Below, piece after piece: positions 1 to 64,000 of a DNA stretch of 64,000 nucleotides. The DNA lies in the NCBI GenBank assembly GCA_973895155.1, contig OZ316896.1, forward strand, positions 5,407,303 through 5,471,302, written 5' to 3'. The stretch is from Marsupella aquatica (taxonomy: Eukaryota > Plantae > Marchantiophyta). Position numbers and translations under genes: made by a program. Below the pieces are notes generated by a model. It did no database searches. It had not been told where the DNA came from and saw only the letters and a program-made list of their open reading frames with translations. How positions within the stretch are numbered: the stretch's first letter is position 1; the number at the start of each line of letters is the position of its first letter.

Positions 1-185
1 AAGATCCATAAATGCGTAAAGTCCGTAATATAATAAACTTTTCGTTCCCGCGAGTCCGAATAATGATCTCGCCGTTATTACGCTCTGTTATTACGCCGTC
101 ATGCACGAAAAAGCTCCCTCACTTCATTCTCTTATTACTGACCAATCGACACCATGAAATCATTAATCTGGTCGTGTTTGGAGAC

Positions 186-530
186 TGGGAAATTTTATTT
201 AGGACCAGCGAGAATCCTTACCGTCGATCTCGATCCATCGTCCATCGGAGGCGGCTCAACTGGACAAAAGGCCTCGTCAGACATCCAAAAAGGCGAACCG
301 GGAAAATTTTATTTCGGCCCAGCGAGAGTATCCCTTACCGTCGATATTGATCCATCGTTCATCGGAGGCAGCTCACTGGACAACAGCCTCGTCAGACATC
401 CAAAAAGGCGTACCGGGAAAAAATTATTTAGGCCCAGTGAGAGAATTATTACCGTAGATCTTGATCCATCGACCGTCGAGGGCAGCTTACTGGACACGAG
501 CCTCGTCAGACATTCAAAAAGGCGTACGGT
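186..530. repeat. Three diverged tandem copies of a ~116-bp unit
   Basis: The unit 'aaattttattt.gg.ccag.gaga.t..ttaccgt.gat..gatccatcg...gcctcgtcagacat.caaaaaggcg.ac' recurs at ~186, ~303 and ~420. The ORFs here are artefacts of the repeat. Confidence 0.85.
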
Positions 531-1221
531 GAACTGCTGTCCGCTGAAAACGGTACTGACCGGCGCCCACAAGAATCTTCTGTAAGTCCCGGAATTCCGG
601 AAAGGTCACGAGAGAAAAGGTGGAGAACGTTTTCGAACCTTGTAATAAATGCTTATAAAACTCCTCTCCAGGACTCCAGCTAAGTAAAGTCACTGTTTGG
701 GGAGAATAATGAAATTCACATCGAGTGTCCGGCTGCCCAATGAAGAAGTATCACGGGAGTGTAAATTATTGGAAATGCCATTAGTGCATTTAGATTCCCT
801 CATAAGCTGGAATTTAGGCCCTTTTTTTTCGAAGTGTTAAAAAGGTTTTGTTTGGGTTGGACTTTTGCAAAACTGAACGCTCCTTGAAACGGCGCATATA
901 TTGGAATTAGGCTATGTTTTTGAGATATAGTTTCATGGACCCTCAAACCAAACTTTTAGCGCCAACCAACCCCATGAAATTTTGGGTGTGTTTAATTTTA
1001 GAGCCATAATCGATTTTATAACTCAAGGGTCCCATAAAGTATCATTTTGGGGGTGCATCAAATATATACCTCCCATTCTTTCTGAGGGTTGTTTTGCATG
1101 TGTAAGGTCTTTAAAAAAGTAGCCCTTACCAGCCCAGGATACCAGCCCAGGATGTCAGATAAGAAGTCAGGTCTCCAATCTGCACATAATCGTCAAAGGT
1201 AAGATGTATCATGCACTAGTG

Positions 1222-1328
1222 TCATTTCCGCCCCTTGAGAATACAAGCCAATCCTTTTAAATCAAAGGACAGGATCATTTCCGCCCCTTGAGAATACAAG
1301 CCAATCCTTTTAAATCAAAGGACAGGAT
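1222..1328. repeat. Perfect 53-bp tandem duplication
   Basis: 'tcatttccgccccttgagaatacaagccaatccttttaaatcaaaggacagga' starts at 1222 and again at 1275. Confidence 0.9.
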
Positions 1329-2059
1329 GGGAAGGATCGCAAAGGTTGTGGCCCTTACCCTTCAAACTCCTTTTTGCTGCCGGTGAGGACTGCCTAGCAA
1401 GGGGGAAAGAGTTGCTCACGCATAGCCGACTTTGTGATGGGGGCCCGAAAATGCCTCCAAATATTTTTTCTGCGCATATGATTTCTTTGTATACAATTCT
1501 ACACATATGATTCTGCAATATAGTGTACAGTACTAAAGGGAGGGCATTTGCGACCGTTCAACTTTGGTGACTCTTTGGTCACGGGCCTGGTATATGGGGG
1601 CTTATTTGAGTACAATCTACACACAAGACGGCCCTAAGTGTTAAAGGGATTTCTCTAGGTTTGGGTTGTGTAAAAATGAATGCTCCTCCATGGAAATTCA
1701 AACAGCAACTGAACCTTCCCCTTCAGGACTTCAGGTGCTCTAGTACACTACTCGCAAGCTACTGAACGAAATAGTTTACTCATTCTGAGTGTTATTATAT
1801 CTATGTCTGTGCAAAAGGCAAGTGCAACAGGTGCCATTAATGCAATTCCAAGGATCGGTTGTCCTAGACCCTGACCTGTACTATGGGCATGATTGTCTGG
1901 ATGAAAAGGCGTTTGTTTTTGGTGGGAATGTGGGTAGGCTATGGCTGCTGTAGTGAAGGTCATTCGTCATTGCTTGGTCATCTGGATGACGCTGTCCAGG
2001 ACAAAATGCTGGACTATGGGATGCTCATGACACTGTTTAGGTATCAAGATACTGATACC

Positions 2060-2400
2060 AGTGAATTTTTTAAGGTTTTTACTTTTCAATTAGAGTGTGG
2101 CGAATGTCTCAATGAATGTGAAGGAGAAGATGCTATTATTTATCTGATTATTTTTTTGACCGTCAAATATCACTAGATTTAAGGATGACCATAAGATTTT
2201 AGCTAATGAGATTATTTTTTTGACCGTCAAATATCACTAGATTTAAGGATGACCATAAGATTTTAGCTAATGAGACCGGTGATTAAATGGAACACCGTCT
2301 AATGAGACAGAAAAATACTAACTAATTTTTGCCAAAAATGAAGAAAGCTTTTTGGTGAGGTGTATTTTGCCAATTTTTGGCCACTAAAAAACCTCTGGTT
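2060..2400 (+). repeat. Dispersed repeat (second copy ~22718-22992) with an internal ~65-bp tandem duplication
   Basis: Both loci share 'aaggtttttactttt', 'gtggcgaatgtc', 'ctaatgagacagaaaaatacta' and 'gccactaaaa'. The block 'gattatttttttgaccgtc...ctaatgag' is duplicated at ~2146-2275. Confidence 0.75.
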
Positions 2401-4717
2401 GATACCTCGATCAAGGTAATTCTTAATGTTTTGTTTGCCAATGTCACGTAGTGTGAAATAGAAGAATGATGTTAGGAGTGTTCGTTACATTAAACTAATT
2501 TAAGATTGTTAATTAAAAGACTGGCAGCATCAGGGGTAAAGAAACACCTGGCTGCAAGGTAGGAGTGCTCAGACCAGGTAAGGCCCAGGGAAGGCCCAAC
2601 TGGCTGTTCCTGCTATAATCCCTCCCAGACGAGCGCATAGGAAACCTTTGGGAGTGCCCTTACAGCTTCCCAAAATATGTAGAAAACATGATTTTACATT
2701 TCTGCGTCTCTGTATCTGGACTTGCTGATGAGAACAAACGTCCAAGGACAAAACGAGTTATTAATACACTTACCTTTCCCGTCCCTTTTAGATAGAGTTA
2801 TTCCTGGTGATATTTGTCTTAGATTGTGTCTTGTCTTTAACGGTACTTCAATCGATACAATAGAATCAATTTACTAAGTGGGGCCAAACAAAGTACAATA
2901 GAGTAAATGCAAAAGAAATCAAGAGAAGACAAGCTCCGAAGGTAAAGGAAGAAGGCTGCAAAATACCTAGAAAAGAAGGAAGAAAGGTACTTCAATGTTC
3001 TTTATGTTTTATATGTGACATCAGAAAATTGGCGTTCCTCTCTAAACTAATCCTTTCATGGACATTCCAATTTCCAAGCTTACTCAGGCGACAGATCTAC
3101 AGTACATATAACAGTGCAAAAGGTGCCATAGAGGGAGACAAGATCCCAAAGGCCAGAAAACCCAATAAAGACAGAAAAACCCAGGAAGACTGCAAAGGCC
3201 AGAAAATCCAATAAAGACATAGGACAACCCAGGAAATTCACTTAGCCAAGTCAGTGAGAAAACTAAGGGCCATCTTGCACGTGGGCCACGCTTATTTGGG
3301 TGGCTCTCAACTGAAAAGATAGCATGAGATGATTGATTGAAATTTTCATGCCCCCACCTCAGGTATGCCTGATGGCATTTCAGTGGAGAACCAAGGACAA
3401 AGGCCAGAAATTTCTGGCCCTTGAGTTTCTGACCAGTGAAATCTAATTAAAACAAAATGAGGGTGGGCTGCTAAAGCTTGGGCAGGGCACATGGCAGCAG
3501 CAAATTAGGGAGAACTCAAGGACTCCAAGGAAAGGGTTGCTTACATGCAAGATGGCCCTAAATCCCCACCACACATCTTACTATATAATCGCAAACAGAA
3601 GCTACTTTTAAGGACTTCGGTCTAGAGTGAAGCCTCTAGACCCTAACTCAAGTAAGGACAATATGTATCATGACTCTGAATAAGACAAATCTAAAAGGTG
3701 CACAAAAAGTTAGGTATGCAAAAATAAGGGAAAAGAGTATAGATTTTTTTTTGGTTTTCAATTTTTTTGGTTTTCAATTCTATTTACGTTAAGAAACGGG
3801 TAGTCATGGCTAGTCAGACTAAAGACAACTCAAACCCCATTGGGCACTGAAAAGCCTGACATGTCTATGGAGTAAACAAAACAAGTGGGTAAAAAAACAA
3901 ATGTGTCTAAAGGCCCTAAAACTGACACCCTCAGCCCTACAAATGGTATAGTAGTGAGAAGTAACACCTCTCTAACACAACTCTAAAATGTGCCAGTTTA
4001 TTATTTCAACCTAATTCCTACACGAAGTACTCAGGTAACCTGCAGTACTTGTTTCACATATGGTACGATCTTTGTGTATAGGACAGAGTATGTAATTGTA
4101 GTCAGCTTGAAATAATTGGCCGTCAAAGTTGACCAGGTCTCACGATTGGATGGTCACCCGGGGTACTCACTTCTTTTCTTTCGACCCATCACGCGCCAAT
4201 AAGTATAGATTTTTTTTATTGGGTTTAGTGAAATACTTTTAAATTTTTGTTGAATAATATTAAGGTTATTTTAATCCAATTTTGAGAATTACAAGAATCA
4301 TATAGTTATTTAAAATCAAATATGAAAATATTCTTAGAATATTCCATTAAATTAGGAGTAAAAAATTCCAAAAAAAACTTTATTGACTTAACTTTAAGGT
4401 GTTTATTCCCCCAAAACTTCGAGCGTGATATGGGACACCCCTTGGATTGAGGCCCCGAGGATGATCATCCATGTCCTCTTTCCTAACCTTATCATCCTTT
4501 CCAATCCCCGGGTTGGGTCTCTTACGTTGCTCCCGCTGCACCACCTCCTGGTTGTGTGGCCCACTTCCTGCCGTCCCCCGTGGTTGAGGTTGAGAGAAGG
4601 TGTTGAGGTTAGCTTGTGGACAGTGGTGACTGTTTGATGATGAAAAATTCATGTTGGATCATTCCAAACTCTGCTTAGCAAACAAAGAAGATATGTAATA
4701 ATTAAATTAAATGAGTG

Positions 4718-5400
4718 GAGGGATGTACTTAATGGACCCTCCAAACCTAATTTTTCTACTTAATAGACCAAAAGATACAGATTCTCTCCCAATCAACCTC
4801 CGGGCCCACTCCTTACAACAATGTTCTTGTGAAACACTTCACTACACAGTTCAAGTTCACTGAGTACGCTGCAGACACCATGGTTAGTCGTGTGTCATAG
4901 GCTGACAATAATTACGCAGTGCATGGATCGTGCAAGTGCTCTAACCCCTAGCCACAATGGAGCATCGAAGCGTCGTAGCGCCATGGCTTCCTAGTTTTTG
5001 TGAATACAATATGGCTTTTGTATTCTAATGAGCATAGAAGACAATTGCAATGGCAAGCCCATGAATCATCCAACGTACAAGAGTCGACACAGAGAGATAC
5101 GTGGTTCACTCCACATGAGGCTATGTCCACGGGAACACACAAGAGCTTTACTGCACTCTAGGTCGACCGGCCATACCAAACATCCACAGCACAAGCTCTC
5201 CCTATCTCTCAACTAGCTCCGTAACAATGAGCCTAAGTTCCCATTCTCCAAGCAAACACCGCTTGGTTATAGAGTGTGCACAACATGACTAACCTAACCA
5301 AGTCTACGACTAAGGTTAGCCTTAACTACGGTACAGTCGTAACTCTAGACCTAACATATTCAAACTACAAATGAACAAGTTTGTGGCGACATCAGAGCAT
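4718..5400 (+). mobile_element. Truncated copy of the non-autonomous MULE found at 13560-14937
   Basis: Colinear similarity to 13560-13885, including 'tacttaatggacc', 'gattctctcccaat', 'gggcccactcc' and 'ggcttcctagtttttgtgaatacaatat'. Confidence 0.75.
5026..5356. mobile_element. Copia-type solo LTR inserted in the MITE
   Basis: 5-bp TSD tattc at 5021-5025 and 5357-5361; ends in ..CTAACA. The empty site 'tgtattcaaactacaa' is seen in the copy at ~13871. It resembles the LTR at 38749-39250 ('gtcgacaca', 'tacgtggttcac', 'gactaacctaac'). Confidence 0.8.
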
Positions 5401-6539
5401 GCAAGCGCCTTTGTGCCAGGCCTCTCAGCTTTTCATAATACATTGTCACTTGAGTATTCACAATACAAAGGAAATAGTTGACAGCTCCATGGAGCTTCCA
5501 AGTGCTGTAGCACCCCCAACCTCCCTGCTTTTATGAAGACATTGTCTATAGTGTATATAACTTTTAAGGGAATTCTCAAAATTCAAATGTGCCTGCCCTT
5601 TATGGCACCTTCTTCAGCAGTACTTCCATCCAATTATCCTTGGTGGTGGTGGGGGGACTATGACCTGCCATCCCCTCACCCAACCCCCCTCTTCGGGCCG
5701 TGACTTGACTTGACTCGCCTCCCTCCCGACTCGTGTTTCTCCCTGCATGCACGCTCCTATTGGCCGCCTGACTGGCCTTCCCTTGCAACCACTGCCCTTT
5801 CCTCTTTAAACTGCAGTGCGACCCTATCAACCTCACTTGCGCGCCCAACTCGCTGTGCCTAGGACCCTGGACCCACGGCCTCCCTTGCGCACCTCACTTG
5901 GGCGACCGACTCCTTGGCCTTGCCTCAACTCCCGCTCACCCTTACCCCTGCCTTGACTCACTGTCGCCTTGCCTTGCCTGGACTTGACTATGACCCTATG
6001 TCCCTTGACGACTTCCAACCCCTCTTGGAGTGAAACGTGCCCCTCGGGATCTGCTGGGGAGGGACCACCGTCAGGTCTTGGACCACGGCAATCACAGGAC
6101 CTTATGAAACTCAATGATCCACCGCTATTTTAACTCCTTGCCTTGGTTCCAACTCCCCCTGTACCCTGGCCTTGTTGTTATCTCTTGCTGCTCTGTTTAG
6201 TATTGAAAGTTGCAAGGGTTGGGGGCCAAAAAATATCGGGGCAAATATTGGTCCCCGGTCTCCAAAAACATATATGAGGGGACCACCTTGTCTAAACTGT
6301 CTTCCATTTGTTGAAAAGTTATACAAAACACACCACCATCCCAAAGGGAGTAAGAGGCCAAGTGAACTTGGATGTGGTTACCTAAGTAGTTCCATGCAAG
6401 GGGTAGGAAAATCGCCCTGTGGAAAAGTAGGCTGAGCCATGCATTGCCCTAAGGGGTCTTGGTGTTGGGGCGGCCACAGCCAACCAAGCGACCCGTGAAA
6501 ACTTGAAGTGAAAAGTCAAAGTAACCATTTTTTACTGAA

Positions 6540-7005
6540 CAATATCGTTTTATTGAACGATAGCTTTGGCGGCACGACATTTTGGTACTTGAATGACAAT
6601 ATATTTTTACTTGACAACATCTTTCACATAACTACATTTTTGGCGACACTGCATCTTTTGCCTTGATGACATCTTGACATAACTACATCTTTTTACTTGA
6701 TGACATCTTGCACGTAAAAGTATTTTTGGCAACATGCCGTCTTTTGCCTTGACTACGTCTTTGACATAACAACTCTTAATTTGGCACCACAACATCTTTT
6801 TACATGATACTCGACATGACAACATCACTTTACTTCATGACATCTTTGGTGACACAATTTCCTTTGCAACACTACAGTTTTGACATAACGACATCTTTGG
6901 CTTTACAACATCTTTTACTTCACAACATCTTTTACTTCACAATTTCTTTTACATAACAACATCTTTGACAACATGATTTCTTTTCACTTCACGACATCTT
7001 TTGTG
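6540..7005. repeat. Degenerate short-unit array with ACATCTTTT core
   Basis: Many imperfect repeats of acaacatcttt(t) and gacatcttt. Confidence 0.7.
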
Positions 7006-8125
7006 CAACGTGTAGGTATTGAGTTATATTTCATAACATTCGGTGTTAGAGCGGACTGCTTAGTTTTGGTTGTCCTGCCATTTGTCCTTGAACCATCTCT
7101 AGCTTGCATTCTAGATGACCACTTCCTTCTTTGCACATTATGGATAATTTAGAGTATTCAATGTGAATTTTGCTGTCTTGCATTCCAAATGACTTCTTTT
7201 CTTAAATCACATTCTGAACGATGTATTCACTGGGAATAGTTTTTCTCTTGCATCCTAGTTGACTTCTAGTCTTTCTTTGCAGTATGAGTGAAGAATTCAC
7301 TGTGGATAGAGTTTGTATGCATTTGTGTTGGCATAATCAAATTCCTTACAGTTCTAAAACGACACATGACAGATGATAAACAATACCATCTGGTATGTCT
7401 GTCATCTCGGTTTTCGTTTCTTCCTTTTAGATCATCCATTACGTATCAGGGTCTTCTGCTACAACACACTAGTAATTCTGTCGAACTAATAACAAATAAT
7501 CACAGGATATCTGATAGAAGCAATTTCAACCGAATAGTCGCTGTCACATCGACGCCATGAAGAATTCAGACTACATAAGAAATCATACTTGCGGTGAATA
7601 ACAACGGTAAAGTCAATAAAGAAGAAGCTTGATCGGGTTAAAGAAAGCAGTCTGCACAAGTGCTTTGTGCCAAGCTCATCATTGAATCGTCGTCTTCGAC
7701 GAAGTCAAAGCGTGAAGGCTGCAATTAGTAAGCCATAGTCTTCTGGATTGAGACCATGTAAATTTTACAATCATATTCGATCAGAATAAACAAGCCAACC
7801 GAGGCTTTTGATTGCAAGTATTCATGTACAGCTGATCACCTGGGAGTATAACGAATCTCAATGGCTATGTGAATCCATCCAGATCCGTGAATATGCTATA
7901 CACAACTGCAAAACTGCTAATCCTAAGTAGATTGTCGAGGACTGTCTGCTAACGATGCGGTTTATTGATCTCAGATCGAAAGCGCCGACGATATTTTGTT
8001 TTTACGGGTCCACAATGGCGCAATGTAGGAGGAAGAGTCGTACTTCCTGCAGCGGCCTTTGGCGCAGACAGTGACAATGATCCTTCAAGAGAGAAATTCT
8101 AAACAACCGATAGAATGTATGCCAG

Positions 8126-8249
8126 TAGGTCATATGATTCCGCCACAAACCTCCTCTTCTTCTATTGGGAGTGGCTAACACCTATAAATAATAGCAGGTC
8201 ATATGATTCCGCCACAAACCTCCTCTCCTTCTATTGGGAGTGGCTAACA
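8126..8249. repeat. ~68-bp-period tandem duplication just downstream of the F-box gene stop codon
   Basis: 'aggtcatatgattccgccacaaacctcctct.cttctattgggagtggctaacac' occurs twice. Confidence 0.85.
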
Positions 8250-8279
8250 CGTATAATTAATAGCAGTCGACGTTCTTGG

Positions 8280-9503
8280 TTAGCAACTGACGCGGTTCAT
8301 TCTTGCAAGAACCTGAGCAGATACAACTCGCCCTTGTGGAACGGCCAGCTCGCGAATGGATGGCGGGTTAGAATTGAAATCCACGATACGTAGAGAACTT
8401 CTGTCATGATCCTCTAGTGGCACTCCCGCAGCCGCTCCGACTACACCGCAGATTTTCCCCTTGCCTGAAGTTAGGCTGTAGAGGCCCTTCAATCTAGGAT
8501 CTACCAAAACCGTCGTCCATTTATCCGCTTGGGGATCATAAACGCTGAGCTTCCCGGCGATTTGGTCGATGACGTAGAATTTGTCATCGACAGCAACGCA
8601 GGATCCGACCCAGCCTACCTTCAAACCCTCAGGCATCCTAGACCACGTCCGTGTTGAAGAGCAGAATACTGCGCCAACCTTCATGAAGATGCCCCTTCCA
8701 CTCACCATGTACAATTTTCCATCCACGTTGACGGCTGGTATGGCTTCACCGCTAAACTTTGAAGACTCCAGAGTAAGTGGCAAGGCTTCCCACGAATCCG
8801 ACTCGAGATCGTACACTTCGGTGGATTTCGATAAGCTCATGGTCCACAACATACCACAGCCACTGGCAACATAAACCTTATCGCCGACGACGCCACAAAC
8901 GCACCATTTCCTTGGAATCTTGAATGCACAGCCCTTCTTCCACTGGCACTTGATCGGATCGAAAACCCACGGATGCTCGAGCGCAGGCTCGAGTGGTGCC
9001 CACTGATGCTGAGCCGTGTCTCTTCGAGCCAATCTCACTCCGGCCAGCATGACCAACTTCTTCCCAGTGCTCACGCACTGCACGTGATGCGTCAACCCGA
9101 TGCTTCCAGGACTGCTCAGCTGGAAATCTATTTCTTCGGGCATTGCTGGCAGAGCGTGCCATGTCGAAGTGAAGGGGTCAAACGCTTGCCAAGAATAAGT
9201 ACCATCCTTGCTCCGAACCAAAACGTAGAGCCAGTCGATAGCCTTGCGGCCAACTTCTCTCCGAGCCATGGCAAGCTCCTCCGATGTTTCCACCGCATTC
9301 TTCCAAAGTTTGCAAACCTCACGAAGTGGTCCCACATCAGAGACTCTCGCAAGGCATCGCAAGGTCAACTCGTCAGGCAAACCCGAGAGCAATGGCACCG
9401 AACTGAAACTACCCTCCGTCGCAGTGTCTGCTGTCACTGACGAGCGGCGAGCCTTGCAACCCGATCCACACAAACCACGACCTGCTGCTTCATCCATGCC
9501 CAC
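8280..9503 (-). CDS. KUF1: F-box/kelch-repeat protein, SKIP25/KUF1-like, single exon, 407 aa
   Basis: F-box LLSGLPDELTLRCLARV...VCKLW. Motifs VQCVS..KKLVMLAG, PALEHPWVFDP, PRKWCVCG...VYVASG, KFSGEAIPAV and MPEGLKVGWVG match the KUF1/SKIP25 family as I recall it. Confidence 0.85.
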   Translation of the reverse strand: MGMDEAAGRGLCGSGCKARRSSVTADTATEGSFSSVPLLSGLPDELTLRCLARVSDVGPLREVCKLWKNAVETSEELAMARREVGRKAIDWLYVLVRSKDGTYSWQAFDPFTSTWHALPAMPEEIDFQLSSPGSIGLTHHVQCVSTGKKLVMLAGVRLARRDTAQHQWAPLEPALEHPWVFDPIKCQWKKGCAFKIPRKWCVCGVVGDKVYVASGCGMLWTMSLSKSTEVYDLESDSWEALPLTLESSKFSGEAIPAVNVDGKLYMVSGRGIFMKVGAVFCSSTRTWSRMPEGLKVGWVGSCVAVDDKFYVIDQIAGKLSVYDPQADKWTTVLVDPRLKGLYSLTSGKGKICGVVGAAAGVPLEDHDRSSLRIVDFNSNPPSIRELAVPQGRVVSAQVLARMNRVSC

Positions 9504-9538
9504 GTCTACTCTTTCTAGAGATCAGACCACTTTGCTCC

Positions 9539-10040
9539 CACGTAGCTTCTTCTGTGACCGCAAAATCCCCCGAATCTCACTGTGCCATTCTCATGGCTGC
9601 AGAAGCATGCCGTCCACTTCACCAAAATCAACCTCTCGTGACATCCTCGAAATACACCAGATTACTTTCCTAGCTCATCAAATCTCACTCTCACTTCTCC
9701 CAGACTCGAGGGACGTCAGAAACATCAAGTCAGGCACAAATCCATCCACTAGAAAGCAGACATCTCGCCATTGCCTTCGACAAACTATGAAAAATTCAAC
9801 GCAACTCCGCACTCACGTAGCTTCTTCTGTGACCACAAAATCCCCCGAATCTCACTGTGCCCTCTCGTGCCTGCAGAAAGAAGCCGCACACCTCTTCCAA
9901 AATTCTCTCGTCAACCTGGAGACACACCAGATCACCTCGCTCATAAAATCCCTCTCTCACTGCCCACACTCGCTCGACGTAGAAGTCACGCACCAACACA
10001 TCCACCGGGTAGCAGAAATCTCGCCATTGCCTTCGACCTT
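9539..10040. repeat. Diverged ~275-bp tandem duplication directly upstream of the F-box start codon
   Basis: 'cacgtagcttcttctgtgacc.caaaatcccccgaatctcactgtgcc' occurs at 9539 and 9814; 'atctcgccattgccttcgac' closes both copies. Confidence 0.8.
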
Positions 10041-10353
10041 CGTGCACAGTGCACACTTCGACAGCACAACCATGAAGAAAATTCAACGGCGACAACTCTC
10101 ATTATGTTGTCTGCGATCCAGCGAGCCTGCGTGAGTGCGGCACTGATGATGAAGTCACTGAGCGTGATCGACCGATGCTATAGAGAAGTACCAACTTTCG
10201 AGCAGAAGATCATTCTCTCGACACTTCGACAGGGCGGACATAGATGTACTGTGCGCATCGTAGCGTGTCTGGCGCAGGCGGGTGTATCAGATCTTCCGTA
10301 TACCCTTTACTGTAGCTTGTCACAGAATGTGGCGATCTGATGTCCAGACTACG

Positions 10354-11010
10354 TAATACTAAAGGTGACTTCTTCGACCTGCCCGCTGCCCTGGCCTGCC
10401 TTGGGTACCGTATGCGTCCTGACGGGCAGGACTGGGCAGGACCAGAGGGCAGAAATCGTCCTGCCCGCTGCCTGTCGATGAACACCGTACGCGTCCTCCA
10501 GGCACAACCGGGCAGGAGCGGCGGGCAGAAATCCTACTGCCCCGCCCATGGGTACCGTATGCTTTGTACGGTGTCTAAAATAAATGAAGCCTTTGTACAG
10601 TCTCTAGGTTTGTCAAAATGCTCACATGTATTTTTCCAGTTCAGATAGACTGCATTTTACTCCAAATGTCACAACAAATATCACTAATTAGTCCATCCCA
10701 ATTATGTGTTTTCTGTCCGGGATCCATGAGATCATCGTTTTTCCAATAAATCACATGCACCAAGTAGCTTATTAATTGTACACTAGTGTATATCAAGGCA
10801 GTCAATCACACTAAATACCAAAATTCCACTCCCCCACTCATGGGTACCTTATGCCTCGTCAGAGGCAGAGAAGGGCAGGAGCGGCGGGCAGATATCCAGC
10901 TGCCCCGGCCACTTGACGTCGTCACGGGCAGGGGCTTCTGGCGGGCAGAAGTGAATCTTCGCGCCGGAAGGGAAGAACTGCCCCAGAGGCTGGACACCAC
11001 TGCAGTATTA
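10354..11010. mobile_element. Putative MITE with GGGCAG/CTGCCC subterminal repeats
   Basis: Imperfect terminal inversion taatact..aggtg / caccactgcagtatta, with clusters of gggcag/ctgccc and tgggtacc.tatg near both ends. No TSD found. Confidence 0.35.
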
Positions 11011-13559
11011 ATGTGCCTGAAATTACATGTATCGTACATTAATTCTAGGACAAAATATTATTCTGCAGAAAGCAATTTCACGGATGGACTGTGAGTTGTC
11101 TATGATGCTCCTACGAACAATTTATGGCAACTTGCATGGCTACATCGAAATAGTGTCTTCTAACATAATGCCACCTATCTTGTCAAATGCCATGACTTGC
11201 CATCATTCTCCGATCAATTATTACCCAACTTCATGGTTAGGGAATAAGGATGGATTTTGGTCATAATAAGTGACCATAGCTCTTTCATAAAATCTATAAT
11301 TATAATAAGGGATCTTGTGTTTTTTTTATCTTAGTTCCAATACAAAAAAACTACTGGACGAGAAAGATTCACACTTGTTTGATTCGTTTGACTGTGTTCA
11401 TTAACCATTGATAGAAGAAATGAACACCAATGACACATATATGCTTTCTCACTCTACCCCATAAATGTCCCAGCTTAACTCCCCATGGGTCAGCCTTCCT
11501 TGTCTCTTGCAATGCACGAGCATAAGGCTCATAATTTAATAATATTTTTTCTTCTTTTCAGTCATCTAGACTCGCACAATCTGAGCAGGTGATTATTACA
11601 GGTGATTATTACAGGATTATGGAATCTACAATATAATAATCAATCTACAAATTGTGCCAGTCTCATTACAACTCAACACTGAAATGTGCCCCATACCATT
11701 ATTTACACTCTAGGTTAAGAGGAATATGGACACTCACTAGTCATCTCATTGTAGGTAGATTTTACTCTGTAGACAATAATCAAAGAAACGCAATTGATGT
11801 TGACTCCCTCTAGGAAATCCTTATTGCTCGATCTGCCTCTATGCTTCTGTGGCAATGACTCTATGTGATGCGCCATCTTGCCACAATTCCAATGTACTAA
11901 TCCATTTTCAGATCCAATTCAAAATGAGAACTCTATACCCAAAAATTGAACTATGGCTTCACTGAATGGCTAGTGTCTATTTCCACATTCCAGATTTTGT
12001 CATTATATTTACCCTTCTGTCTCCACCAAACCTTCCCCTGTTGGTCATTGGATTTGTAGCGAAGAAACATCTCATTGTACTCAAAATCTTGATGTTTGGT
12101 GGAGGTGAAATCAACGAAATTCAAGGATGAGCAGACACAAACAAGAAACTGTGAGTTTAGAAACTGTGCGACCTTCATACCTTCCTGGTCGTCCACCTGT
12201 TTAGTGTGCAGATGATCTCCTTAGGAACGTCGTGAGCCCTTTTTTATGTTTCTAATTTCAAGTGATTAAAGCTCATAACAACAAATGATCTGCTTAGAAG
12301 GAGGGGTACAGTATCCACCCATTCAGAGAAAGCTTGTTTACATCCAAACATCCCAGTTTACTGATGGTCTCACAAGTTCAAGAGGCATAAGCTTGGATTC
12401 AGCTTTAGAAAGTCCATGGGAATTGCAAGAGACAATGCCAGGTCTATCTGAGCATTACTTTCATTCTCCTGATTTAGTTTTCAATTCTCAAAATAATATA
12501 TACACTGAAAAGTCACTGTTTACATTAGTATACTTTAGCTGCTCACCAGACTCTAGTTTTCTTAATTGTTATGGCATTTGCTTGTCATTTGACAAATTGG
12601 TCAGATATTTTGTCTTCAATTAGTCACTTTCTCACCTCTTTGTAAACCCCAATATCCAGAATCCTATGGCATCCTGGTAATTGCACATCAAAAATTGACA
12701 CCCAGAAACCTAATTATAATTACACTAAGTGATTTAAACAAAATATGTTGGTTTATCATAATATGGAGTGACATAATACAGCATTCTGATGTGTAATTAT
12801 GGGGACTCAGTCTTATTGCCATCCTGAGTTCTAGGGAGATGTAACGATTAAAAGTAGTGTAGTAAAATATACAAGGAACATACTTGGCATATTCTCGTTC
12901 ACAGTAGGTTTTATTCGCCACCTGGCTGAAAAGGAAACCCTTAAAATTTGCCTTGAGACTGAGTATATTTATTACCAGGCCTCCACTATCTTTTAAATTA
13001 ATAAGTATGTCATTTGCTCGACATTTACTTGGAGTATATAGTAGGTCTCCACTGCATGTGCAGTAGAAAGGCCTATCTGGTATAAAGCCAGATGGGTTTT
13101 AATCCCCTTTTTCTTTCCACCGCCATAGGCTGAAGCCCGGTGGTTTTAATAACCTTCTTCTTTTCACCGTCATACGCTAAAGCCAGGTGGTTTTAATGCC
13201 CTTTTTCTTTTCACCGTCATAGGCTGGTGTATCGGATCTTGCCTAGAGAATCCAATAACACTCACCCAGCCTGGCCATTGGTCAATTTTTAAAAATTGCC
13301 CCCCTTGTTCTTGAAATCCATAGGGTTTGAAAACTATAGGCCTTCTATGTTCTTTAATTGTAAATTTTTGATTTTATTCCAAGTGAACCCCTCTGAAGGG
13401 AACCAGCAAGCCAATAGAAGCGTAACTCCATCCAATTGGGTGAAACAGGCCAACAGAGCCCAACCAGAGAACCAGAAGTGAGTGGCAGGCCCTGGCACAA
13501 CAAGATGTGAGTCGCCCAGCCAAGCTCACATAACACACAAACAGCAAAGCAAGTAACCA

Positions 13560-14937
13560 TAGATATATACTTAGTGGACCTCCAAATGCAACTTTTTCTC
13601 TTAATGGACCAAAAATTGCACACGCCCTCCCAGTGGACCCCAATGTTTAGATTCTCTCCCAATGGACCCCCGGGCCCACTCCATACAAGCATGTTCTTAT
13701 GAAACACCTTGCCACACAATTCAGGTCCATTACATACCCTGTGGACACCGTGGTTGGTCATGTGTAGTAGGCCGTCGATAACGTCGCAGTCCACAAGCGT
13801 CGTAGCCTTGGTCGCAATCAAGCGCGGCAACATGATGGCTTCCTAGTTTTTGTGAATACAATATAGCTATTGTATTCAAACTACAATAGCCGCAATCTAG
13901 AACAATCGGAAGAATACAACATGGTCAATGTATTTACTCTACGCATGCAATGACACGTCGTGATTGTAGGTTGCGTCTGCTTTGCTTGTAGGTTGCGTCT
14001 GCTTTGGATACACAGTGGACATTGTATTCAAAGATTGCACCTAAACAAAGTTAGGATTCCCCTGCCTTACATACAGGCAATAAGGCTTGCTATAATCAAC
14101 AAAACCAAAACCTGTTCAACATAGAATGATAAATGTGTGTCTTGCATACAATATGCATGTTGTATGCACATTTCCCCCGACTTTACGACGAAGACACCCC
14201 CTTGTCGAAGCCTTCCCAAATGGACAAAACTTATCATATTACAACACAAAAATATGATTTGTCATTTATACACTTTGCACATTGTATTCGGATTTTCACA
14301 CTTAGGAAAAAATTCGTCCCTCCGACTTTACGAAGATGCCCCTCTTTCCCCGCCAAAGACTGCTCAAATGGGCAAAACCTATTGTATTTCAACATAGAAA
14401 TATGATTTGTCATGTATACACTTTGCACGCTGTATTTAGATTTCACACTTAGACAAAAACTTTGTCACTCTGACTTTACGAAGACACCCCCCTCCGAAGC
14501 CTACCCAAATGGACAAAAACCTATTGTATTACAACACAGAGATATGACTTGTCATGTATACACTTTGCAAGTTGTATTTGGATTTCACACTTAGAAAAAA
14601 AAATTGTCCCTCCAACTTTACAAACCCCCCCCCCCCCCACCAAAGTGACGGTTCATGTTTGTATGCATTGTGGTCAATGTATACATTATGGGATACATTG
14701 ATTCACTCGGAACTGTGATCGTAGTCAACCGCGTTCGGCGATGCGGTCGGACACTGAAGAACATGCTGCATTTTACAGTGACAATCTCGCGTTATAAGAA
14801 CTGCACAATGTGTTAGAAGAACATCTCACACGAAATGGCACCTCTGGTGGGCCCGGAGGTCCATTGGGAGGGCGTGTGCAACTTTTGGTCCATTAGGAAA
14901 ACAAGTTGCATTTGGAGGTCCACTAAGTATATCTCTC
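13560..14937. mobile_element. Non-autonomous Mutator-like element with ~80-bp TIRs and internal ~145-bp tandem repeats
   Basis: TIR 'atatacttagtggacctccaaatgcaact...aatggaccaaaa.ttgcacacgccctccca.tggacc' is mirrored at 14850-14937. 10-bp TSD caagtaacca at 13550-13559 and 14938-14947. An internal 'ctttac(g)aa' unit recurs at ~14177, 14322, 14470 and 14612. Confidence 0.85.
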
Positions 14938-17900
14938 CAAGTAACCATCACTAAAGCAACCATCACTAAACCACCTTCACAGACTTGCATCCTGCTATTA
15001 TAGCATGTTCATCCTGGAACTTACCTTTTTTTTTGTCTTATAGTGATATGTAATTCAGTTAAATAGGTATATGTACAATATATCACATAAAATCACATTA
15101 TGACAAAGAAAGTATAAAGATACTAAAGAGTTGAGTTGTGCACATACAGTACAGATTTTCACTTGCTTCTAGGTAATGATATTCAATTCCATTAAAACTA
15201 TAAATTTTACAAAATAAACCATGAGGGGAACTTAGTACACCAGATGTGCATATTGTTCAACTTCATTTCTTACACTCTCATGAAAAAAAAGAGAATTCAC
15301 TGAGGAGTGATTGAAAAAGAAAGATTAAACCTTGGTGAGGGGAGCCAGATACATTCAAAATACTCTAAATTCACTACAATTAAGAGGGGTCCTAAAGTTA
15401 ATTCAAAATTAAATAAATATAAATGATTTACCTTGTTAAGGCACATTAAAATCAAAATGCTTGACACAAAATTTGAATGAGACAAAATACGAAAGGTGGA
15501 TTCACCAAGCAGCCTCATAATTGCATCCTGCTATTATGCGACTTGAGGGGAAGCATTGGAAAAAAACAGATGAGGACTATTTCATCTCATTCTTACCTCA
15601 AGATTCCCACAATGACACCTGATAAATTGGACATCCTACAGTACATTCATTCCTGTCTTTTGAATTCTAAATGCTTCCTCTCTCCCCAAAACTCTAATCA
15701 CATTGATATTTAGATATGATCTTTCATCTGGTCCAGCCACCAAACCATAAACTTTGTACATTACCTTGTGCTGCAGGTGCCTTTCCTGTAAGGCTCCTAC
15801 ACTCTTTGCAGCTATACATCCCATTATGTGTGTGACAAAATTAGAATTAGTTAGTCTGGGTGGCCAAGCCTATTGGGACAAAAGTAGTTGCAATTGTGAA
15901 TTTTTCTCATCATGAATAGTTCTGTAGTGATTGTAAGTATGGTTTAAGCTCATATTCATGGCAGTCAGAAAGGACCCCCTTGCACGAACAACGCTGCCAT
16001 TTGCCTAAGGATTAGTGAATTTTGGTTCCCCCAAACTGACGTGGTGGGTCTTTGCAATGTTCTCATGGATGTTTAGTAAAGATGTATGGTTGTTTGAATT
16101 TTTCAAGATGTGGATTCATAGATCCTCTATCCTAAAATGTTAACAGCACATCACAAATACAATTGTTTCAAGAAATCACTATGAATTGCTCTTGCTTGCA
16201 TACCTCAATAATACTCGAGGCTTACTATTTAGTGCGCAGGTAAATAGCGTCAGTCCAACATTATACTTGCTAAGCCAATATCCTGCGAGCTCCAAATTTT
16301 GGAGTCGCTGTGAATAGTTGTAGACTGTGAATAGTTGTAGACCCATCTAGACTTAGTGGTATTTTCCTTGGAAACTTTTGTGGTGGTGGGAGAAAAAGGT
16401 CTCGTAAGTTAGTCATTGAGGTTCTCGGAATCAAGAGATGGCAGATAGAGTAGCTGTTCTAGGCTCTAACGGTTCATCAGACATGACATTCCATGATTCC
16501 ATCAGTTCATAGAATTTGGTGTTTCAGACTGAATTTTCAGATCTATAGACCCAAATTTGATTGGTCTTCATTTCGTCGTTCCGATTCCCAACCTTCTATT
16601 CGAGCACCTTTCCCATTGCACCGAGGTCCTGCAAAGTGCAAATTGTCCATTTCTGACTGGTGACTCTTGCGTGCAGAGAGGGGGGCCACACAATCTCTCT
16701 CTGCTGTACACTGCCCTCGCCAGTGGACGATCGTGGCCACGAATTCAATTCGCATAATTATTGCACCGTTCGAAAACTTTCTGGAAAGAATGACGCTGTG
16801 TACTGCACTGCTGTGCCAGAAATTTCAAATCATTTGCTCAAAAAGTTTCATTATTTTTTGCAAATGTAATCGTGCATGCCTCTCAACTTCTCAAGATTCA
16901 AGGCTACTAACTGTCCAAGTGGGAATTATAAGATGAATAGTTAGACTGAGGACAGAGTAGTAGAACCTGACATCTGGTTGCTGAGCGGGATGACATTGAA
17001 TCTAAAAGGTGACAACATTTTTGTCCTAGAGCCAGAGGACGAGGACTCGCTTTTGCCAAGACCCACGTGATCGTTGAGTTCTCCTATGCGATACTTTCAC
17101 GGGAAACAAGGAGTGGAAATCAGATCTGATGATCAATAGAGTCCTTCAGTGCATAGTCCAGCCTCATTGATTTCCCTGGAGTTCTAGAAACATTCCATGA
17201 GCTGCACCGAGTCACCGACGTCAGTGACCCCTTTTGTTCATTCATTCCTTTATCCCATATTTCCCTGATGGGGTGTGAACTGCACTTTTTGTTCCTTTGA
17301 TCCTTGCTCCACCATTTGCTTGATGGGGTAGTAAATTGCCCTTTTTGATCTTTTGGTCCTTTATCTCACATTTGCTTGATGCGGGTATAAATCGAAGGGA
17401 CTTTAAATGAACCCAGTCATTTTGGTTTAAGTCTGCACCATAGGATTTCTGGTTTTGGATTGAGTTCACTTTACATGAATTCAGCAGCAGAATAGAGCTG
17501 TACTTTAAAACAAGGGGGTGAAATGAAACATGAACTTTGCTATCAAACCCAAAATTGTTTGACAATCAATTCTTGCATTGACTCATGAAACTCTAGTTGA
17601 GGCAGTGAGACAAATGCCATAGCCTCAACCTTTCAATTTTGAAGTTACCTCATTCTGGTTTGGCAGAACTGCGGTGACTTTGGAACAAAGCACTTAAAGC
17701 CATTCTGGCAGTTCCGGCCCCTGTTCAAATCCTGAGTACCTCAACTCAGAGGCTACACTCAACTCATTCTGGATAGTGCTCTTGTACAAGCCCATTGCAG
17801 CCATTTCCACTCATCATATAGTCCAGATTTAATCTCAACTGTAATAAAAAAGAAGAAGACAATGTCCCTTGTAAGAGTATGTGCCAGTGCTTGGCATCAG

Positions 17901-18189
17901 GGCACCGTGCTGACATACATTGCAATTTCCATGTCCATCCTAAAGTTTGGGCTTGCACTTATTTCTGCAATCCCCAAAGTCATGACATCCTGTGCCCCGA
18001 TGACCATATTCCTTGTTTTTCCAAGTCACCATTCCTCATTAACAAGTGCTGCCAAACCAGAATTACACTGCTCTTTGTGCCACATGTGTGCATCAGACAA
18101 CAGGGTTGCAGGCTATGGTAGTGATTGTCAACTTCACACAAACGGGTTTTCACAAGAGGTTTTGTTGGTGCAATTGGTAGAAGTTCATG

Positions 18190-18314
18190 GGGCCTGGGAA
18201 AGATGCAAGCCCCCACGCCTTTGCCAAACTTTGACTAATGCACAGCGCTGGCCTGGGAAAGATGCAAGCCCCCACGCCTTTGCCAAACTTTGACTAATGC
18301 ACAGCGCTGGCCTG
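18190..18314. repeat. Near-perfect ~59-bp tandem duplication
   Basis: 'ggcctgggaaagatgcaagcccc(c)acgcctttgccaaactttgactaatgcacagcgct' occurs twice. Confidence 0.9.
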
Positions 18315-18919
18315 AAAACTGGTGAGGATGCTCTTAGTAATGGAAAGGTGACTTACTAGTATTTTCCTAACATCTCCTTGAAGTGAACAAGATTGCTTAT
18401 GGTTTTTCGCAGTGGTCATCTTGAACAAGGAGCCAACAGGCACCTCTAGCAATTAGAGCCTGCATATCGGCTCGTTATCCTATGGATCACAAGAAAGCTG
18501 GAAAGACACAAAAAAGCTTTAAAGGACAAAAGAGAAGGAAAAAAGTATCCATTTATCGGAAAGTGCCAAACAAAGTACAATGGAATCAAGCAAAAGGGGT
18601 CCAGAGATAACCAACATGAAAGTCATTATTTAAAGGGAAAAGGACTTGGATTTGAAAGGAGCAGCAGGATCGTTTTGTTCACTCGAGAACTGGAGAAAAG
18701 TGTTGTTGTACTACGATTGCACTGTTCACAGAAAAGGTTACTTTTGGCATAACCTCAAGTCTGAACTTTGTCCTTGATTTGGGTACTTGCTCCTCTCTAG
18801 ATGACCACAGTAGTAGACCTCTTGGAATCAGCCCAAACTTTGTCGTTGATTTTGGTACTTTCTTGCTCCTCTCTAGACTGATGACCACAGTAGTAGACCT
18901 GTTGGAATCAGCCTCTCCA

Positions 18920-19840
18920 ATCCCCATCAGCAGCAGCAGCAGTTCCACACACAGTTCCACACAGGAAAGGAGGAACCCACCTTAAAGGGTTGTATTGAAA
19001 GTACAACCCTTTTCATGGGAATAAAGTTCAGCCCTCATTTGTCCATCTGGCAACGTACGTTGGAGCTCTCATTGCCTTGCTGCTGAATTGCAGCCGTGAC
19101 AAAATGGAGCATTGTTACCAGGGTAGTTTCTATTTTGAGGGTTTTCTTTTTGCCAGGGTGGCGAATCTCATAATGTATGAAGGGGATGGGGTGAGAGGCT
19201 AGGGGTCTGCATAATCAAACCAAACAAAATTGAGAGAGTAGACTTCTTAGTGACATGGAATTTGGGTGATTCTCCCAACAAACAAAAACCCTCAAATTCC
19301 CATCAGCAGAAGCAGTTCACACAGTAAAGGGGCAACTAACTCAATTTAAGGGGTTGTCATGAAAGTACAACAGAAACCTTTTCACGGGAATAAAGTCTCA
19401 GCCTTTATTTGTCCATCTGGCAAGGTGCCTTGCATTGCTGCTGAATTGGCCTGACGACATGAAGACCAGGGCCATTTAAAATCATTTTTTTCGCTTTAGG
19501 GAGGGTGGCGAATGTCATGTTGTGTGAAGGCCTAGTGGGGTGTGAGGCTAGGTGGGAACCTGGCTAATAAAGACAAAAAGCCTGGCGAATTGCTACTAAA
19601 AGTGGCCAATACTGTTGAATGAGATAAATTCTGGATAATTTCCACCCCCCCAAAAGCGACCATCAGTCCATCACTCCAATCCCCGTCAGCAGCAGCAGTT
19701 TCATACAGTGCAGGTTGAATTAAATAAAGGGGTTGTTCTAGAGGTACAGCAGAAACCTTTTCACGGGAATAGCATGGGCTCTCATTTGTCCATCTGGCAA
19801 GAACTATTGCTGCTAAACTTTCAGGCCTGACGAAATGGAG
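18920..19840. repeat. Three diverged ~380-bp tandem units
   Basis: 'ccc.tcagcag.agcagtt', 'aaggg(g)ttgt...gtaca', 'ccttttca.gggaata' and 'atttgtccatctggcaa' recur at ~18920, 19300 and 19680. Confidence 0.8.
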
Positions 19841-22800
19841 AGCAGTGACAGACTCGAAAAAGGTGCCATTTATGATTTTTAATAAAGAAAAAGAGGGACA
19901 ACCTGTAACTTTAGTGTATTATTTGACACTGTTAGACACAGGAATTTTACACTCTCATGGTACCCCTGGAACCTTACATGCCTTGATTTGGAAGTGTAAG
20001 AGGCTTTGTACAACCCACACTTTGTGCTTCCTAAAGTTTTCCGGTTTTTTTTCTAAAGGAAAAATAAAATAATATTTTGAGCAGCTACAAATTCAAGATC
20101 TCCCTCTACATCCAATGGGATATGATTTTCTTGAGTCCATCTGGAAACGGATCGCAAAGATCTCTTCAATGCGGCCAATCAGCAAATTTCAGGGACTTGA
20201 GAGACCTAACAATTTCCAAAGATGACTCATTTTGTTGCCACGTTTTACTCAAAATCGGAGTTTATATTATTACGTGAGCAGAAAAGAGGGTTCAGGATCT
20301 GGGTCTCAAAAGTCTATTCTAGCATGTGGGCAAAAAGTGAAAGTGCATTCGTGTTTCAAGGTCATACCTCTTCACACAGTTTTGTAAAAACCTTTACAAC
20401 AACCCTCAAGTGTATTATTGTAGGTGTGTGCCTCAAGTGGATCCTGGCATGCCAGGATATTTCTAAAGTTGTGTAGGATACTCATAAATGATAAATTAGT
20501 AGCACTTGAGATCGGGATCGGGTTAAGAATGATCCATTGCTTACCGACGGTCTAGATTCTTCCTCAGGTTCCCCTGGCACCCGTGGAAAAACGTTTGTAT
20601 AAAATTTCCTTTCGGATATGATATTGTACGAATGGTCACGTGCCGAAATACCTTATATCTGATGGTCACGTGACCGAAATGCTTATATTCAGATAGTACA
20701 AGATTTCTGCTTTTGCAGTGAAAAGTTCATTTCATCTGATTGGATAAGATCGCATATCTCTCTAGTACTTTTCATTCAGAATTTATTGTCAAATATTTAT
20801 TATGAGCTCAAGATCCGTGTCTTATTATTTATTTAACACGGAATGGGCCTCAAGATCCCTGTCTCCTAAGCAATTGTCAATAAAAAACACAAAGCATAAA
20901 GACCTGGCAACTTTCTCCCGAAAATAACAATTTCTTGTCTCTGAAACAACTTAATGTTTTAATTTGTCAATAAGAGTACAACAAATAAAGATCAACTGTA
21001 GCAACGTCCCCCCCAAAACCCCCCCAAAAAACATTTAAATTAAAGACCTACCAACTCACAAGTGAGAATAAGTCACTTGGGGAATAGCTCATCACTATTA
21101 AACTAATCCTTGTCGTCTTGTCTTTCCAACTCATTCCTGTGCTTTTCAGCTTTGAAGATACTCTGGGATCTTGCATTAGCAATACCCTGACTCCCAAAAT
21201 AATTGAAAAGGGATTGAAAATGATTCCAATTAGAAAGAGTGCAAATTATCCTGTTAGCTGGAACCTGGGTTCCAACAGGCTCCCAGTGGACCCCAAGCCC
21301 AGCACATAGTAACCGCGGGTATGCAAAAAAGGTTCAGTCACTCGTTCCTTTATTGGATATTTAGTTTCCCCTATACAATCTCCCTGAATATGAGGGTAGC
21401 CCATATATGGTGGACTATAATATCCCATAAAGGGATAGTAGCCTACCTTAACTGTATACATAAGGGTGATTGTGGTCATCACCCATATGAAGGCATTTTG
21501 TGAGGTATAAGTAAATAAAGAAAATGCTTTATGTTCTGAATTCAGAATGCAGAACTGGGGGAGCCCAAAGTTACTAGTCAGGCTTCAAACTGCAGACCAG
21601 GATGGTACCCAGGCAGAAGTTCCAACCATGGAACTCAAGGCAATCAGAATTACATGAAGGTTGTCAAACACTGATAAAACATATATTCTTGCATATTTTA
21701 CTGTGCATATTCATAGCATCTGTATACCCAGCTCCCGCGCTGGCAAAAACAATAGACTAATGGACCATATATTTACACTGTCCGTTTTGAATGAGATATA
21801 ATCAGTGAAAAAAGTGCTTATGTGTCAGCGTATGAATATGAACCAAAAAGTGAATAGAAGCCCAATGACATTTGATTCCCAAGGCGCAACAAGCAGCATC
21901 AAGTGGCGAGATATGGATGGGACGGGTGACAAGGAGTGTCTCAAACCATTAGAATTTTGCAGAACTTAGACGTGCCCTGAAAAGAGTCCAATTAGATGTA
22001 ATTCTTTAGTTTGAAAGTGTGTTACGCCATCATGGGGTCTACTAGAAGCCATTGTCTCAAAGTTTGAAGTTGTGGGGTCTATTGGAAAAGTTTTGGGGGT
22101 CTCTTATGCTATGAACTCACTCAAGATGGTCCATTAAATCATTATCTTTTGGGTAGGGGATTTCCAGGTGCATTATATCCAACTCCTAGTACCATATCTA
22201 CTCTAAACTGATGGCACCCATGTATGATGCACCAATCTTCCCTGGTTACAAGCGTTTACCGATGGGTCTAATTGGTAAACCATTCAGTTTAATTGAAGAA
22301 AAAGGACCAAGTTACTGAAAAGGGCCACAACGAAGTAAAAGCACAAGAGGTCCATGTAGGACAAAATTTCACTTTAATACTTGTGGGGTGGGATAATACC
22401 AGGCTACTTCTTTATCTTATAACCCAAGTATGGGCATAGCTCTTCAGGTCAAAGGGGTGTTTAATTGGCTCAACAAGAGGACCCACAAAATCCAATGTCT
22501 GCGGCATCAGTCACATGACACGAAATTCTTAATGTGGATTGTTTAATTTAATTATCCTTTTTTGTTTCAATATGTAAAAAGAAAGATCCAATAGACACAA
22601 AGGGTGGCTCTGAAGAGTGGATCGACCAACAAAAAGGGAGCAAATATTCTGATACGACTAGAAGTAGTGTTATAGGAGTATAAATTTTAATGTGCAGTTG
22701 TGCCCACGGGGGTTCTGTCCAGTGTATTTTAAAGGTTTTTACTTTTTTGTCAGAGTGGCGAATGTCCGGTGTGTGCAAGAGAAGATGCTCAAAATATTCC

Positions 22801-25256
22801 TTTTCTGATTATTTTCCTGACAGTCAGATTCCCTAGGGATGACCATTAGATCTGGCTAATGGGACCTGTGATTAGGCGGAACACTGGCTAATGAGACAGA
22901 AAAATACTAGCCAATTTTTGCCAAAAATAGCAAAAACCTTTTTGAGGGAAGTGGAATTTGGCTAATTTTTGCCACTAAAAAATTTGCTGGTTCTGCCATC
23001 CCATGCAAGTATCTTGTCTCCATGCTTTTCTTCTTCAAAATGAGAAAGAAAATGGCCTCATTGTAACTAACAAGGAAAAGTGAATATTTAAAAGAAGAAA
23101 TGAACCCTAACTTTAGAATTCAATCCAAAATTTTAGTAATTAATTCACCGTATGGAGCTAAGACACATCATGATCATGTCTTTGACCTGAGAGAAAATCA
23201 TATTAGTTTTAATTACATATTTTAGAAGCATGAGCTGTTACTAAAATAACAGACACTTACACTTAACATCTATTTTGGTGAATCCAACTTTCATGTTTTG
23301 TTTTATTCATATTTTTGTGTCATGTATTTTTATTTGAATGTACCTTAACAAGGGGCGTACTTTATATCATAGAGACTTTTAATTTATTTTTGGATCCCTT
23401 TAAGTTTGGTATCCTATAGTAATTTGAATTTATTTGGGCAGCCCCCTTAATTTTGAAACTTTGTTATCTCCTAGAGAGAAACCAAGGGCTTCATTTTCTA
23501 CCACTTTTAAGTATTCTCATGAGTGAGAGGAATGATTCTCAGTAGAGTCAGCACCGGGGTCAACACATCTTGTCTTAAGCTCCCGTCATGGCTTTCTTTC
23601 CTAAGTTTATGGTTTTTATTGAAATGAGTATCATTAATAAGGCACATTGAAATAAGGGCACAATTAGTAGCATCTTTGTGTCATAAAATTTAATTATACT
23701 TTTCATTGGTCAGTATGTGCTTTTATTTGCATGTACTTAACTTATATCATTTTATCCCATTTGCATTCTAGTTTTACTCTCTAATTTTATCCATATACAT
23801 CTCACTACCAGACAAAAAGTAGGGCATGTTCCAGGATGAGCATGTTATAATTACCGTAGCACTCGATGACACCACCCCAAATTTCCACGTTGGCCACCAC
23901 CATTATAGTCTTAGAAGAGGCCACCATCATGAAGACTATAATGTGATGCACTTTGGTGTCCGTTAGAGTACATTTATTTCCAGTTATCATGATTTCTCCC
24001 CACCAAATAGCCAGAGGAAGAGAGTGCATTAGGAAGACCTTTAAATATTTGGTGATCTTGGCCCTTTGGGGTCTGTTTTCTTTTTGCTCTGCTGGTCTTT
24101 GCCAATGCAGTCATGTGAATTTCATTGGGCACACTGTTGCTTAGAAATAGAACGACCTTTAAATTGTTTTTCTTTTCAGTTTCTTATTGTTCATTTACAG
24201 GTAAGGGGGGAAATCGGTGATCAAAGAGCCCCAGTGATTGCGTACAAAGCAGTGATTTGAGTTCTAACTACTACGTTGTCTGCAAACAAAGTAGTAGGCA
24301 CTCTGCGTGGTGGAAATATCTTAGAAACATGATTCATAGTTTAGGGTCTGGCATCGAGTTTTATTGAGAATTGAGGGCGATGGCCAAAGATCCCTGGTGA
24401 TGACCAGAAGGCCAAATAACAAAAAGTTTGATTTTGACTTCTAATTACTCCCTAGGTGGGCAACCCCAGAGTAGGTGATTCTCAATGCATTGGAAAGGCC
24501 TTGGGAATAAATGTGTTTCTTTGAGTGACCCACTGTTGAACGTCATTGTGAGACTATGGAGAAATCAATGATTAAAGATCTCTGGGCGCAAGAGGATAAA
24601 CTCCTTGATCTCTTGAATGTTTTCAAGCTCATGCCTATGTCTAATAGGGAGTTTGAGTGAACAGCACCTGTCCATTTCAACCAGCTTTATGAAATATAGG
24701 TGACTTTATGGATATTAGAATTGGGATTTGAATCTCATCCACCATTTTGCTTAACCATGGATTAAAAGGTGATTTACTTTGGAGATCTCTCTATTGCACA
24801 GAAGGTAACATGTAATCTGAACATAGCATTTTTACTCCTTGCCAGGTTCTTTCCAGACACTATAAAGGTTGTAATTACAGGATGAAACAAGTCATATGGA
24901 TAAAATTTCTGTGTTTCAATGTCAAAAGTTTAGCAATTCCGATTTGAACATTGGCCACAATACATAAGAAGGCAGATTCCATATGTTCAACTGATAGATC
25001 CAGATATTGGGTCCTATTGTTGTTATCTCTGGCACTCTTGTGAATTACTCCCAAAGCAATCCACCAGCCAGCATCAAGTTGAAGTATCAAAAACACAATT
25101 TGGGCCATATGATGCAATCTCTTCTACTCGAAGAAACCAATTTCCTTGTTTCTTGGTTAACTTCTACCTCTATTTGGTTTGATAGAACATAAAACTATCT
25201 ACATTGAGTTTTGGATTGTATTTTTGGAAAAGCTATTTATTTACCTCTATTCGTCA

Positions 25257-26394
25257 TTATGGCTCATACCATTGTGTTGTCTTCCTTCCATAAAAGGGTT
25301 CTGGAAATGGTAGTGCAGCCATGACCTTCTTCAAATTATCCTCATAATTTTCCTCTGTTTTCTTGGTATCTGGGAAGAATCACAGGAACTTAGATTTAAG
25401 CTATGCAAGAGCAATGCATTTTATCAACTTCAGATGTCATAATGTCTGTGCCCTTAGTGAGTGAGAGAATGATACACTTTGTCCATTGCCATATAATTTG
25501 TGCCATTCATCATGCGAAGGGCATATTAGCATCTAAGTCCATGTTTGAGTGATCAAAGCATTTGAAACTACAGTCAAATTGAACTATTATGGAAAAAGCT
25601 GATCCTGTTTTACAGGAAGAGCAAGATAAGATAATGGTTCCCATATTGCTGGAAGAAGATGAATTGAGTTGTAATAATAATTTTGCAGAGCCTGACTTTT
25701 CTTGACATCCTCCCTGAATATACTATTCCTACATCTCAACGAGCATTTAGGAAATATTGCATACTTATTCCATGGAAATCAAACAATTTGAAACTTTTGC
25801 CCAAGAACAACTTACGTGCATATTCTTCTCGTCGTTGCTCTTTGACGGCAATAACATCAGACTGTTTTTGTCTGATTTGAGCTTCCAATGCTGCCAGGAG
25901 CTCTTGCTTAGTCTGCAATGGTAAGACATATGGAAGCATACAAGATAAGTTAAGAACTTGAAAATTTGTCTACCATAACACAATTAGAATAATCATCATC
26001 TGATTTACTCTACATCCTAGTTAGCATAGTGCAATGTACAAAAGTAAGGAAAGCAAAGTACTCTCTGGTGCATTGCCCTTTCCTTCAAGGATAAGCAACC
26101 TTTGGGATATAGTTGAAAACCAATTGAAGGAGCATTGACAAAGCAAATTTTTGAAGGGTTCTGACCAATCTTTCGTCCATAGCTCTAATTTGTCTTTCCT
26201 CTTCCAAGGCTCTCAACTCAGCTGCATGCCTTTCGGCCATTTCACGCTTCTCCGCCTCTTCAGCCTTTCGCTGGGCCTCTGTATGATGGAGTGTTTGTTA
26301 AGAACCACTGCAAGTCTTTGCTAAGAACGTACCCTCTAAGGTGATGTATTGAAAGTATAATTCTTTTTTCAGGTTTGGGAGAAAGAGAAGAGGG

Positions 26395-26434
<40 letters not shown>

Positions 26435-27978
26435 TGGGGGGTGGGGGGACCTTACTGAAAGCCCGAGCGCGGGTCAGGGTTGGACCAATCACTTGGGCGA
26501 GGGAAAGCCCTGAATTCTTATAGAAATAAAACCACCAGGCCAGTGGGCCAAAACAAGAGAACACAGAAAGCAAGAAGTTCAGGAAACCATCATCCATTGT
26601 GGACATTTAAGTAAAACAGTTGTTAGGCCTTACAGGAGAGCTCAATATCAAACCTTTTGTGTAGTCATCAAGGTCGCAGTTTAGCAAAATTGCAAGGATT
26701 TATCATATGGATTTCAAGATAGGGAGAAAGATGATTCCCTCCTTTTGGTGCACTGTGGAAGGCAGTGAAGGACTGAAAGTAATTGAAGAATGCATGGAAC
26801 AAGGGAGGTTGCATACCCATATCTGCCAATTGTTGTTGTCTCTCTTCATGAACACGACACCACAAGCGTTGTCTGGCATCCTCACTCCTCTTCCAAGCAG
26901 CTTCTCGCTTGTCCCATTCTTCATCTTCCTCTGCTTTGATCACTGCATCTCTTGCCAAATCGTTGGCCTTTTGCTTTGCCATCATATTGCTGAGATAGTT
27001 GGCAAAATCCCTAGCCTCGCGTCTGTGAGATGCTTTCAACTCCCTTTCAGCTTCCATTTCTGCTCCTTCTCTCTCCATCTGATAGGCAAGCCTTTCCTTG
27101 TCGTCTGCCTTTTCTTTGTTGATCCTGTCTTGTTGCATCCCTTTATTCGCTTCATTGTAATCCATCATGTATTTGCATCTTTGCCTTTCTTCTCGTCTTT
27201 GCTCCAACATCTCCTTACGCAAGGCCTCTTCTTCCTCATTCCACCTTTGGGTCATTTCTGCCATTTGGCGTTTCACCCGTTTCTTGTCCTCTTCTCTTAG
27301 CTTCTCCACCAATGCTCTTTGCTCATTCAACATTGTGATAGCTTCCTGTTTCTTTGTCTCCTTCATCTCCTGTTCTTTCAAATACCGTAGTTCCTTCTTT
27401 TGCTCTGCTGCTGCAATTTGCCTCTGGAACATCTTAGCTCTCTCCTCTTCTTCTTCTTTCAGATGTTCTAGTTGCTGCAGTTGGATCTTCCTCCCTTCAA
27501 CAGCTCTCCGAACTGCCATTTTTGATTCGTGCATGCGAACATCGTCGTTGCTCTCCTTCCAAGCTCTGAATAGCTGGTCTTGTGCGTATTTTTCCTTTTC
27601 CTCTTGTCTATTTGCTTTCAGAGCTCTTGCTCGCGCATCTAACCAAGCTCGTCTTTCAGGAAGTGTCATGGTGAGAGTTTTGAGTTCGTCCATCAGAAAG
27701 GCTTCCTCGCTGTCCAGCATGGCTTTAAGTTCCCGCCTTCTCCGATCCAAATTCCTTTCCTTGTTCTCATTCATTTCCTTGAACATCTCTTCCATATCTC
27801 GAAACTTTCGCTTTGGCTCCCCTGATTTGGCAAATTCACATGTTCGCATGACATGCTGATACTCCTTGACACCTTTAACGTTTTCAGCAAGGCGATCTTC
27901 ATAATTCCGCAATTTGAATATTCGATCTTCATTAGCAGGCAACCTCTTTGGATGGTAGTAGAGGTTTTTCCCAGCCAT
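25257..27978 (-). CDS. CFAP53: Cilia- and flagella-associated protein 53-like coiled-coil (TPH-type) protein, ~501 aa. Exons: 27978-26817, 26278-26166, 26082-26062, 25912-25816, 25369-25257
   Basis: Long E/K/R/Q coiled coil (RRRELKAMLDSEE, ARALKANRQEEKEKYAQDQLFRAWKESNDDVR). All four GT-AG introns are phase-consistent and the exons total 1506 nt. The C-terminus is ...PEPFYGRKTTQWYEP*. Confidence 0.8.
26396..26432. repeat. (TG)n microsatellite in intron 1 of the CFAP53-like gene
   Basis: About 18 TG units. Confidence 0.95.
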
Positions 27979-30035
27979 GGTTCCTTACCCTTCAGTTGTT
28001 GCAAGAATTCATCCTTTGAAGTAGGTTTCGAGCCAGAGCTTCTCAAGCGAACCAAACTCACTCATGCTTTGGAGTTGTGATTCCCAGGAGTGAAACTTGT
28101 TATCTACAAAGCGCAATTTGTTGGTCTTGTTCGGTAGGCATTCCACACTTGGCATTGATCATGAAATGCAATCTAAAATGATTGTTCTCGAAGTTCCCAT
28201 ACGACGCAACACCAGGGCCTTTTTAAATCCTCGCAAAGCCATTCTATCAGTCTCTTTGATTACTCCAGTCGAAGAATTGCCTCAAATTGCCCTTAGTCGA
28301 CATCCACTGGGATCAATTTAAGAAGACGGAAACTCAAAGATTTTGTTTGGAATAGTCAATCCCAGGTAATTCTTCACCACTCCAAACTATTTCTCTTGGC
28401 AGGTTGGAAATTGGTGTATCGTGGGTTATTATCGACATTCTGGGGCCAACTTCCGACTTAGGTCATCAGGAAGGCCAGCCGGTGCAGCACAAAATACTTC
28501 ATGGGGCTAGTGAAGATCCTTATGCCAATGTCCCTTGGGCTCCCTCGGAATATGCTTAGTTGGTTGGGTAAAGACAAGAAGAGTGGAATATTAAGAGTGG
28601 ATGGCACAAAAATTGGGATGCATTTTACACAGAACAACAGAAGAACCTGAACTTTTGGAAGCTTGATTCGAAATTTCAAACGAGAGATGGAAGTTATCAT
28701 TTCCCGTCCCTCATTTGCAGAGATTTTTTTTTATCCCGACATAAAATTATCCCGACATAAAATCCTCAATTTGCATGCCTCAAATTTTATCCCGACATGC
28801 ATTTTTGCCTTCATGAACGTTGTCCAAGCCCCTGTGAAGTGAAATCACCCTGTCTTCAACTGAATTTAATCCAAACGGACTGTACAAATATATCATTCAC
28901 AGGCTGAGCAAATCCCTGAGAGCTTGCGCCGGGCAGGAGAGTTGCTTCCCAGTGACAAGGTCACGTGGAAGACGTGTCATCAGTACCTCTTAGTTCATTC
29001 AATCCAACATCGACAGTCGTGCAACCAAGAATGCACAACGTATAAAATCCTCAACCTGACTTCTTCCATTAACTTCCCCCGACTGTCCTACCCACCAGAT
29101 ATAAACAATTAAACGACAGTGCCCATAACCTGTTGACAGCCGCCCAAGATCGTTTCGTACATTGACTTTTGCCAGTCATATGAGCGAAAGGGCTTACCAA
29201 TTAACCACCATTTCCATAACCACCGAACTGGTACTCTACAAGCTCCAGAGCCGAATAATACTGAGGTATATGCAACTGCAGAGGTCATCCAGATCCGCAT
29301 AATACTGAGGTATATGCAACTGTAGAGGTCATCGAAGAAAACTCGAAGGTCAAACTTGCCCAGGTGATGCGCACATATGTAGTCCAACTGGGTTTAATTG
29401 ATAGCGATGATGCGTCCAAATGTTTGAGGTTTAATAGTGAGATGCTTGCCAGTAAGATGCGAGAGTGTAATTCAAGTCGATATTTCACAGCTTGCTATGA
29501 TGCGCGACAGTAGACAATTGAAACTTCTCCGTTTGGTAAGTTAGGGTTCATCGAAAGCTTCAAGTTCACATGTACTGAATAAAGACAACATCCAAAGAAG
29601 GTATTCTTGTAAGCCAACAAGTACATGCGCGACAATGACAGGAATTTTAGACTTGAAACAAGGAATGATCCAATTACTTATGTTCCGCATACTATTCTTT
29701 GCTCCTCTGACTGTGTGCTACAGGAGAAGGGCTTCAAGGGTGGATTGTGCCTCGCAAGCGACCATGACTATGAAATCCTATAGGTCCTCAAGTGGGACAC
29801 TCTTTTTGCAAGGTGAGGGGTAAATGACCCCTTGTGAGTATCTGTTGGGCCTATCGTGTTAAAGAAAATTAATAGACTCACGATGAATAGAAGTCTACTT
29901 CATTGAAGAGAGAAATTGTTGCTAAAGAAACGACGTGGACCTGCAATTGCTCATTGCTCATCCGCCCACCCACTGCATTATTTGGAACGCCTGCACCATC
30001 CGTCCACTTCAATGTTTTTTGAAACTGTCAAGGAA

Positions 30036-30437
30036 CTAGCTATCTTTTCCAATTGATAGAAACGCTACCAGAGTCGGTAAGAGACCCCAAAAAGTTTGAG
30101 TCTCTTTAACACTCGTCAAATCTGTTTGGAGGCCAGCAATATTCACTTTCACTTCTGTCTGCATGCCTTTCATTTCACCAATGTCCACTTTCATAGTGAC
30201 TATGTCCACTTGAATGTCTTGAAGAACACAAAGAACTGTTTCAAGTTCTTTATCTTTCTCATGGTCTCCTATTCCTCGTCCTTGAGTAGAATAAGTGATA
30301 TTCCTGTATCTTCTTCCTCGTTTCCCTCCTCGCATCCCCTGGCAAATGTTTTTCTCAATTCTGACATTCTCCACATTTGGTGGCAGAATGTTGAACGAGC
30401 TTCTCAAAAAAGACAGCCGAGCATAATTTGTTAACAT
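30036..30437 (-). CDS. Putative small coiled-coil protein with C-terminal hydrophobic anchor and presequence-like N-terminus (133 aa from ATG 30437)
   Basis: N-terminus MLTNYARLSFLRSS... is R/S/L-rich with no acidic residues. Heptad run LQDIQVDIVTMKVDIGEMKGMQTEVKVNIAGLQTDLTSVKE is followed by FWGLLPTLVAFLSIG. Confidence 0.45.
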   Translation of the reverse strand: MLTNYARLSFLRSSFNILPPNVENVRIEKNICQGMRGGKRGRRYRNITYSTQGRGIGDHEKDKELETVLCVLQDIQVDIVTMKVDIGEMKGMQTEVKVNIAGLQTDLTSVKETQTFWGLLPTLVAFLSIGKDS

Positions 30438-31263
30438 GATGAGAACGAGAGCGGTCACAACGACCAGATAGAAAGCTGTGGGAGACTCCAGTATAAGCTC
30501 CCAAACTTCGATTTCTATGCAACGAAACTGCTGAAAGTGCTCGCGGTGTCTTCTATACAAAGAAAGCCGAAAGTGATCGCGGGCAACAGAATGAGTGGCT
30601 ACGTTTGGGCTTCTGGTATTAAAGCACAACTGGCAGCCGTCTACTTGGTCTTTGTCGCGCTTGTCCTGTTTTCGCTTTTCACGCTTGCCCTTTCTGCCCC
30701 GGTGTCTTTGCAGGAGTGGGCTTAAAGAAAATGTTTGGCCGTATACGTCCCGCCTCCCAGTGGTCACTCCGAAAGTGGCGGATGACAGTTTTCTTTCGTG
30801 AATCTTATGCGTAGTAGAATTTTGCACAATGGCACTGTCTGCCCTGCCTCCTCCCTACCCCGGACCGACTGCAAACGTCGGTTTCTCTGCTGCAGGGACG
30901 ACGAGAAGATTGTTTCGTCTTGAATATACTTCTTAGAAGGTGACGACGAGAAGATTGCTTCATCTTGAATTTCCTCCTTAGAAGTTATTTCTCATACTGT
31001 GTCAAGATTTATGATCTCAATACCCCTGAATGACGTTATTTGATGCCCTAGTTTGCCTTCAGATCCACGGCAGATCAGGAGAAGAAGACTTATTTACGTC
31101 GGGTTGATACTTATGCGGTCACCAAACCCATGATAGATCGAAATTCCCTTGTCTCAAACAGAAGGTTGTCGAAGCTCCTCTTTGCAGTTCCACTTCTGAG
31201 CGTCAGCTATTTCCTTACGTAACGCAAGAATTGACGGAAGGTGCTCAACTTCTTTCTTTGCAG

Positions 31264-34200
31264 AGTTAATGCACTGATTCTAACCCGAATGGGCATGTTG
31301 GTCCTAGTCCACGAGCATTCCATGTATCAGTGGCCAACAACTGCCACCTATTCATTTACGGTGGACGTTGTGGCCGTAAGCGGTCTGAAGCATACACCTT
31401 GCTGTTACGAGTCTTCTTGTGGTTTGCATCTTTTCATGTTGGTATCACTTGGAAAAGTGTCCTTAAGAGGTCGATTTCTTGTTTGTTCTCAATTACATAC
31501 AATTACCTGCTTTAATAATCTCGAAAGACTCAAGGCTAACGTTTTCCAAATTCTTCCAGGCTGGGCGACTTCTGGATGCTAGATACAGGTGTGTGCACCA
31601 AATGGCAATTGATATGGTCGGAACATACAATTTTTGTATTGAAATTCCTGTATGATTTAGATATGGATTGAAGTTTGTGGAACTGTGCCGTTAGAATTAC
31701 GGAACATGATGCTCAAGCACTTGCCCTTCTCTTTACGGTCAGCTTTGCAGTTCTTTTATGGAATTGGACTCCTCATGTTGATTCTTCTTTCTGCCATAGA
31801 TACCTTGCAATGGGCAGAGCTGAGCTGTTATGGTGATCTCCCACCTGCACGTGAATTTGCCGCTGGTGTTTCAGCCGGCAAGGGCAAGATTGTGATGTGA
31901 GATTCTCGTTTTCAGGCGCCCGGTGGGCTCCAGGTTGTCCTTAGTTCATATTCTTCCGAAAAATTGTCCTACCAACTAGCCCCCATTCAACTACAACATG
32001 GTCAACAGATTGGAAACGGTTCGGTTTCAAGAAACTATTAACATAACACCGAGCATCACAGTTATTTCCAGCTTGTCAATTGGCAAGCTTCAGCAATGAG
32101 TAATATGACGAAGAAAGTCGTCACTAATGTCGTCACTAGCAGTAGCGGACAAATGGCAGAGACTGTAATGGTTTAACAAAATTGTCTGGACCAATGTGAT
32201 ATCCGTTGGTCATGAGCGTGGCAGTTGCAGGTTTTTGGTGGCCACGGAACTGGAGGCTGGAGACTGGCTGACTCGTTATGATATATATCATAATGTTTGC
32301 GTAATTCTAGATCGTGGTATGTATTCAATCTTTGCAGAACCGTGATGGTTACTGTCTCAATGTTTCACCTGAACATGTGTTTAGGGGACCACCTTAGCAG
32401 CTGATTGTCACAGTTGATTGTCACCCTTGCAATCCAGAACATGATGATAGTGGATGCGTTTGAGATGGGGATAGTAGAGGGTTTCGTTCACCAGTAATAT
32501 TTTCGTGGTACGTGCTTTCTGGTCTTTTCCTGTGTCCCCTCAATTTTCTCTGGGATCCAAAATTTCTGTCATGCTTAGATCAGAATCAGACACTTGACAT
32601 CAGAGATTTTTTACTTCCCTGCTATTGTTGCCACCCAGCGCACCTTGCCTGATCCGTGGCTGTTGACTGCTTTGATGAATTATGCTTTGCAGATTCCATG
32701 GCCTTCGTAGGTCACGGGGGACTCTATTGTACATTTATTCGTTTGGCGCGCTTCTGCCTTTTTAATATGTCAAGATAACCTGGATGTTTCGTGGGAATCA
32801 CCAGTCTCGCAGTTGAGGCCAGCAATCTCTCGATGTATACGACATGTCAAGGGGTTATACCAGTGGACATCGTGTTGGTTGTCATGTCGTCTACTTTATG
32901 GGCTCTTTTATCTAATTGTCTGGCTGCGACTCTGCAGGCAGAGTTCTGTGGAAAAAGCTCCAGTAAGCAACGAACCTCCCCCTCGAGCTTATCATTCAAT
33001 GTCTCGAATTGGTTCCCTATTCCGGATTTATACTAAGTGGAGGATAAGATGGCAAATCTAAGTTTGGGGATATTTGGTGGTTGGTCACAAAAGGTATTAC
33101 TCTCGCTTTAAGGTCTCACACTGAATTCGAGATTTTTGAATGCTTTAAATTCGCTTGTGACGGATTTGTGTGTAGTCACTTTTCATTTATTTATAGTTTC
33201 CTGCTTCTTTCAAACACTGCAGGTTCCTCGTTGAAGTTAATTTGAATTTTAAAAAATGTTCCGCTCAATTTTGTAGATGATCCAGTCGCAAAACGGGCAT
33301 CCTTATCTTGAAGGAGTAGCTTGCAACCAAATGCATGAATGACAAAGCAGTCTGACCCCACTCAAGTCCGTTGTACCATTCCCTTCTGGTCGTAATTCTT
33401 TTGCATTCTTTTGCGTTTTCCTTCTTTGAAACCCCACTGCTGTGGGGTCCGTGACGATAACCCTGCAAGAAGACACTGCATCATTCGTGCTATTCACTTG
33501 GATATATATTAGCAATTATGGTTTGCTTGCCAGTAACTTGGCTTTCTGTTTCTCCAGGATAAGGAGCAAACCCCTGCTTCACCTCTAAAGGAGTTGCGCC
33601 AACGTTTGGGTTTTCCTTCTGCAGCTGAGAGTCCCTTGGTAATAGACTCAGGCACGGATGACAAAGATCTCCTTGCGTTGGGCAAATAACTGCTGAACAG
33701 TGATGGACGCGCCAACTCCAAAAACCCAGCTGAACTTGTGAAGGTAGATAGCATGCTTACGTTTGGATTCCCTTAATACAATAATGGTCCGGGGGTTGTA
33801 ATATTTTGTACACCTGCAAGTGATCGAGGGGTTTGCTGTTACTAGGCTTTGGGCTATGCTGTTGCATTGGCTCGAAATTGATAGCTGACGAGATCAAAGT
33901 TGGTGATCATAGACATGAATGATAGGTTTTGCACCTTACATTGATCCATTTCTATTTCGCTTTGATTTCTATCTAGGCAGTTCGTGAGCACTGGAATCAA
34001 TGTGATGTGCAATTGCTAAGATTGAGTGACCTGAGTTCCTTGCTTCGTGATTAGCAGCGGCTCGTGGCCAGCTTACAAAGGTAAGGAAGGAACACTCTTC
34101 AGTGTCTCGTCTTCTGTCTTAGAGGAGATATGTAAATTGCTCGTCTGTTTGCTGTAAGTTCCCGTTGCTGGGCTAGTTTGACTCAGATCTATGAGTTTTT

Positions 34201-34697
34201 CTCAATCACTGTTTCATGGAAAAGTACGACTCCTAAAATTTGACTAGTGGAATTTGGAGATACATTGTATTGAATATCGTACTGAGTAAAGTATTTTGCC
34301 TTCAGTAGCGGATTGCTAGAAACTTTCACATTCCACGGTGAAGACAATCCAAAGTTGCACGTGCACGGCTTTCACCACTTCACGCGTGCTAACCAGGTAT
34401 CGTTTCATTCCTATCTGCTTTCACCACAGTTTCCTCTCTATGAGTATGCAGTGAGATTTGATGATGACGCTCTAACACGTAGCAGGGCAGCCTAATAATA
34501 ACTGAATGGCTGTGCTGCCCATTCTAGTATCTTCCGTTGTAAGAATTGGGGGCCGTCTGAAGTTTGAGGAATGAAAACACTAAAGCAATGACAACTCTCC
34601 CTCACTTTATCGTGTGCATGACTTTACGTAGGTGCGGATAGATGATACACCATCTCTACAGAATGAATACAAGCAACTACTACATTTGCATTTGTAG
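31264..34697 (+). pseudogene. GPA3-like (At2g36360-type) kelch-repeat pseudogene, unprocessed, with no 5' exons visible
   Basis: Exon remnants: GHVGPSPRAFHV..CHLFIYGGR, LGDFWMLDT, QWAELSCYGDLPPAREFAA, VFGGHGTGGW (frameshift), NEPPPRAYHSM, FGDIWWLV, DDPVAKR, LLRD*QRLV, VRIDDTPSLQNEYKQL. Contains premature stops and frameshifts. Confidence 0.8.
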
Positions 34698-35784
34698 AAT
34701 AAGCCTACTGGCAAACGAGATGGAGGCTAACAAAAGAACCGCGAGGGAGCAGATATTGTTGATCCCGATTCTATGTCACTTATCGGTGGCAACGACGTAG
34801 ACAAGTGGACTTCATTAAGTAAAGGGAAGTCTACTGTAGGCTTCTGTCGTGCTTGTATGAACTAGTTTTCAGTCTCTGCCAAACATTTGAGATCTGCCAA
34901 TATCAGATTGCAGATCCGTCTGCCAGGAGACGAGCAGATTATGAGGCTCTTTGCTTCTAGAGGTGGATTACCAGCTTGGAGAGGACTAATGATCACAAAG
35001 TTATTGTAAGAGCCATTCACAGAAACTTGGGAAACTAGGAAACTTGTACAGATGCCAGGTCCCAATTTCATCTGTACAAATTCATGTAAGATTCTATTTT
35101 GATAGCTAGCTTTACATTGTAAGTATTGGGAACTTGTATGTGCTTTCTATGAAGAGTGTTTGATTCTTCTAGTGTTGTGTTGGGATGATGTTAGCCCTTT
35201 TTTCTTCTTCTATTGGGCGTTTGTACCGAGGTTGAATGATTTTGAAAGCGCCTGAGGGAGGCTGGCTAGTTGTACAGTTGAATGATTGCGCTTAGGAAGC
35301 TTCCCCAGAAGGTAGGGACAATGTTGGGTCTATAGTAATGAGTGAGCACCCTGATCTTTGTGCAAATTAAAACCAACGTTCAAAGCTTACTTTTTATGAA
35401 TTAGCTTCTACGTTATTGCATTTACTGATATTGAAGATTGGCACACTGGAGACGTTCAAGGAACTCACAGCAGGTAGCACATATGGGACCACAAAAAGAT
35501 TCCATCCATTCTTGCTGCTTCTCATTCTGCACATGCCCCCTGCAATTGAGAATGATGAATTTGAAGGATTGACTCTTTAGAGATAGTTGTGCACAAATCC
35601 AATTTCATCCACTTCTAGTACTTAAGTAGTATTGATAAAACGTTTACGAATTTGATTATTTAACAACTTTTAATGATTTTTCAAATTGGGCTAGGCTTTC
35701 AAGTTTATGGCTGCTTCTTAGCTTCATTACGAGTACTAAAGCATACATAAGGAGGGGTTCATAAACTAATTCACGATTTTCGTC

Positions 35785-35935
35785 AGTGTCTGTTAGTGTT
35801 TTATTTGCAGATGCTGATCCTAAGCTGTCATTCTACACAACATTGCAATTTGAGAGATGAGTGTCTGTTAGTGTTTTATTTGCAGATGCTGATACTAAGC
35901 TGTCATTCTACACAACATTGCAATTTGAGAGATGA
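35785..35935. repeat. ~75-bp tandem duplication
   Basis: 'agtgtctgttagtgttttatttgcagatgctgat.ctaagctgtcattctacacaacattgcaatttgagagatg' occurs twice. Confidence 0.9.
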
Positions 35936-35996
35936 AAATAGAGTTGAAACTTTACAAATTGGGAACTAACTCAATGTACTCAAATAATGGGGTAAA

Positions 35997-36248
35997 TCAA
36001 AACAGGGATGCAGCATAAAGAAGACAAGTAGGGATTCTGTGTTGCCCTCTCCATTTGTGTTTTGACGTTGTACAAGTGTGTTTGAGATCACACACTGTGA
36101 TAACATGGGCAGTTGTTTTTGTTTGCCGATGACAATGGGCTCGAAATGGACAACACAAAGAAATATCAACACCTTCTTCATCATAAGATTTAGGGGGCCT
36201 GAATTTGGACATATGTAGTATAGCCTTTTGAAGCTGAAGGTCTTCCAC
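35997..36248 (-). pseudogene. Possible MuDR-type transposase zinc-finger remnant
   Basis: CPFRAHC...VITVCDLKHTC resembles the CPWR..HxC WRKY-like finger of MuDR transposases. It follows a ttttgcag acceptor. Confidence 0.35.
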
Positions 36249-37419
36249 CTGCAAAATGCCCACATGCACATTGTAAAAAAAATCAAGAAGGCAACAAGAG
36301 ACAGGTATTGTTACCTGAAATTTGGTGAAAGCACTTCAACACTTACCTGTTTTGTTGTGAGAATTGGTTGTGCATGTGCATTTTGTCTTTGATTAACACC
36401 CTTAGTTTTAGACGTCCCTACACCTTTGTCACGAAAGCCAGTGTATTCCCTGTATCGATTGTCATAGTGCCAGAAAGTATATTGACCCCTCGACCAAATG
36501 CCCATCAGGTAAACATGTTTCACCAGGGGACCCATCAAGCATATTAATCTGTCACTTGATAATAGAACTGATTCTTGTACTCCATCACAAGCAAAAGCAT
36601 AACCCAAGGTGTGGCCAGCTCAATAAGAACCGCTTCCAGCCGATTCTGTCAACTAGGAGTACAACTATGAGCATCCCAAATCCAACCACGCAAAGTTGTA
36701 AGAAAATATTTTGCTCAATACAGTCAAACACCGGGACAAGGAGACATTTTGACAATTTTAATGTTGGTTTTGGAGAAAATAGAATTCCAGTGCAATCCAA
36801 GAACGAGGAAAGTAATTTACGAAAAGCCCTTACCAGATATTTCTCTAGTTATTATTTGCGTGTAAAGTTTTGTAGAGATATTTGCAATCATCTGCTCGAC
36901 AGACCAGTTGATAGAATCTTGTAGCTCGGAATTCAAAGCTAGCAAATGCTAGCATGCCCCTTGTTGACCTGAAAAAATGCTTGAAGCCAATTCTCGAACT
37001 TCAAAATGCATCTGAATCATATTTATTTCATAGCGTGAAATCCAGGAAGAATCAAGATGCAGAACAACCCCGTTGGTAACTTCGGACTATAGTCACATCT
37101 ATACACTAAAGTTCCAATTTTCCAAGTACAAGAAACATGGATCGCAGCTGCACAAATTATGGGAAATTGTGGCAATCATCATTCGCTCTCTTGTCCTCTT
37201 ACAACTGCATGCGTCCCATGTATGAATACAATGCTAAAGTTGTTTGTGATCCAGTTCTCATAAATGATACTAGATGTAATAATAAACAAACTATCTAGTG
37301 ACAGGATGCTACACATGCAAAATAGACTCCTGTAGTTACTCAAACTCAAGTTAAAGAAATTTACACTTTTGATTGTTGTCATCTATTCTTTAAAACACTA
37401 CCCCAATACGCATGCGTTG

Positions 37420-37745
37420 CACGAAAGATGTCAAGGTGATAAAAAGATGTTGAGGTGATAAAAAGATGTCGAATGATGAAAAGATGTCGAGGTGACAAAA
37501 AGATGTCAAGGTGATAACGGGGGTGATAAAAATATGTCAAGGTGAGAACAATATTTCAAAGTGATAAAAGATGTCGAGATGATAAAAATATGTCAAGGTG
37601 AGAAAAAGATGTTGAGGTGAGCAAAAAATGTCAAGATGAGCGAAAGATGTCCATGAGAAAAAAGGTGTGCCGAGGAGATTAAAACATTTTGAGATAAGAA
37701 AAATATGTTTAGGCAAGGCACAAATGTAAAGGTGATAAAATGTGT
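37420..37745. repeat. Degenerate ~19-bp array (aaaagatgtc.aggtgat)
   Basis: At least 12 imperfect consecutive units are visible. Confidence 0.8.
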
Positions 37746-38329
37746 CATGGGATACGGCAAACATGATGAAGATGAAATACATAAGATGCTTATCTACAAA
37801 TTATATGAGGGCATGTTGAAGACATTAATACCCCACTCATGCAAACTTTATGCATGTTCAATAAAGAACTTCATCATATAAAATATTTGTGCTCAACCTT
37901 GCAAGACCCTCCTCAAAATATGGAAGCAAAACCTTAATACTTCTAGGTATAACCCTAAGTATATTGAACGTTGGCTGGGCCACACCATTGCAAAAACTTG
38001 AGACTTTAATGGGGACCCAATATCTGTCGAGGATACTACTTACCGGGACCCCTTGTCTCGCCCTCCCAACCTTCATAGCCATCGTCCTGCTTCCCAGATG
38101 TCTCTTGCCCCTATAATATCCTCTTAATTGCATCGGCTCATGCAAGCACACTGAAGATATCCCATGCAACAAATCTGCTAACCCCTTGTCACTTGAACAA
38201 AGACGGTTCACAAAATTTAAGTATGCATGTATCCCATCCCTTGCTGGTACCACCCCAAGCTCATGATGCCAATCACATCCATGCACCATAGGGTTCACCC
38301 AAAAATATTAGAGGGAATCCCCAAAAAAT

Positions 38330-38512
38330 TTGTACCATGGTCGGCACCTATTTGTGGCCATTTGGTTTGCACCCACTTTTGTGGTCGGCACTCATTTGTG
38401 GCCAACACCCATTTGTGGTCGGCACCTACTTTTGCGTGCGGCACCCATTTTTATTGTTGACACCCATTTGTGGCCGACACCCGTTTTGTGGTTGGCACCC
38501 AGTTTTGGCCAG
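38330..38512. repeat. Degenerate ~19-bp array (tttgtggtcggcaccca)
   Basis: About 9 imperfect units. Confidence 0.8.
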
Positions 38513-38748
38513 GTGACAACCAATTTTTGTGCAATCTTCCACGCCCTGGTAATTGCCCATCTTGTGGTCGTTTTCCATGCTTTGGCCGTGTCCTGTTCAC
38601 TTCCAACACTTTAATTAGGTCTCCTTGTATATATAGTTACTTCTGGGGTGCTGCCACCCCCGGACCACGTTCAATGGCAGTATGTTTTTGGTCCCAAACC
38701 CAAAAATACACGGCATGCGCAAATCGTGACAGGAGTACTTCCGCCATG

Positions 38749-39250
38749 TGTTGGAGCTAGGCCCTGGACTGACAACGTTAGTTGGGCTTCAGGCCTGTGT
38801 TGACATTAGGTGGGTGGGGAGGTACGACAACACACGCCTAGGCCTAGACTGACAAAAATAATGGACAATCACTAAGTCATGGGAGTCAGACCAAGTTGCC
38901 AACCGAGGGCGAGTTGGATGTGGGCTTTGGGAGGGGGTCAAGTTTGTTGAATTATGATGTCCTTCTTAACGATACGATCATGCTTCATCCCATGTTCACG
39001 TAGTCGACACAATCAATTACGTGGTTCACCTCTTCTCCAAGGCTACATCCACATGAACACAAAAGCTCTCTCTCTCTCTTCCTCAAGTTGCTTCGTTACA
39101 ATGAGCAAGCATGTTATGCCAGTGGCTTACACTAGCCCTAGTATATGCAAGGTCGCACACGACTAACCTAACACCTCAGCTAAGTCCCTAACTGTGGTTA
39201 GCATAATTGCCATAACCTATGAGTCACAAGGCTAAGAGCAATCCTTAACA
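38749..39250 (-). repeat. 3' LTR of the copia element (502 bp)
   Basis: TGTTGG...TTAACA termini. The adjacent ctccccct (39253-39260) reads as the AGGGGGAG polypurine tract on the - strand. Confidence 0.85.
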
Positions 39251-39583
39251 AACTCCCCCTTGATTCTAGTCTTGAGAACTACAATTTCTGCTATCCATAT
39301 GAGATATTCAGGCAGAAATTCTAGATAATCACCTAAACCCATAGGTGTCCCCCTAAAAACCATTTAAGGTTAACTAAGGGTTAACTAGCATCAAGCCATA
39401 GCCATAATAGGATTGAGTAACCCATATACATAAATTTTACATTGTTAAGCTACTCTACTAGTGCTTCAAATGCAAAACTTGCAAAGTAGCACGGTGTCTT
39501 GAGTAACTCTCCAAATGAAGTTACTCAATCTTGACTAGCTCAAATATTTTATCAAACACTACTTGTCTAATAAAATGGTACCT

Positions 39584-41624
39584 TGTCGTATCATACTAGG
39601 AACATAAATCAACATTTAATGCCCAAATTTTGGTATTCGTTCCCATGGAAGAACAAGTAAGGAATAATTCTCTATCATTTAACACTTATGAATGACTAAG
39701 GTAAGAAAAACACAGGTTTGAGCCTTTTACTATGATTGCTCAGCAAGGCATAGATTTGAATGTTCAAATGTTAACAAAATAACAAAATAGAAATAATTAA
39801 CAAAACACAATGAAATTTTGAGGTATGATGAGAGAGTCTGGAAAACACCAAGGTAACTTCTCATTGATACTTCATTTGATGTGATTTAGGTGGTATATCC
39901 ATAAGAACATTTCTGGAAATGATTACTCTATTAGGATGATTATTAAAATGCCATCAACACGTCTCAACTTTTCTTTCCAAAGGTACTTAGTGGAGAAACT
40001 AGTAATCAATCACTTCTGCATCCAATCGGTACTTTGTGTTATGAATAAGTAACACCATCATGCTCAAATTGAAGTCATAAATAATTGGTGAGTAACAATC
40101 TTTGCATTCCGTGCACAAGCAATGTCACGCCAAAAACTATGCATCAAGAACTCAAGAAGATGGGTTGTCACCACTTAAGGAATCTATTCCCTCATACTTC
40201 TGAGATTCAACTTCATACAAATAATTTTACTTCAATGATCTAAACTCTCAATCATTCAGACCCAAGGAAGGGAGAAGAATTCCTTTTGCATTTTACTTTG
40301 CAAAGGTGATTCCAATGCTACAGCATAGGCACTCACATTATTTTTCACACTTGAAAATGACACAAATTCTACTTCATATATACTAGCGGGAACCCAAGGA
40401 GACTGAGATACTGAAAGGACATGCTCTTTCATATTTGAAGGGTCTTGAATGAAACTAAAAAACGATCATCCTTGAAAAGTGGGAAAAACAAAAAATGCTG
40501 AAAACGGATGTCGCTGGAAGTGTTAGAAATATAGTGCACGCTTCACAAAGCGTCAATGTTTGGGGCGAACGCTTTGCAAAGCATCGGTATTTTTGCTAAA
40601 ACTAATAAATAGTGATATTTTTGGAATTTTAACTTCTAAACTAAAATTCAGAATGAGGTGAAACTTTTCTAGGGTACTCTACTGCATATAATCTCTATGC
40701 TAGCAAAGTTTCAAACTTTGTAGAGACCTCTAAATGCCTCAAATAAATCAATAAAAGTGTCACAGTGTTATAAAAATAGAAAACCGAAATGTTTTTGAAG
40801 TGTCGGGATTTGGTGGACGCTTTGCAAAGCATCCAAAATACAAAGGACTTTGTGGACGCTTTACAAAGCGTCGTAAAATATCTGATGTCTTTTTCAACAG
40901 TGTTTGTCTTTAGGCCTTCCGAGTGGACGCTTCAAAAACTGTCGGGGTCGATGTCACCTTTGGGGTAGCGGACGCTTCTGTCAAGCATCAATACTTGGCA
41001 GACGCTTCTGAAGGCATCATCCCTCCTTTGTCATCGAACACGGACGGACGTTTCTCAAGGCATCCAATAAACTTGGGTATCTTGGGTGGACGCTTCAAAA
41101 AGCGTCCAAAAATACAAAGGACACTTTACAAAGCGTACGTAAATTTGCGACTATGCTAAAAATAGCAAAAGTAAATTAATTCTAACTTTCAAACCGCATG
41201 TAGGTTTGAGCTGGAATTTTCAGGGATGATTCTACTACATAATGACTACCTCCTAAGAACTTTTAAGATTTTTGTGACCATGATAACTATTTAACTAAAA
41301 TAGCAAAGGTCGTTGATCTTAATAATTGCACACAGAACTCATTCTTGCTCAAGAAGTGTGTTGGAGTTTGGTTCTTGAATCTTCTAATCTGCATTGCTTC
41401 TCCAATGACATCCAATATTCCTTCTTGATAGCATGCAAAAATCAAGGATTTATATTGTCGATCCTTGTCCAATACACACAATAGCCTCCGATGAAGCATG
41501 GCATTAGGTAAAGTGTTCAGTTGATCTAAATTGCTACAAAAGGTAACTATACTGCACCTTTGAGTTAGAAAAATTTTAAATTTTATAATTATTCTCTAAT
41601 TTTTAATAAATCGATTGTATCACA
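39584..41624. mobile_element. Solo-LTR-like insertion A (2041 bp) in the copia RNase H
   Basis: TG...CA ends; 5-bp TSD tacct at 39579-39583 and 41625-41629. Excision restores KHIDIRYHFIRQVV. Confidence 0.85.
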
Positions 41625-43595
41625 TACCTAATGTCAATATGCTTCACCGTGCTATTCATGACCAGGTTAATAGCTAGATGGAGCGCACTTTGGCTATCAC
41701 AATGAAGAGCCATTTTTCCATGCTCCAATCCCATCTTAGTGACCACCTATCCAACCAAATTGCTTCCTTTGTTGTTTCTACTATTGCAACATACTCTGCT
41801 TCTGTAGTAGACTGAGATACACACTTCTACAAGGTAGACCTACAACTTATGCATCCTCCTTCAAGAGTAAACATATACCCAGTCGTTGACCTCCTCTTTT
41901 CCATACAGCCTCCATAGTCAAAATTTACATAGCCAACCAAAGATTTGGTTGTGTCTGATTTACTATCAAACAACAAACCATAATCTATTGTGCCCTTAAG
42001 ATACTTGAGAATCCACTTCATAGCCTCCCGATGTCCTTTCCCTAAATTTGACATGAATCTACTCACTTTGCCCATTATTAGGGCTAGATCAGGCCTGGTA
42101 TACATCATCAAATACATTAGACTGTCGACTGCTTTCTCAAAAGAAACCTTAGTCATCAATCTCTTTCCACTAGATCCATGGGGTAAAAAGCCGATGATAA
42201 CTTAAAATGTGGAGCCAAAGTAATACTTACTGGCTTACAATTCTCCATGTTGAATCTTGCAAGTATCTTTTTAGCATGTTTGCCTTAATTCAGCCACAAC
42301 TATCCAATCTCAAAGTTCCTCGTAACCTCCATACCTAAGATCCTTTTGGCTTTCCCAAGATCCTACATTCATAATTCAAAACTTAGTTTTGCTTTGAGTT
42401 GTCAACCTTAGATTGATCCTTAGCCACAATCAACATGTCATCCACATAGAGCATCAAAATGAGTAAACCAAACACACCATTTTGACTGTTTTATATACAC
42501 ACAAGGATCATACACCATCCTAGTAAATCCTTGTGCAAGCATGAAATCATCAAATCCCTTGTTCCACTGTCGAGGAGCTTGCTTCAATTCATACAGACAT
42601 TTAAGCAACCTGCAAACTAAACTCTTTTGGCCCTTCTTCACAAAGCCCAGTGGTTGCCTCATGAAAATTTGTTCCTCCAAGGTGTCACAAAGAAAAGCAA
42701 TAACAACATCCATTTGATTTAACACAAGACCAAAAAAACACAACAAGTTGACACAAAATTTGTATTGTGGAGTACTTGGCAACTGGCAAGAAGACCTCAT
42801 TGTCATCCACTCCATTTTCCTAATGAATTCCTTGGTAACAAGCCTTGCCTTGTATATCTTGTCTCCTCTATCTGAAGAGTACATTATTTTTCAACTTGTA
42901 AATTCACTTGTTGTCCACCACTTGTTGATCACTTGGTAGCTTTACCAGCTCCTATGTCTTGTTATCACTTAAAGATTGCAACTCTCTCTGCACTCTTGCA
43001 TTTCATTCATTTGGTTGCCTCATCATATGAAGAAGGTTTTCATTCTCCCAAGATTAGTGCCCTATCATCATCTTCAGGTGAAATGTTAGCATTGTCTAAC
43101 CTTGATAAATACGTCCATTATCCATACCTTGTAGGAGCTCAAGTCGTACATCTTGATTTTCTAGCGGATAATTTTGGCTAATCTTGCATTGCTGGTAGAA
43201 TTTGAGGTATTCCAATAGTAACATGCTCCTCTTGTTCCATCACCGGAACCAACTCCATTATCGGAGCACCTTTTCAATTATGTCATAAAAATCCTCATGA
43301 CCAATCTCCCCCTCAACATTGTCCGGGATAGGAGATTTATCTTTGTCAGTACGGGAAGCCTGAGCATTCTCCCTCTCCTTTGATGATCTAGATTCATTAA
43401 AGGATACATTTACTGACAAGCAACGTACAAGCTTCTGGATCCCATAGCCTATAACCTTTCATACTTGTTTGATAACAAAGAAAAAAATACTTGTTGGAAG
43501 TCGGATCTAATTTAGATTGATTTTTCTTAGGTATGAGAGTATATGCATCACTTTCAAAGACTCTCAAAACGTGATAGGCTGCTTGCCGTCCATAC
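41625..43595 (-). pseudogene. Copia pol segment (integrase C-terminus, RT, RNase H), frameshifted
   Basis: LMYLMMYTRPDL, RRSTTGYMFTLEGGCIS, YDPCVY. Confidence 0.9.
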
Positions 43596-46500
43596 TGTAA
43601 GTAGGGGGTAATTCCAAAAGCATGAAGAAACTGAAATTTTTTAAATTTTCTATGGTGTTTAAACTATAATTATTGCTAACATAGCGAAGATAGCATTCTG
43701 TCTACAAGTTATGGGTTCCCAAGTCTAAGTTATAAACTCCTGTTTACGAGTTTACAAGTTTACGAGTTCCCGACTGTTTACTAGTTACAAGTTTACTAGT
43801 TAGGACTTAGGAGTTTACGAGTTATGCTTTACGATTTGGCGACCGGGGATCGCGACGTCTTACGGCTATATTCAACGGGACTTAGAAACGGAATGGCGAG
43901 TGTGCATTGAAGTGAAGGCAAGGTAGACCTCGGGCGCTCACTCTTGATTAAATCCCTACCTCCTCCATTGATCCTTTCGGCCTCCCCATCTCCTTGCGCT
44001 GCTACAAGACACAATTTGAGCTATGGATGGCTTGGGAGCTGATGAGCAGTACCGAGTTAATGTATTGGCAATTCCTAAGAGCATAGTCGCTCGAATTCCA
44101 CAAGCACCTGATAGTTATGCAAATTTACAGACTTCATTACAGCAGCTAGGTCTGGGGCATCTACTTGCCGTACCTTGGGACGTAGAACTCGACTCATACT
44201 TGCAGGATTTTGTGAAGGGGTCGCTACTTGCTCATGAATTTTGACAAACCATTCAAGCTCGGCCAAGTCTGTGGACTGTGGAGCAAATTGCTCGTGCCTT
44301 CCGCTGCCCTTCAGAAGGAGAAGGATTGTATTCAAAGAAGAAAGATTTGTCTACTCCCTACTTCTCTAGAATCCGCAATCTCACAAATGGCTGGAATCTA
44401 ACACAGTGTACTTATCCAGATTTGAGAGTGCTGCTGGAATTTCTAGTGCCAATTTTACACCCGAAAAAGCCAACCATTTGCCCAGTGGCTTTGGTGAACA
44501 CAATTGTAGCTACACACAGTGGAGCCATCGAAGTGAATTGGGCGATGTTAATTTTCAATGTGATGAAGGATCAGGTGAGGAGCATGAAGGCAGGTAGACC
44601 TACCTATCTGCAGGTATATTTGTCTCAGCTCTATCAGGCTTACGATTGTTTACATCCAGAGGAGAGAACCGAAAGAGGATTACTCCTGATCGAACTAGGC
44701 ATTGAAGAAGAAATTGGTGTGGAAGAACCAGTGGATGCTATTCCCCTGGATTCTAATGATCAGAATGTGGACGTTGATATGGATTTGGAAAATGCCTCAG
44801 TGGGTGAACTTGAAGTTTCATCTGCTCACGATATGGAGTTGTTTCGACATCCTCTCGTTAACTTGGTTTATTCAAGAGAAGTCAATGAGGAAAATCAACC
44901 TGGAGCTGAAAAAGCTTAGGACGACTCTGAGCAACACGAAGCTGTTGCTGACCTGACCACTGCTGTCATCCTGAGGGTTGATCCGACTACTACTTCAAAG
45001 GCAGAGTTCAACCAGCAACTTATTGATAAGTTAATTACTCTTTTCGGTTGTGATGATGTGGAACTCTATGATGTTGTTTGTAATTTAAGATCAGAGGTAG
45101 TCAGCTTATCATCCCCATTTCCAGATCAATTAACCCTTGTCAGGACCACCTCCCCTATTGTGGGGTCAGTCTTAGAAGAATTCGTTGCTCTCAATCCTAT
45201 TGCACCACCAAACCTGCCTGTAAAGCCAACTGAACCTGTCCCTATGACAGAGGATGTAAATTATGCTGCCATTGTAAACAATTTACTGGACATGCTACAG
45301 TGTGAGCCACAGGAGATAATGTCAATTGTTAGCAACTTAACTCAGAAATCCCCAGTTGCAGAAACTCCTCATAATCCAGATCCTTACTCATACAATCCTG
45401 ATTCAAACTATCAACCCACTGATGGACCTATCTTCACTCGGGGTCGCTCTGAAGATCCTTATGTTAGAAGGGATCTCTCTGATGACTCTGACCCGCCTTC
45501 GGATAATGATACTTATAGATCTTATGACAATTCCCTTGAGTCATCACCAAGGCAGGGGTTTGAAGATATTGATACAGCTTTGAGGTCAAACCCAAACCTA
45601 GTAGCAGTGGTTACGTCCTCTACTCAGACTCCCGGGAATGCTACTATCGAGAAGAAGTATCCCAGGCTTCCCCAGGCTCAAGTATAGAAGTATGTAGACA
45701 TCTCTAAGGTTATACATGCCAACATGCCACCAGTTGGAGAATTCTGGGGATACTATTACTTAAAGAAAACTTAGGCGAGCTATATTTTTGACCTAAAGTA
45801 TCATGGGACTTCTCGATTGGAAATGGCCCAGTTTGATGAGCACTGGACTGACTCTGTCTACTTCCGACCTATTCTGGCAATGATGTTGCTCCAAGGTGAT
45901 GTAGAAGTGGAGGATCCTGACCTACTCCTAGCCTACTTTGGGAATTTTGCAGCTTACGTTCTGGACTTCGTGCTTACTTTTCTCATGCAAAGTAAGAAAT
46001 CAACTTCTTGGTAGAACAACTACATCCTTAAGGAACCTAAGGTTATGCTGGTTTCAACCAGCACGTTGGCTGATAAGCAGAGAATCTGGGATAATATCAC
46101 CACTCACACTCTGGCCAAGTTCGATAGGTACTTTAAGGATGTTTGCTGGAGACTTTGACCTTTCTATTCGAAGATGATGAGAACTGAGGATTTCATGGCC
46201 TATTATTCCCAGGTTCATGCTGCTACCTGCAATCACTATGATGTGATTGGAATTTATAGGGAAGCACTCCGAATAGACTCTTGTTATTTGATGAGGAGAA
46301 TGCCTGTGATGTATCCAGATAGGCAACTGAGATGTTTGCCCTATTATCGAGGTTCACCACGACAGGCTGAGCTCATGGAGGTTATCCAATCAAGCACTGT
46401 CGCTTTTGTGGAACTTCTCGAAATCAACGACATTCAACACCGAGACTAAGGCAGAAGTCCTAAGTGTTTCTAGTTCGTTTAGAGTAGTGCATCTTGTCCG

Positions 46501-47647
46501 ATTTTTAGAAATGTGTTCTAGAGCTTTAAAAGCTGTCATACTTCCTTAGCATGTAGTCTGTACTTAGGAAAGCCTTCTGGCAAAATTTGAGGCTTTTCTG
46601 AGCTATGAGTAAGAAGTTAAAAATAGTTGAATTTGCCAAGTTTTTACTTCTGTTGCAATTACGAGTTACGACTTAGTTAGACTTTTACGAGTTTAAGAGT
46701 TTACTAGTTCACAGCTTTTACTAGTTTACGAGTTCAGACTTAGCCAGATTTTTGGCTTTTCACTTACTGAATCGTCATTTTAACTTTTTGAGGAGTATGA
46801 AGAGGCATGTCTCTTCGACTTTATGACCTCTTACTCTGTAGATTTTTACTATAAGACCCCTCCACCACTAGTGTAGTTGATGGTTAAGTTATGCATTTTT
46901 GCCTCTTCTTTGTGTTAAACTAGTTGATCATGAATCTATGAGTTCGAGATCAGGTTTAACATTTGGAGAGACTTACCTCCTTCTTGTGTTTTTACCTATG
47001 ATTATAAACACAGGAAGTAAAATTCCTTTTGTGCAAATCTTTTGAGTTGTGATGATAGATTCCTTTTTGGTGATTCATTACAATCTCCTGAGTTCTTAAA
47101 GTTAACTCATTGAGTTTATGTCTTAATGAAATTGATGGATTTTCTTTCGTGTTGCTTAGTACCATCTAAATGTTGAAGTAGCTACCTTTTAGATCTTATC
47201 TGAGTACCACTTAGAAAGAAAGGATAAGACATGTTGACGGCATTTTAAAAAGGTACTCTAGTAAGCAGTTTAGATCTGAAAAGCAAACGTGGATTTGAAT
47301 CCTTAAGTCTTTTCATTTTGACTTATGTCTAAGGAGTAACCTTGGTCTATTCCAGACTCCCTTAGCATACTTTAAGATATTTTCCCTTGTGCTTTGTTAA
47401 TCATTCCCTTTTCATTAATTTATGGTTATACAATGCTGAGATATCATTGAAAACTTCTCACCGCTATGGAGCGATCTTCAAAATACCTCAGTAAAGTAAT
47501 CAAACTTGATTACTATGTGTGGAAAATATTTTAAGTCTATTATTGTTGTTTAAAATTATCAAACCAACCCCATCTTGTTCTTTACGGGAACGAATACCGA
47601 GTTTGAAGACCATTAAGTGTGTTTTTGGTTCTTCATAGCAAACTACA
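43596..47647. mobile_element. Solo-LTR-like insertion B (4052 bp) in the copia integrase, carrying a long ORF
   Basis: TGTAAG...ACTACA ends; 5-bp TSD catac at 43591-43595 and 47648-47652. Excision restores FKTSFELRYGRQAAYHVLRVF. 46900-47647 is homologous, inverted, to 39584-40300. Confidence 0.85.
44023..46449 (+). pseudogene. ~808-codon retroelement accessory ORF of unknown function with in-frame stops only
   Basis: ORF-track pieces at 44023, 44278, 45058, 45817 and 46174 are all in one frame. They are separated by six TAG/TGA stops, each one C>T change from CAG/CGA. Confidence 0.75.
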
Positions 47648-48924
47648 CATACCTCAATTCAAATGACGTCTTGAAATTGATTGGCACACTAGAAGGAGAA
47701 AGATTCACCAGATAAGCTATCATATTTACAACGTACTTCAGCCCAAAATTCATCTGGTAAACCTAATTAGCTCAACATACTCCTCGATCTCTCTAATAGT
47801 GTTTGGTTGAGCCACTCAAAAATACTATTTTGTTGAGGAGTATAAACTATTGTGAGATAGCAAGTAATCCCTTACTCTACACAGTATGATTTAAATTCAC
47901 CTGAAGTGTACTTTTTGTCGTTATCTTATTATAGATATATCACCTTGCTTCTAGTTTGATTCTTAACTTGGACTTTCCACTCCTTAAAAGTGGGAAATAT
48001 TTCAGACTGAGCATGTAGAAATGAGACCCACACATACCTTGAGTAATTGTCAATGAATGTGACATAGTAAAAAAATTTAGAAAGTGAGGGAGTTGGGGCT
48101 AGACTCCACACATCACTATGTACATACTCAAGTATTGCTTTGGTATTGTGTGTTCCAACACCAAAGGTTCTCTTGTGTTGCTTCCCAAGCACAAAAATCT
48201 AACTTAGAAGATTCCAAATTAGGAAGAAGTTCTTTCCTGTGAAGTACCCCCAAACCTTTTTCACTCATGTACCTCAATCTGTAGTACCACAACTGAGCCA
48301 TCTCGTCTTGAGATCTAGTTGTATTGGCTTCTTCACATACAAATCGCGTTGCTCTCCAACAAATGGAGATTATTATGCCGTTTACCCTTAAGGACAACCT
48401 TTCCTCTTATTGACACCTAAAGTACATCATCCGCAGAACTCCACTGATAATCATTCGCATCTAGCATTCCAAGAGAAATCAAGTTCTTTTTTATGTTAGG
48501 AACGTGTCTGACATTTCTCACTGTTTGCACAACTCCATCAAACATCCAAATTTTCACAGATCCAATTCCAACAATTTGACACAGGTGATTATTCCCCATC
48601 AACATTGAACTGTTTGATATAGAGTAAAAACTGAAAAACTCTCGTATATAGGAAATATGATAAGTACAAGCACAATCCAAAATCCATTCATCATTACCTT
48701 CTTGTAAAAAAGTGCAAAGAGCAACATCCTCACTTCATAAGATTGGATCATTGAGCATGTCTACATCATCGTCAACAGTGGCAATATGTGCAGACAATGG
48801 ATTATTCACCTTGGCTCGACAATCTTTTTTCATGTGGCCTACCTTATTACATTTCCAACATATAATCGGTTTTTTTTCTTGAGATTTTTCTCGAGACCTA
48901 GATCTAGATCTAGATTTGTCCTTG
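47648..48924 (-). pseudogene. Copia zinc knuckle, protease, GAG-pre-integrase and integrase core segment
   Basis: CWKCNKVGHMKKDC; WILDCACTYH; VRHVPNIKKNLISLG; LEYVHSDVW; YYVTFIDNYSRYVWV. Confidence 0.9.
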
Positions 48925-49630
48925 GGGAATTTACAAACGATAGCAAACAGATAACAGTAACAGCAAACAGTTACTATTATCAGCTAAAAGAAACTATTAC
49001 GAATGAATAGTGTTTGGCTAGCAGTGAACAGTGATCATGAAAAAGGGGATAAAAGATGCATTTCAAACTACTGGTATAGAAATCAAGACGATCAAATTTG
49101 CGTGAAAGGAAATTGGACTAAACGGAATCATGTATTTTGCAACAAATAAAACCGTCTCACAATTGAGATAAACAAAATCCGAGACCAATATATGTCAAAA
49201 TGCGCAGGGGGAAAATAAAATTGTCATATATAATCGCAAAGTACAAAATGCGTTCGGCTCAGGTCCTAAAAACGCACTTATAAGTTAAAACCTGCAGGCC
49301 TAGAAATCCGATATACAGAAGCCATGGTCGACCCCGGCTGAGGATTGCCAATAAAACAAAAGCAGCGCTCGGCGCTAGCCAACAACTGCAGGAAAAACTA
49401 TGGAATTCCTGAAGATAACAATCGGGAAAAACCCTAACAACTAAGCCGAGGGCGACTCCGTTCCGAAACATCAAAAGAGCTTAAGCACTGCTCGGTGCTA
49501 GCTTTAAGTGATCACCTAACTGAACAATGCGATGTCGTTCTTCATGAAAAACTGGAGGAACAACAAATAAGTGATTGCATCTAGCTTTCAGAGTTGCAAT
49601 CATCCTCCACTCCTGCCGCTTCTCTCCTCT

Positions 49631-49657
49631 CCTAAACCCTAAACCCTAAACCCTAAA
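49631..49657 (+). repeat. Short plant-telomere/telobox tract (CCCTAAA)x~4
   Basis: cctaaaccctaaaccctaaaccctaaa. Confidence 0.8.
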
Positions 49658-50094
49658 TCCAAGACCACGCAATCGAATGTATCTCTCAGAAGGACCCCGA
49701 CGCACTGCCTCGTAAAACCTTCATTGGGAATATTATTGTCCTTAAAGTCAACTTGCCCAAACATTTCTTGAACTCTCCTATCGATTGGCAGTACACCATC
49801 AACAGGAACAGCCTGATGAGACTAGAACCTGCTTGCGAATGGGAGCGGAGGAGAATCGATGATCCATGGGATGTTCTTTTCTCCAGGACTAATAGCCTCA
49901 TCATACGGTAGAGCGTGATGGTTCCAAAAAGTAGAGGTTTCAGTCTCTTTAGTCTCCATCCGTGACTCAAAAGAACTGAAATGGCTCTCTTCCGGACGCA
50001 CACGAGAAGGGAGGAACGCTGCCTCCCAATCCATGAGCTCATCGTTTCTCTCCATGTTGAATAGAGCCCGATCAAGTGTCAACTTCCCATCTAA

Positions 50095-50480
50095 CAAAAC
50101 GCAGAAACTGTTCGCAAAAGGTCCGCAAACGGTTGTGGGTTCGAAAGATGTCGTTCGCAAAAAATATCTCCCACAAAACATCCAAACTGTATCTTCCGCA
50201 AAAGGTCCGCAAACGGTCGTGGGCCCAAAAACTGTCGATCGCGAGATTTGAAGTGCGCAAAAAGTGTCGTCGGAGAAAATGGTCGTCGGTCCCAAAACAG
50301 TCGTCGATCCCAATACTTGTCGTCCAAAAATCTCCATGTCTTGACACTTGGTCGGGCTCAACAAGATCTCTCCATGTTGATGTTGTCCGAAAGATCTCCA
50401 AAAATGTTGTCCGAGAGAGATGCCATCAACAAGAGATCCGAAAATGTTGTCCTAGAGATCCAAAAATGTCGTCCGAATAC
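50095..50480. repeat. Degenerate repeat array inside the MULE
   Basis: 'cgcaaaaggtccgcaaacggt.gtggg' occurs twice and 'aaaatgt(t/c)gtcc..agat' several times. Confidence 0.7.
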
Positions 50481-50804
50481 AGTCCATGGGGGTTTCCTTG
50501 GCAAGCTAACGGACCCAAATAAAATGGCCGTATCCAAAATGTATAATATACTATGTCTTTCCTACTATTTGTCTCATTATGATGACCGTTGGTAGGACAC
50601 GACAAAGACCAAACGACCATGTTACACAAATAAGAGCTGGAAATATTCGCTTTATGAATCATCATTTGGCGAGCGCCTTGCGCTTGTAAAAAACACAAGT
50701 AATGAGACATTAATTTATAAGGACCCAATGAGAGGATTTGAATACAAGTTGGTACTAGCGCCAGGCGCTAGTAAAAAATTTCTCCCTAAATTCCTCAATA
50801 CGTG

Positions 50805-53800
50805 TCACAATTCTGCAGATTCAGATTCGGAACCAGAATCTGTACTCTCGGATTTGTCCGTGGACACAGCCTCATCATCTACGTACTAGCTGCGGGAGAA
50901 GTCATCAACATAAGGATGTTTAATGAACTTCCTGTCAACACCCCTTCGTAACCAAAGACCTTTGTTTCCCAGCAAAGCGTCCTTGTACTCTCGGCTTTCC
51001 TTGCGGCTTTCTCTGCATAGGAGGGAAGAACAAAAGGTTTTTCTGGTGTTTCTATGTTGTGTCTAGCAACCCTCCTTCGCAGTTTGAAACGTCTCCTCGC
51101 ATTCCACTCTGACCTGATGAAACGAAATCCAGCAAGTTAGGTGCCTTTCTCCAAAACAACACATAAATGTTATAAATTGATGGGAATGGAGAAAGAAGCT
51201 TACGAGTTTATGAACATTACTTGGAAGAGTCATCGCTATCGATTTCATCTGGAGATCCACGAGGTTCTTCCTTTTCCTCCTCCGAGTCCCCTGTACCTTG
51301 TGTCCTCTCCATCTCCACCTTGACTGGACTCATCATCAGAATCAAAATTGAGTACCGACTGAAGCTTATCTTGCTTCTTTCTGTTAGCAGTAGGAACAGG
51401 TGGAGGTAAAACCGCAATCTCTTTGGGAGACAACAAATCCATGAAAACCTTCAAAGCGGTTTCAATAAATTCTTTTTTATGTTCTATCCCAAGCACAAAC
51501 CTCCCGGAGAAGTCTCCAGCAATGAAGGAGCTTCCAGCCCCAGCGGTCCAATCCATAAAAATATCACAAGGTTGGGTGACAAGCTCAATGACAGATTGCA
51601 TAAACCCGACAGACAGGCGAGCATTTCCAGCAAACTCCATTTGCGAGAATGGATTGGATTTGAGAGAAGGGAGTCCGATCAAATTGGTGACCGAGGGGTC
51701 CTCACTGATGGAGAGTGGACGGAATTTAGGGTCTTTGGGAATTTTACATTTCCCATTAATTCGACCAAATATGTCCAGCCTGGGGGTAAACATCTGCGGA
51801 AAGCAATCCCAAGTGTTAGCTGGCAACTCCAGGTTACACGAGTTTTAACTCAAAACGCGATATAGTTAAGAGTAGATAATTACCTGATGGTCTATCTTTG
51901 CCGCGTACATCGGGACAGACATTACAACATTATGCGTGCATATGCACTGAAATTTTCTCGACTCCTGACAGGCAGCAATGACTTGAGACATGGGATCATA
52001 CTCCCCATTGTGTAGAATTGCAAGAAACCCATCATCTGATAGAAATGGATCCATGGATTTGAAAAAAGATCTAGCCATGGAGTGATCTGGAGTGTTCCAT
52101 TTAGGAACCTTCTTATCTATGATCGTTGGTTTGAACCCGGTCGGTAGGTAAATGAAACCCGCATCCACTCCAAAAAATCTTTCTTTTCCGCCCGGCACAA
52201 CACCCTTCTCTTTATATCCCGACTTAACGAGATCCTTCCCCACTTCTCCACATTACTAACCCATTCAGGTTTTTCCCCCTTGTTGAAAGTCGAGTCAAAA
52301 AATTCGGATAGGCTTGTCTCAACCATGGCATGACGAGACACTCTAGTTTTGAAGTTTACAACTTCATGTTGGACACCAAATGCTGCAACACTCTCCCTTG
52401 AAGAAGGTCCATGTACATTCGATAGCTCTCTTTCATTTCTTCCTGGTACTTGTGGCGTCGACCGGAACTATTACCTTCCCCTTGTCGACAAGAGTAATGG
52501 GGTCCGATCGAGCTCCGATGTTTGCTTCAGAAACTTCAGGTGTAGCATCCACTTTAGTATCTCCTATTCCCGCAGTATTAGACTTCCTCCCTCCTAAATT
52601 ACCAATAGGTCCAAGTTAGAATAAGTAAATCCCGAGTATTCAAACAAGCTAGCGCCAAGTGCTAACCAAATGCAAATCACTTAGGTTTCAACAAAGGCCT
52701 AAGAATCTAGAAAGAAATGTGAATTCGCATGACAGTTCTAGCCAGCGCCAGGCGCTGGCCAAATTATGGAACACTATACTCACTTTTCCTCCTAGATTTT
52801 GTTGACTCGCTTGGTGTTGCTAACTCTGCTTTTGCTTTTGCTTGAGGTTTGCGACTTCGGTCCACATGAACAATAGTTGTTTCACAGATACTTTGCAAGT
52901 CTATGGCAGACTTGTCTACATTGTCTAGCAGGCCTTGCTTCATGTCAAACACAATTTTTGCTGATATGTGGGACTTTGAAAGCTTATGGAATGCATCTTT
53001 CTCCCTTTGATCAAAAAGAGAATCCCATCTATCTATATCTAGATACCAGGGGCAGTGAGTTCTCTCCCATTCTGTCATAGGTCTCGGAGGAAATATGCCC
53101 TCCGCTGGGTACATGGAGTACAAATCAGCTATGGCGTCATCCTCACTTATTGTAATCCACTTCATGAAAGCTGCAGGATATGCCCTGAAGTAATCAGGTT
53201 TGGTTACCTCCATGTGCATGTAGAACCTGTAAAGATACCTTTTAGCCCGCTTCTGGTTTTTCTGGGTGTAGTCTTCTTTGTCTGGATACTTTGAAGGCCA
53301 CATAGTGTGAAAGAACTTACTCTTCATAGAATCACCATATCTCTTGAATTCATTTGTAACAAACTGAACGAGATCATCAAACGAACCACAATTCCACTCT
53401 TCTAATCTAGTCGCGGGCATCGTCTGCTCTACTTCACGCAGACATGAATGTAACATGCCGACAACAATTCCCTCTACACTATTCCAAGTGATCCAAGTAT
53501 GACACCATTGTTTGACTGGGTCGTTGTTAACACTTGTTGGGTGGAAAAATTATCTCCGTAGCTCAGGATTGCAATATGCCACAAGTAGGATGCTTTGCAA
53601 CTTTGGGTCTAGGGCAAAAACAATAGTGAACAATCGGGCGCGGTCCATTGTACATACGACGGTGTCAGGCTTCTTCTCTCTCTTGTTTCTCTCTGACAGC
53701 ATACATTTATGCACATGTACTGAGAAAATCTTCAAATTCAGGACTTAACAAGGGCATGATTTTTGAAGACTTCACTGCCCAGTCTTTGGTTGCATCCTTC

Positions 53801-55048
53801 ATCATGGCCGCATGCCATTTGGAAATCTCGTCCACTGACCAGGGACTCCCTTGAGCCTCGGCTGCCTCCATGTCAAGCTTGAATTGGTGCGAATAGGACC
53901 TTAATTATCTTATTCTCACATAGAATGTAAACAAGAGCTACTTGTGGCATCTTCTTTGTATACCATGACCCCTTCCAAGTCTTCAGCCGAATGCTCTCAA
54001 ACTTCTTGAAATTGGCCGGGTCAATCAGTTTACTGTAATACTCAAGGTCATGCGCCAGAATTTGTTTGATTCTATCTGCATCAAGGATCCAGGATGGCTC
54101 AACAACGGCTTGGCCAAGCCTACACAAAGAGACGCAGCGAGTTAGAGTCAAAGTACAATTTATCTATAACCAGCGTCGAGCGCTCTTAAATAGAACACTC
54201 GCAAGATTCAAAGAAGGAACTGGAAAAGAACGAGAACTTACTGATTCACGGTGTGCATAGCTACCTCAATTTCAATAAGAGATCCCTTAAATATTGTGCA
54301 GAGCACTCGAGGATGGTATTTTGGATTGTTTGGGTTCTCCTCGGTAACAAGCGTCCATGAGTACAGCCTGTGATTTCCATCAAAGACAGAACATCTTATC
54401 TTTCAACACGAGAAAATCTAGGTCGGCCTTGCATTCAGCCTCAAACTTCTTGTTCTCCAATTGCCAAATTGGATCCCATGAATCACAAATCTCCTGGGTA
54501 CAGGTCAGAACAATTCCATTCTCATCCGTTGGCTGCACATAGAAATGCATTCCTATGGATGAATTGTAACCCATACTGCGAAACGAGTCTTTCAGCTTCT
54601 CGATGGAAGAGCTGTCTTTGTGCAAAGTACGAACCACCTCCATGTGAACCAATTGGCATAAAGGGATTCAAGGCGGCTCCTTGTCAAATCCACGAGAATC
54701 CTTTCCAAAACACATGACGTGTTTTGAGATGAGATCAGTCTTCGCGAGCGCGCAGTTTGAAACATCCTGGATCGCAATCGTGTCGAGGTTCTCCATCTTT
54801 CTACGCAGAGATTTAGGAACCAAAACAACGCTAATAGAAGTAGGAGGCAACAATTTTGTGGAACAAGTTACACGACGTGTATAAACTAAACTAGTAAACA
54901 AAGACTGCAAGGATTCAGAATAAGCTCGCTCCTGGTCAGGAAGTGCACTATACCCTCTAGATGAAGAGGGGAATACCTCCATCATCTTCCTTCCAGAAGC
55001 GTACAAACTATCGTACAATGAAATTATGCACCTCTTATCAACTCTCAA
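50805..55048 (-). pseudogene. MULE cargo gene: ParB/Srx-like N-terminal domain, helical region, beta-class N4C/N6A DNA-methyltransferase-like domain, acidic tail; intron-containing and frameshifted
   Basis: IEKLKDSFRSMGY...VFDGNHRLYSW (54381-54367). Motif-IV-like GVDAGFIYLPTG...W...FLSDDGFLAI precedes motif X/I/II-like RLSVGFMQSVIELVTQPCDIFMDWTAGAGSSFIAGDFSGRFVLGIE. GT-AG introns at 54120-54241, 52594-52783 and 51794-51883 are phase-consistent. Confidence 0.7.
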
Positions 55049-55790
55049 CGTGTAATATATTCTAGAAGGAGGGTGGAGTTTAGCGGAACTCTTCGATTAA
55101 AGCGAGAAGCTGGTAAGTTTGGTGGATTCCAATGTATGTTTGCGGAGAACTTAATTAGCTAAATCAAGCGGTAGAAAAAGCGTAACACACACGGAACTCA
55201 TAAGTTACCGTTAAATGCTACCGTTATGACCGTTTTCCTCCCTCACTTGGAATACTAGCGCCGGGCGCTATTATAAACACCTTCCCCTTGAGTAGATAAT
55301 TGGGATGATTGTCATGGCAGAGCCCGGCGCTAGTAAAAACAACAGCTATAAAATAGGTCTGCAATGGTGGCTCTAGTACATAAATTTTGTCAAAACAACC
55401 CCCATATTTAAGGAAATGTCTATTGTTTTAATGGTTTTTGGGAAACATTACTTGCATCCTATACTAGCGCCCGACACTAGTGAAAACTAGAATTTTTCAT
55501 CCATAATTCTGAAAGAATTCACATTTTCATTGACCATTTAAATCCAATTACCTCATAGTATTGATGTATATTCGGTGAGTTTTTTCTATACTAGCGCCAG
55601 GCGCTAGTATGGAATATCGAGATTTGGGGCACATTATGTTTAAGGTATTTTAGTTAGCGCCAGGCGCTACTCAAATTGTTCCGACTATGCAATATCTTAG
55701 GGTCGGTTAAAGATTTTTGTGGTGTCTTTTTTGGCAGTATGTATGCGTCTGACATCTGGACTTATTGGGGAAAAACAACAAAATTCATTT
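55049..55790. promoter_or_regulatory. Divergent intergenic region with five TAGCGCCnGGCGCTA-type palindromes
   Basis: Copies at 55253-55273, 55319-55331, 55462-55482, 55588-55610 (perfect 23-bp) and 55655-55669 lie between the two head-to-head genes. Confidence 0.6.
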
Positions 55791-57539
55791 ATGGCGCCAA
55801 CGGATCCTATGTCGACTATGTTTTATGTCTTATACAAACGGATCTGTTAACGTGAAGTTCCTAGGTTCGACAAATATAAGCTCCATATTCCCATAGACTT
55901 TTCTTCCTCGAAACATTACAGCCCTCGATATTTGTTTTCGATTGCAATGTCTCGGTCCAACGTTCTATCCCGATTTGGGACTGGGGATATTGTGACCATC
56001 CCCGTCCTTGTGCAAGACACGTACAAGCAGGTCCAGGATAGATACCTTTGCGGGAGATTTGATTTGAAGATGAATGATATTGAGGCCATTGATCGAGAGC
56101 TTGAAACCAGTGATGACATCGAAGATGTTGCAACATTCAATGTGGATGATGGTGAACAGTTTTGGCATCTATATGCAAGGATTTTGTACTCACTTTGAGT
56201 AAGACAACATGAAGGACTATCCAGTGTCTCCCAAGTTCCATTTGATGTTGTCGAGATTTCTTTTAGTGAAGATGGAGATCACACTCCAAGTCCTATGTTG
56301 AAGATGAAAGTCCCGCAACATGCTGTCATTAAAGGTGAGACTCCAGGAAGCTCCAACCAGTTGGAGGTCGTGTATTGGTGGAGTGCAATGGATACGTTAC
56401 TCAAATCCACTGGTCATAGCGAGTTATCAAGGTTCATATCAGCGGGTTATTTCAGACATGAGCAAGTCTCCTGTCTGCCAACTAAGTATAATGGGAATGT
56501 CGTGTTTGAATTGCCACCGATTGACAAGATGCTCTCTAAAGGCTCTAGGCTTAGGGACATGGACCGTGCCAAAGATTGCTACATTTGGACACGCATATTT
56601 CCAACTACCATGAACGTTCAGCCAAAAAAACTTTGGCAATTCGGTAAGGTTACCTGTACGGGATTTATTGAATGTTAGAACAAGTCCTGCGAGTACTTCC
56701 AAAGGAAGAAGAAGGCAAATGCTAAGGCATGGCAGGGTACTCCAAAGCTTAGTGGGCAATATGTTGTCGGATCTTTTATCGAAGAGGGCGGTCTTGTGTG
56801 TCATTATTGTGATCAGATTCCTTTTTGTGTCAAGTACTGCCCTGCCCGTTTGTTCTATATGTACCCGCAAGTATTACTTGATGCGGAAACATGTAGTCAT
56901 ATGTCCCGCCTGGCGATTCATATAGGTGAGCATAACCATCCAGGTAGAAAAACCTTCTCTAGGAGTGCGGAGAAGATGGCTGAGGATTTAATTTTAAAAA
57001 ATCATGAAGCCAATCCTCTGGCAAAACCAGCTGGGATCTTGAATTATGCTACAAGGTCCATAGTGAAAGCTCTCTGCGAACATGTTGACGACATGGTCGA
57101 TATTGAAGAAACTGAAATATGGAAGTCTCTGATGGTACTTTCCACTCCCCAGAAGTTTGCATCTCTTTGTCGGAGCGTTAGGATAGACCAAAAGGGTCGG
57201 GGTGAACTAGATTTTCTCTTGCAAATGCAGAAGAGGATTAACCTGTCATTTCTCCAGAGGTATTTTCTCCCGGGTCAGGGATGTCAAGACAACAGGCCTC
57301 ACATCTTTAAAATGATCACAAAGGGTCACGGTTCCGGTGTGGATCTTTTGAGACAGATGCAACCGGGTGGAAGACTCGAAGGAGCCTGGGTCAGTTTCGA
57401 TGTGATGCAGCGTATCACAACCGATTGGTTTACTTTTAGCGTGCATGTCTACGACCATAACTTCCGTGCACTTTGTACAATTTTCACATGCAAGTTGAAA
57501 GGTGAAGACACTGAGTCTTTCGAAAAGGCTTGGAGAGTT

Positions 57540-59905
57540 TGTGACGCCGATGACATGGTCCTTATTCTATAATCTGAGTAAGTAGGTTGCTGTATGCAAG
57601 GAGTAGCTATTGATATTGCATAACAATTAGCAAGATGGCAAGAACAAGGGCAATCATGGCGTTGAGTAGGGAAATAAAAGCTATGTCGCGGGTGGTCGGC
57701 GACCATATCTCTTTCAATACGTCACCAAATCCAGATCTGTAAAGAGCATTGGAAAGATCTGGTCAAGGCGAGTAAAATTGATATAAAACACTTGAGAAAC
57801 AGAGGTGTATTAAGAAAGATACGACCTGATTAGTGTGACAGGTTAACTTGTGGCCAGAATGAGCGGATTCGGTTTCGGGTTAACCTAAGCTGAGGCTACG
57901 GCTTAGCTTATGAGAGCTCGGATTCAGCTTAGCTCAGGTCAACACGGCTTCAGCTTAGCTCAGGTCAGCATGGCTTCAGCTTAGGCTTAACCCGGGTTCG
58001 GGTTATATTGAGCCCGGGTTAGACTGAACTTCGATTAACCTAAGCTCGGGTTTGGGCTCAGCTTAGCCTAGGTTAGCGGATAGCGGGTAGCGGCCTAACC
58101 CGAGACCATGGGTTAGCTCTACTCGGGTTAGATAGGATAGCTAGGTTAGCCAAACTCGGGTTAGCTATGTAACTCGGGTTAGCGCAGCAATGAGTACCCT
58201 CTCTCGGTTGTGGGGGCATAACTCTCTGTGTATTTGACCAAATTGGCTATAATTGACCTCGTTGGAAAGAGAGCTCAAGCCGCTTCCAACGCTGCTATCC
58301 ACGCTGAAAATGGTTGAATAGAGAAATCGGGAGAGGAGGCGCAAGCTCGCAAAAACCATGGAGGAGGGCCAAATCCGAAGTACATAGCCAATTCGAGATA
58401 GAAATAAAGTTGCAAGTTAGGGTTCAGTAGTTAGAGATAGTGGCGGCTCTGTTAGGGTTGGGATGGGGCTCCAGCAACGTAGTATCCACCGATTTGGGCT
58501 CAGTATGAGAGTATATAGAGCAGCCCCCGGTAGAGGCAAGGGGGGGGAACTTCAGTTGTGTGATCTCACTTGGATTGAGCAGCAGGGAGGAGCTCTGTGC
58601 AAGGAAGGCTGGGCTTGGAAGCTGTGTGTTGGGGAGAGCTTGGTTGTGCTATTACTCAGGGAGTAATCAGCCACGCTTCACAGCAACAGTTGGCCAGGTT
58701 TGCAAGCTGGATTGTGGCTCTTTCTAGTAGGCAACACAACTGGGTTCTTTCCCCCAATACAAAGCCTTGGTGATAGGTGACGTGTTGGTGATTGTAAACT
58801 GTGGGGAGGATTTCAATGTGATTTGCGTTGAGCACATTAGGGAGGCTGAGATACTGATTGAGGGGCAGCAGGAGGAGCATTTACAGTTTAGTCTGGCAAG
58901 GCTACGTGATCCATGGGGAGTCCCGGCCTTTGTTTGGTAGAGAGCACTAAGGGATTTATGGCCAGAGCTGAGCTTGCAGGGCAAGCATGAGGTCGGGCCT
59001 CATTGTAGTCTGGGGTAGATCGCCGTTAGGCCTGGTGCCAACTTTGAAGTCAAGTCAACTGTGCATGCGTAACTTGACATTCTGAAGTGGAGGTGTGAGA
59101 TCTGTATGTGCCCCCAAGAATGAAGTGCAGTGAAGGAGGTTGAGTTCAGGATTGAGTTTGCAAGGCAAGTACGGGATTGGTTCGAGTCCAATCTGCCATT
59201 GCAATCTGGAGTGAGTCGGGCTGAGGGTCAGGATTGAGCTTGCAGGGCAAGCACGTCGCAATCTGGAGGAGACAGCCTTCGGGCCTATTGTTCGGATCAA
59301 GTGTTCTCAATGAACTATTGTGCACATCTTTGAATCTAACTGAGTTTTCCTCTCAGGCCTCATTTCTCTCATGGATGTGTATGTGTGAGAGGCAATCTGA
59401 GTGTATGATGGGACTAGCAGGGCCACTGAGAGGTGTACCGGGTGCATTGAAGTGGGTTGGGTGAGGGCTGTCACAGCTCTGATTGCTGAGAGTGGAATGC
59501 CAGAGTGGTGGGGCAATGGTTTAGAAGTCCCTAAGCCGGGAATCAGTTAGGAGTCACTGGTTTATGGGTACATTCCGGCAACGAAATAGAAATATATCTA
59601 TGACAGTAAGCATACGTATAGACATATGCACACCATAGCACTAGGCCCTGTGTGTATGGGCCCGACATGAAGACCCCTTCTCACCAGAACTATCATGAGC
59701 ACAGGATGTGATTCCCAACCTTGGTTCTTAGGGATTGAGCTTGGGTGATGTGTGACGGAGTCTTGCTATGATAGTCTGGTGTTAAGGGCATAAACTGGTG
59801 TTTACCGGCCTTACAACATCCCTTCGTGATCCTCAGGTACAAGGAGATGGTTTTGGCACCCATAGTGACGTTTTTGGTGTTAAGACCCATGTCAATCGCG
59901 TGACA
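57540..59905. mobile_element. Solo-LTR-like insertion D (2366 bp) inside the transposase
   Basis: Imperfect terminal inversion TGTGACGCCGATGACATGG ... CCATGTCAATCGCGTGACA; 5-bp TSD gagtt at 57535-57539 and 59906-59910. Excision restores AWRV-MIEV in frame. Confidence 0.9.
57865..58182. repeat. Low-complexity ttagct/cgggtt array inside insertion D
   Basis: Repeated cgggtt, ttagct and ttaacc motifs. Confidence 0.75.
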
Positions 59906-62790
59906 GAGTTATGATTGAGGTTTGCAAGGAGAATGGATTACAAGAGGTTGTCATCCAAGGGTTTATGGCGGATAATGCACAAGCTGGATGGAATGTTGTG
60001 CGTAATGTTTTTTTTGGTGGACACCCAAATGCGGAGAGGGAGCGCTCTGATCCATTTCACTTTTATCAATCTTTCCATCGACATTCCAAGGAAGGAGTAC
60101 TCAAAGAATGTCAATCAAAACATCGGAGACTTTGGGAGAAACTAAGAAATGCTCCAACGTTTGTGGTAGCATATCGCGTGTCCCGAGAGATTGTGGTTTG
60201 GTAGCAATCAGGAAACTGTGTCCCTGGAAAGCTCATGATGCTACAAAGCTGGATATCCTGGTGGGTTGTTTGATGGCGCCAGTGGGGCAATTTTATTCGA
60301 GTGGTATGACATCCATCTCCTCTCTTGTCTTTCATTTTCATCAACTTTATATTAGCGCCAGGTGCTGGTATGATTTGCTCGTATCTTACACGTAAAAACC
60401 AGGAATACAATACATTGAGTCCAACATGTCCATAAAGTTCCAGAATCATAATTGCAATTGTATTTCACGTATGTTATACATACTTGTCGGTGCCAGCGCC
60501 AAGCGCTGGTAATACAATGCTAGTACTGATTATTGCATTCGGACTATGGCAAAGCAAAAGCGCAGAAGAAGGTGCCTTGATTCCCAACTGTACAGGGTCA
60601 GAATCAAGGCATGTGTCGATGAAAGCGTGGGCTACAAAGAAACAAGTTGGTCTTTTTTAAGCATGCAAAGTTGACCGAAATTGAGCCCTGTCTCAAGTTG
60701 CGGGATACAATGCATATCGGAAGGGTTGAACAGAGGAAAGGGGCCAACTATATGGGAATTGGCATTCCGTTCCGCCAATCAAGCAGGTTTGCCAAGGTTA
60801 TTTGAAGATGCAACCAACATACTTTGATTTGGAAAGAAGTACTCCCCTTAACGGAGATATCGTGACCAAGTCAATGAAGAGAAAGGGACATGCAACTAGG
60901 ACTGTCTCTCCACAAGACTCCCATCGGCATGACACCGTTCTCATAACCACACCAAATACTCGTGGTTTGAAAAGGAAAACCTAAACAGAACTGACTTTGC
61001 CTCCATTCCCTCTAATTCTAATGATCCTGTGACAAGAGTGGTGAATCTCTCTGGCATGGACACATCAGATGGTGATACTGATTCACTGGACAATACCCCT
61101 CAAACAACCCGTACAACAAGATCCACAAAACCTCCACTCAGCCCCAGCCTCACTTCAGAATCCACTTCCACGCACGATTGTGCTAGAGAAGGATGTCCCT
61201 CTTGGGCAGTGGCAGTTGCGACGGATGTCCAAGTATGGAGCAGGTCCCCAGTGTAATGGGACACTCAATGGGAGTTCTGATCACGATGAGTGTCGACATC
61301 GTATCAAGAAGGTTGGCTTCCATTCGTCTGACGGTGTTGTTGGAATTGTTGTGAAGGGCCATCATCTCTTCAAGGGCGAACCCATCTCCGAAATGATTTG
61401 GTTCTGCCCAAACCAAACCTGTTATAAGAGTTGTTTGCGTCGTGGTGTTCATCAGCTTCCTCCTTTTCCTGAAATTTTGCCTGTTCTGAAGGGTACGAGC
61501 GTATCTCCTTCTGAAATCACGTTCCTCGAAGAGCAAGGACTTGTCTTAGCCCAAACAACAGGATCGAGTCAATCTGCGCCATCTTTGTTTGAGCTCAGGA
61601 TAAATGTGAACGTGTTCCCAGAAACAATAAGGTTTTTGGAGCCAAATGTCCGGCTGGGTAGTCGGAATGGGAGGAACTCAAGACCTCGATCTAATCTCAC
61701 TCACTGTGGGTCACACTAAGCGAATGGAGTCTGCACGACAAGAAGAGATGAGTTTGGATGGGGAATGGAATGTTTCGACTGGAAATGCTTTTGGAAAGGA
61801 ATTTCAAATTTGAACCCATGAGAACCTTCGATCCCCAAGCACGTACTTTGTGCAATTTTGTATCTTCCCTGCTTGCTCTTGTGAGGACTTCTTCCAACGA
61901 CATTTGCGTGGCAAGTCGTACATGCCTTGTAAACATCTATACTGGGTGTACATAAATGTTTTCAAACTTGAGGTTGAGGAGTCGACTCTTTGTAGCCAAC
62001 CAATTTTGACTGTGGGCGAAGTCAGGCTTGTCTTGGAGAGGCAGAACTTGAATGGCTTATAATAGAGGCCGAAACTTCCGTATAGGTCGTTCAATATAAT
62101 GGATAGTCACTATTTTGTCTTTACCCAACGGATATTTTACTTGTTTTATTCAAAATTGTTTGGTTAGCGCGGGGCGCTGCTTCCAGAAATCTTACTTTTC
62201 TTGCTTTATTATGTACGCGTGTAGTGTAAGCATTACAACATGTTTTATTTAAAATGTGTAAGTTGATATCATTATGTTTTATCTTTAAAGCCGCGTTTAT
62301 TCAATTATTCTGAAAAATATAGTTATCGCTAGGAGGTGTTTTGTCATTTGTTTGTCACGATACACGGTCCATTTAAGTGAACTCATTTTGATTGAGTTTA
62401 TTTGGACACTACTCTTCACTTGTTCTATGGTGGGTCCCACCCTAAGGTTCACTTTTTAGCTTGGACGAATAGTGATATTTGAATGAATGTTTCATTGAGT
62501 ATAGTCCCAATACCGTGTTCAGTTATCTTCTACAACAAAATGTTGTTGCAAGGGAGGATTGCTAGTACTCTTCATCCATCGGATGGCACAAAATAATTGT
62601 TTGTTTTAAACCTAATTCACTAAAGCAAAATTCTGTGATTAGCGTAGTTTTTCATTCGAACCAAAGGGCTATGGTTGATGCAAAACTGGTAACAGGGAAT
62701 CGCTTACTAGTAACAGGTAAAATTTGACTGTTAACAGCAAAATATCTCCTGGTAACAGGTTTTCTGTTTTCTGTCATGGCTATCATACCC

Positions 62791-63280
62791 TTTGTCCTTG
62801 TCTCTATTCTTATTCCATGATTTGCCAGGGGTCATAGTCAAAGCGGTTCCTGAGGAACTAGATGGCATAGAGGACGAGACCATTTTTTGTTGTATGTCAT
62901 TAGTCAGCAAAACGCTTATAACCTCATTATAGGTGATAGTTGACTTATCACGATGAAGTAACACTCTTGATAGAGACTAATAGGATGCAGTCAAAGAACT
63001 CAAAAGATAAAGTGTTTTTCTCTCATCAGTTAATTTCTCTCCAAGATTCAATAAAGTTGCAACGAGATCATTGAATGGATCAATGTGATCTTGAATCTTG
63101 GTGATTTTATCCTTCATCTTGAAACTCATTAGTTTCAAGGATGTATAGAGCCAATTAAAAAGCTACATGTGATGGTATGTTTGTTGCAACGTCGTGAACA
63201 AAGAGGTGCATGATGAATGGTCATCAAGTTGCTTGATGATATGAGGCTGGAGATACTTAGAGTTAATGATACTCATACCT
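62791..63280 (-). pseudogene. Copia gag (UBN2-type) remnant
   Basis: LMSFKMKD..IQDHIDPFNDLVATLLNLGEKLTDE...LLSSL..SY.SL..VLLHRDKSTITYNEVISVLL. Confidence 0.85.
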
Positions 63281-64000
63281 TGGGAATTGAGAGAACTAAG
63301 AGGGAGGAGCGAGCGGAGCGCTTTTGGTGGTTTGGCTATGGCCGCTGACCTTCGGTGGACTCGCTATTGCGCCCTGTCTTCCTTGGCGTTAGACGGATCG
63401 TGAAAAAGATTCAGGTATGGCTGCCCTTGCTGTAACGCGAGCAGGACCTTGACAGGATTTGGGCTGGCAAAACATGATCTGAGCGGAAACAGAAGACTGA
63501 GCAGGGAAAAACTGGGAAGCAACGCGCTTAGATCCGGGATACTCTTGGAGAAAGTGGTGCGTGAACTGCTGCCTCGAGTGGTAGTTTTAGCTTCGAGCAT
63601 TGGAAAACCAATCACTCTGTGAAGCAAAGGCTGCTTTATCTTCTGCTTTTGCTTTGCACGGTGGGACCATTCCGGCTGGGGCTTTTGCAAGCGCTCTGAG
63701 TGTGTTTAGATTGACGCTGATAGCTTGAGATACGATCTGACTAGATGGAACATTTCAGGAGTTTGGGGATGCGGACACGAACCAGCTATGGTCGGGGTTC
63801 GGGGCGTGGGTCTACTTTGTATTTAGAGGTCGGCTCTTTTCACGGGAGTCGGACGATGGAGGCTGCAGGAAAAGGACGGGCTACATCAACTCTGAATGCA
63901 AACACCATTACAGTAGTGGATAGGGGCAGACGTATAGGTGAAACAGCAGATAACACAAGATTCTCTTTACAAGATGCTAGGGGCGGACTGAAGGCTGCTC

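Follow-up and report, generated by a model that had tools for sequence, protein, structure and literature searches.

The element and its genes

The stretch of 64,000 bases analysed here, hereafter called the window, contains at 48924-62790 a Mutator-like DNA transposon of 13,867 bp (counting a nested insertion), a decayed copy from a multi-copy family. The element interrupts a Copia-type gag frame and is flanked by the 9-bp target duplication TTTGTCCTT (48915-48923 and 62791-62799). A clear long terminal inverted repeat is absent, and the putative assignment to Mutator was based on the 9-bp duplication and on motifs read by eye. The element was covered at high depth in 30 of 30 bins in public runs (organisms A and B), and the copy in the window is dead. 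The left (48924-49073) and right (62641-62790) terminal regions carry (G)TAACAG repeats, candidate sites for the transposase; 4 of 4 GTAACAG and 7 of 11 TAACAG copies of the element fall within the outermost 150 bp at one end or the other, and this repeat differs from the palindrome described below. A nested LTR-type insertion with TG...CA ends and a 5-bp GAGTT duplication is located at 57534-59904. The empty-site joint, 57533 to 59905, is present in public runs X2, X4 and X5, where the insertion is missing.

The broken transposase gene (55949-62060, plus strand) is split by the nested insertion and by an intron. On visual inspection we take its motifs to be a GCM-like Cys/His stretch, a DDE-type core and a SWIM-like finger. 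Pfam returned SWIM alone (E=0.83), and neither a GCM nor a MULE match was found in domain and profile searches. The intron was placed at approximately 60303-60540 with an uncertain acceptor, and a joint from 60369 to 60545 was seen in this region in runs X2 and X4.

A second broken gene, hereafter called the cargo gene, lies on the minus strand (50808-54997) and contains several stops and frameshifts. It consists of five inferred exons (54997-54241, 54121-52784, 52594-51884, 51793-51221 and 51114-50808) and is collinear with Riccia proteins of 1,191 and 1,207 amino acids. All exon limits were deduced, firmly for cargo intron 1 and less firmly for the transposase intron.

The cargo protein family

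The cargo protein belongs to a family of approximately 1,200-amino-acid proteins; the relatives that were found come from liverworts and ferns and have a methyltransferase fold. Its architecture comprises a ParB-like N-terminal domain, a helical middle part and a beta-class amino-methyltransferase fold. A 54-amino-acid piece containing DGNHR retrieved five homologs as query; no homologs of the methyltransferase exon or the middle exon were found among longer proteins, and an atlas search with the middle exon was uninformative.

In an N-terminal family of 62 sequences, V-R (56/60), L..F...GY, G-N-H-R (R in 55/62) and a terminal N (58/61) are conserved, in an order that matches the motifs of the ParB CTP pocket (R117 of KorB in GARRYR, and N146). 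The second arginine of the canonical GxxRxR is absent from the family. Atlas features pointed to DUF6551 (0.93) and to a cluster bearing ParB_N, and weak matches were obtained with a ParB-like PHROG (E 0.05-0.27) and with DGQHR (E 0.05-0.06). DndB was matched by only 2 of the 62 members (E 0.066). The N-terminus gave no significant Pfam match and, with profiles of 5, 62 and 15 sequences, no PDB sequence match. Comparison of the cargo profile with three phage ParB-family proteins was not significant (best P=0.0045, with a probability of 8 % after post hoc trimming). The conserved motif pattern and the weak matches, none of them significant, thus suggest a ParB-like assignment.

A candidate helix-turn-helix was at most hinted at by a single PHROG match, 'HTH DNA binding protein' (E=0.17, at 53707-53901), and none was found in the counterpart region of L002, a cargo relative with 36-61 % identity. 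Two AlphaFold models were of low confidence (pLDDT 35.5 and 41.5), a fold search with a low-confidence model gave no match at E<=0.001, and a homodimer prediction, computed without an alignment, was uninformative (score 0.00).

The C-terminal part contains SAM-binding motif I (E 1.6e-4 to 2.7e-4 in PHROG, NCBIfam and PDB); Pfam N6_N4_Mtase matched below its cut-off (E=0.0014). The catalytic motif IV, (D/N/S)-P-P-(Y/F/W), was not found in this form. The window copy has YLPTG, positioned visually and from an alignment with relatives (against phage enzymes by eye, with pairwise scores that were not significant), and all four Riccia proteins showing the motif have the aromatic residue replaced (DLPTG twice, DMPSG and DMPTG), while Adiantum relatives have DVPFG and DFPIG. 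Since the catalytic motif lacks the aromatic residue, the domain is probably not an ordinary 4mC/6mA writer in this branch; it may serve in SAM or DNA binding, or have an altered chemistry.

No ParA-like match was obtained among the scanned frames of the element, so the cargo system is not a partition system and would be at most KorB-like. No cargo relatives were found in viral contigs, and a tblastn search of phages and plasmids with P0003 as query was unproductive. When viral contigs were searched for a 15-bp motif (80 of 85 matches examined), one record had two copies; it was rejected as a chance occurrence, with 3 sites at one mismatch compared to 2 in the control and no ParB_N.

Palindromes in the element

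The window was searched with the palindrome AGCGCCNGGCGCT (AGCGCC-N-GGCGCT), allowing up to two mismatches. Fourteen matches were found, compared with a mean of 0.42 and a maximum of 3 in 100 dinucleotide shuffles, and their consensus is RYYAGCGCCNGGCGCTRRY. All 14 lie between 48924 and 62790, as the sequence-only reading had proposed for about 14 such sites, and at this threshold there was none in the nested LTR insertion, in the inferred exons or in the remaining 50 kb of the window, host genes included. The four long palindromes quoted in that reading were exact in sequence and position, and 55257 was identified as a fifth perfect core. The described preference for non-coding DNA was also borne out: 14 of 14 sites are non-coding, while non-coding sequence, with the LTR left aside, accounts for 37.5 % of the element (P about 1e-6). 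At three mismatches six extra matches appeared, three outside the element, one in a transposase exon and two in the LTR, which were treated as background at a level for which no shuffle test was made. An unbiased scan for perfect gapped palindromes (half 6, gap 0-7) ranked AGCGCC-N-GGCGCT first in the element, with 11 dispersed copies at one mismatch; when four control regions were scanned in the same way, their top-ranking words had 2 to 4 copies.

The leftmost palindrome (49364-49376, one mismatch) is 440 bp inside the left end of the element. Two are 3' of the cargo gene, at 50672-50684 (one mismatch) and at 50757-50769 (perfect, with 10-bp arms, about 40 bp beyond the inferred cargo stop). 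Cargo intron 2 contains 52651-52663 (two mismatches) and 52744-52756 (perfect, 9-bp arms), and cargo intron 1, whose position is common to relatives, contains 54172-54184 (two mismatches). Five are clustered at 55257-55668, between the divergent cargo and transposase genes, with starts at 55257, 55319, 55466, 55593 and 55656, and two are in the inferred transposase intron (60354-60507, starts at 60354 and 60495). The rightmost (62166-62178, one mismatch) is 612 bp inside the right end. Thus, 5 of the 14 are in the promoter cluster and 5 of the 14 in introns. The palindromes occur singly, with unlike flanks and at a spacing of 62 to 4,698 bp; in some copies the arms are perfect over 9-11 bp, and the outermost two form a 23-nt inverted pair that is 87 % complementary. 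In carrying several copies of one palindromic site, the element resembles ParB/parS-type systems.

Retention in related copies and other families

Related copies in the public runs keep the palindromes. In the promoter region (55230-55700), 38 of the best 40 of 69 variant places fell outside the five 21-bp sites (P about 6e-5; P=0.006 for the cores alone against the same best 40 of 69), in data from four runs representing two studies and with an apparent conservation that may be inflated, as contigs were anchored by conserved words and other motif copies may pile onto the sites. The two variants among these 40 that are inside cores restore the consensus or the palindrome: 55321 A>C at 95-100 % of the depth and 55476 A>G at 72-96 % (four runs). 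Of the core mismatches in the window copy, 9 of 12 are C>T or G>A, and 22 of the 30 CpG bases in 55230-55700 fall in palindrome cores; the palindromes of this dead copy are decaying by C-to-T change. The symmetry of the arm extensions, previously taken as a sign of selection for the dyad, did not exceed expectation (28 of 56 positions compared to 24.3 with random pairing of half-sites, P=0.16), and no compensatory change was found within the cores.

The relative L002 has 19 AGC...GCT palindromes with another spacing in the same intron, compared to 1 in its exons. The L002 array is tandem rather than dispersed, is a single case and was described by a pattern drawn from the L002 sequence itself; it may be an unrelated insertion. 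In L001 no array was present in the 576 bp upstream of its cargo gene.

Discussion

The palindromes are best explained as a conserved non-coding feature of one Mutator-like family and likely serve as family-specific sites to which the cargo protein would bind as a dimer, acting on its own element in the manner of VANC or KorB; we give this reading a probability of roughly 60 %. The protein, with its ParB-like and methyltransferase-fold parts, is their most plausible binder. The earlier proposal, that the palindromes are loading or target sites of a ParB-methyltransferase protein, keeps its support from sites that are private within the window, non-coding and retained in relatives, on an element encoding such a protein; it loses the argument from arm co-variation (P=0.16) and the link to CCWGG and 4mC.

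The main competing explanation, that the palindromes are internal sites for the GCM-like domain of the transposase, used for self-activation or end assembly, is unlikely but has some precedent. The AtMu1c transposase alone binds cognate motifs and hypomethylates and activates its own family, WRKY-GCM1 domains are described as the DNA-binding domains of MULE transposases, and the inverted pairing of the two outermost palindromes would also suit it. However, the AtMu1c peaks were at terminal inverted repeats, whereas here every palindrome is at least 440 bp away from either end and the terminal regions carry a repeat of their own, and the promoter cluster and the five intron sites also argue against a transposase role. 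Recruitment of a host factor, acting on transcription or chromatin, that would sustain expression of the element independently of the cargo is distinctly less probable. The non-coding location and promoter cluster would suit any regulatory motif, and the observed/expected ratio of CpG is 0.9 in non-coding parts of the element compared to 0.6 in exons and 0.53 in the LTR (no CpG gradient with distance from the palindromes was found in the element), but the part of the window that holds host genes has no copy. A private reader fits better with a strict dyad of 13-19 bp occurring 14 times in one element and a different dyad in L002.

That an active 4mC/6mA cargo enzyme of CCWGG-like specificity methylates the palindrome, which would mark the element chemically, is very improbable. 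The SAM-binding motif is kept, the catalytic Asp is kept in relatives, one Adiantum relative has DVPFG, and bacterial-type 4mC writers are described from a liverwort. Against this, the aromatic residue is replaced in the window copy and in all four Riccia proteins with the motif, and the association with CCWGG made in the sequence-only reading failed, as CCWGG is present in only 5 of 14 cores, occurs 19 more times elsewhere in the element, and the central base of the palindrome can be any of the four letters. Least credible is that the palindromes arose neutrally by local duplication, or that they act as hairpins or cruciforms, whether in RNA or in single-stranded DNA: the perfect arms of some copies would permit a hairpin, yet co-variation of the arms is not beyond the shared half-site consensus, the cores lack compensatory changes, and the sites are far apart, have unlike flanks and are retained in related copies.

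The idea of an accessory protein that binds its own transposon is already in print for red- and brown-algal transposons and is less new than the first reading of this locus implied. In red-algal Plavaka (EnSpm) transposons of Bostrychia moritziana, the accessory gene PAG3 has a ParB-like N-terminus and lies beside inverted-repeat arrays; its authors propose that PAG3 binds to, and modifies, the transposon that encodes it, compare it with VANDAL, and also point to homologous accessory genes in Mutator elements of Chondrus (10.1101/2025.02.11.637652). The element described here shares with PAG3 the ParB-like N-terminus of a transposon accessory gene, the inverted repeats on the element and the proposed self-binding, but PAG3 has tandem arrays next to the gene and a 2OG oxygenase partner, instead of 14 dispersed single sites and an amino-methyltransferase fold in a land plant. 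The accessory protein of Sola1-1_Ec32 from Ectocarpus, with ParB-like and N4C/N6A methyltransferase parts, is likewise proposed to bind and modify its own transposon (PMC12477816). It resembles the cargo protein in size (about 1,100-1,200 amino acids), in this domain combination and in being encoded opposite to the transposase, but it belongs to a Sola element of a brown alga rather than a Mutator-like element of a land plant with a non-canonical catalytic motif. The word 'palindrom' is absent from the main text of PMC12477816, so no site is named there. Both likenesses are of architecture and description. In the available text of the algal reports, binding to the own element is a guess and no site was tested; a literature search found no similar proposal for land plants.

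VANC motifs of Arabidopsis VANDAL elements are described in introns, intergenic and terminal non-coding regions and differ between families (PMC5735166, PMC10398659). The present element is similar in being of Mutator type, with an accessory gene and a family-specific motif in non-coding parts (14 of 14 here), whereas VANC motifs are 8-9 bp, non-palindromic and spread by tandem repeats, of which only L002 offers an array. The cargo architecture also differs from that of VANC, for which anti-silencing has been shown, while here it is inferred. For KorB and the OB operators of plasmid RK2, a ParB/parS-type system, CTP binding, sliding and repression have been shown (PMC11790492). KorB similarly comes from a mobile element, belongs to the ParB family and has a palindromic site found both close to promoters and at a distance from them, and OB (TTTAGCGGCTAAA core) also has outer AGC...GCT arms, a likeness that may be due to chance. 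Unlike for the bacterial KorB, neither a ParA nor a KorA partner was seen here, and there was no significant sequence match.

If the cargo protein is the binder, its ParB-like part would dock on the palindrome as a dimer, reading two (T/C)AGCGCC half-sites separated by one base that is free to vary. With its protein bound at sites in the divergent promoter, the introns and the 3' spacers, an active copy would mark every member of the family and regulate its expression, most likely by protecting it from silencing, as VANC does. The protein could also spread from the sites as a CTP-gated clamp, as ParB and KorB do. The fullest version of this model, in which the cargo of a land-plant Mutator element is a bacterial-type ParB clamp that loads at private parS-like palindromes, is closed by CTP, slides through plant chromatin with its methyltransferase-fold domain along the DNA of its own family and blocks or overwrites host silencing, and in which site and reader change in step from one family to the next, is speculative and rather doubtful.

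The element offers a well-defined and conserved candidate site. Together with a second family, whose palindrome is different, and full-length Riccia relatives such as KAL3677308.1, it makes binding, CTP dependence and anti-silencing directly testable in a liverwort. If binding of the palindromes by the cargo protein is true, the family would add a second anti-silencing system to the one known from plants, and would yield a sequence-specific tool with the potential to spread outward from a single docking site. If the sliding-clamp reading is also true, it would represent a CTP-gated clamp in a eukaryotic nucleus and an anti-silencing system architecturally unrelated to VANC.

Palindromes in the non-coding DNA of the element

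The word AGCGCCNGGCGCT, with up to 2 mismatches, has 14 matches across the whole window, all within 49364-62178, compared with a mean of 0.42 and a maximum of 3 in 100 dinucleotide shuffles. Five of the 14 sites have perfect cores, and the four long palindromes quoted in the sequence-only reading are exact in the window. In an unbiased gapped-palindrome scan AGCGCC-N-GGCGCT was the top-ranked word in the element (11 dispersed copies at 1 mismatch), while the best words in the nested LTR-type insertion and in three flanking blocks had 2 to 4 copies each. Pooled, the 28 half-sites yield (T/A)-R-Y-Y-AGCGCC as consensus and leave the centre free, the weakest core position being the innermost C (22/28). 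The arm extensions had been thought to co-vary symmetrically, which was not borne out: at distance 7-10, symmetry held at 28 of 56 positions, against 24.3 by random pairing (P=0.16). In the window copy, C>T and G>A changes make up nine of 12 core mismatches, as would be expected if methylated DNA had decayed after the copy died.

All 14 sites are non-coding, as is 37.5 % of the element (P about 1e-6): introns 1 and 2 of the cargo gene hold three, the space between the divergent cargo and transposase genes five, and the inferred transposase intron, whose acceptor is uncertain, two; two more lie 3' of the cargo, and two near the element ends, one per end, 440 and 612 bp inside. Among the predicted introns, cargo intron 1 is firm, because one shared residue marks where five relatives end or diverge, and the metagenome locus L002 has identical junctions. 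The CpG observed/expected ratio is 0.9 in non-coding DNA of the element, which is thus less depleted than exons (0.6), the LTR-type insertion (0.53) and the DNA outside (0.54); as a hint of expression control through the sites this is weak, since no CpG gradient was found around them.

Related copies were compared over 55230-55700 in four public sequence runs from two studies, with two organism labels. Among the best 40 of 69 variant places (the remaining 29 being weaker), only 2 fall within the five 21-bp sites and 38 elsewhere (P about 6e-5; with matched core positions alone, P=0.006), and both variants inside sites convert the letter of the window copy to the consensus. Because the run contigs were anchored by conserved words, with depth peaking at the sites, motif copies from elsewhere may have accumulated at these positions. 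The palindromes are a real, selected feature.

Structure of the element and its surroundings

The Mutator-like element (48924-62790), bounded by the 9-bp duplication TTTGTCCTT, interrupts a Copia-type gag frame. Its ends are weakly inverted, yet have a common repeat, (G)TAACAG, at 48924-49073 and 62641-62790, mostly in direct orientation. The terminal 150 bp hold 4/4 in-element copies of GTAACAG and 7/11 of TAACAG; this second motif is a candidate transposase site. The transposase is assigned to the Mutator-like type on two grounds, the length of the duplication and motifs read by eye, which we take to be Cys/His, D..D and SWIM-like; Pfam returned SWIM alone (E=0.83). It is split by the nested LTR-type insertion (57534-59904, 2,371 bp), the empty site of which is present in 3/4 runs. 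This insertion has its own 26-nt repeats at 57894-57984 and is about 10 times deeper in the runs than its host element. All 30 bins of the element were covered in 4/4 runs, and its depth in organisms A and B was hundreds to thousands, indicating a multi-copy family (depth not being equal to copy number).

In the left arm, at 49639-49911 (plus strand), three CCCTAAA telomere-type repeats are followed by an 84-aa protein-like frame without a Pfam match, which might represent a third, small gene convergent with the cargo. CpG-rich degenerate direct repeats (a 46-nt pair and a 28-nt family) occupy 50064-50480, a region differing in length among related copies, with a 19-nt inverted pair at 50064/50341. 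The window also contains two apparent host genes on the minus strand: a 413-aa frame at 8280-9521, presumably F-box/kelch-like, and a 438-aa coiled-coil frame at 26668-27984 with a TPH domain (E=5e-4), which we take to be a ciliary protein. This TPH gene and the relatives of the cargo in a liverwort and a fern both indicate a non-seed land plant as the source.

The cargo protein and its relatives

The cargo gene, on the minus strand, is disrupted by stops and frameshifts. Its DGNHR piece identified five relatives (58-83 % identity), a profile of which matched 378 cluster representatives at E<=0.001; relatives taken further were among the best 150. Species names on 12 of 20 relatives checked were Riccia sorocarpa and Adiantum, and the cargo exons of the window align collinearly with two Riccia proteins, of 1,191 and 1,207 aa.

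Across 62 aligned N-terminal domains hardly any variation is seen in the pattern V-R, L..F...GY, G-N-H-R and a final N. The order of this pattern is like that of the ParB CTP-pocket motifs, described for KorB as R117 in GARRYR and N146 (PMC11790492, consulted in part), but in the cargo about 45 residues are inserted and the second arginine is missing. Atlas features on the cargo were DUF6551 (0.93) and a ParB_N-bearing cluster (0.90). Weak matches were obtained to PHROG ParB-like families (E 0.05-0.27, 3/6 proteins) and DGQHR (E 0.05-0.06, 2/6 proteins), and DndB matched 2/62 N-terminal family members. Searches of PDB gave no match to the ParB-like domain, and of three phage ParB-family proteins compared, one gave the best P=0.0045 after a post hoc trim. 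Statistical support for the ParB-like assignment is weak.

The C-terminal domain matches beta-class amino-methyltransferases over their SAM-binding end (E about 2e-4). At the catalytic position the window copy has YLPTG, the Riccia proteins have DLPTG (twice), DMPSG or DMPTG, and those of Adiantum DVPFG or DFPIG. Phage and plasmid enzymes show DLPYG or DPPY here, so the cargo branch lacks the aromatic residue; the motif was aligned to the phage enzymes by eye, with a pairwise score that was not significant. The full-length and partial Riccia relatives P0158, P0156 and P0159 carry the UniRef label 'Trimethylguanosine synthase', apparently because the methyltransferase-fold domain was misannotated.

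A metagenome scan reduced 290 candidates to two loci. L002 has 36-61 % identity with the window cargo in three segments. Its intron 1 (818 bp) contains 19 AGC...GCT palindromes, 13 of 12 bp (AGCCC-NN-GGGCT) and 4 of 13 bp (AGCTYC-N-GRAGCT), with 1 such palindrome in 1,114 bp of L002 exon and 2 in the LTR of the window. They form an intronic tandem array with a period of about 20 bp at 420-1000. No copy of the window's motif occurs in L002 at <2 mismatches. The array, one tandem case found post hoc, fits a site changing along with its reader; an insertion without any such relation could also account for it. In L001 the 576 bp that precede the cargo start contain no palindrome array, but this stretch is too short to refute the association. 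A half-site-like word on the reverse strand of L001, TAGCGCCGGCG (121-137), lies about 450 bp ahead of that start, at a distance resembling that of window site 55257, and may be due to chance.

Candidate readers of the palindromes

The dyad, its free centre, the dispersal in promoter, introns and spacers and the absence from the ends suggest docking at the dyad by a dimer that serves this element alone as its reader. The cargo is the best candidate for this reader (probability about 0.6). The main rival, that the transposase reads the palindromes, is rather improbable. In its favour, the AtMu1c transposase by itself binds and activates its own family, though the binding is at terminal repeats (10.64898/2026.08.24.746577), and the DNA-binding domains of MULE are given as WRKY-GCM1 in the part of PMC1702500 consulted. 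The core had also been linked to CCWGG, but this word is found in 5/14 cores and 19 times elsewhere in the element, making a CCWGG methylation target unlikely.

For a reader encoded by the cargo there are algal precedents, cited here from partial texts. A Bostrychia preprint describes a ParB-like accessory gene adjoining inverted repeats in tandem, with the proposal that its protein binds the transposon itself and a reference to VANDAL (10.1101/2025.02.11.637652); self-binding is also proposed for an Ectocarpus accessory protein of 1,104 aa, ParB-like plus methyltransferase (PMC12477816), and algal ParB-linked methyltransferases are described in PMC4738411. 'ParB' is absent from the accessible text on Marchantia 4mC writers (10.1101/2021.02.12.428880) and is not mentioned in PMC12973397, on active plant transposons. 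The literature searched, in which subscription papers were thinly covered, contained no land-plant case. VANC motifs are family-specific and are located within introns, between genes and in the non-coding DNA of the termini (PMC5735166, PMC10398659, both in part). By analogy with VANC, family-wide control of expression would be the likely purpose of the sites. The class has already been proposed for algae, and the element of M. aquatica is a candidate land-plant case and a good test system.

Follow-up and report, generated by a model that had tools for sequence, protein, structure and literature searches.

In the liverwort Marsupella aquatica, a 64,000-nucleotide stretch of contig OZ316896.1 (the window) contains a DNA transposon with a second gene beside its transposase. 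The question raised by this locus is what kind of protein this accessory gene encodes, and what the protein would do for the element that carries it.

The Transposon and Its Insertion Site

A first reading of the letters of the window alone (the sequence-only reading) placed the gene inside a TSD-bounded MULE. This was confirmed by a 9-bp TSD, TTTGTCCTT, on both sides of the element (48915-48923 and 62791-62799), by GGG/CCC ends, by inverted termini, and by a restored copia gag.

48915..48923, + strand: left TSD TTTGTCCTT, in a copia gag whose frame is restored by excision
48924..62790, unstranded: Mutator-like DNA transposon of 13,867 bp, with GGG...CCC ends and degenerate inverted termini of ~100 bp
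55791..62061, + strand: broken transposase with a Cys/His-rich N-terminus, FDV...ADN...DPFH...SESRH (DDE-like, by eye) and a SWIM-like CxC...CxH C-terminus
57540..59905, unstranded: probable solo LTR, TG...CA, with the 5-bp duplication GAGTT, splitting the catalytic core of the transposase
62791..62799, + strand: right 9-bp TSD, pairing with the left TSD

Removal of the element and one TSD in silico restored the gag frame of the empty site, and a PF00098 zinc knuckle was identified on the left flank (E=9e-6). The 100-bp inverted ends are degenerate, with a score of 59 compared to a best of 53 in 500 shuffles (0/500 reach 59). The 9-bp TSD falls within the 9-11 bp of Mutator-like elements, and the G-rich inverted termini (GGG...CCC) are likewise those of this group. 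An alternative 9-bp duplication, GAGGATTGC (49340/62554), was set aside; gag is not restored with it, and about 10 such pairs are expected by chance. The element reaches far past 50805..55048, the span covered by the sequence-only reading.

The transposase and the accessory gene are arranged head-to-head on divergent strands. MULE transposases are characterized by a DDE with (C/D)xxH, plus SWIM. For the broken transposase, SWIM was identified in Pfam at E=0.79 only, with no MULE match there and no meaningful match in the PDB; a probable intron is present at ~60301-60597. Contig depth over the probable solo LTR is much above that over the remainder of the element, which measures 11,496 bp without this LTR and one LTR TSD. 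With stops, frameshifts, and an LTR within the transposase, this copy of the element is dead.

The Accessory Gene

The peptides quoted in the sequence-only reading are all located on the − strand, namely VRTLHK...MGY (54634-54566), VFDGNHRLYSW (54387-54355, one frame over), VDAGFIYLPTG (52168-52136), FLSDDGFLAI (52045-52016), and RLSVGF...GIE (51619-51482). A spliced gene with several frameshifts and stops had been claimed, and both parts of this claim were found to hold: phase-keeping GT-AG introns are present at 54241-54120, 52783-52594, and 51883-51794, and the lesions lie in exons 1-3, with a further TAG at 50888.

54242..54985, − strand: exon 1, with the ParB-like helix (54634-54566) and the DGNHR box (54387-54355) separated by an insert of ~50 aa; stop at 54670, frameshift at ~54390
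52784..54119, − strand: exon 2, a conserved domain of ~445 aa, with two frameshifts (~53900, ~53590) and three stops (53709, 53667, ~53552)
51884..52593, − strand: exon 3, with a linker, the N-half of a fold resembling methyltransferases, YLPT at 52150-52139 and FLSDDGFLAI (motif VI-like); two frameshifts (~52415, ~52240) and one stop (52435)
51221..51793, − strand: exon 4, with the SAM-binding half (region of motifs X-I-II at 51619-51482) plus an acidic tail
50805..51113, − strand: probable exon 5, basic and then acidic tail, with the copy-specific TAG 50888; splice sites less certain

A fourth intron, from 51220 to about 51114, is probable. The exons sum to about 3,670 nt, corresponding to ~1,200-1,220 aa. 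An intact relative, P0066 (57% identical), is continuous across the 54670 stop and the ~54390 frameshift and terminates at the exon 1 splice point. Several lesions appear to be specific to the window copy, as judged from related contigs in which the 4 nt at 53901, the 4 nt at 52413/52417, and TAG 50888 are mostly absent.

A search of 50%-identity representatives with the exon 2 piece identified 58 relatives (E<=1e-3), whole-exon ORFs included; one of them, P0057, is a repeat protein and spurious. Among ten relatives looked up, two are named Calypogeia fissa proteins. The element was matched by 5550 contigs in X1 and 10153 in X2, mostly <99% identical, with 30/30 bins covered in 4/4 runs. By these comparisons, the accessory gene is a conserved multicopy family with named liverwort relatives, and the earlier view of a family rather than a stray fragment was supported by the relatives and by the thousands of divergent contigs. 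None of the contigs listed spans both coding regions, so that the window copy is the only one in which the accessory gene and the transposase were directly observed to be linked. Word-indexed protein searches for longer relatives gave none via exon 4, and none with the exon 2 alignment among proteins of 980-2795 aa, both being weak evidence. When metagenomes were scanned with this alignment, 17 pattern matches and 0 relatives were obtained.

The ParB-Like and Helical Domains

In exon 1, a motif pair of the ParB/Srx type is present, consisting of a G(Y/F)-ending helix followed by a (D)GxxR box, a strand, and a helix. The two-block score, for which the blocks were chosen with the query known, was 31.3 compared to a shuffle mean of 11.7 and a maximum of 27.8 (0/1000), and five control proteins gave 7.8-10.9. 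The plain ParB HMM gave 2.0 bits only (14/2000 shuffles as good), and hhalign 34%. For P0066, no match was identified in Pfam, NCBIfam, or the PDB, and no meaningful tblastn match in phage and plasmid sequences; its single-sequence AlphaFold model was uninformative (pLDDT 32). The earlier ParB-like call is thus upheld by the motif pair, but not by a Pfam, PDB, or fold match. A TRAPP identity for a 95-aa piece of exon 1 (ESM Atlas clusters, 0.91) was dropped as weak and of low recognition.

The exon 2 domain, modelled from an intact relative, was predicted to be all-alpha (pLDDT 88). In Foldseek, no match was obtained against the PDB and BFVD at E<=1e-3, and the best VIA Z of 5.3 was to generic helices. 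The exon 2 family of 63 members gave no VANC-like match in Pfam. What this family adds is a helical domain of ~400-445 aa, confidently predicted and without a structural match in the PDB or BFVD, which is not proof of a new fold.

The Methyltransferase-Like Part

The exon 4 half matched PF01555 at E=5e-4 (20.5 bits, under the cut-off of 26.7), DpnA at E=2e-4, PRK13699 at E=9e-4, and several PHROG methyltransferases, and it scored 47.5 bits on a phage methyltransferase profile. It contains the C-terminal SAM-binding motifs X-I-II of the beta class and, on these profile matches, is homologous to beta-class amino-methyltransferases; its motif I is atypical, DWTAGAG compared to the usual DPFxGSG.

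Exon 3 scored −1.9 on the phage methyltransferase HMM (256/1000 shuffles as good), and in a two-block test 148/1000 shuffles were as good; both the alignment and the block scan place exon 3 in the register that the permuted order would predict, but this register is not statistically secured. At this best register, motif IV is YLPT and not (D/S/N)PP(Y/F/W). YLPT was unaltered by any variant listed at a frequency of at least 15% in 4/4 runs, and of the six variants listed around motif IV, four are synonymous and two are conservative and outside YLPT. The liverwort protein P0030 has SVGT at the aligned position, where homology is weak (pairwise E=1e-3). At this position, the window's family and P0030 both lack (D/S/N)PP(Y/F/W) and DLPY, while 8/11 phage enzymes fit (D/S/N)PP(Y/F/W) and two more have DIPY. 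For rotifer N4CMT, the exchange of SPPY to APPA was reported to abolish activity (PMC8885841), and the substitutions are at the matching first and last positions. DNA methylation by the accessory protein is doubtful, because the likely catalytic position is YLPT across related copies. The beta-class assignment of the sequence-only reading was therefore retained for the SAM-binding half but not for motif IV, and its active methylase was not borne out.

The 15-bp Palindrome

The palindrome TAGCGCCNGGCGCTA was identified 14 times in the window, compared to 0.38 expected, with 13 matches within the element. All 13 are non-coding, and 0 are in coding sequence (P about 2e-6):

49363..50770, unstranded: three palindromes (49363, 50671, 50756), from the 3' end of the accessory gene to the left terminus
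52650..52757, unstranded: two palindromes, in intron 2 of the accessory gene
55256..55669, unstranded: five palindromes (55256, 55318, 55465, 55592, 55655), between the divergent genes
60353..60508, unstranded: two palindromes, in the probable transposase intron
62165, unstranded: the 13th palindrome, past the transposase

Those nearest the ends are at 49363 and 62165, and none is <400 bp from either end. As for VANC systems, an element-specific motif is enriched in non-coding regions. In P0002, a 35%-identical relative, the palindrome recurs downstream of exon 2, where it is read through as LAPGAS; the tail of P0013, LALALA, was not counted. A scan with the palindrome gave two loci, L002 on a bacterial-looking contig and L001 on a 1-kb contig unlike the element by eye, and both were taken as chance.

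Proposed Role of the Accessory Protein

The reading that we prefer, and consider about evenly poised between right and wrong, is that of a decayed two-gene Mutator-like transposon whose ~1,200-aa protein, with its ParB-like, helical, and methyltransferase-fold parts, would be a self-recognising regulator that binds the element's own palindromes, and probably no canonical methylase. Loading at the TAGCGCCNGGCGCTA palindromes would fall to the ParB-like and helical domains, in the manner of ParB at parS and of VANC on the non-coding motifs of VANDAL, and the methyltransferase fold may be retained as a SAM- or DNA-binding module. The bound protein might cover CG/CHG sites or hold the shared promoter open, by which expression and transposition would be favoured. 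A more far-reaching form is unlikely, namely a ParB/parS-like self-system that loads, via parS-like palindromes, in every non-coding part, slides as a nucleotide-gated clamp, carries a SAM-binding pseudo- or non-canonical methyltransferase, and shields the element from silencing.

It is rather improbable that the protein is an active, atypical amino-methyltransferase that writes 4mC/6mA on the element carrying it, with the CCWGG/GCGC palindrome core as one candidate site, and so blocks silencing by host 5mC, a mechanism of the kind put forward in the sequence-only reading. Such a writer would agree with the well-preserved SAM-binding half (47.5 bits; DpnA E=2e-4), with the apparent purifying selection around motif IV, and with the palindrome cores (five CCAGG, one CCGGG) beside the CCSGG reported to be recognised by the closest bacterial N4CMT relatives (PMC8885841); an algal homologue was also predicted to write 4mC/6mA (PMC12477816). 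However, the aligned motif IV of the window's family and P0030, the inactive APPA variant of N4CMT (PMC8885841), and the departure of DWTAGAG from DPFxGSG all argue against it. The palindromes could also be transposase sites or passively amplified motifs, with the accessory protein acting as a structural transposition helper or protein scaffold. For AtMu1, the transposase by itself both binds the element encoding it and causes its hypomethylation (10.64898/2026.08.24.746577), and the N-terminal region of the window transposase is Cys/His-rich, but the palindromes avoid the ends and are grouped around the shared promoter and within introns, the distribution described for VANC and not that of terminal transposase binding (PMC5735166; 10.64898/2026.08.24.746577), which makes this explanation improbable.

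Only a very slight chance is left to the view that an ordinary host gene was captured once by a Pack-MULE. This view was already weakened by the whole, multi-exon structure of the gene, by the thousands of divergent contigs covering both genes, and by palindromes that lie in introns of the gene itself and are seen again in the 35%-identical relative; in its favour are the linkage seen directly in a single copy and the annotation of some relatives as C. fissa genes.

Comparison to Known Systems

Among transposon accessory proteins, self-targeted anti-silencing has been tested for VANC and TnpA (PMC5735166; 10.64898/2026.08.24.746577). For the self-recognising regulator proposed here, the candidate 15-bp target makes the idea directly testable, and the family is a warning that its methylase part may be a pseudo-enzyme.

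The novelty of the concept did not stand, since a 1104-aa ParB and N4C/N6A-methyltransferase gene has been described for the Ectocarpus element Sola1-1_Ec32, with relatives stated in green and red algae and the homologue predicted as a 4mC/6mA writer (PMC12477816). By layout and domains the window gene is of this type: one ParB-like and amino-methyltransferase-like protein of ~1,100-1,200 aa is encoded opposite to the transposase of a large DNA transposon, and for both it has been suggested that the protein binds the element encoding it and modifies it. However, Sola1-1_Ec32 is described with a 4-bp TSD and a 282-bp TIR in a brown alga, whereas the window element is Mutator-like, with a 9-bp TSD, and from a land plant; compared by description, the window element differs further in YLPT as the likely catalytic motif and in its dispersed non-coding palindromes. 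A ParB-methyltransferase transposon gene of a land plant was not found in the literature searched, and green-algal versions (Iyer et al. 2011) may bear on novelty. ParB-methylase accessory genes have so far been a prediction from algae, which the window family would extend to land-plant Mutator-like elements.

In red algae, accessory genes of Plavaka and Mutator elements were reported to combine PF01555 with SET (PAG2) and ParB with a 2OG oxygenase (PAG3), and in Bostrychia inverted repeats adjoin the ParB-containing PAG3 (bioRxiv 2025.02.11.637652). The window element shares with these, Chondrus Mutators included, ParB-like and PF01555-type domains on DNA transposons and repeats beside the ParB gene. 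In the red-algal systems as described, ParB and methylase belong to two different genes, where they have other partners, and the repeats are tandem arrays, whereas the window gene fuses the two on either side of the ~445-aa helical domain, and the palindromes of its element are dispersed.

Arabidopsis VANDAL elements are likewise Mutator-like, with an accessory gene and a short motif enriched in intron, intergenic, and terminal non-coding DNA, and VANC21 was shown to bind these regions (PMC5735166). The VANC motifs are tandem repeats, however, and hypomethylation was demonstrated for VANC, whereas the effect of the window protein is predicted.

Phage fusions at terminase loci (Javan638 QBX31436; PMC4738411) have the same order of ParB_N and then N6_N4_Mtase, and the SAM-binding half is homologous. 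In contrast to the window gene, the 418-aa Javan638 protein has an intact DPPY, no ParB insert, no helical middle domain, and no introns. Marchantia DN4MT1 and rotifer N4CMT are further eukaryotic proteins with a permuted amino-methyltransferase fold of bacterial type. Both differ from the window gene in that ParB goes unmentioned in the texts on them, and in that they are domesticated host genes with SPPY and demonstrated 4mC activity.

The Transposon and Its Insertions

The sequence-only reading placed the accessory gene inside a Mutator transposon bounded by a target-site duplication, and these bounds were confirmed. The element is 13,867 bp long (48924-62790), carries the 9-bp duplication TTTGTCCTT on both flanks and ends in GGG...CCC, with degenerate inverted termini (100-bp score of 59; 0 of 500 shuffles as high). 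The insertion is real, since joining the flanks without the element restores a copia gag frame as far as the zinc knuckle. The host is a decayed copia-type retrotransposon on the - strand (47900-48923 and 62800-63300) with gag, zinc knuckle, protease-like and integrase-like ORFs; more copia pol fragments lie at 41800-43700.

The element carries two genes with the following features:

54241-54120, - strand: accessory gene intron, GT-AG, phase kept
52783-52594, - strand: accessory gene intron, GT-AG, phase kept
51883-51794, - strand: accessory gene intron, GT-AG, phase kept
+ strand, about 800 bp from the accessory gene start and divergent from that gene: broken transposase, FDV...ADN...DPFH...SESRH and a SWIM-like end

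The transposase motifs were read against the Mutator transposase signature. Pfam returned SWIM alone (E=0.79), so the assignment as a MULE is based mainly on the duplication and the ends. The insert that interrupts the catalytic core (57540-59905) is 2,366 bp long, has TG...CA ends and a 5-bp duplication, and probably represents a solo LTR; its family is very abundant, and it holds internal 26-33-bp tandem repeats at 57901-58183.

In the left arm, the plant telomere-type unit CCTAAAC occurs about four times (49631-49657), possibly as a telo-box promoter. Frames at 49686-50451 (- strand) stay free of stops over 209 and 130 aa and contain short tandem repeats; Pfam gave no match for them, and they are possibly an additional, third gene or else a captured fragment. 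CpG observed/expected ratios were 0.63 for the accessory gene (50805-54985), 0.70 for the transposase (55791-57539), 0.53 for the solo LTR (57540-59905) and 0.39 for the host copia (47900-48900), which hints weakly that methylation has driven less decay in the element, with age as a confounder.

The Accessory Gene and Its Family

By six-frame translation, all peptides quoted earlier were located on the - strand (54634-54566, 54387-54355, 52168-52136, 52045-52016 and 51619-51482). The GT-AG introns claimed for the gene were borne out by the three listed and a probable fourth, and the exons sum to about 3,670 nt, or ~1,220 aa. The copy in the window is damaged, as had been noted, by in-frame stops at 54670, 53709, 53667, 52435 and 50888, a sixth near 53552, and at least five frameshifts. 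Insertions of 4 nt at 53901 and 52413/52417 are absent from most related contigs, which have CAG in place of its TAG at 50888; these lesions are therefore specific to the window copy.

For exon 1, a single match was identified among 40 candidates, the intact relative P0066 (E=1e-62, 57% identical), which reads through the first stop and first frameshift of the window copy and terminates at the predicted exon 1 splice point. The exon 2 piece gave 58 matches at E<=1e-3 and 24 at <=1e-10 among 1.84 billion representatives, including several whole-exon ORFs; one of the 58, P0057, is a repeat protein and spurious. Two of ten relatives looked up were named, both from the liverwort Calypogeia fissa. 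Part of the stretch is present in five runs under three organism labels, and in four runs 453 to 10,153 contigs per run fit 49500-63000, mostly at <99% identity and covering 30 of 30 bins. The element is real and well bounded, and its accessory genes form a real family. Since no contig among those listed in the four runs spans both coding regions, linkage to the transposase is established for the window copy only. One contig of run X2 passes directly from 55668 to 62205, leaving out the entire transposase, and is perhaps a deletion derivative retaining only the accessory gene; the junction lies between two palindrome-bearing regions, with 21 letters on its short side.

ParB-Like and Helical Domains

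Of the ParB-like fold proposed earlier, a motif pair was supported. P0066 had no match in Pfam, NCBIfam, PDB, or phage and plasmid sequences, and against 16 phage ParB N-termini it reached 2.0 bits with a plain HMM (14 of 2000 shuffles as good) and 34% in hhalign, scores that are low because an insert of ~50 aa parts two conserved ParB blocks. With these blocks in order and the gap free, the score was 31.3; 1000 shuffles averaged 11.7, peaked at 27.8 and never reached it, and five control proteins gave 7.8-10.9. As the blocks were picked with the query in view, this support for a ParB-like motif pair is good but not independent.

An intact exon 2 relative was predicted to be all helical (pLDDT 88, pTM 0.84; 63-sequence alignment). 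No Pfam family is common to the exon 2 members, Foldseek of the model against PDB and BFVD returned nothing at E<=1e-3, and the best VIA Z of 5.3 fell on generic helices.

The Methyltransferase Part

Of the proposed beta-class N4C/N6A methyltransferase, the SAM-binding half proved homologous, but the likely catalytic tetrapeptide reads YLPT. Exon 4 matched PF01555 (E=5e-4; 20.5 bits, cut-off 26.7), H. pylori DpnA (E=2e-4), PRK13699 (E=9e-4) and six PHROG families; against a profile built from 11 phage enzymes, themselves retrieved with the exon 4 query, it scored 47.5 bits. The N-half scored -1.9 bits on the phage profile (256 of 1000 shuffles as good), and 148 of 1000 shuffles were as good in a two-block test. 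Both approaches agree in placing VDAGFIYLPTG on motif IV, where YLPT falls at the shared register, and LSDDGFLAIL on motif VI; the scores do not secure this register of the N-half.

Over 52095-52205, covered by 6, 33, 12 and 5 contigs in four runs, six variants reached the 15% cut-off: two conservative ones outside DAGFIYLPTG and four inside it. All four are synonymous third-position changes, so YLPT is the state of the family, apparently under selection rather than a product of decay. At the aligned place the distant liverwort protein P0030, of weak homology, has SVGT. The activity of rotifer N4CMT is lost when the two outer residues of its SPPY are replaced (PMC8885841). On these observations, the accessory protein is more likely a pseudo-enzyme than a canonical writer. 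Inactive adenine methylases carried by transposons are described for DIRS1 elements (PMC4738411).

Palindromes and a Possible Role

The window contains 14 copies of the 15-bp palindrome TAGCGCCNGGCGCTA at <=3 mismatches versus 0.38 expected; 13 lie within the element, and 4 are perfect. All 13 fall outside the coding intervals, taken approximately (binomial P about 2e-6): 5 between the two genes, 2 in accessory intron 2, 2 in the transposase intron and 4 in the flanking non-coding arms. One of 66 stored proteins, the relative P0002 (35% identical), shows the palindrome as a LAPGAS read-through after exon 2. The palindromes are placed where VANC21 binds its own element, namely in such non-coding regions of VANDAL21 (PMC5735166), and ParB proteins bind inverted repeats (bioRxiv 2025.02.11.637652).

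We see about an even chance that the accessory protein binds these candidate targets through its ParB-like and helical domains, that in this bound state it would keep the element active, and that the methyltransferase fold would serve as a binding module. An atypical active 4mC/6mA writer would agree with the SAM-binding half and has the altered motif IV against it; this is considered unlikely. The palindromes could also be transposase sites, the accessory protein having an unrelated helper role; the VANC21 parallel points to the accessory protein, and we regard this reading as quite unlikely. A one-off capture would be consistent with linkage in a single copy; against the family described here, it is highly improbable.

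Relation to Known Systems

The concept of a ParB-methyltransferase accessory gene is already known from algae. On Ectocarpus Sola1-1_Ec32, Dinatale et al. describe a gene for an 1104-aa protein that joins ParB-like and N4C/N6A-methyltransferase parts and lies opposite the transposase; they treat such proteins as a possible new accessory class and point to relatives in both green and red algae (PMC12477816). In Plavaka and Chondrus Mutator elements, Petroll et al. identified PAG2 (PF01555 and SET) and PAG3 (ParB and 2OG oxygenase, adjoining inverted repeats) (bioRxiv 2025.02.11.637652). DN4MT1 has TSPPY, and ParB is unmentioned in the consulted part of its preprint. In the literature searched, no land-plant ParB-methyltransferase transposon gene was found. 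What is added here is a Mutator element of a land plant as the setting, YLPT across the whole family, an unplaced helical domain, and a 15-bp sequence as candidate target.

Other Features of the Window

A MITE-like element of 1.4 kb at 13561-14936 has 79-bp inverted ends (92% complementary) and a related copy near 4738-4923. Degenerate 17-19-bp tandem repeat arrays occupy 37416-37740 and 38338-38521. At 44245-45687 (+ strand), a nested element contains two long reading frames without stops, of 224 and 255 aa, with similar repeats on either side at 43743 and 46676.
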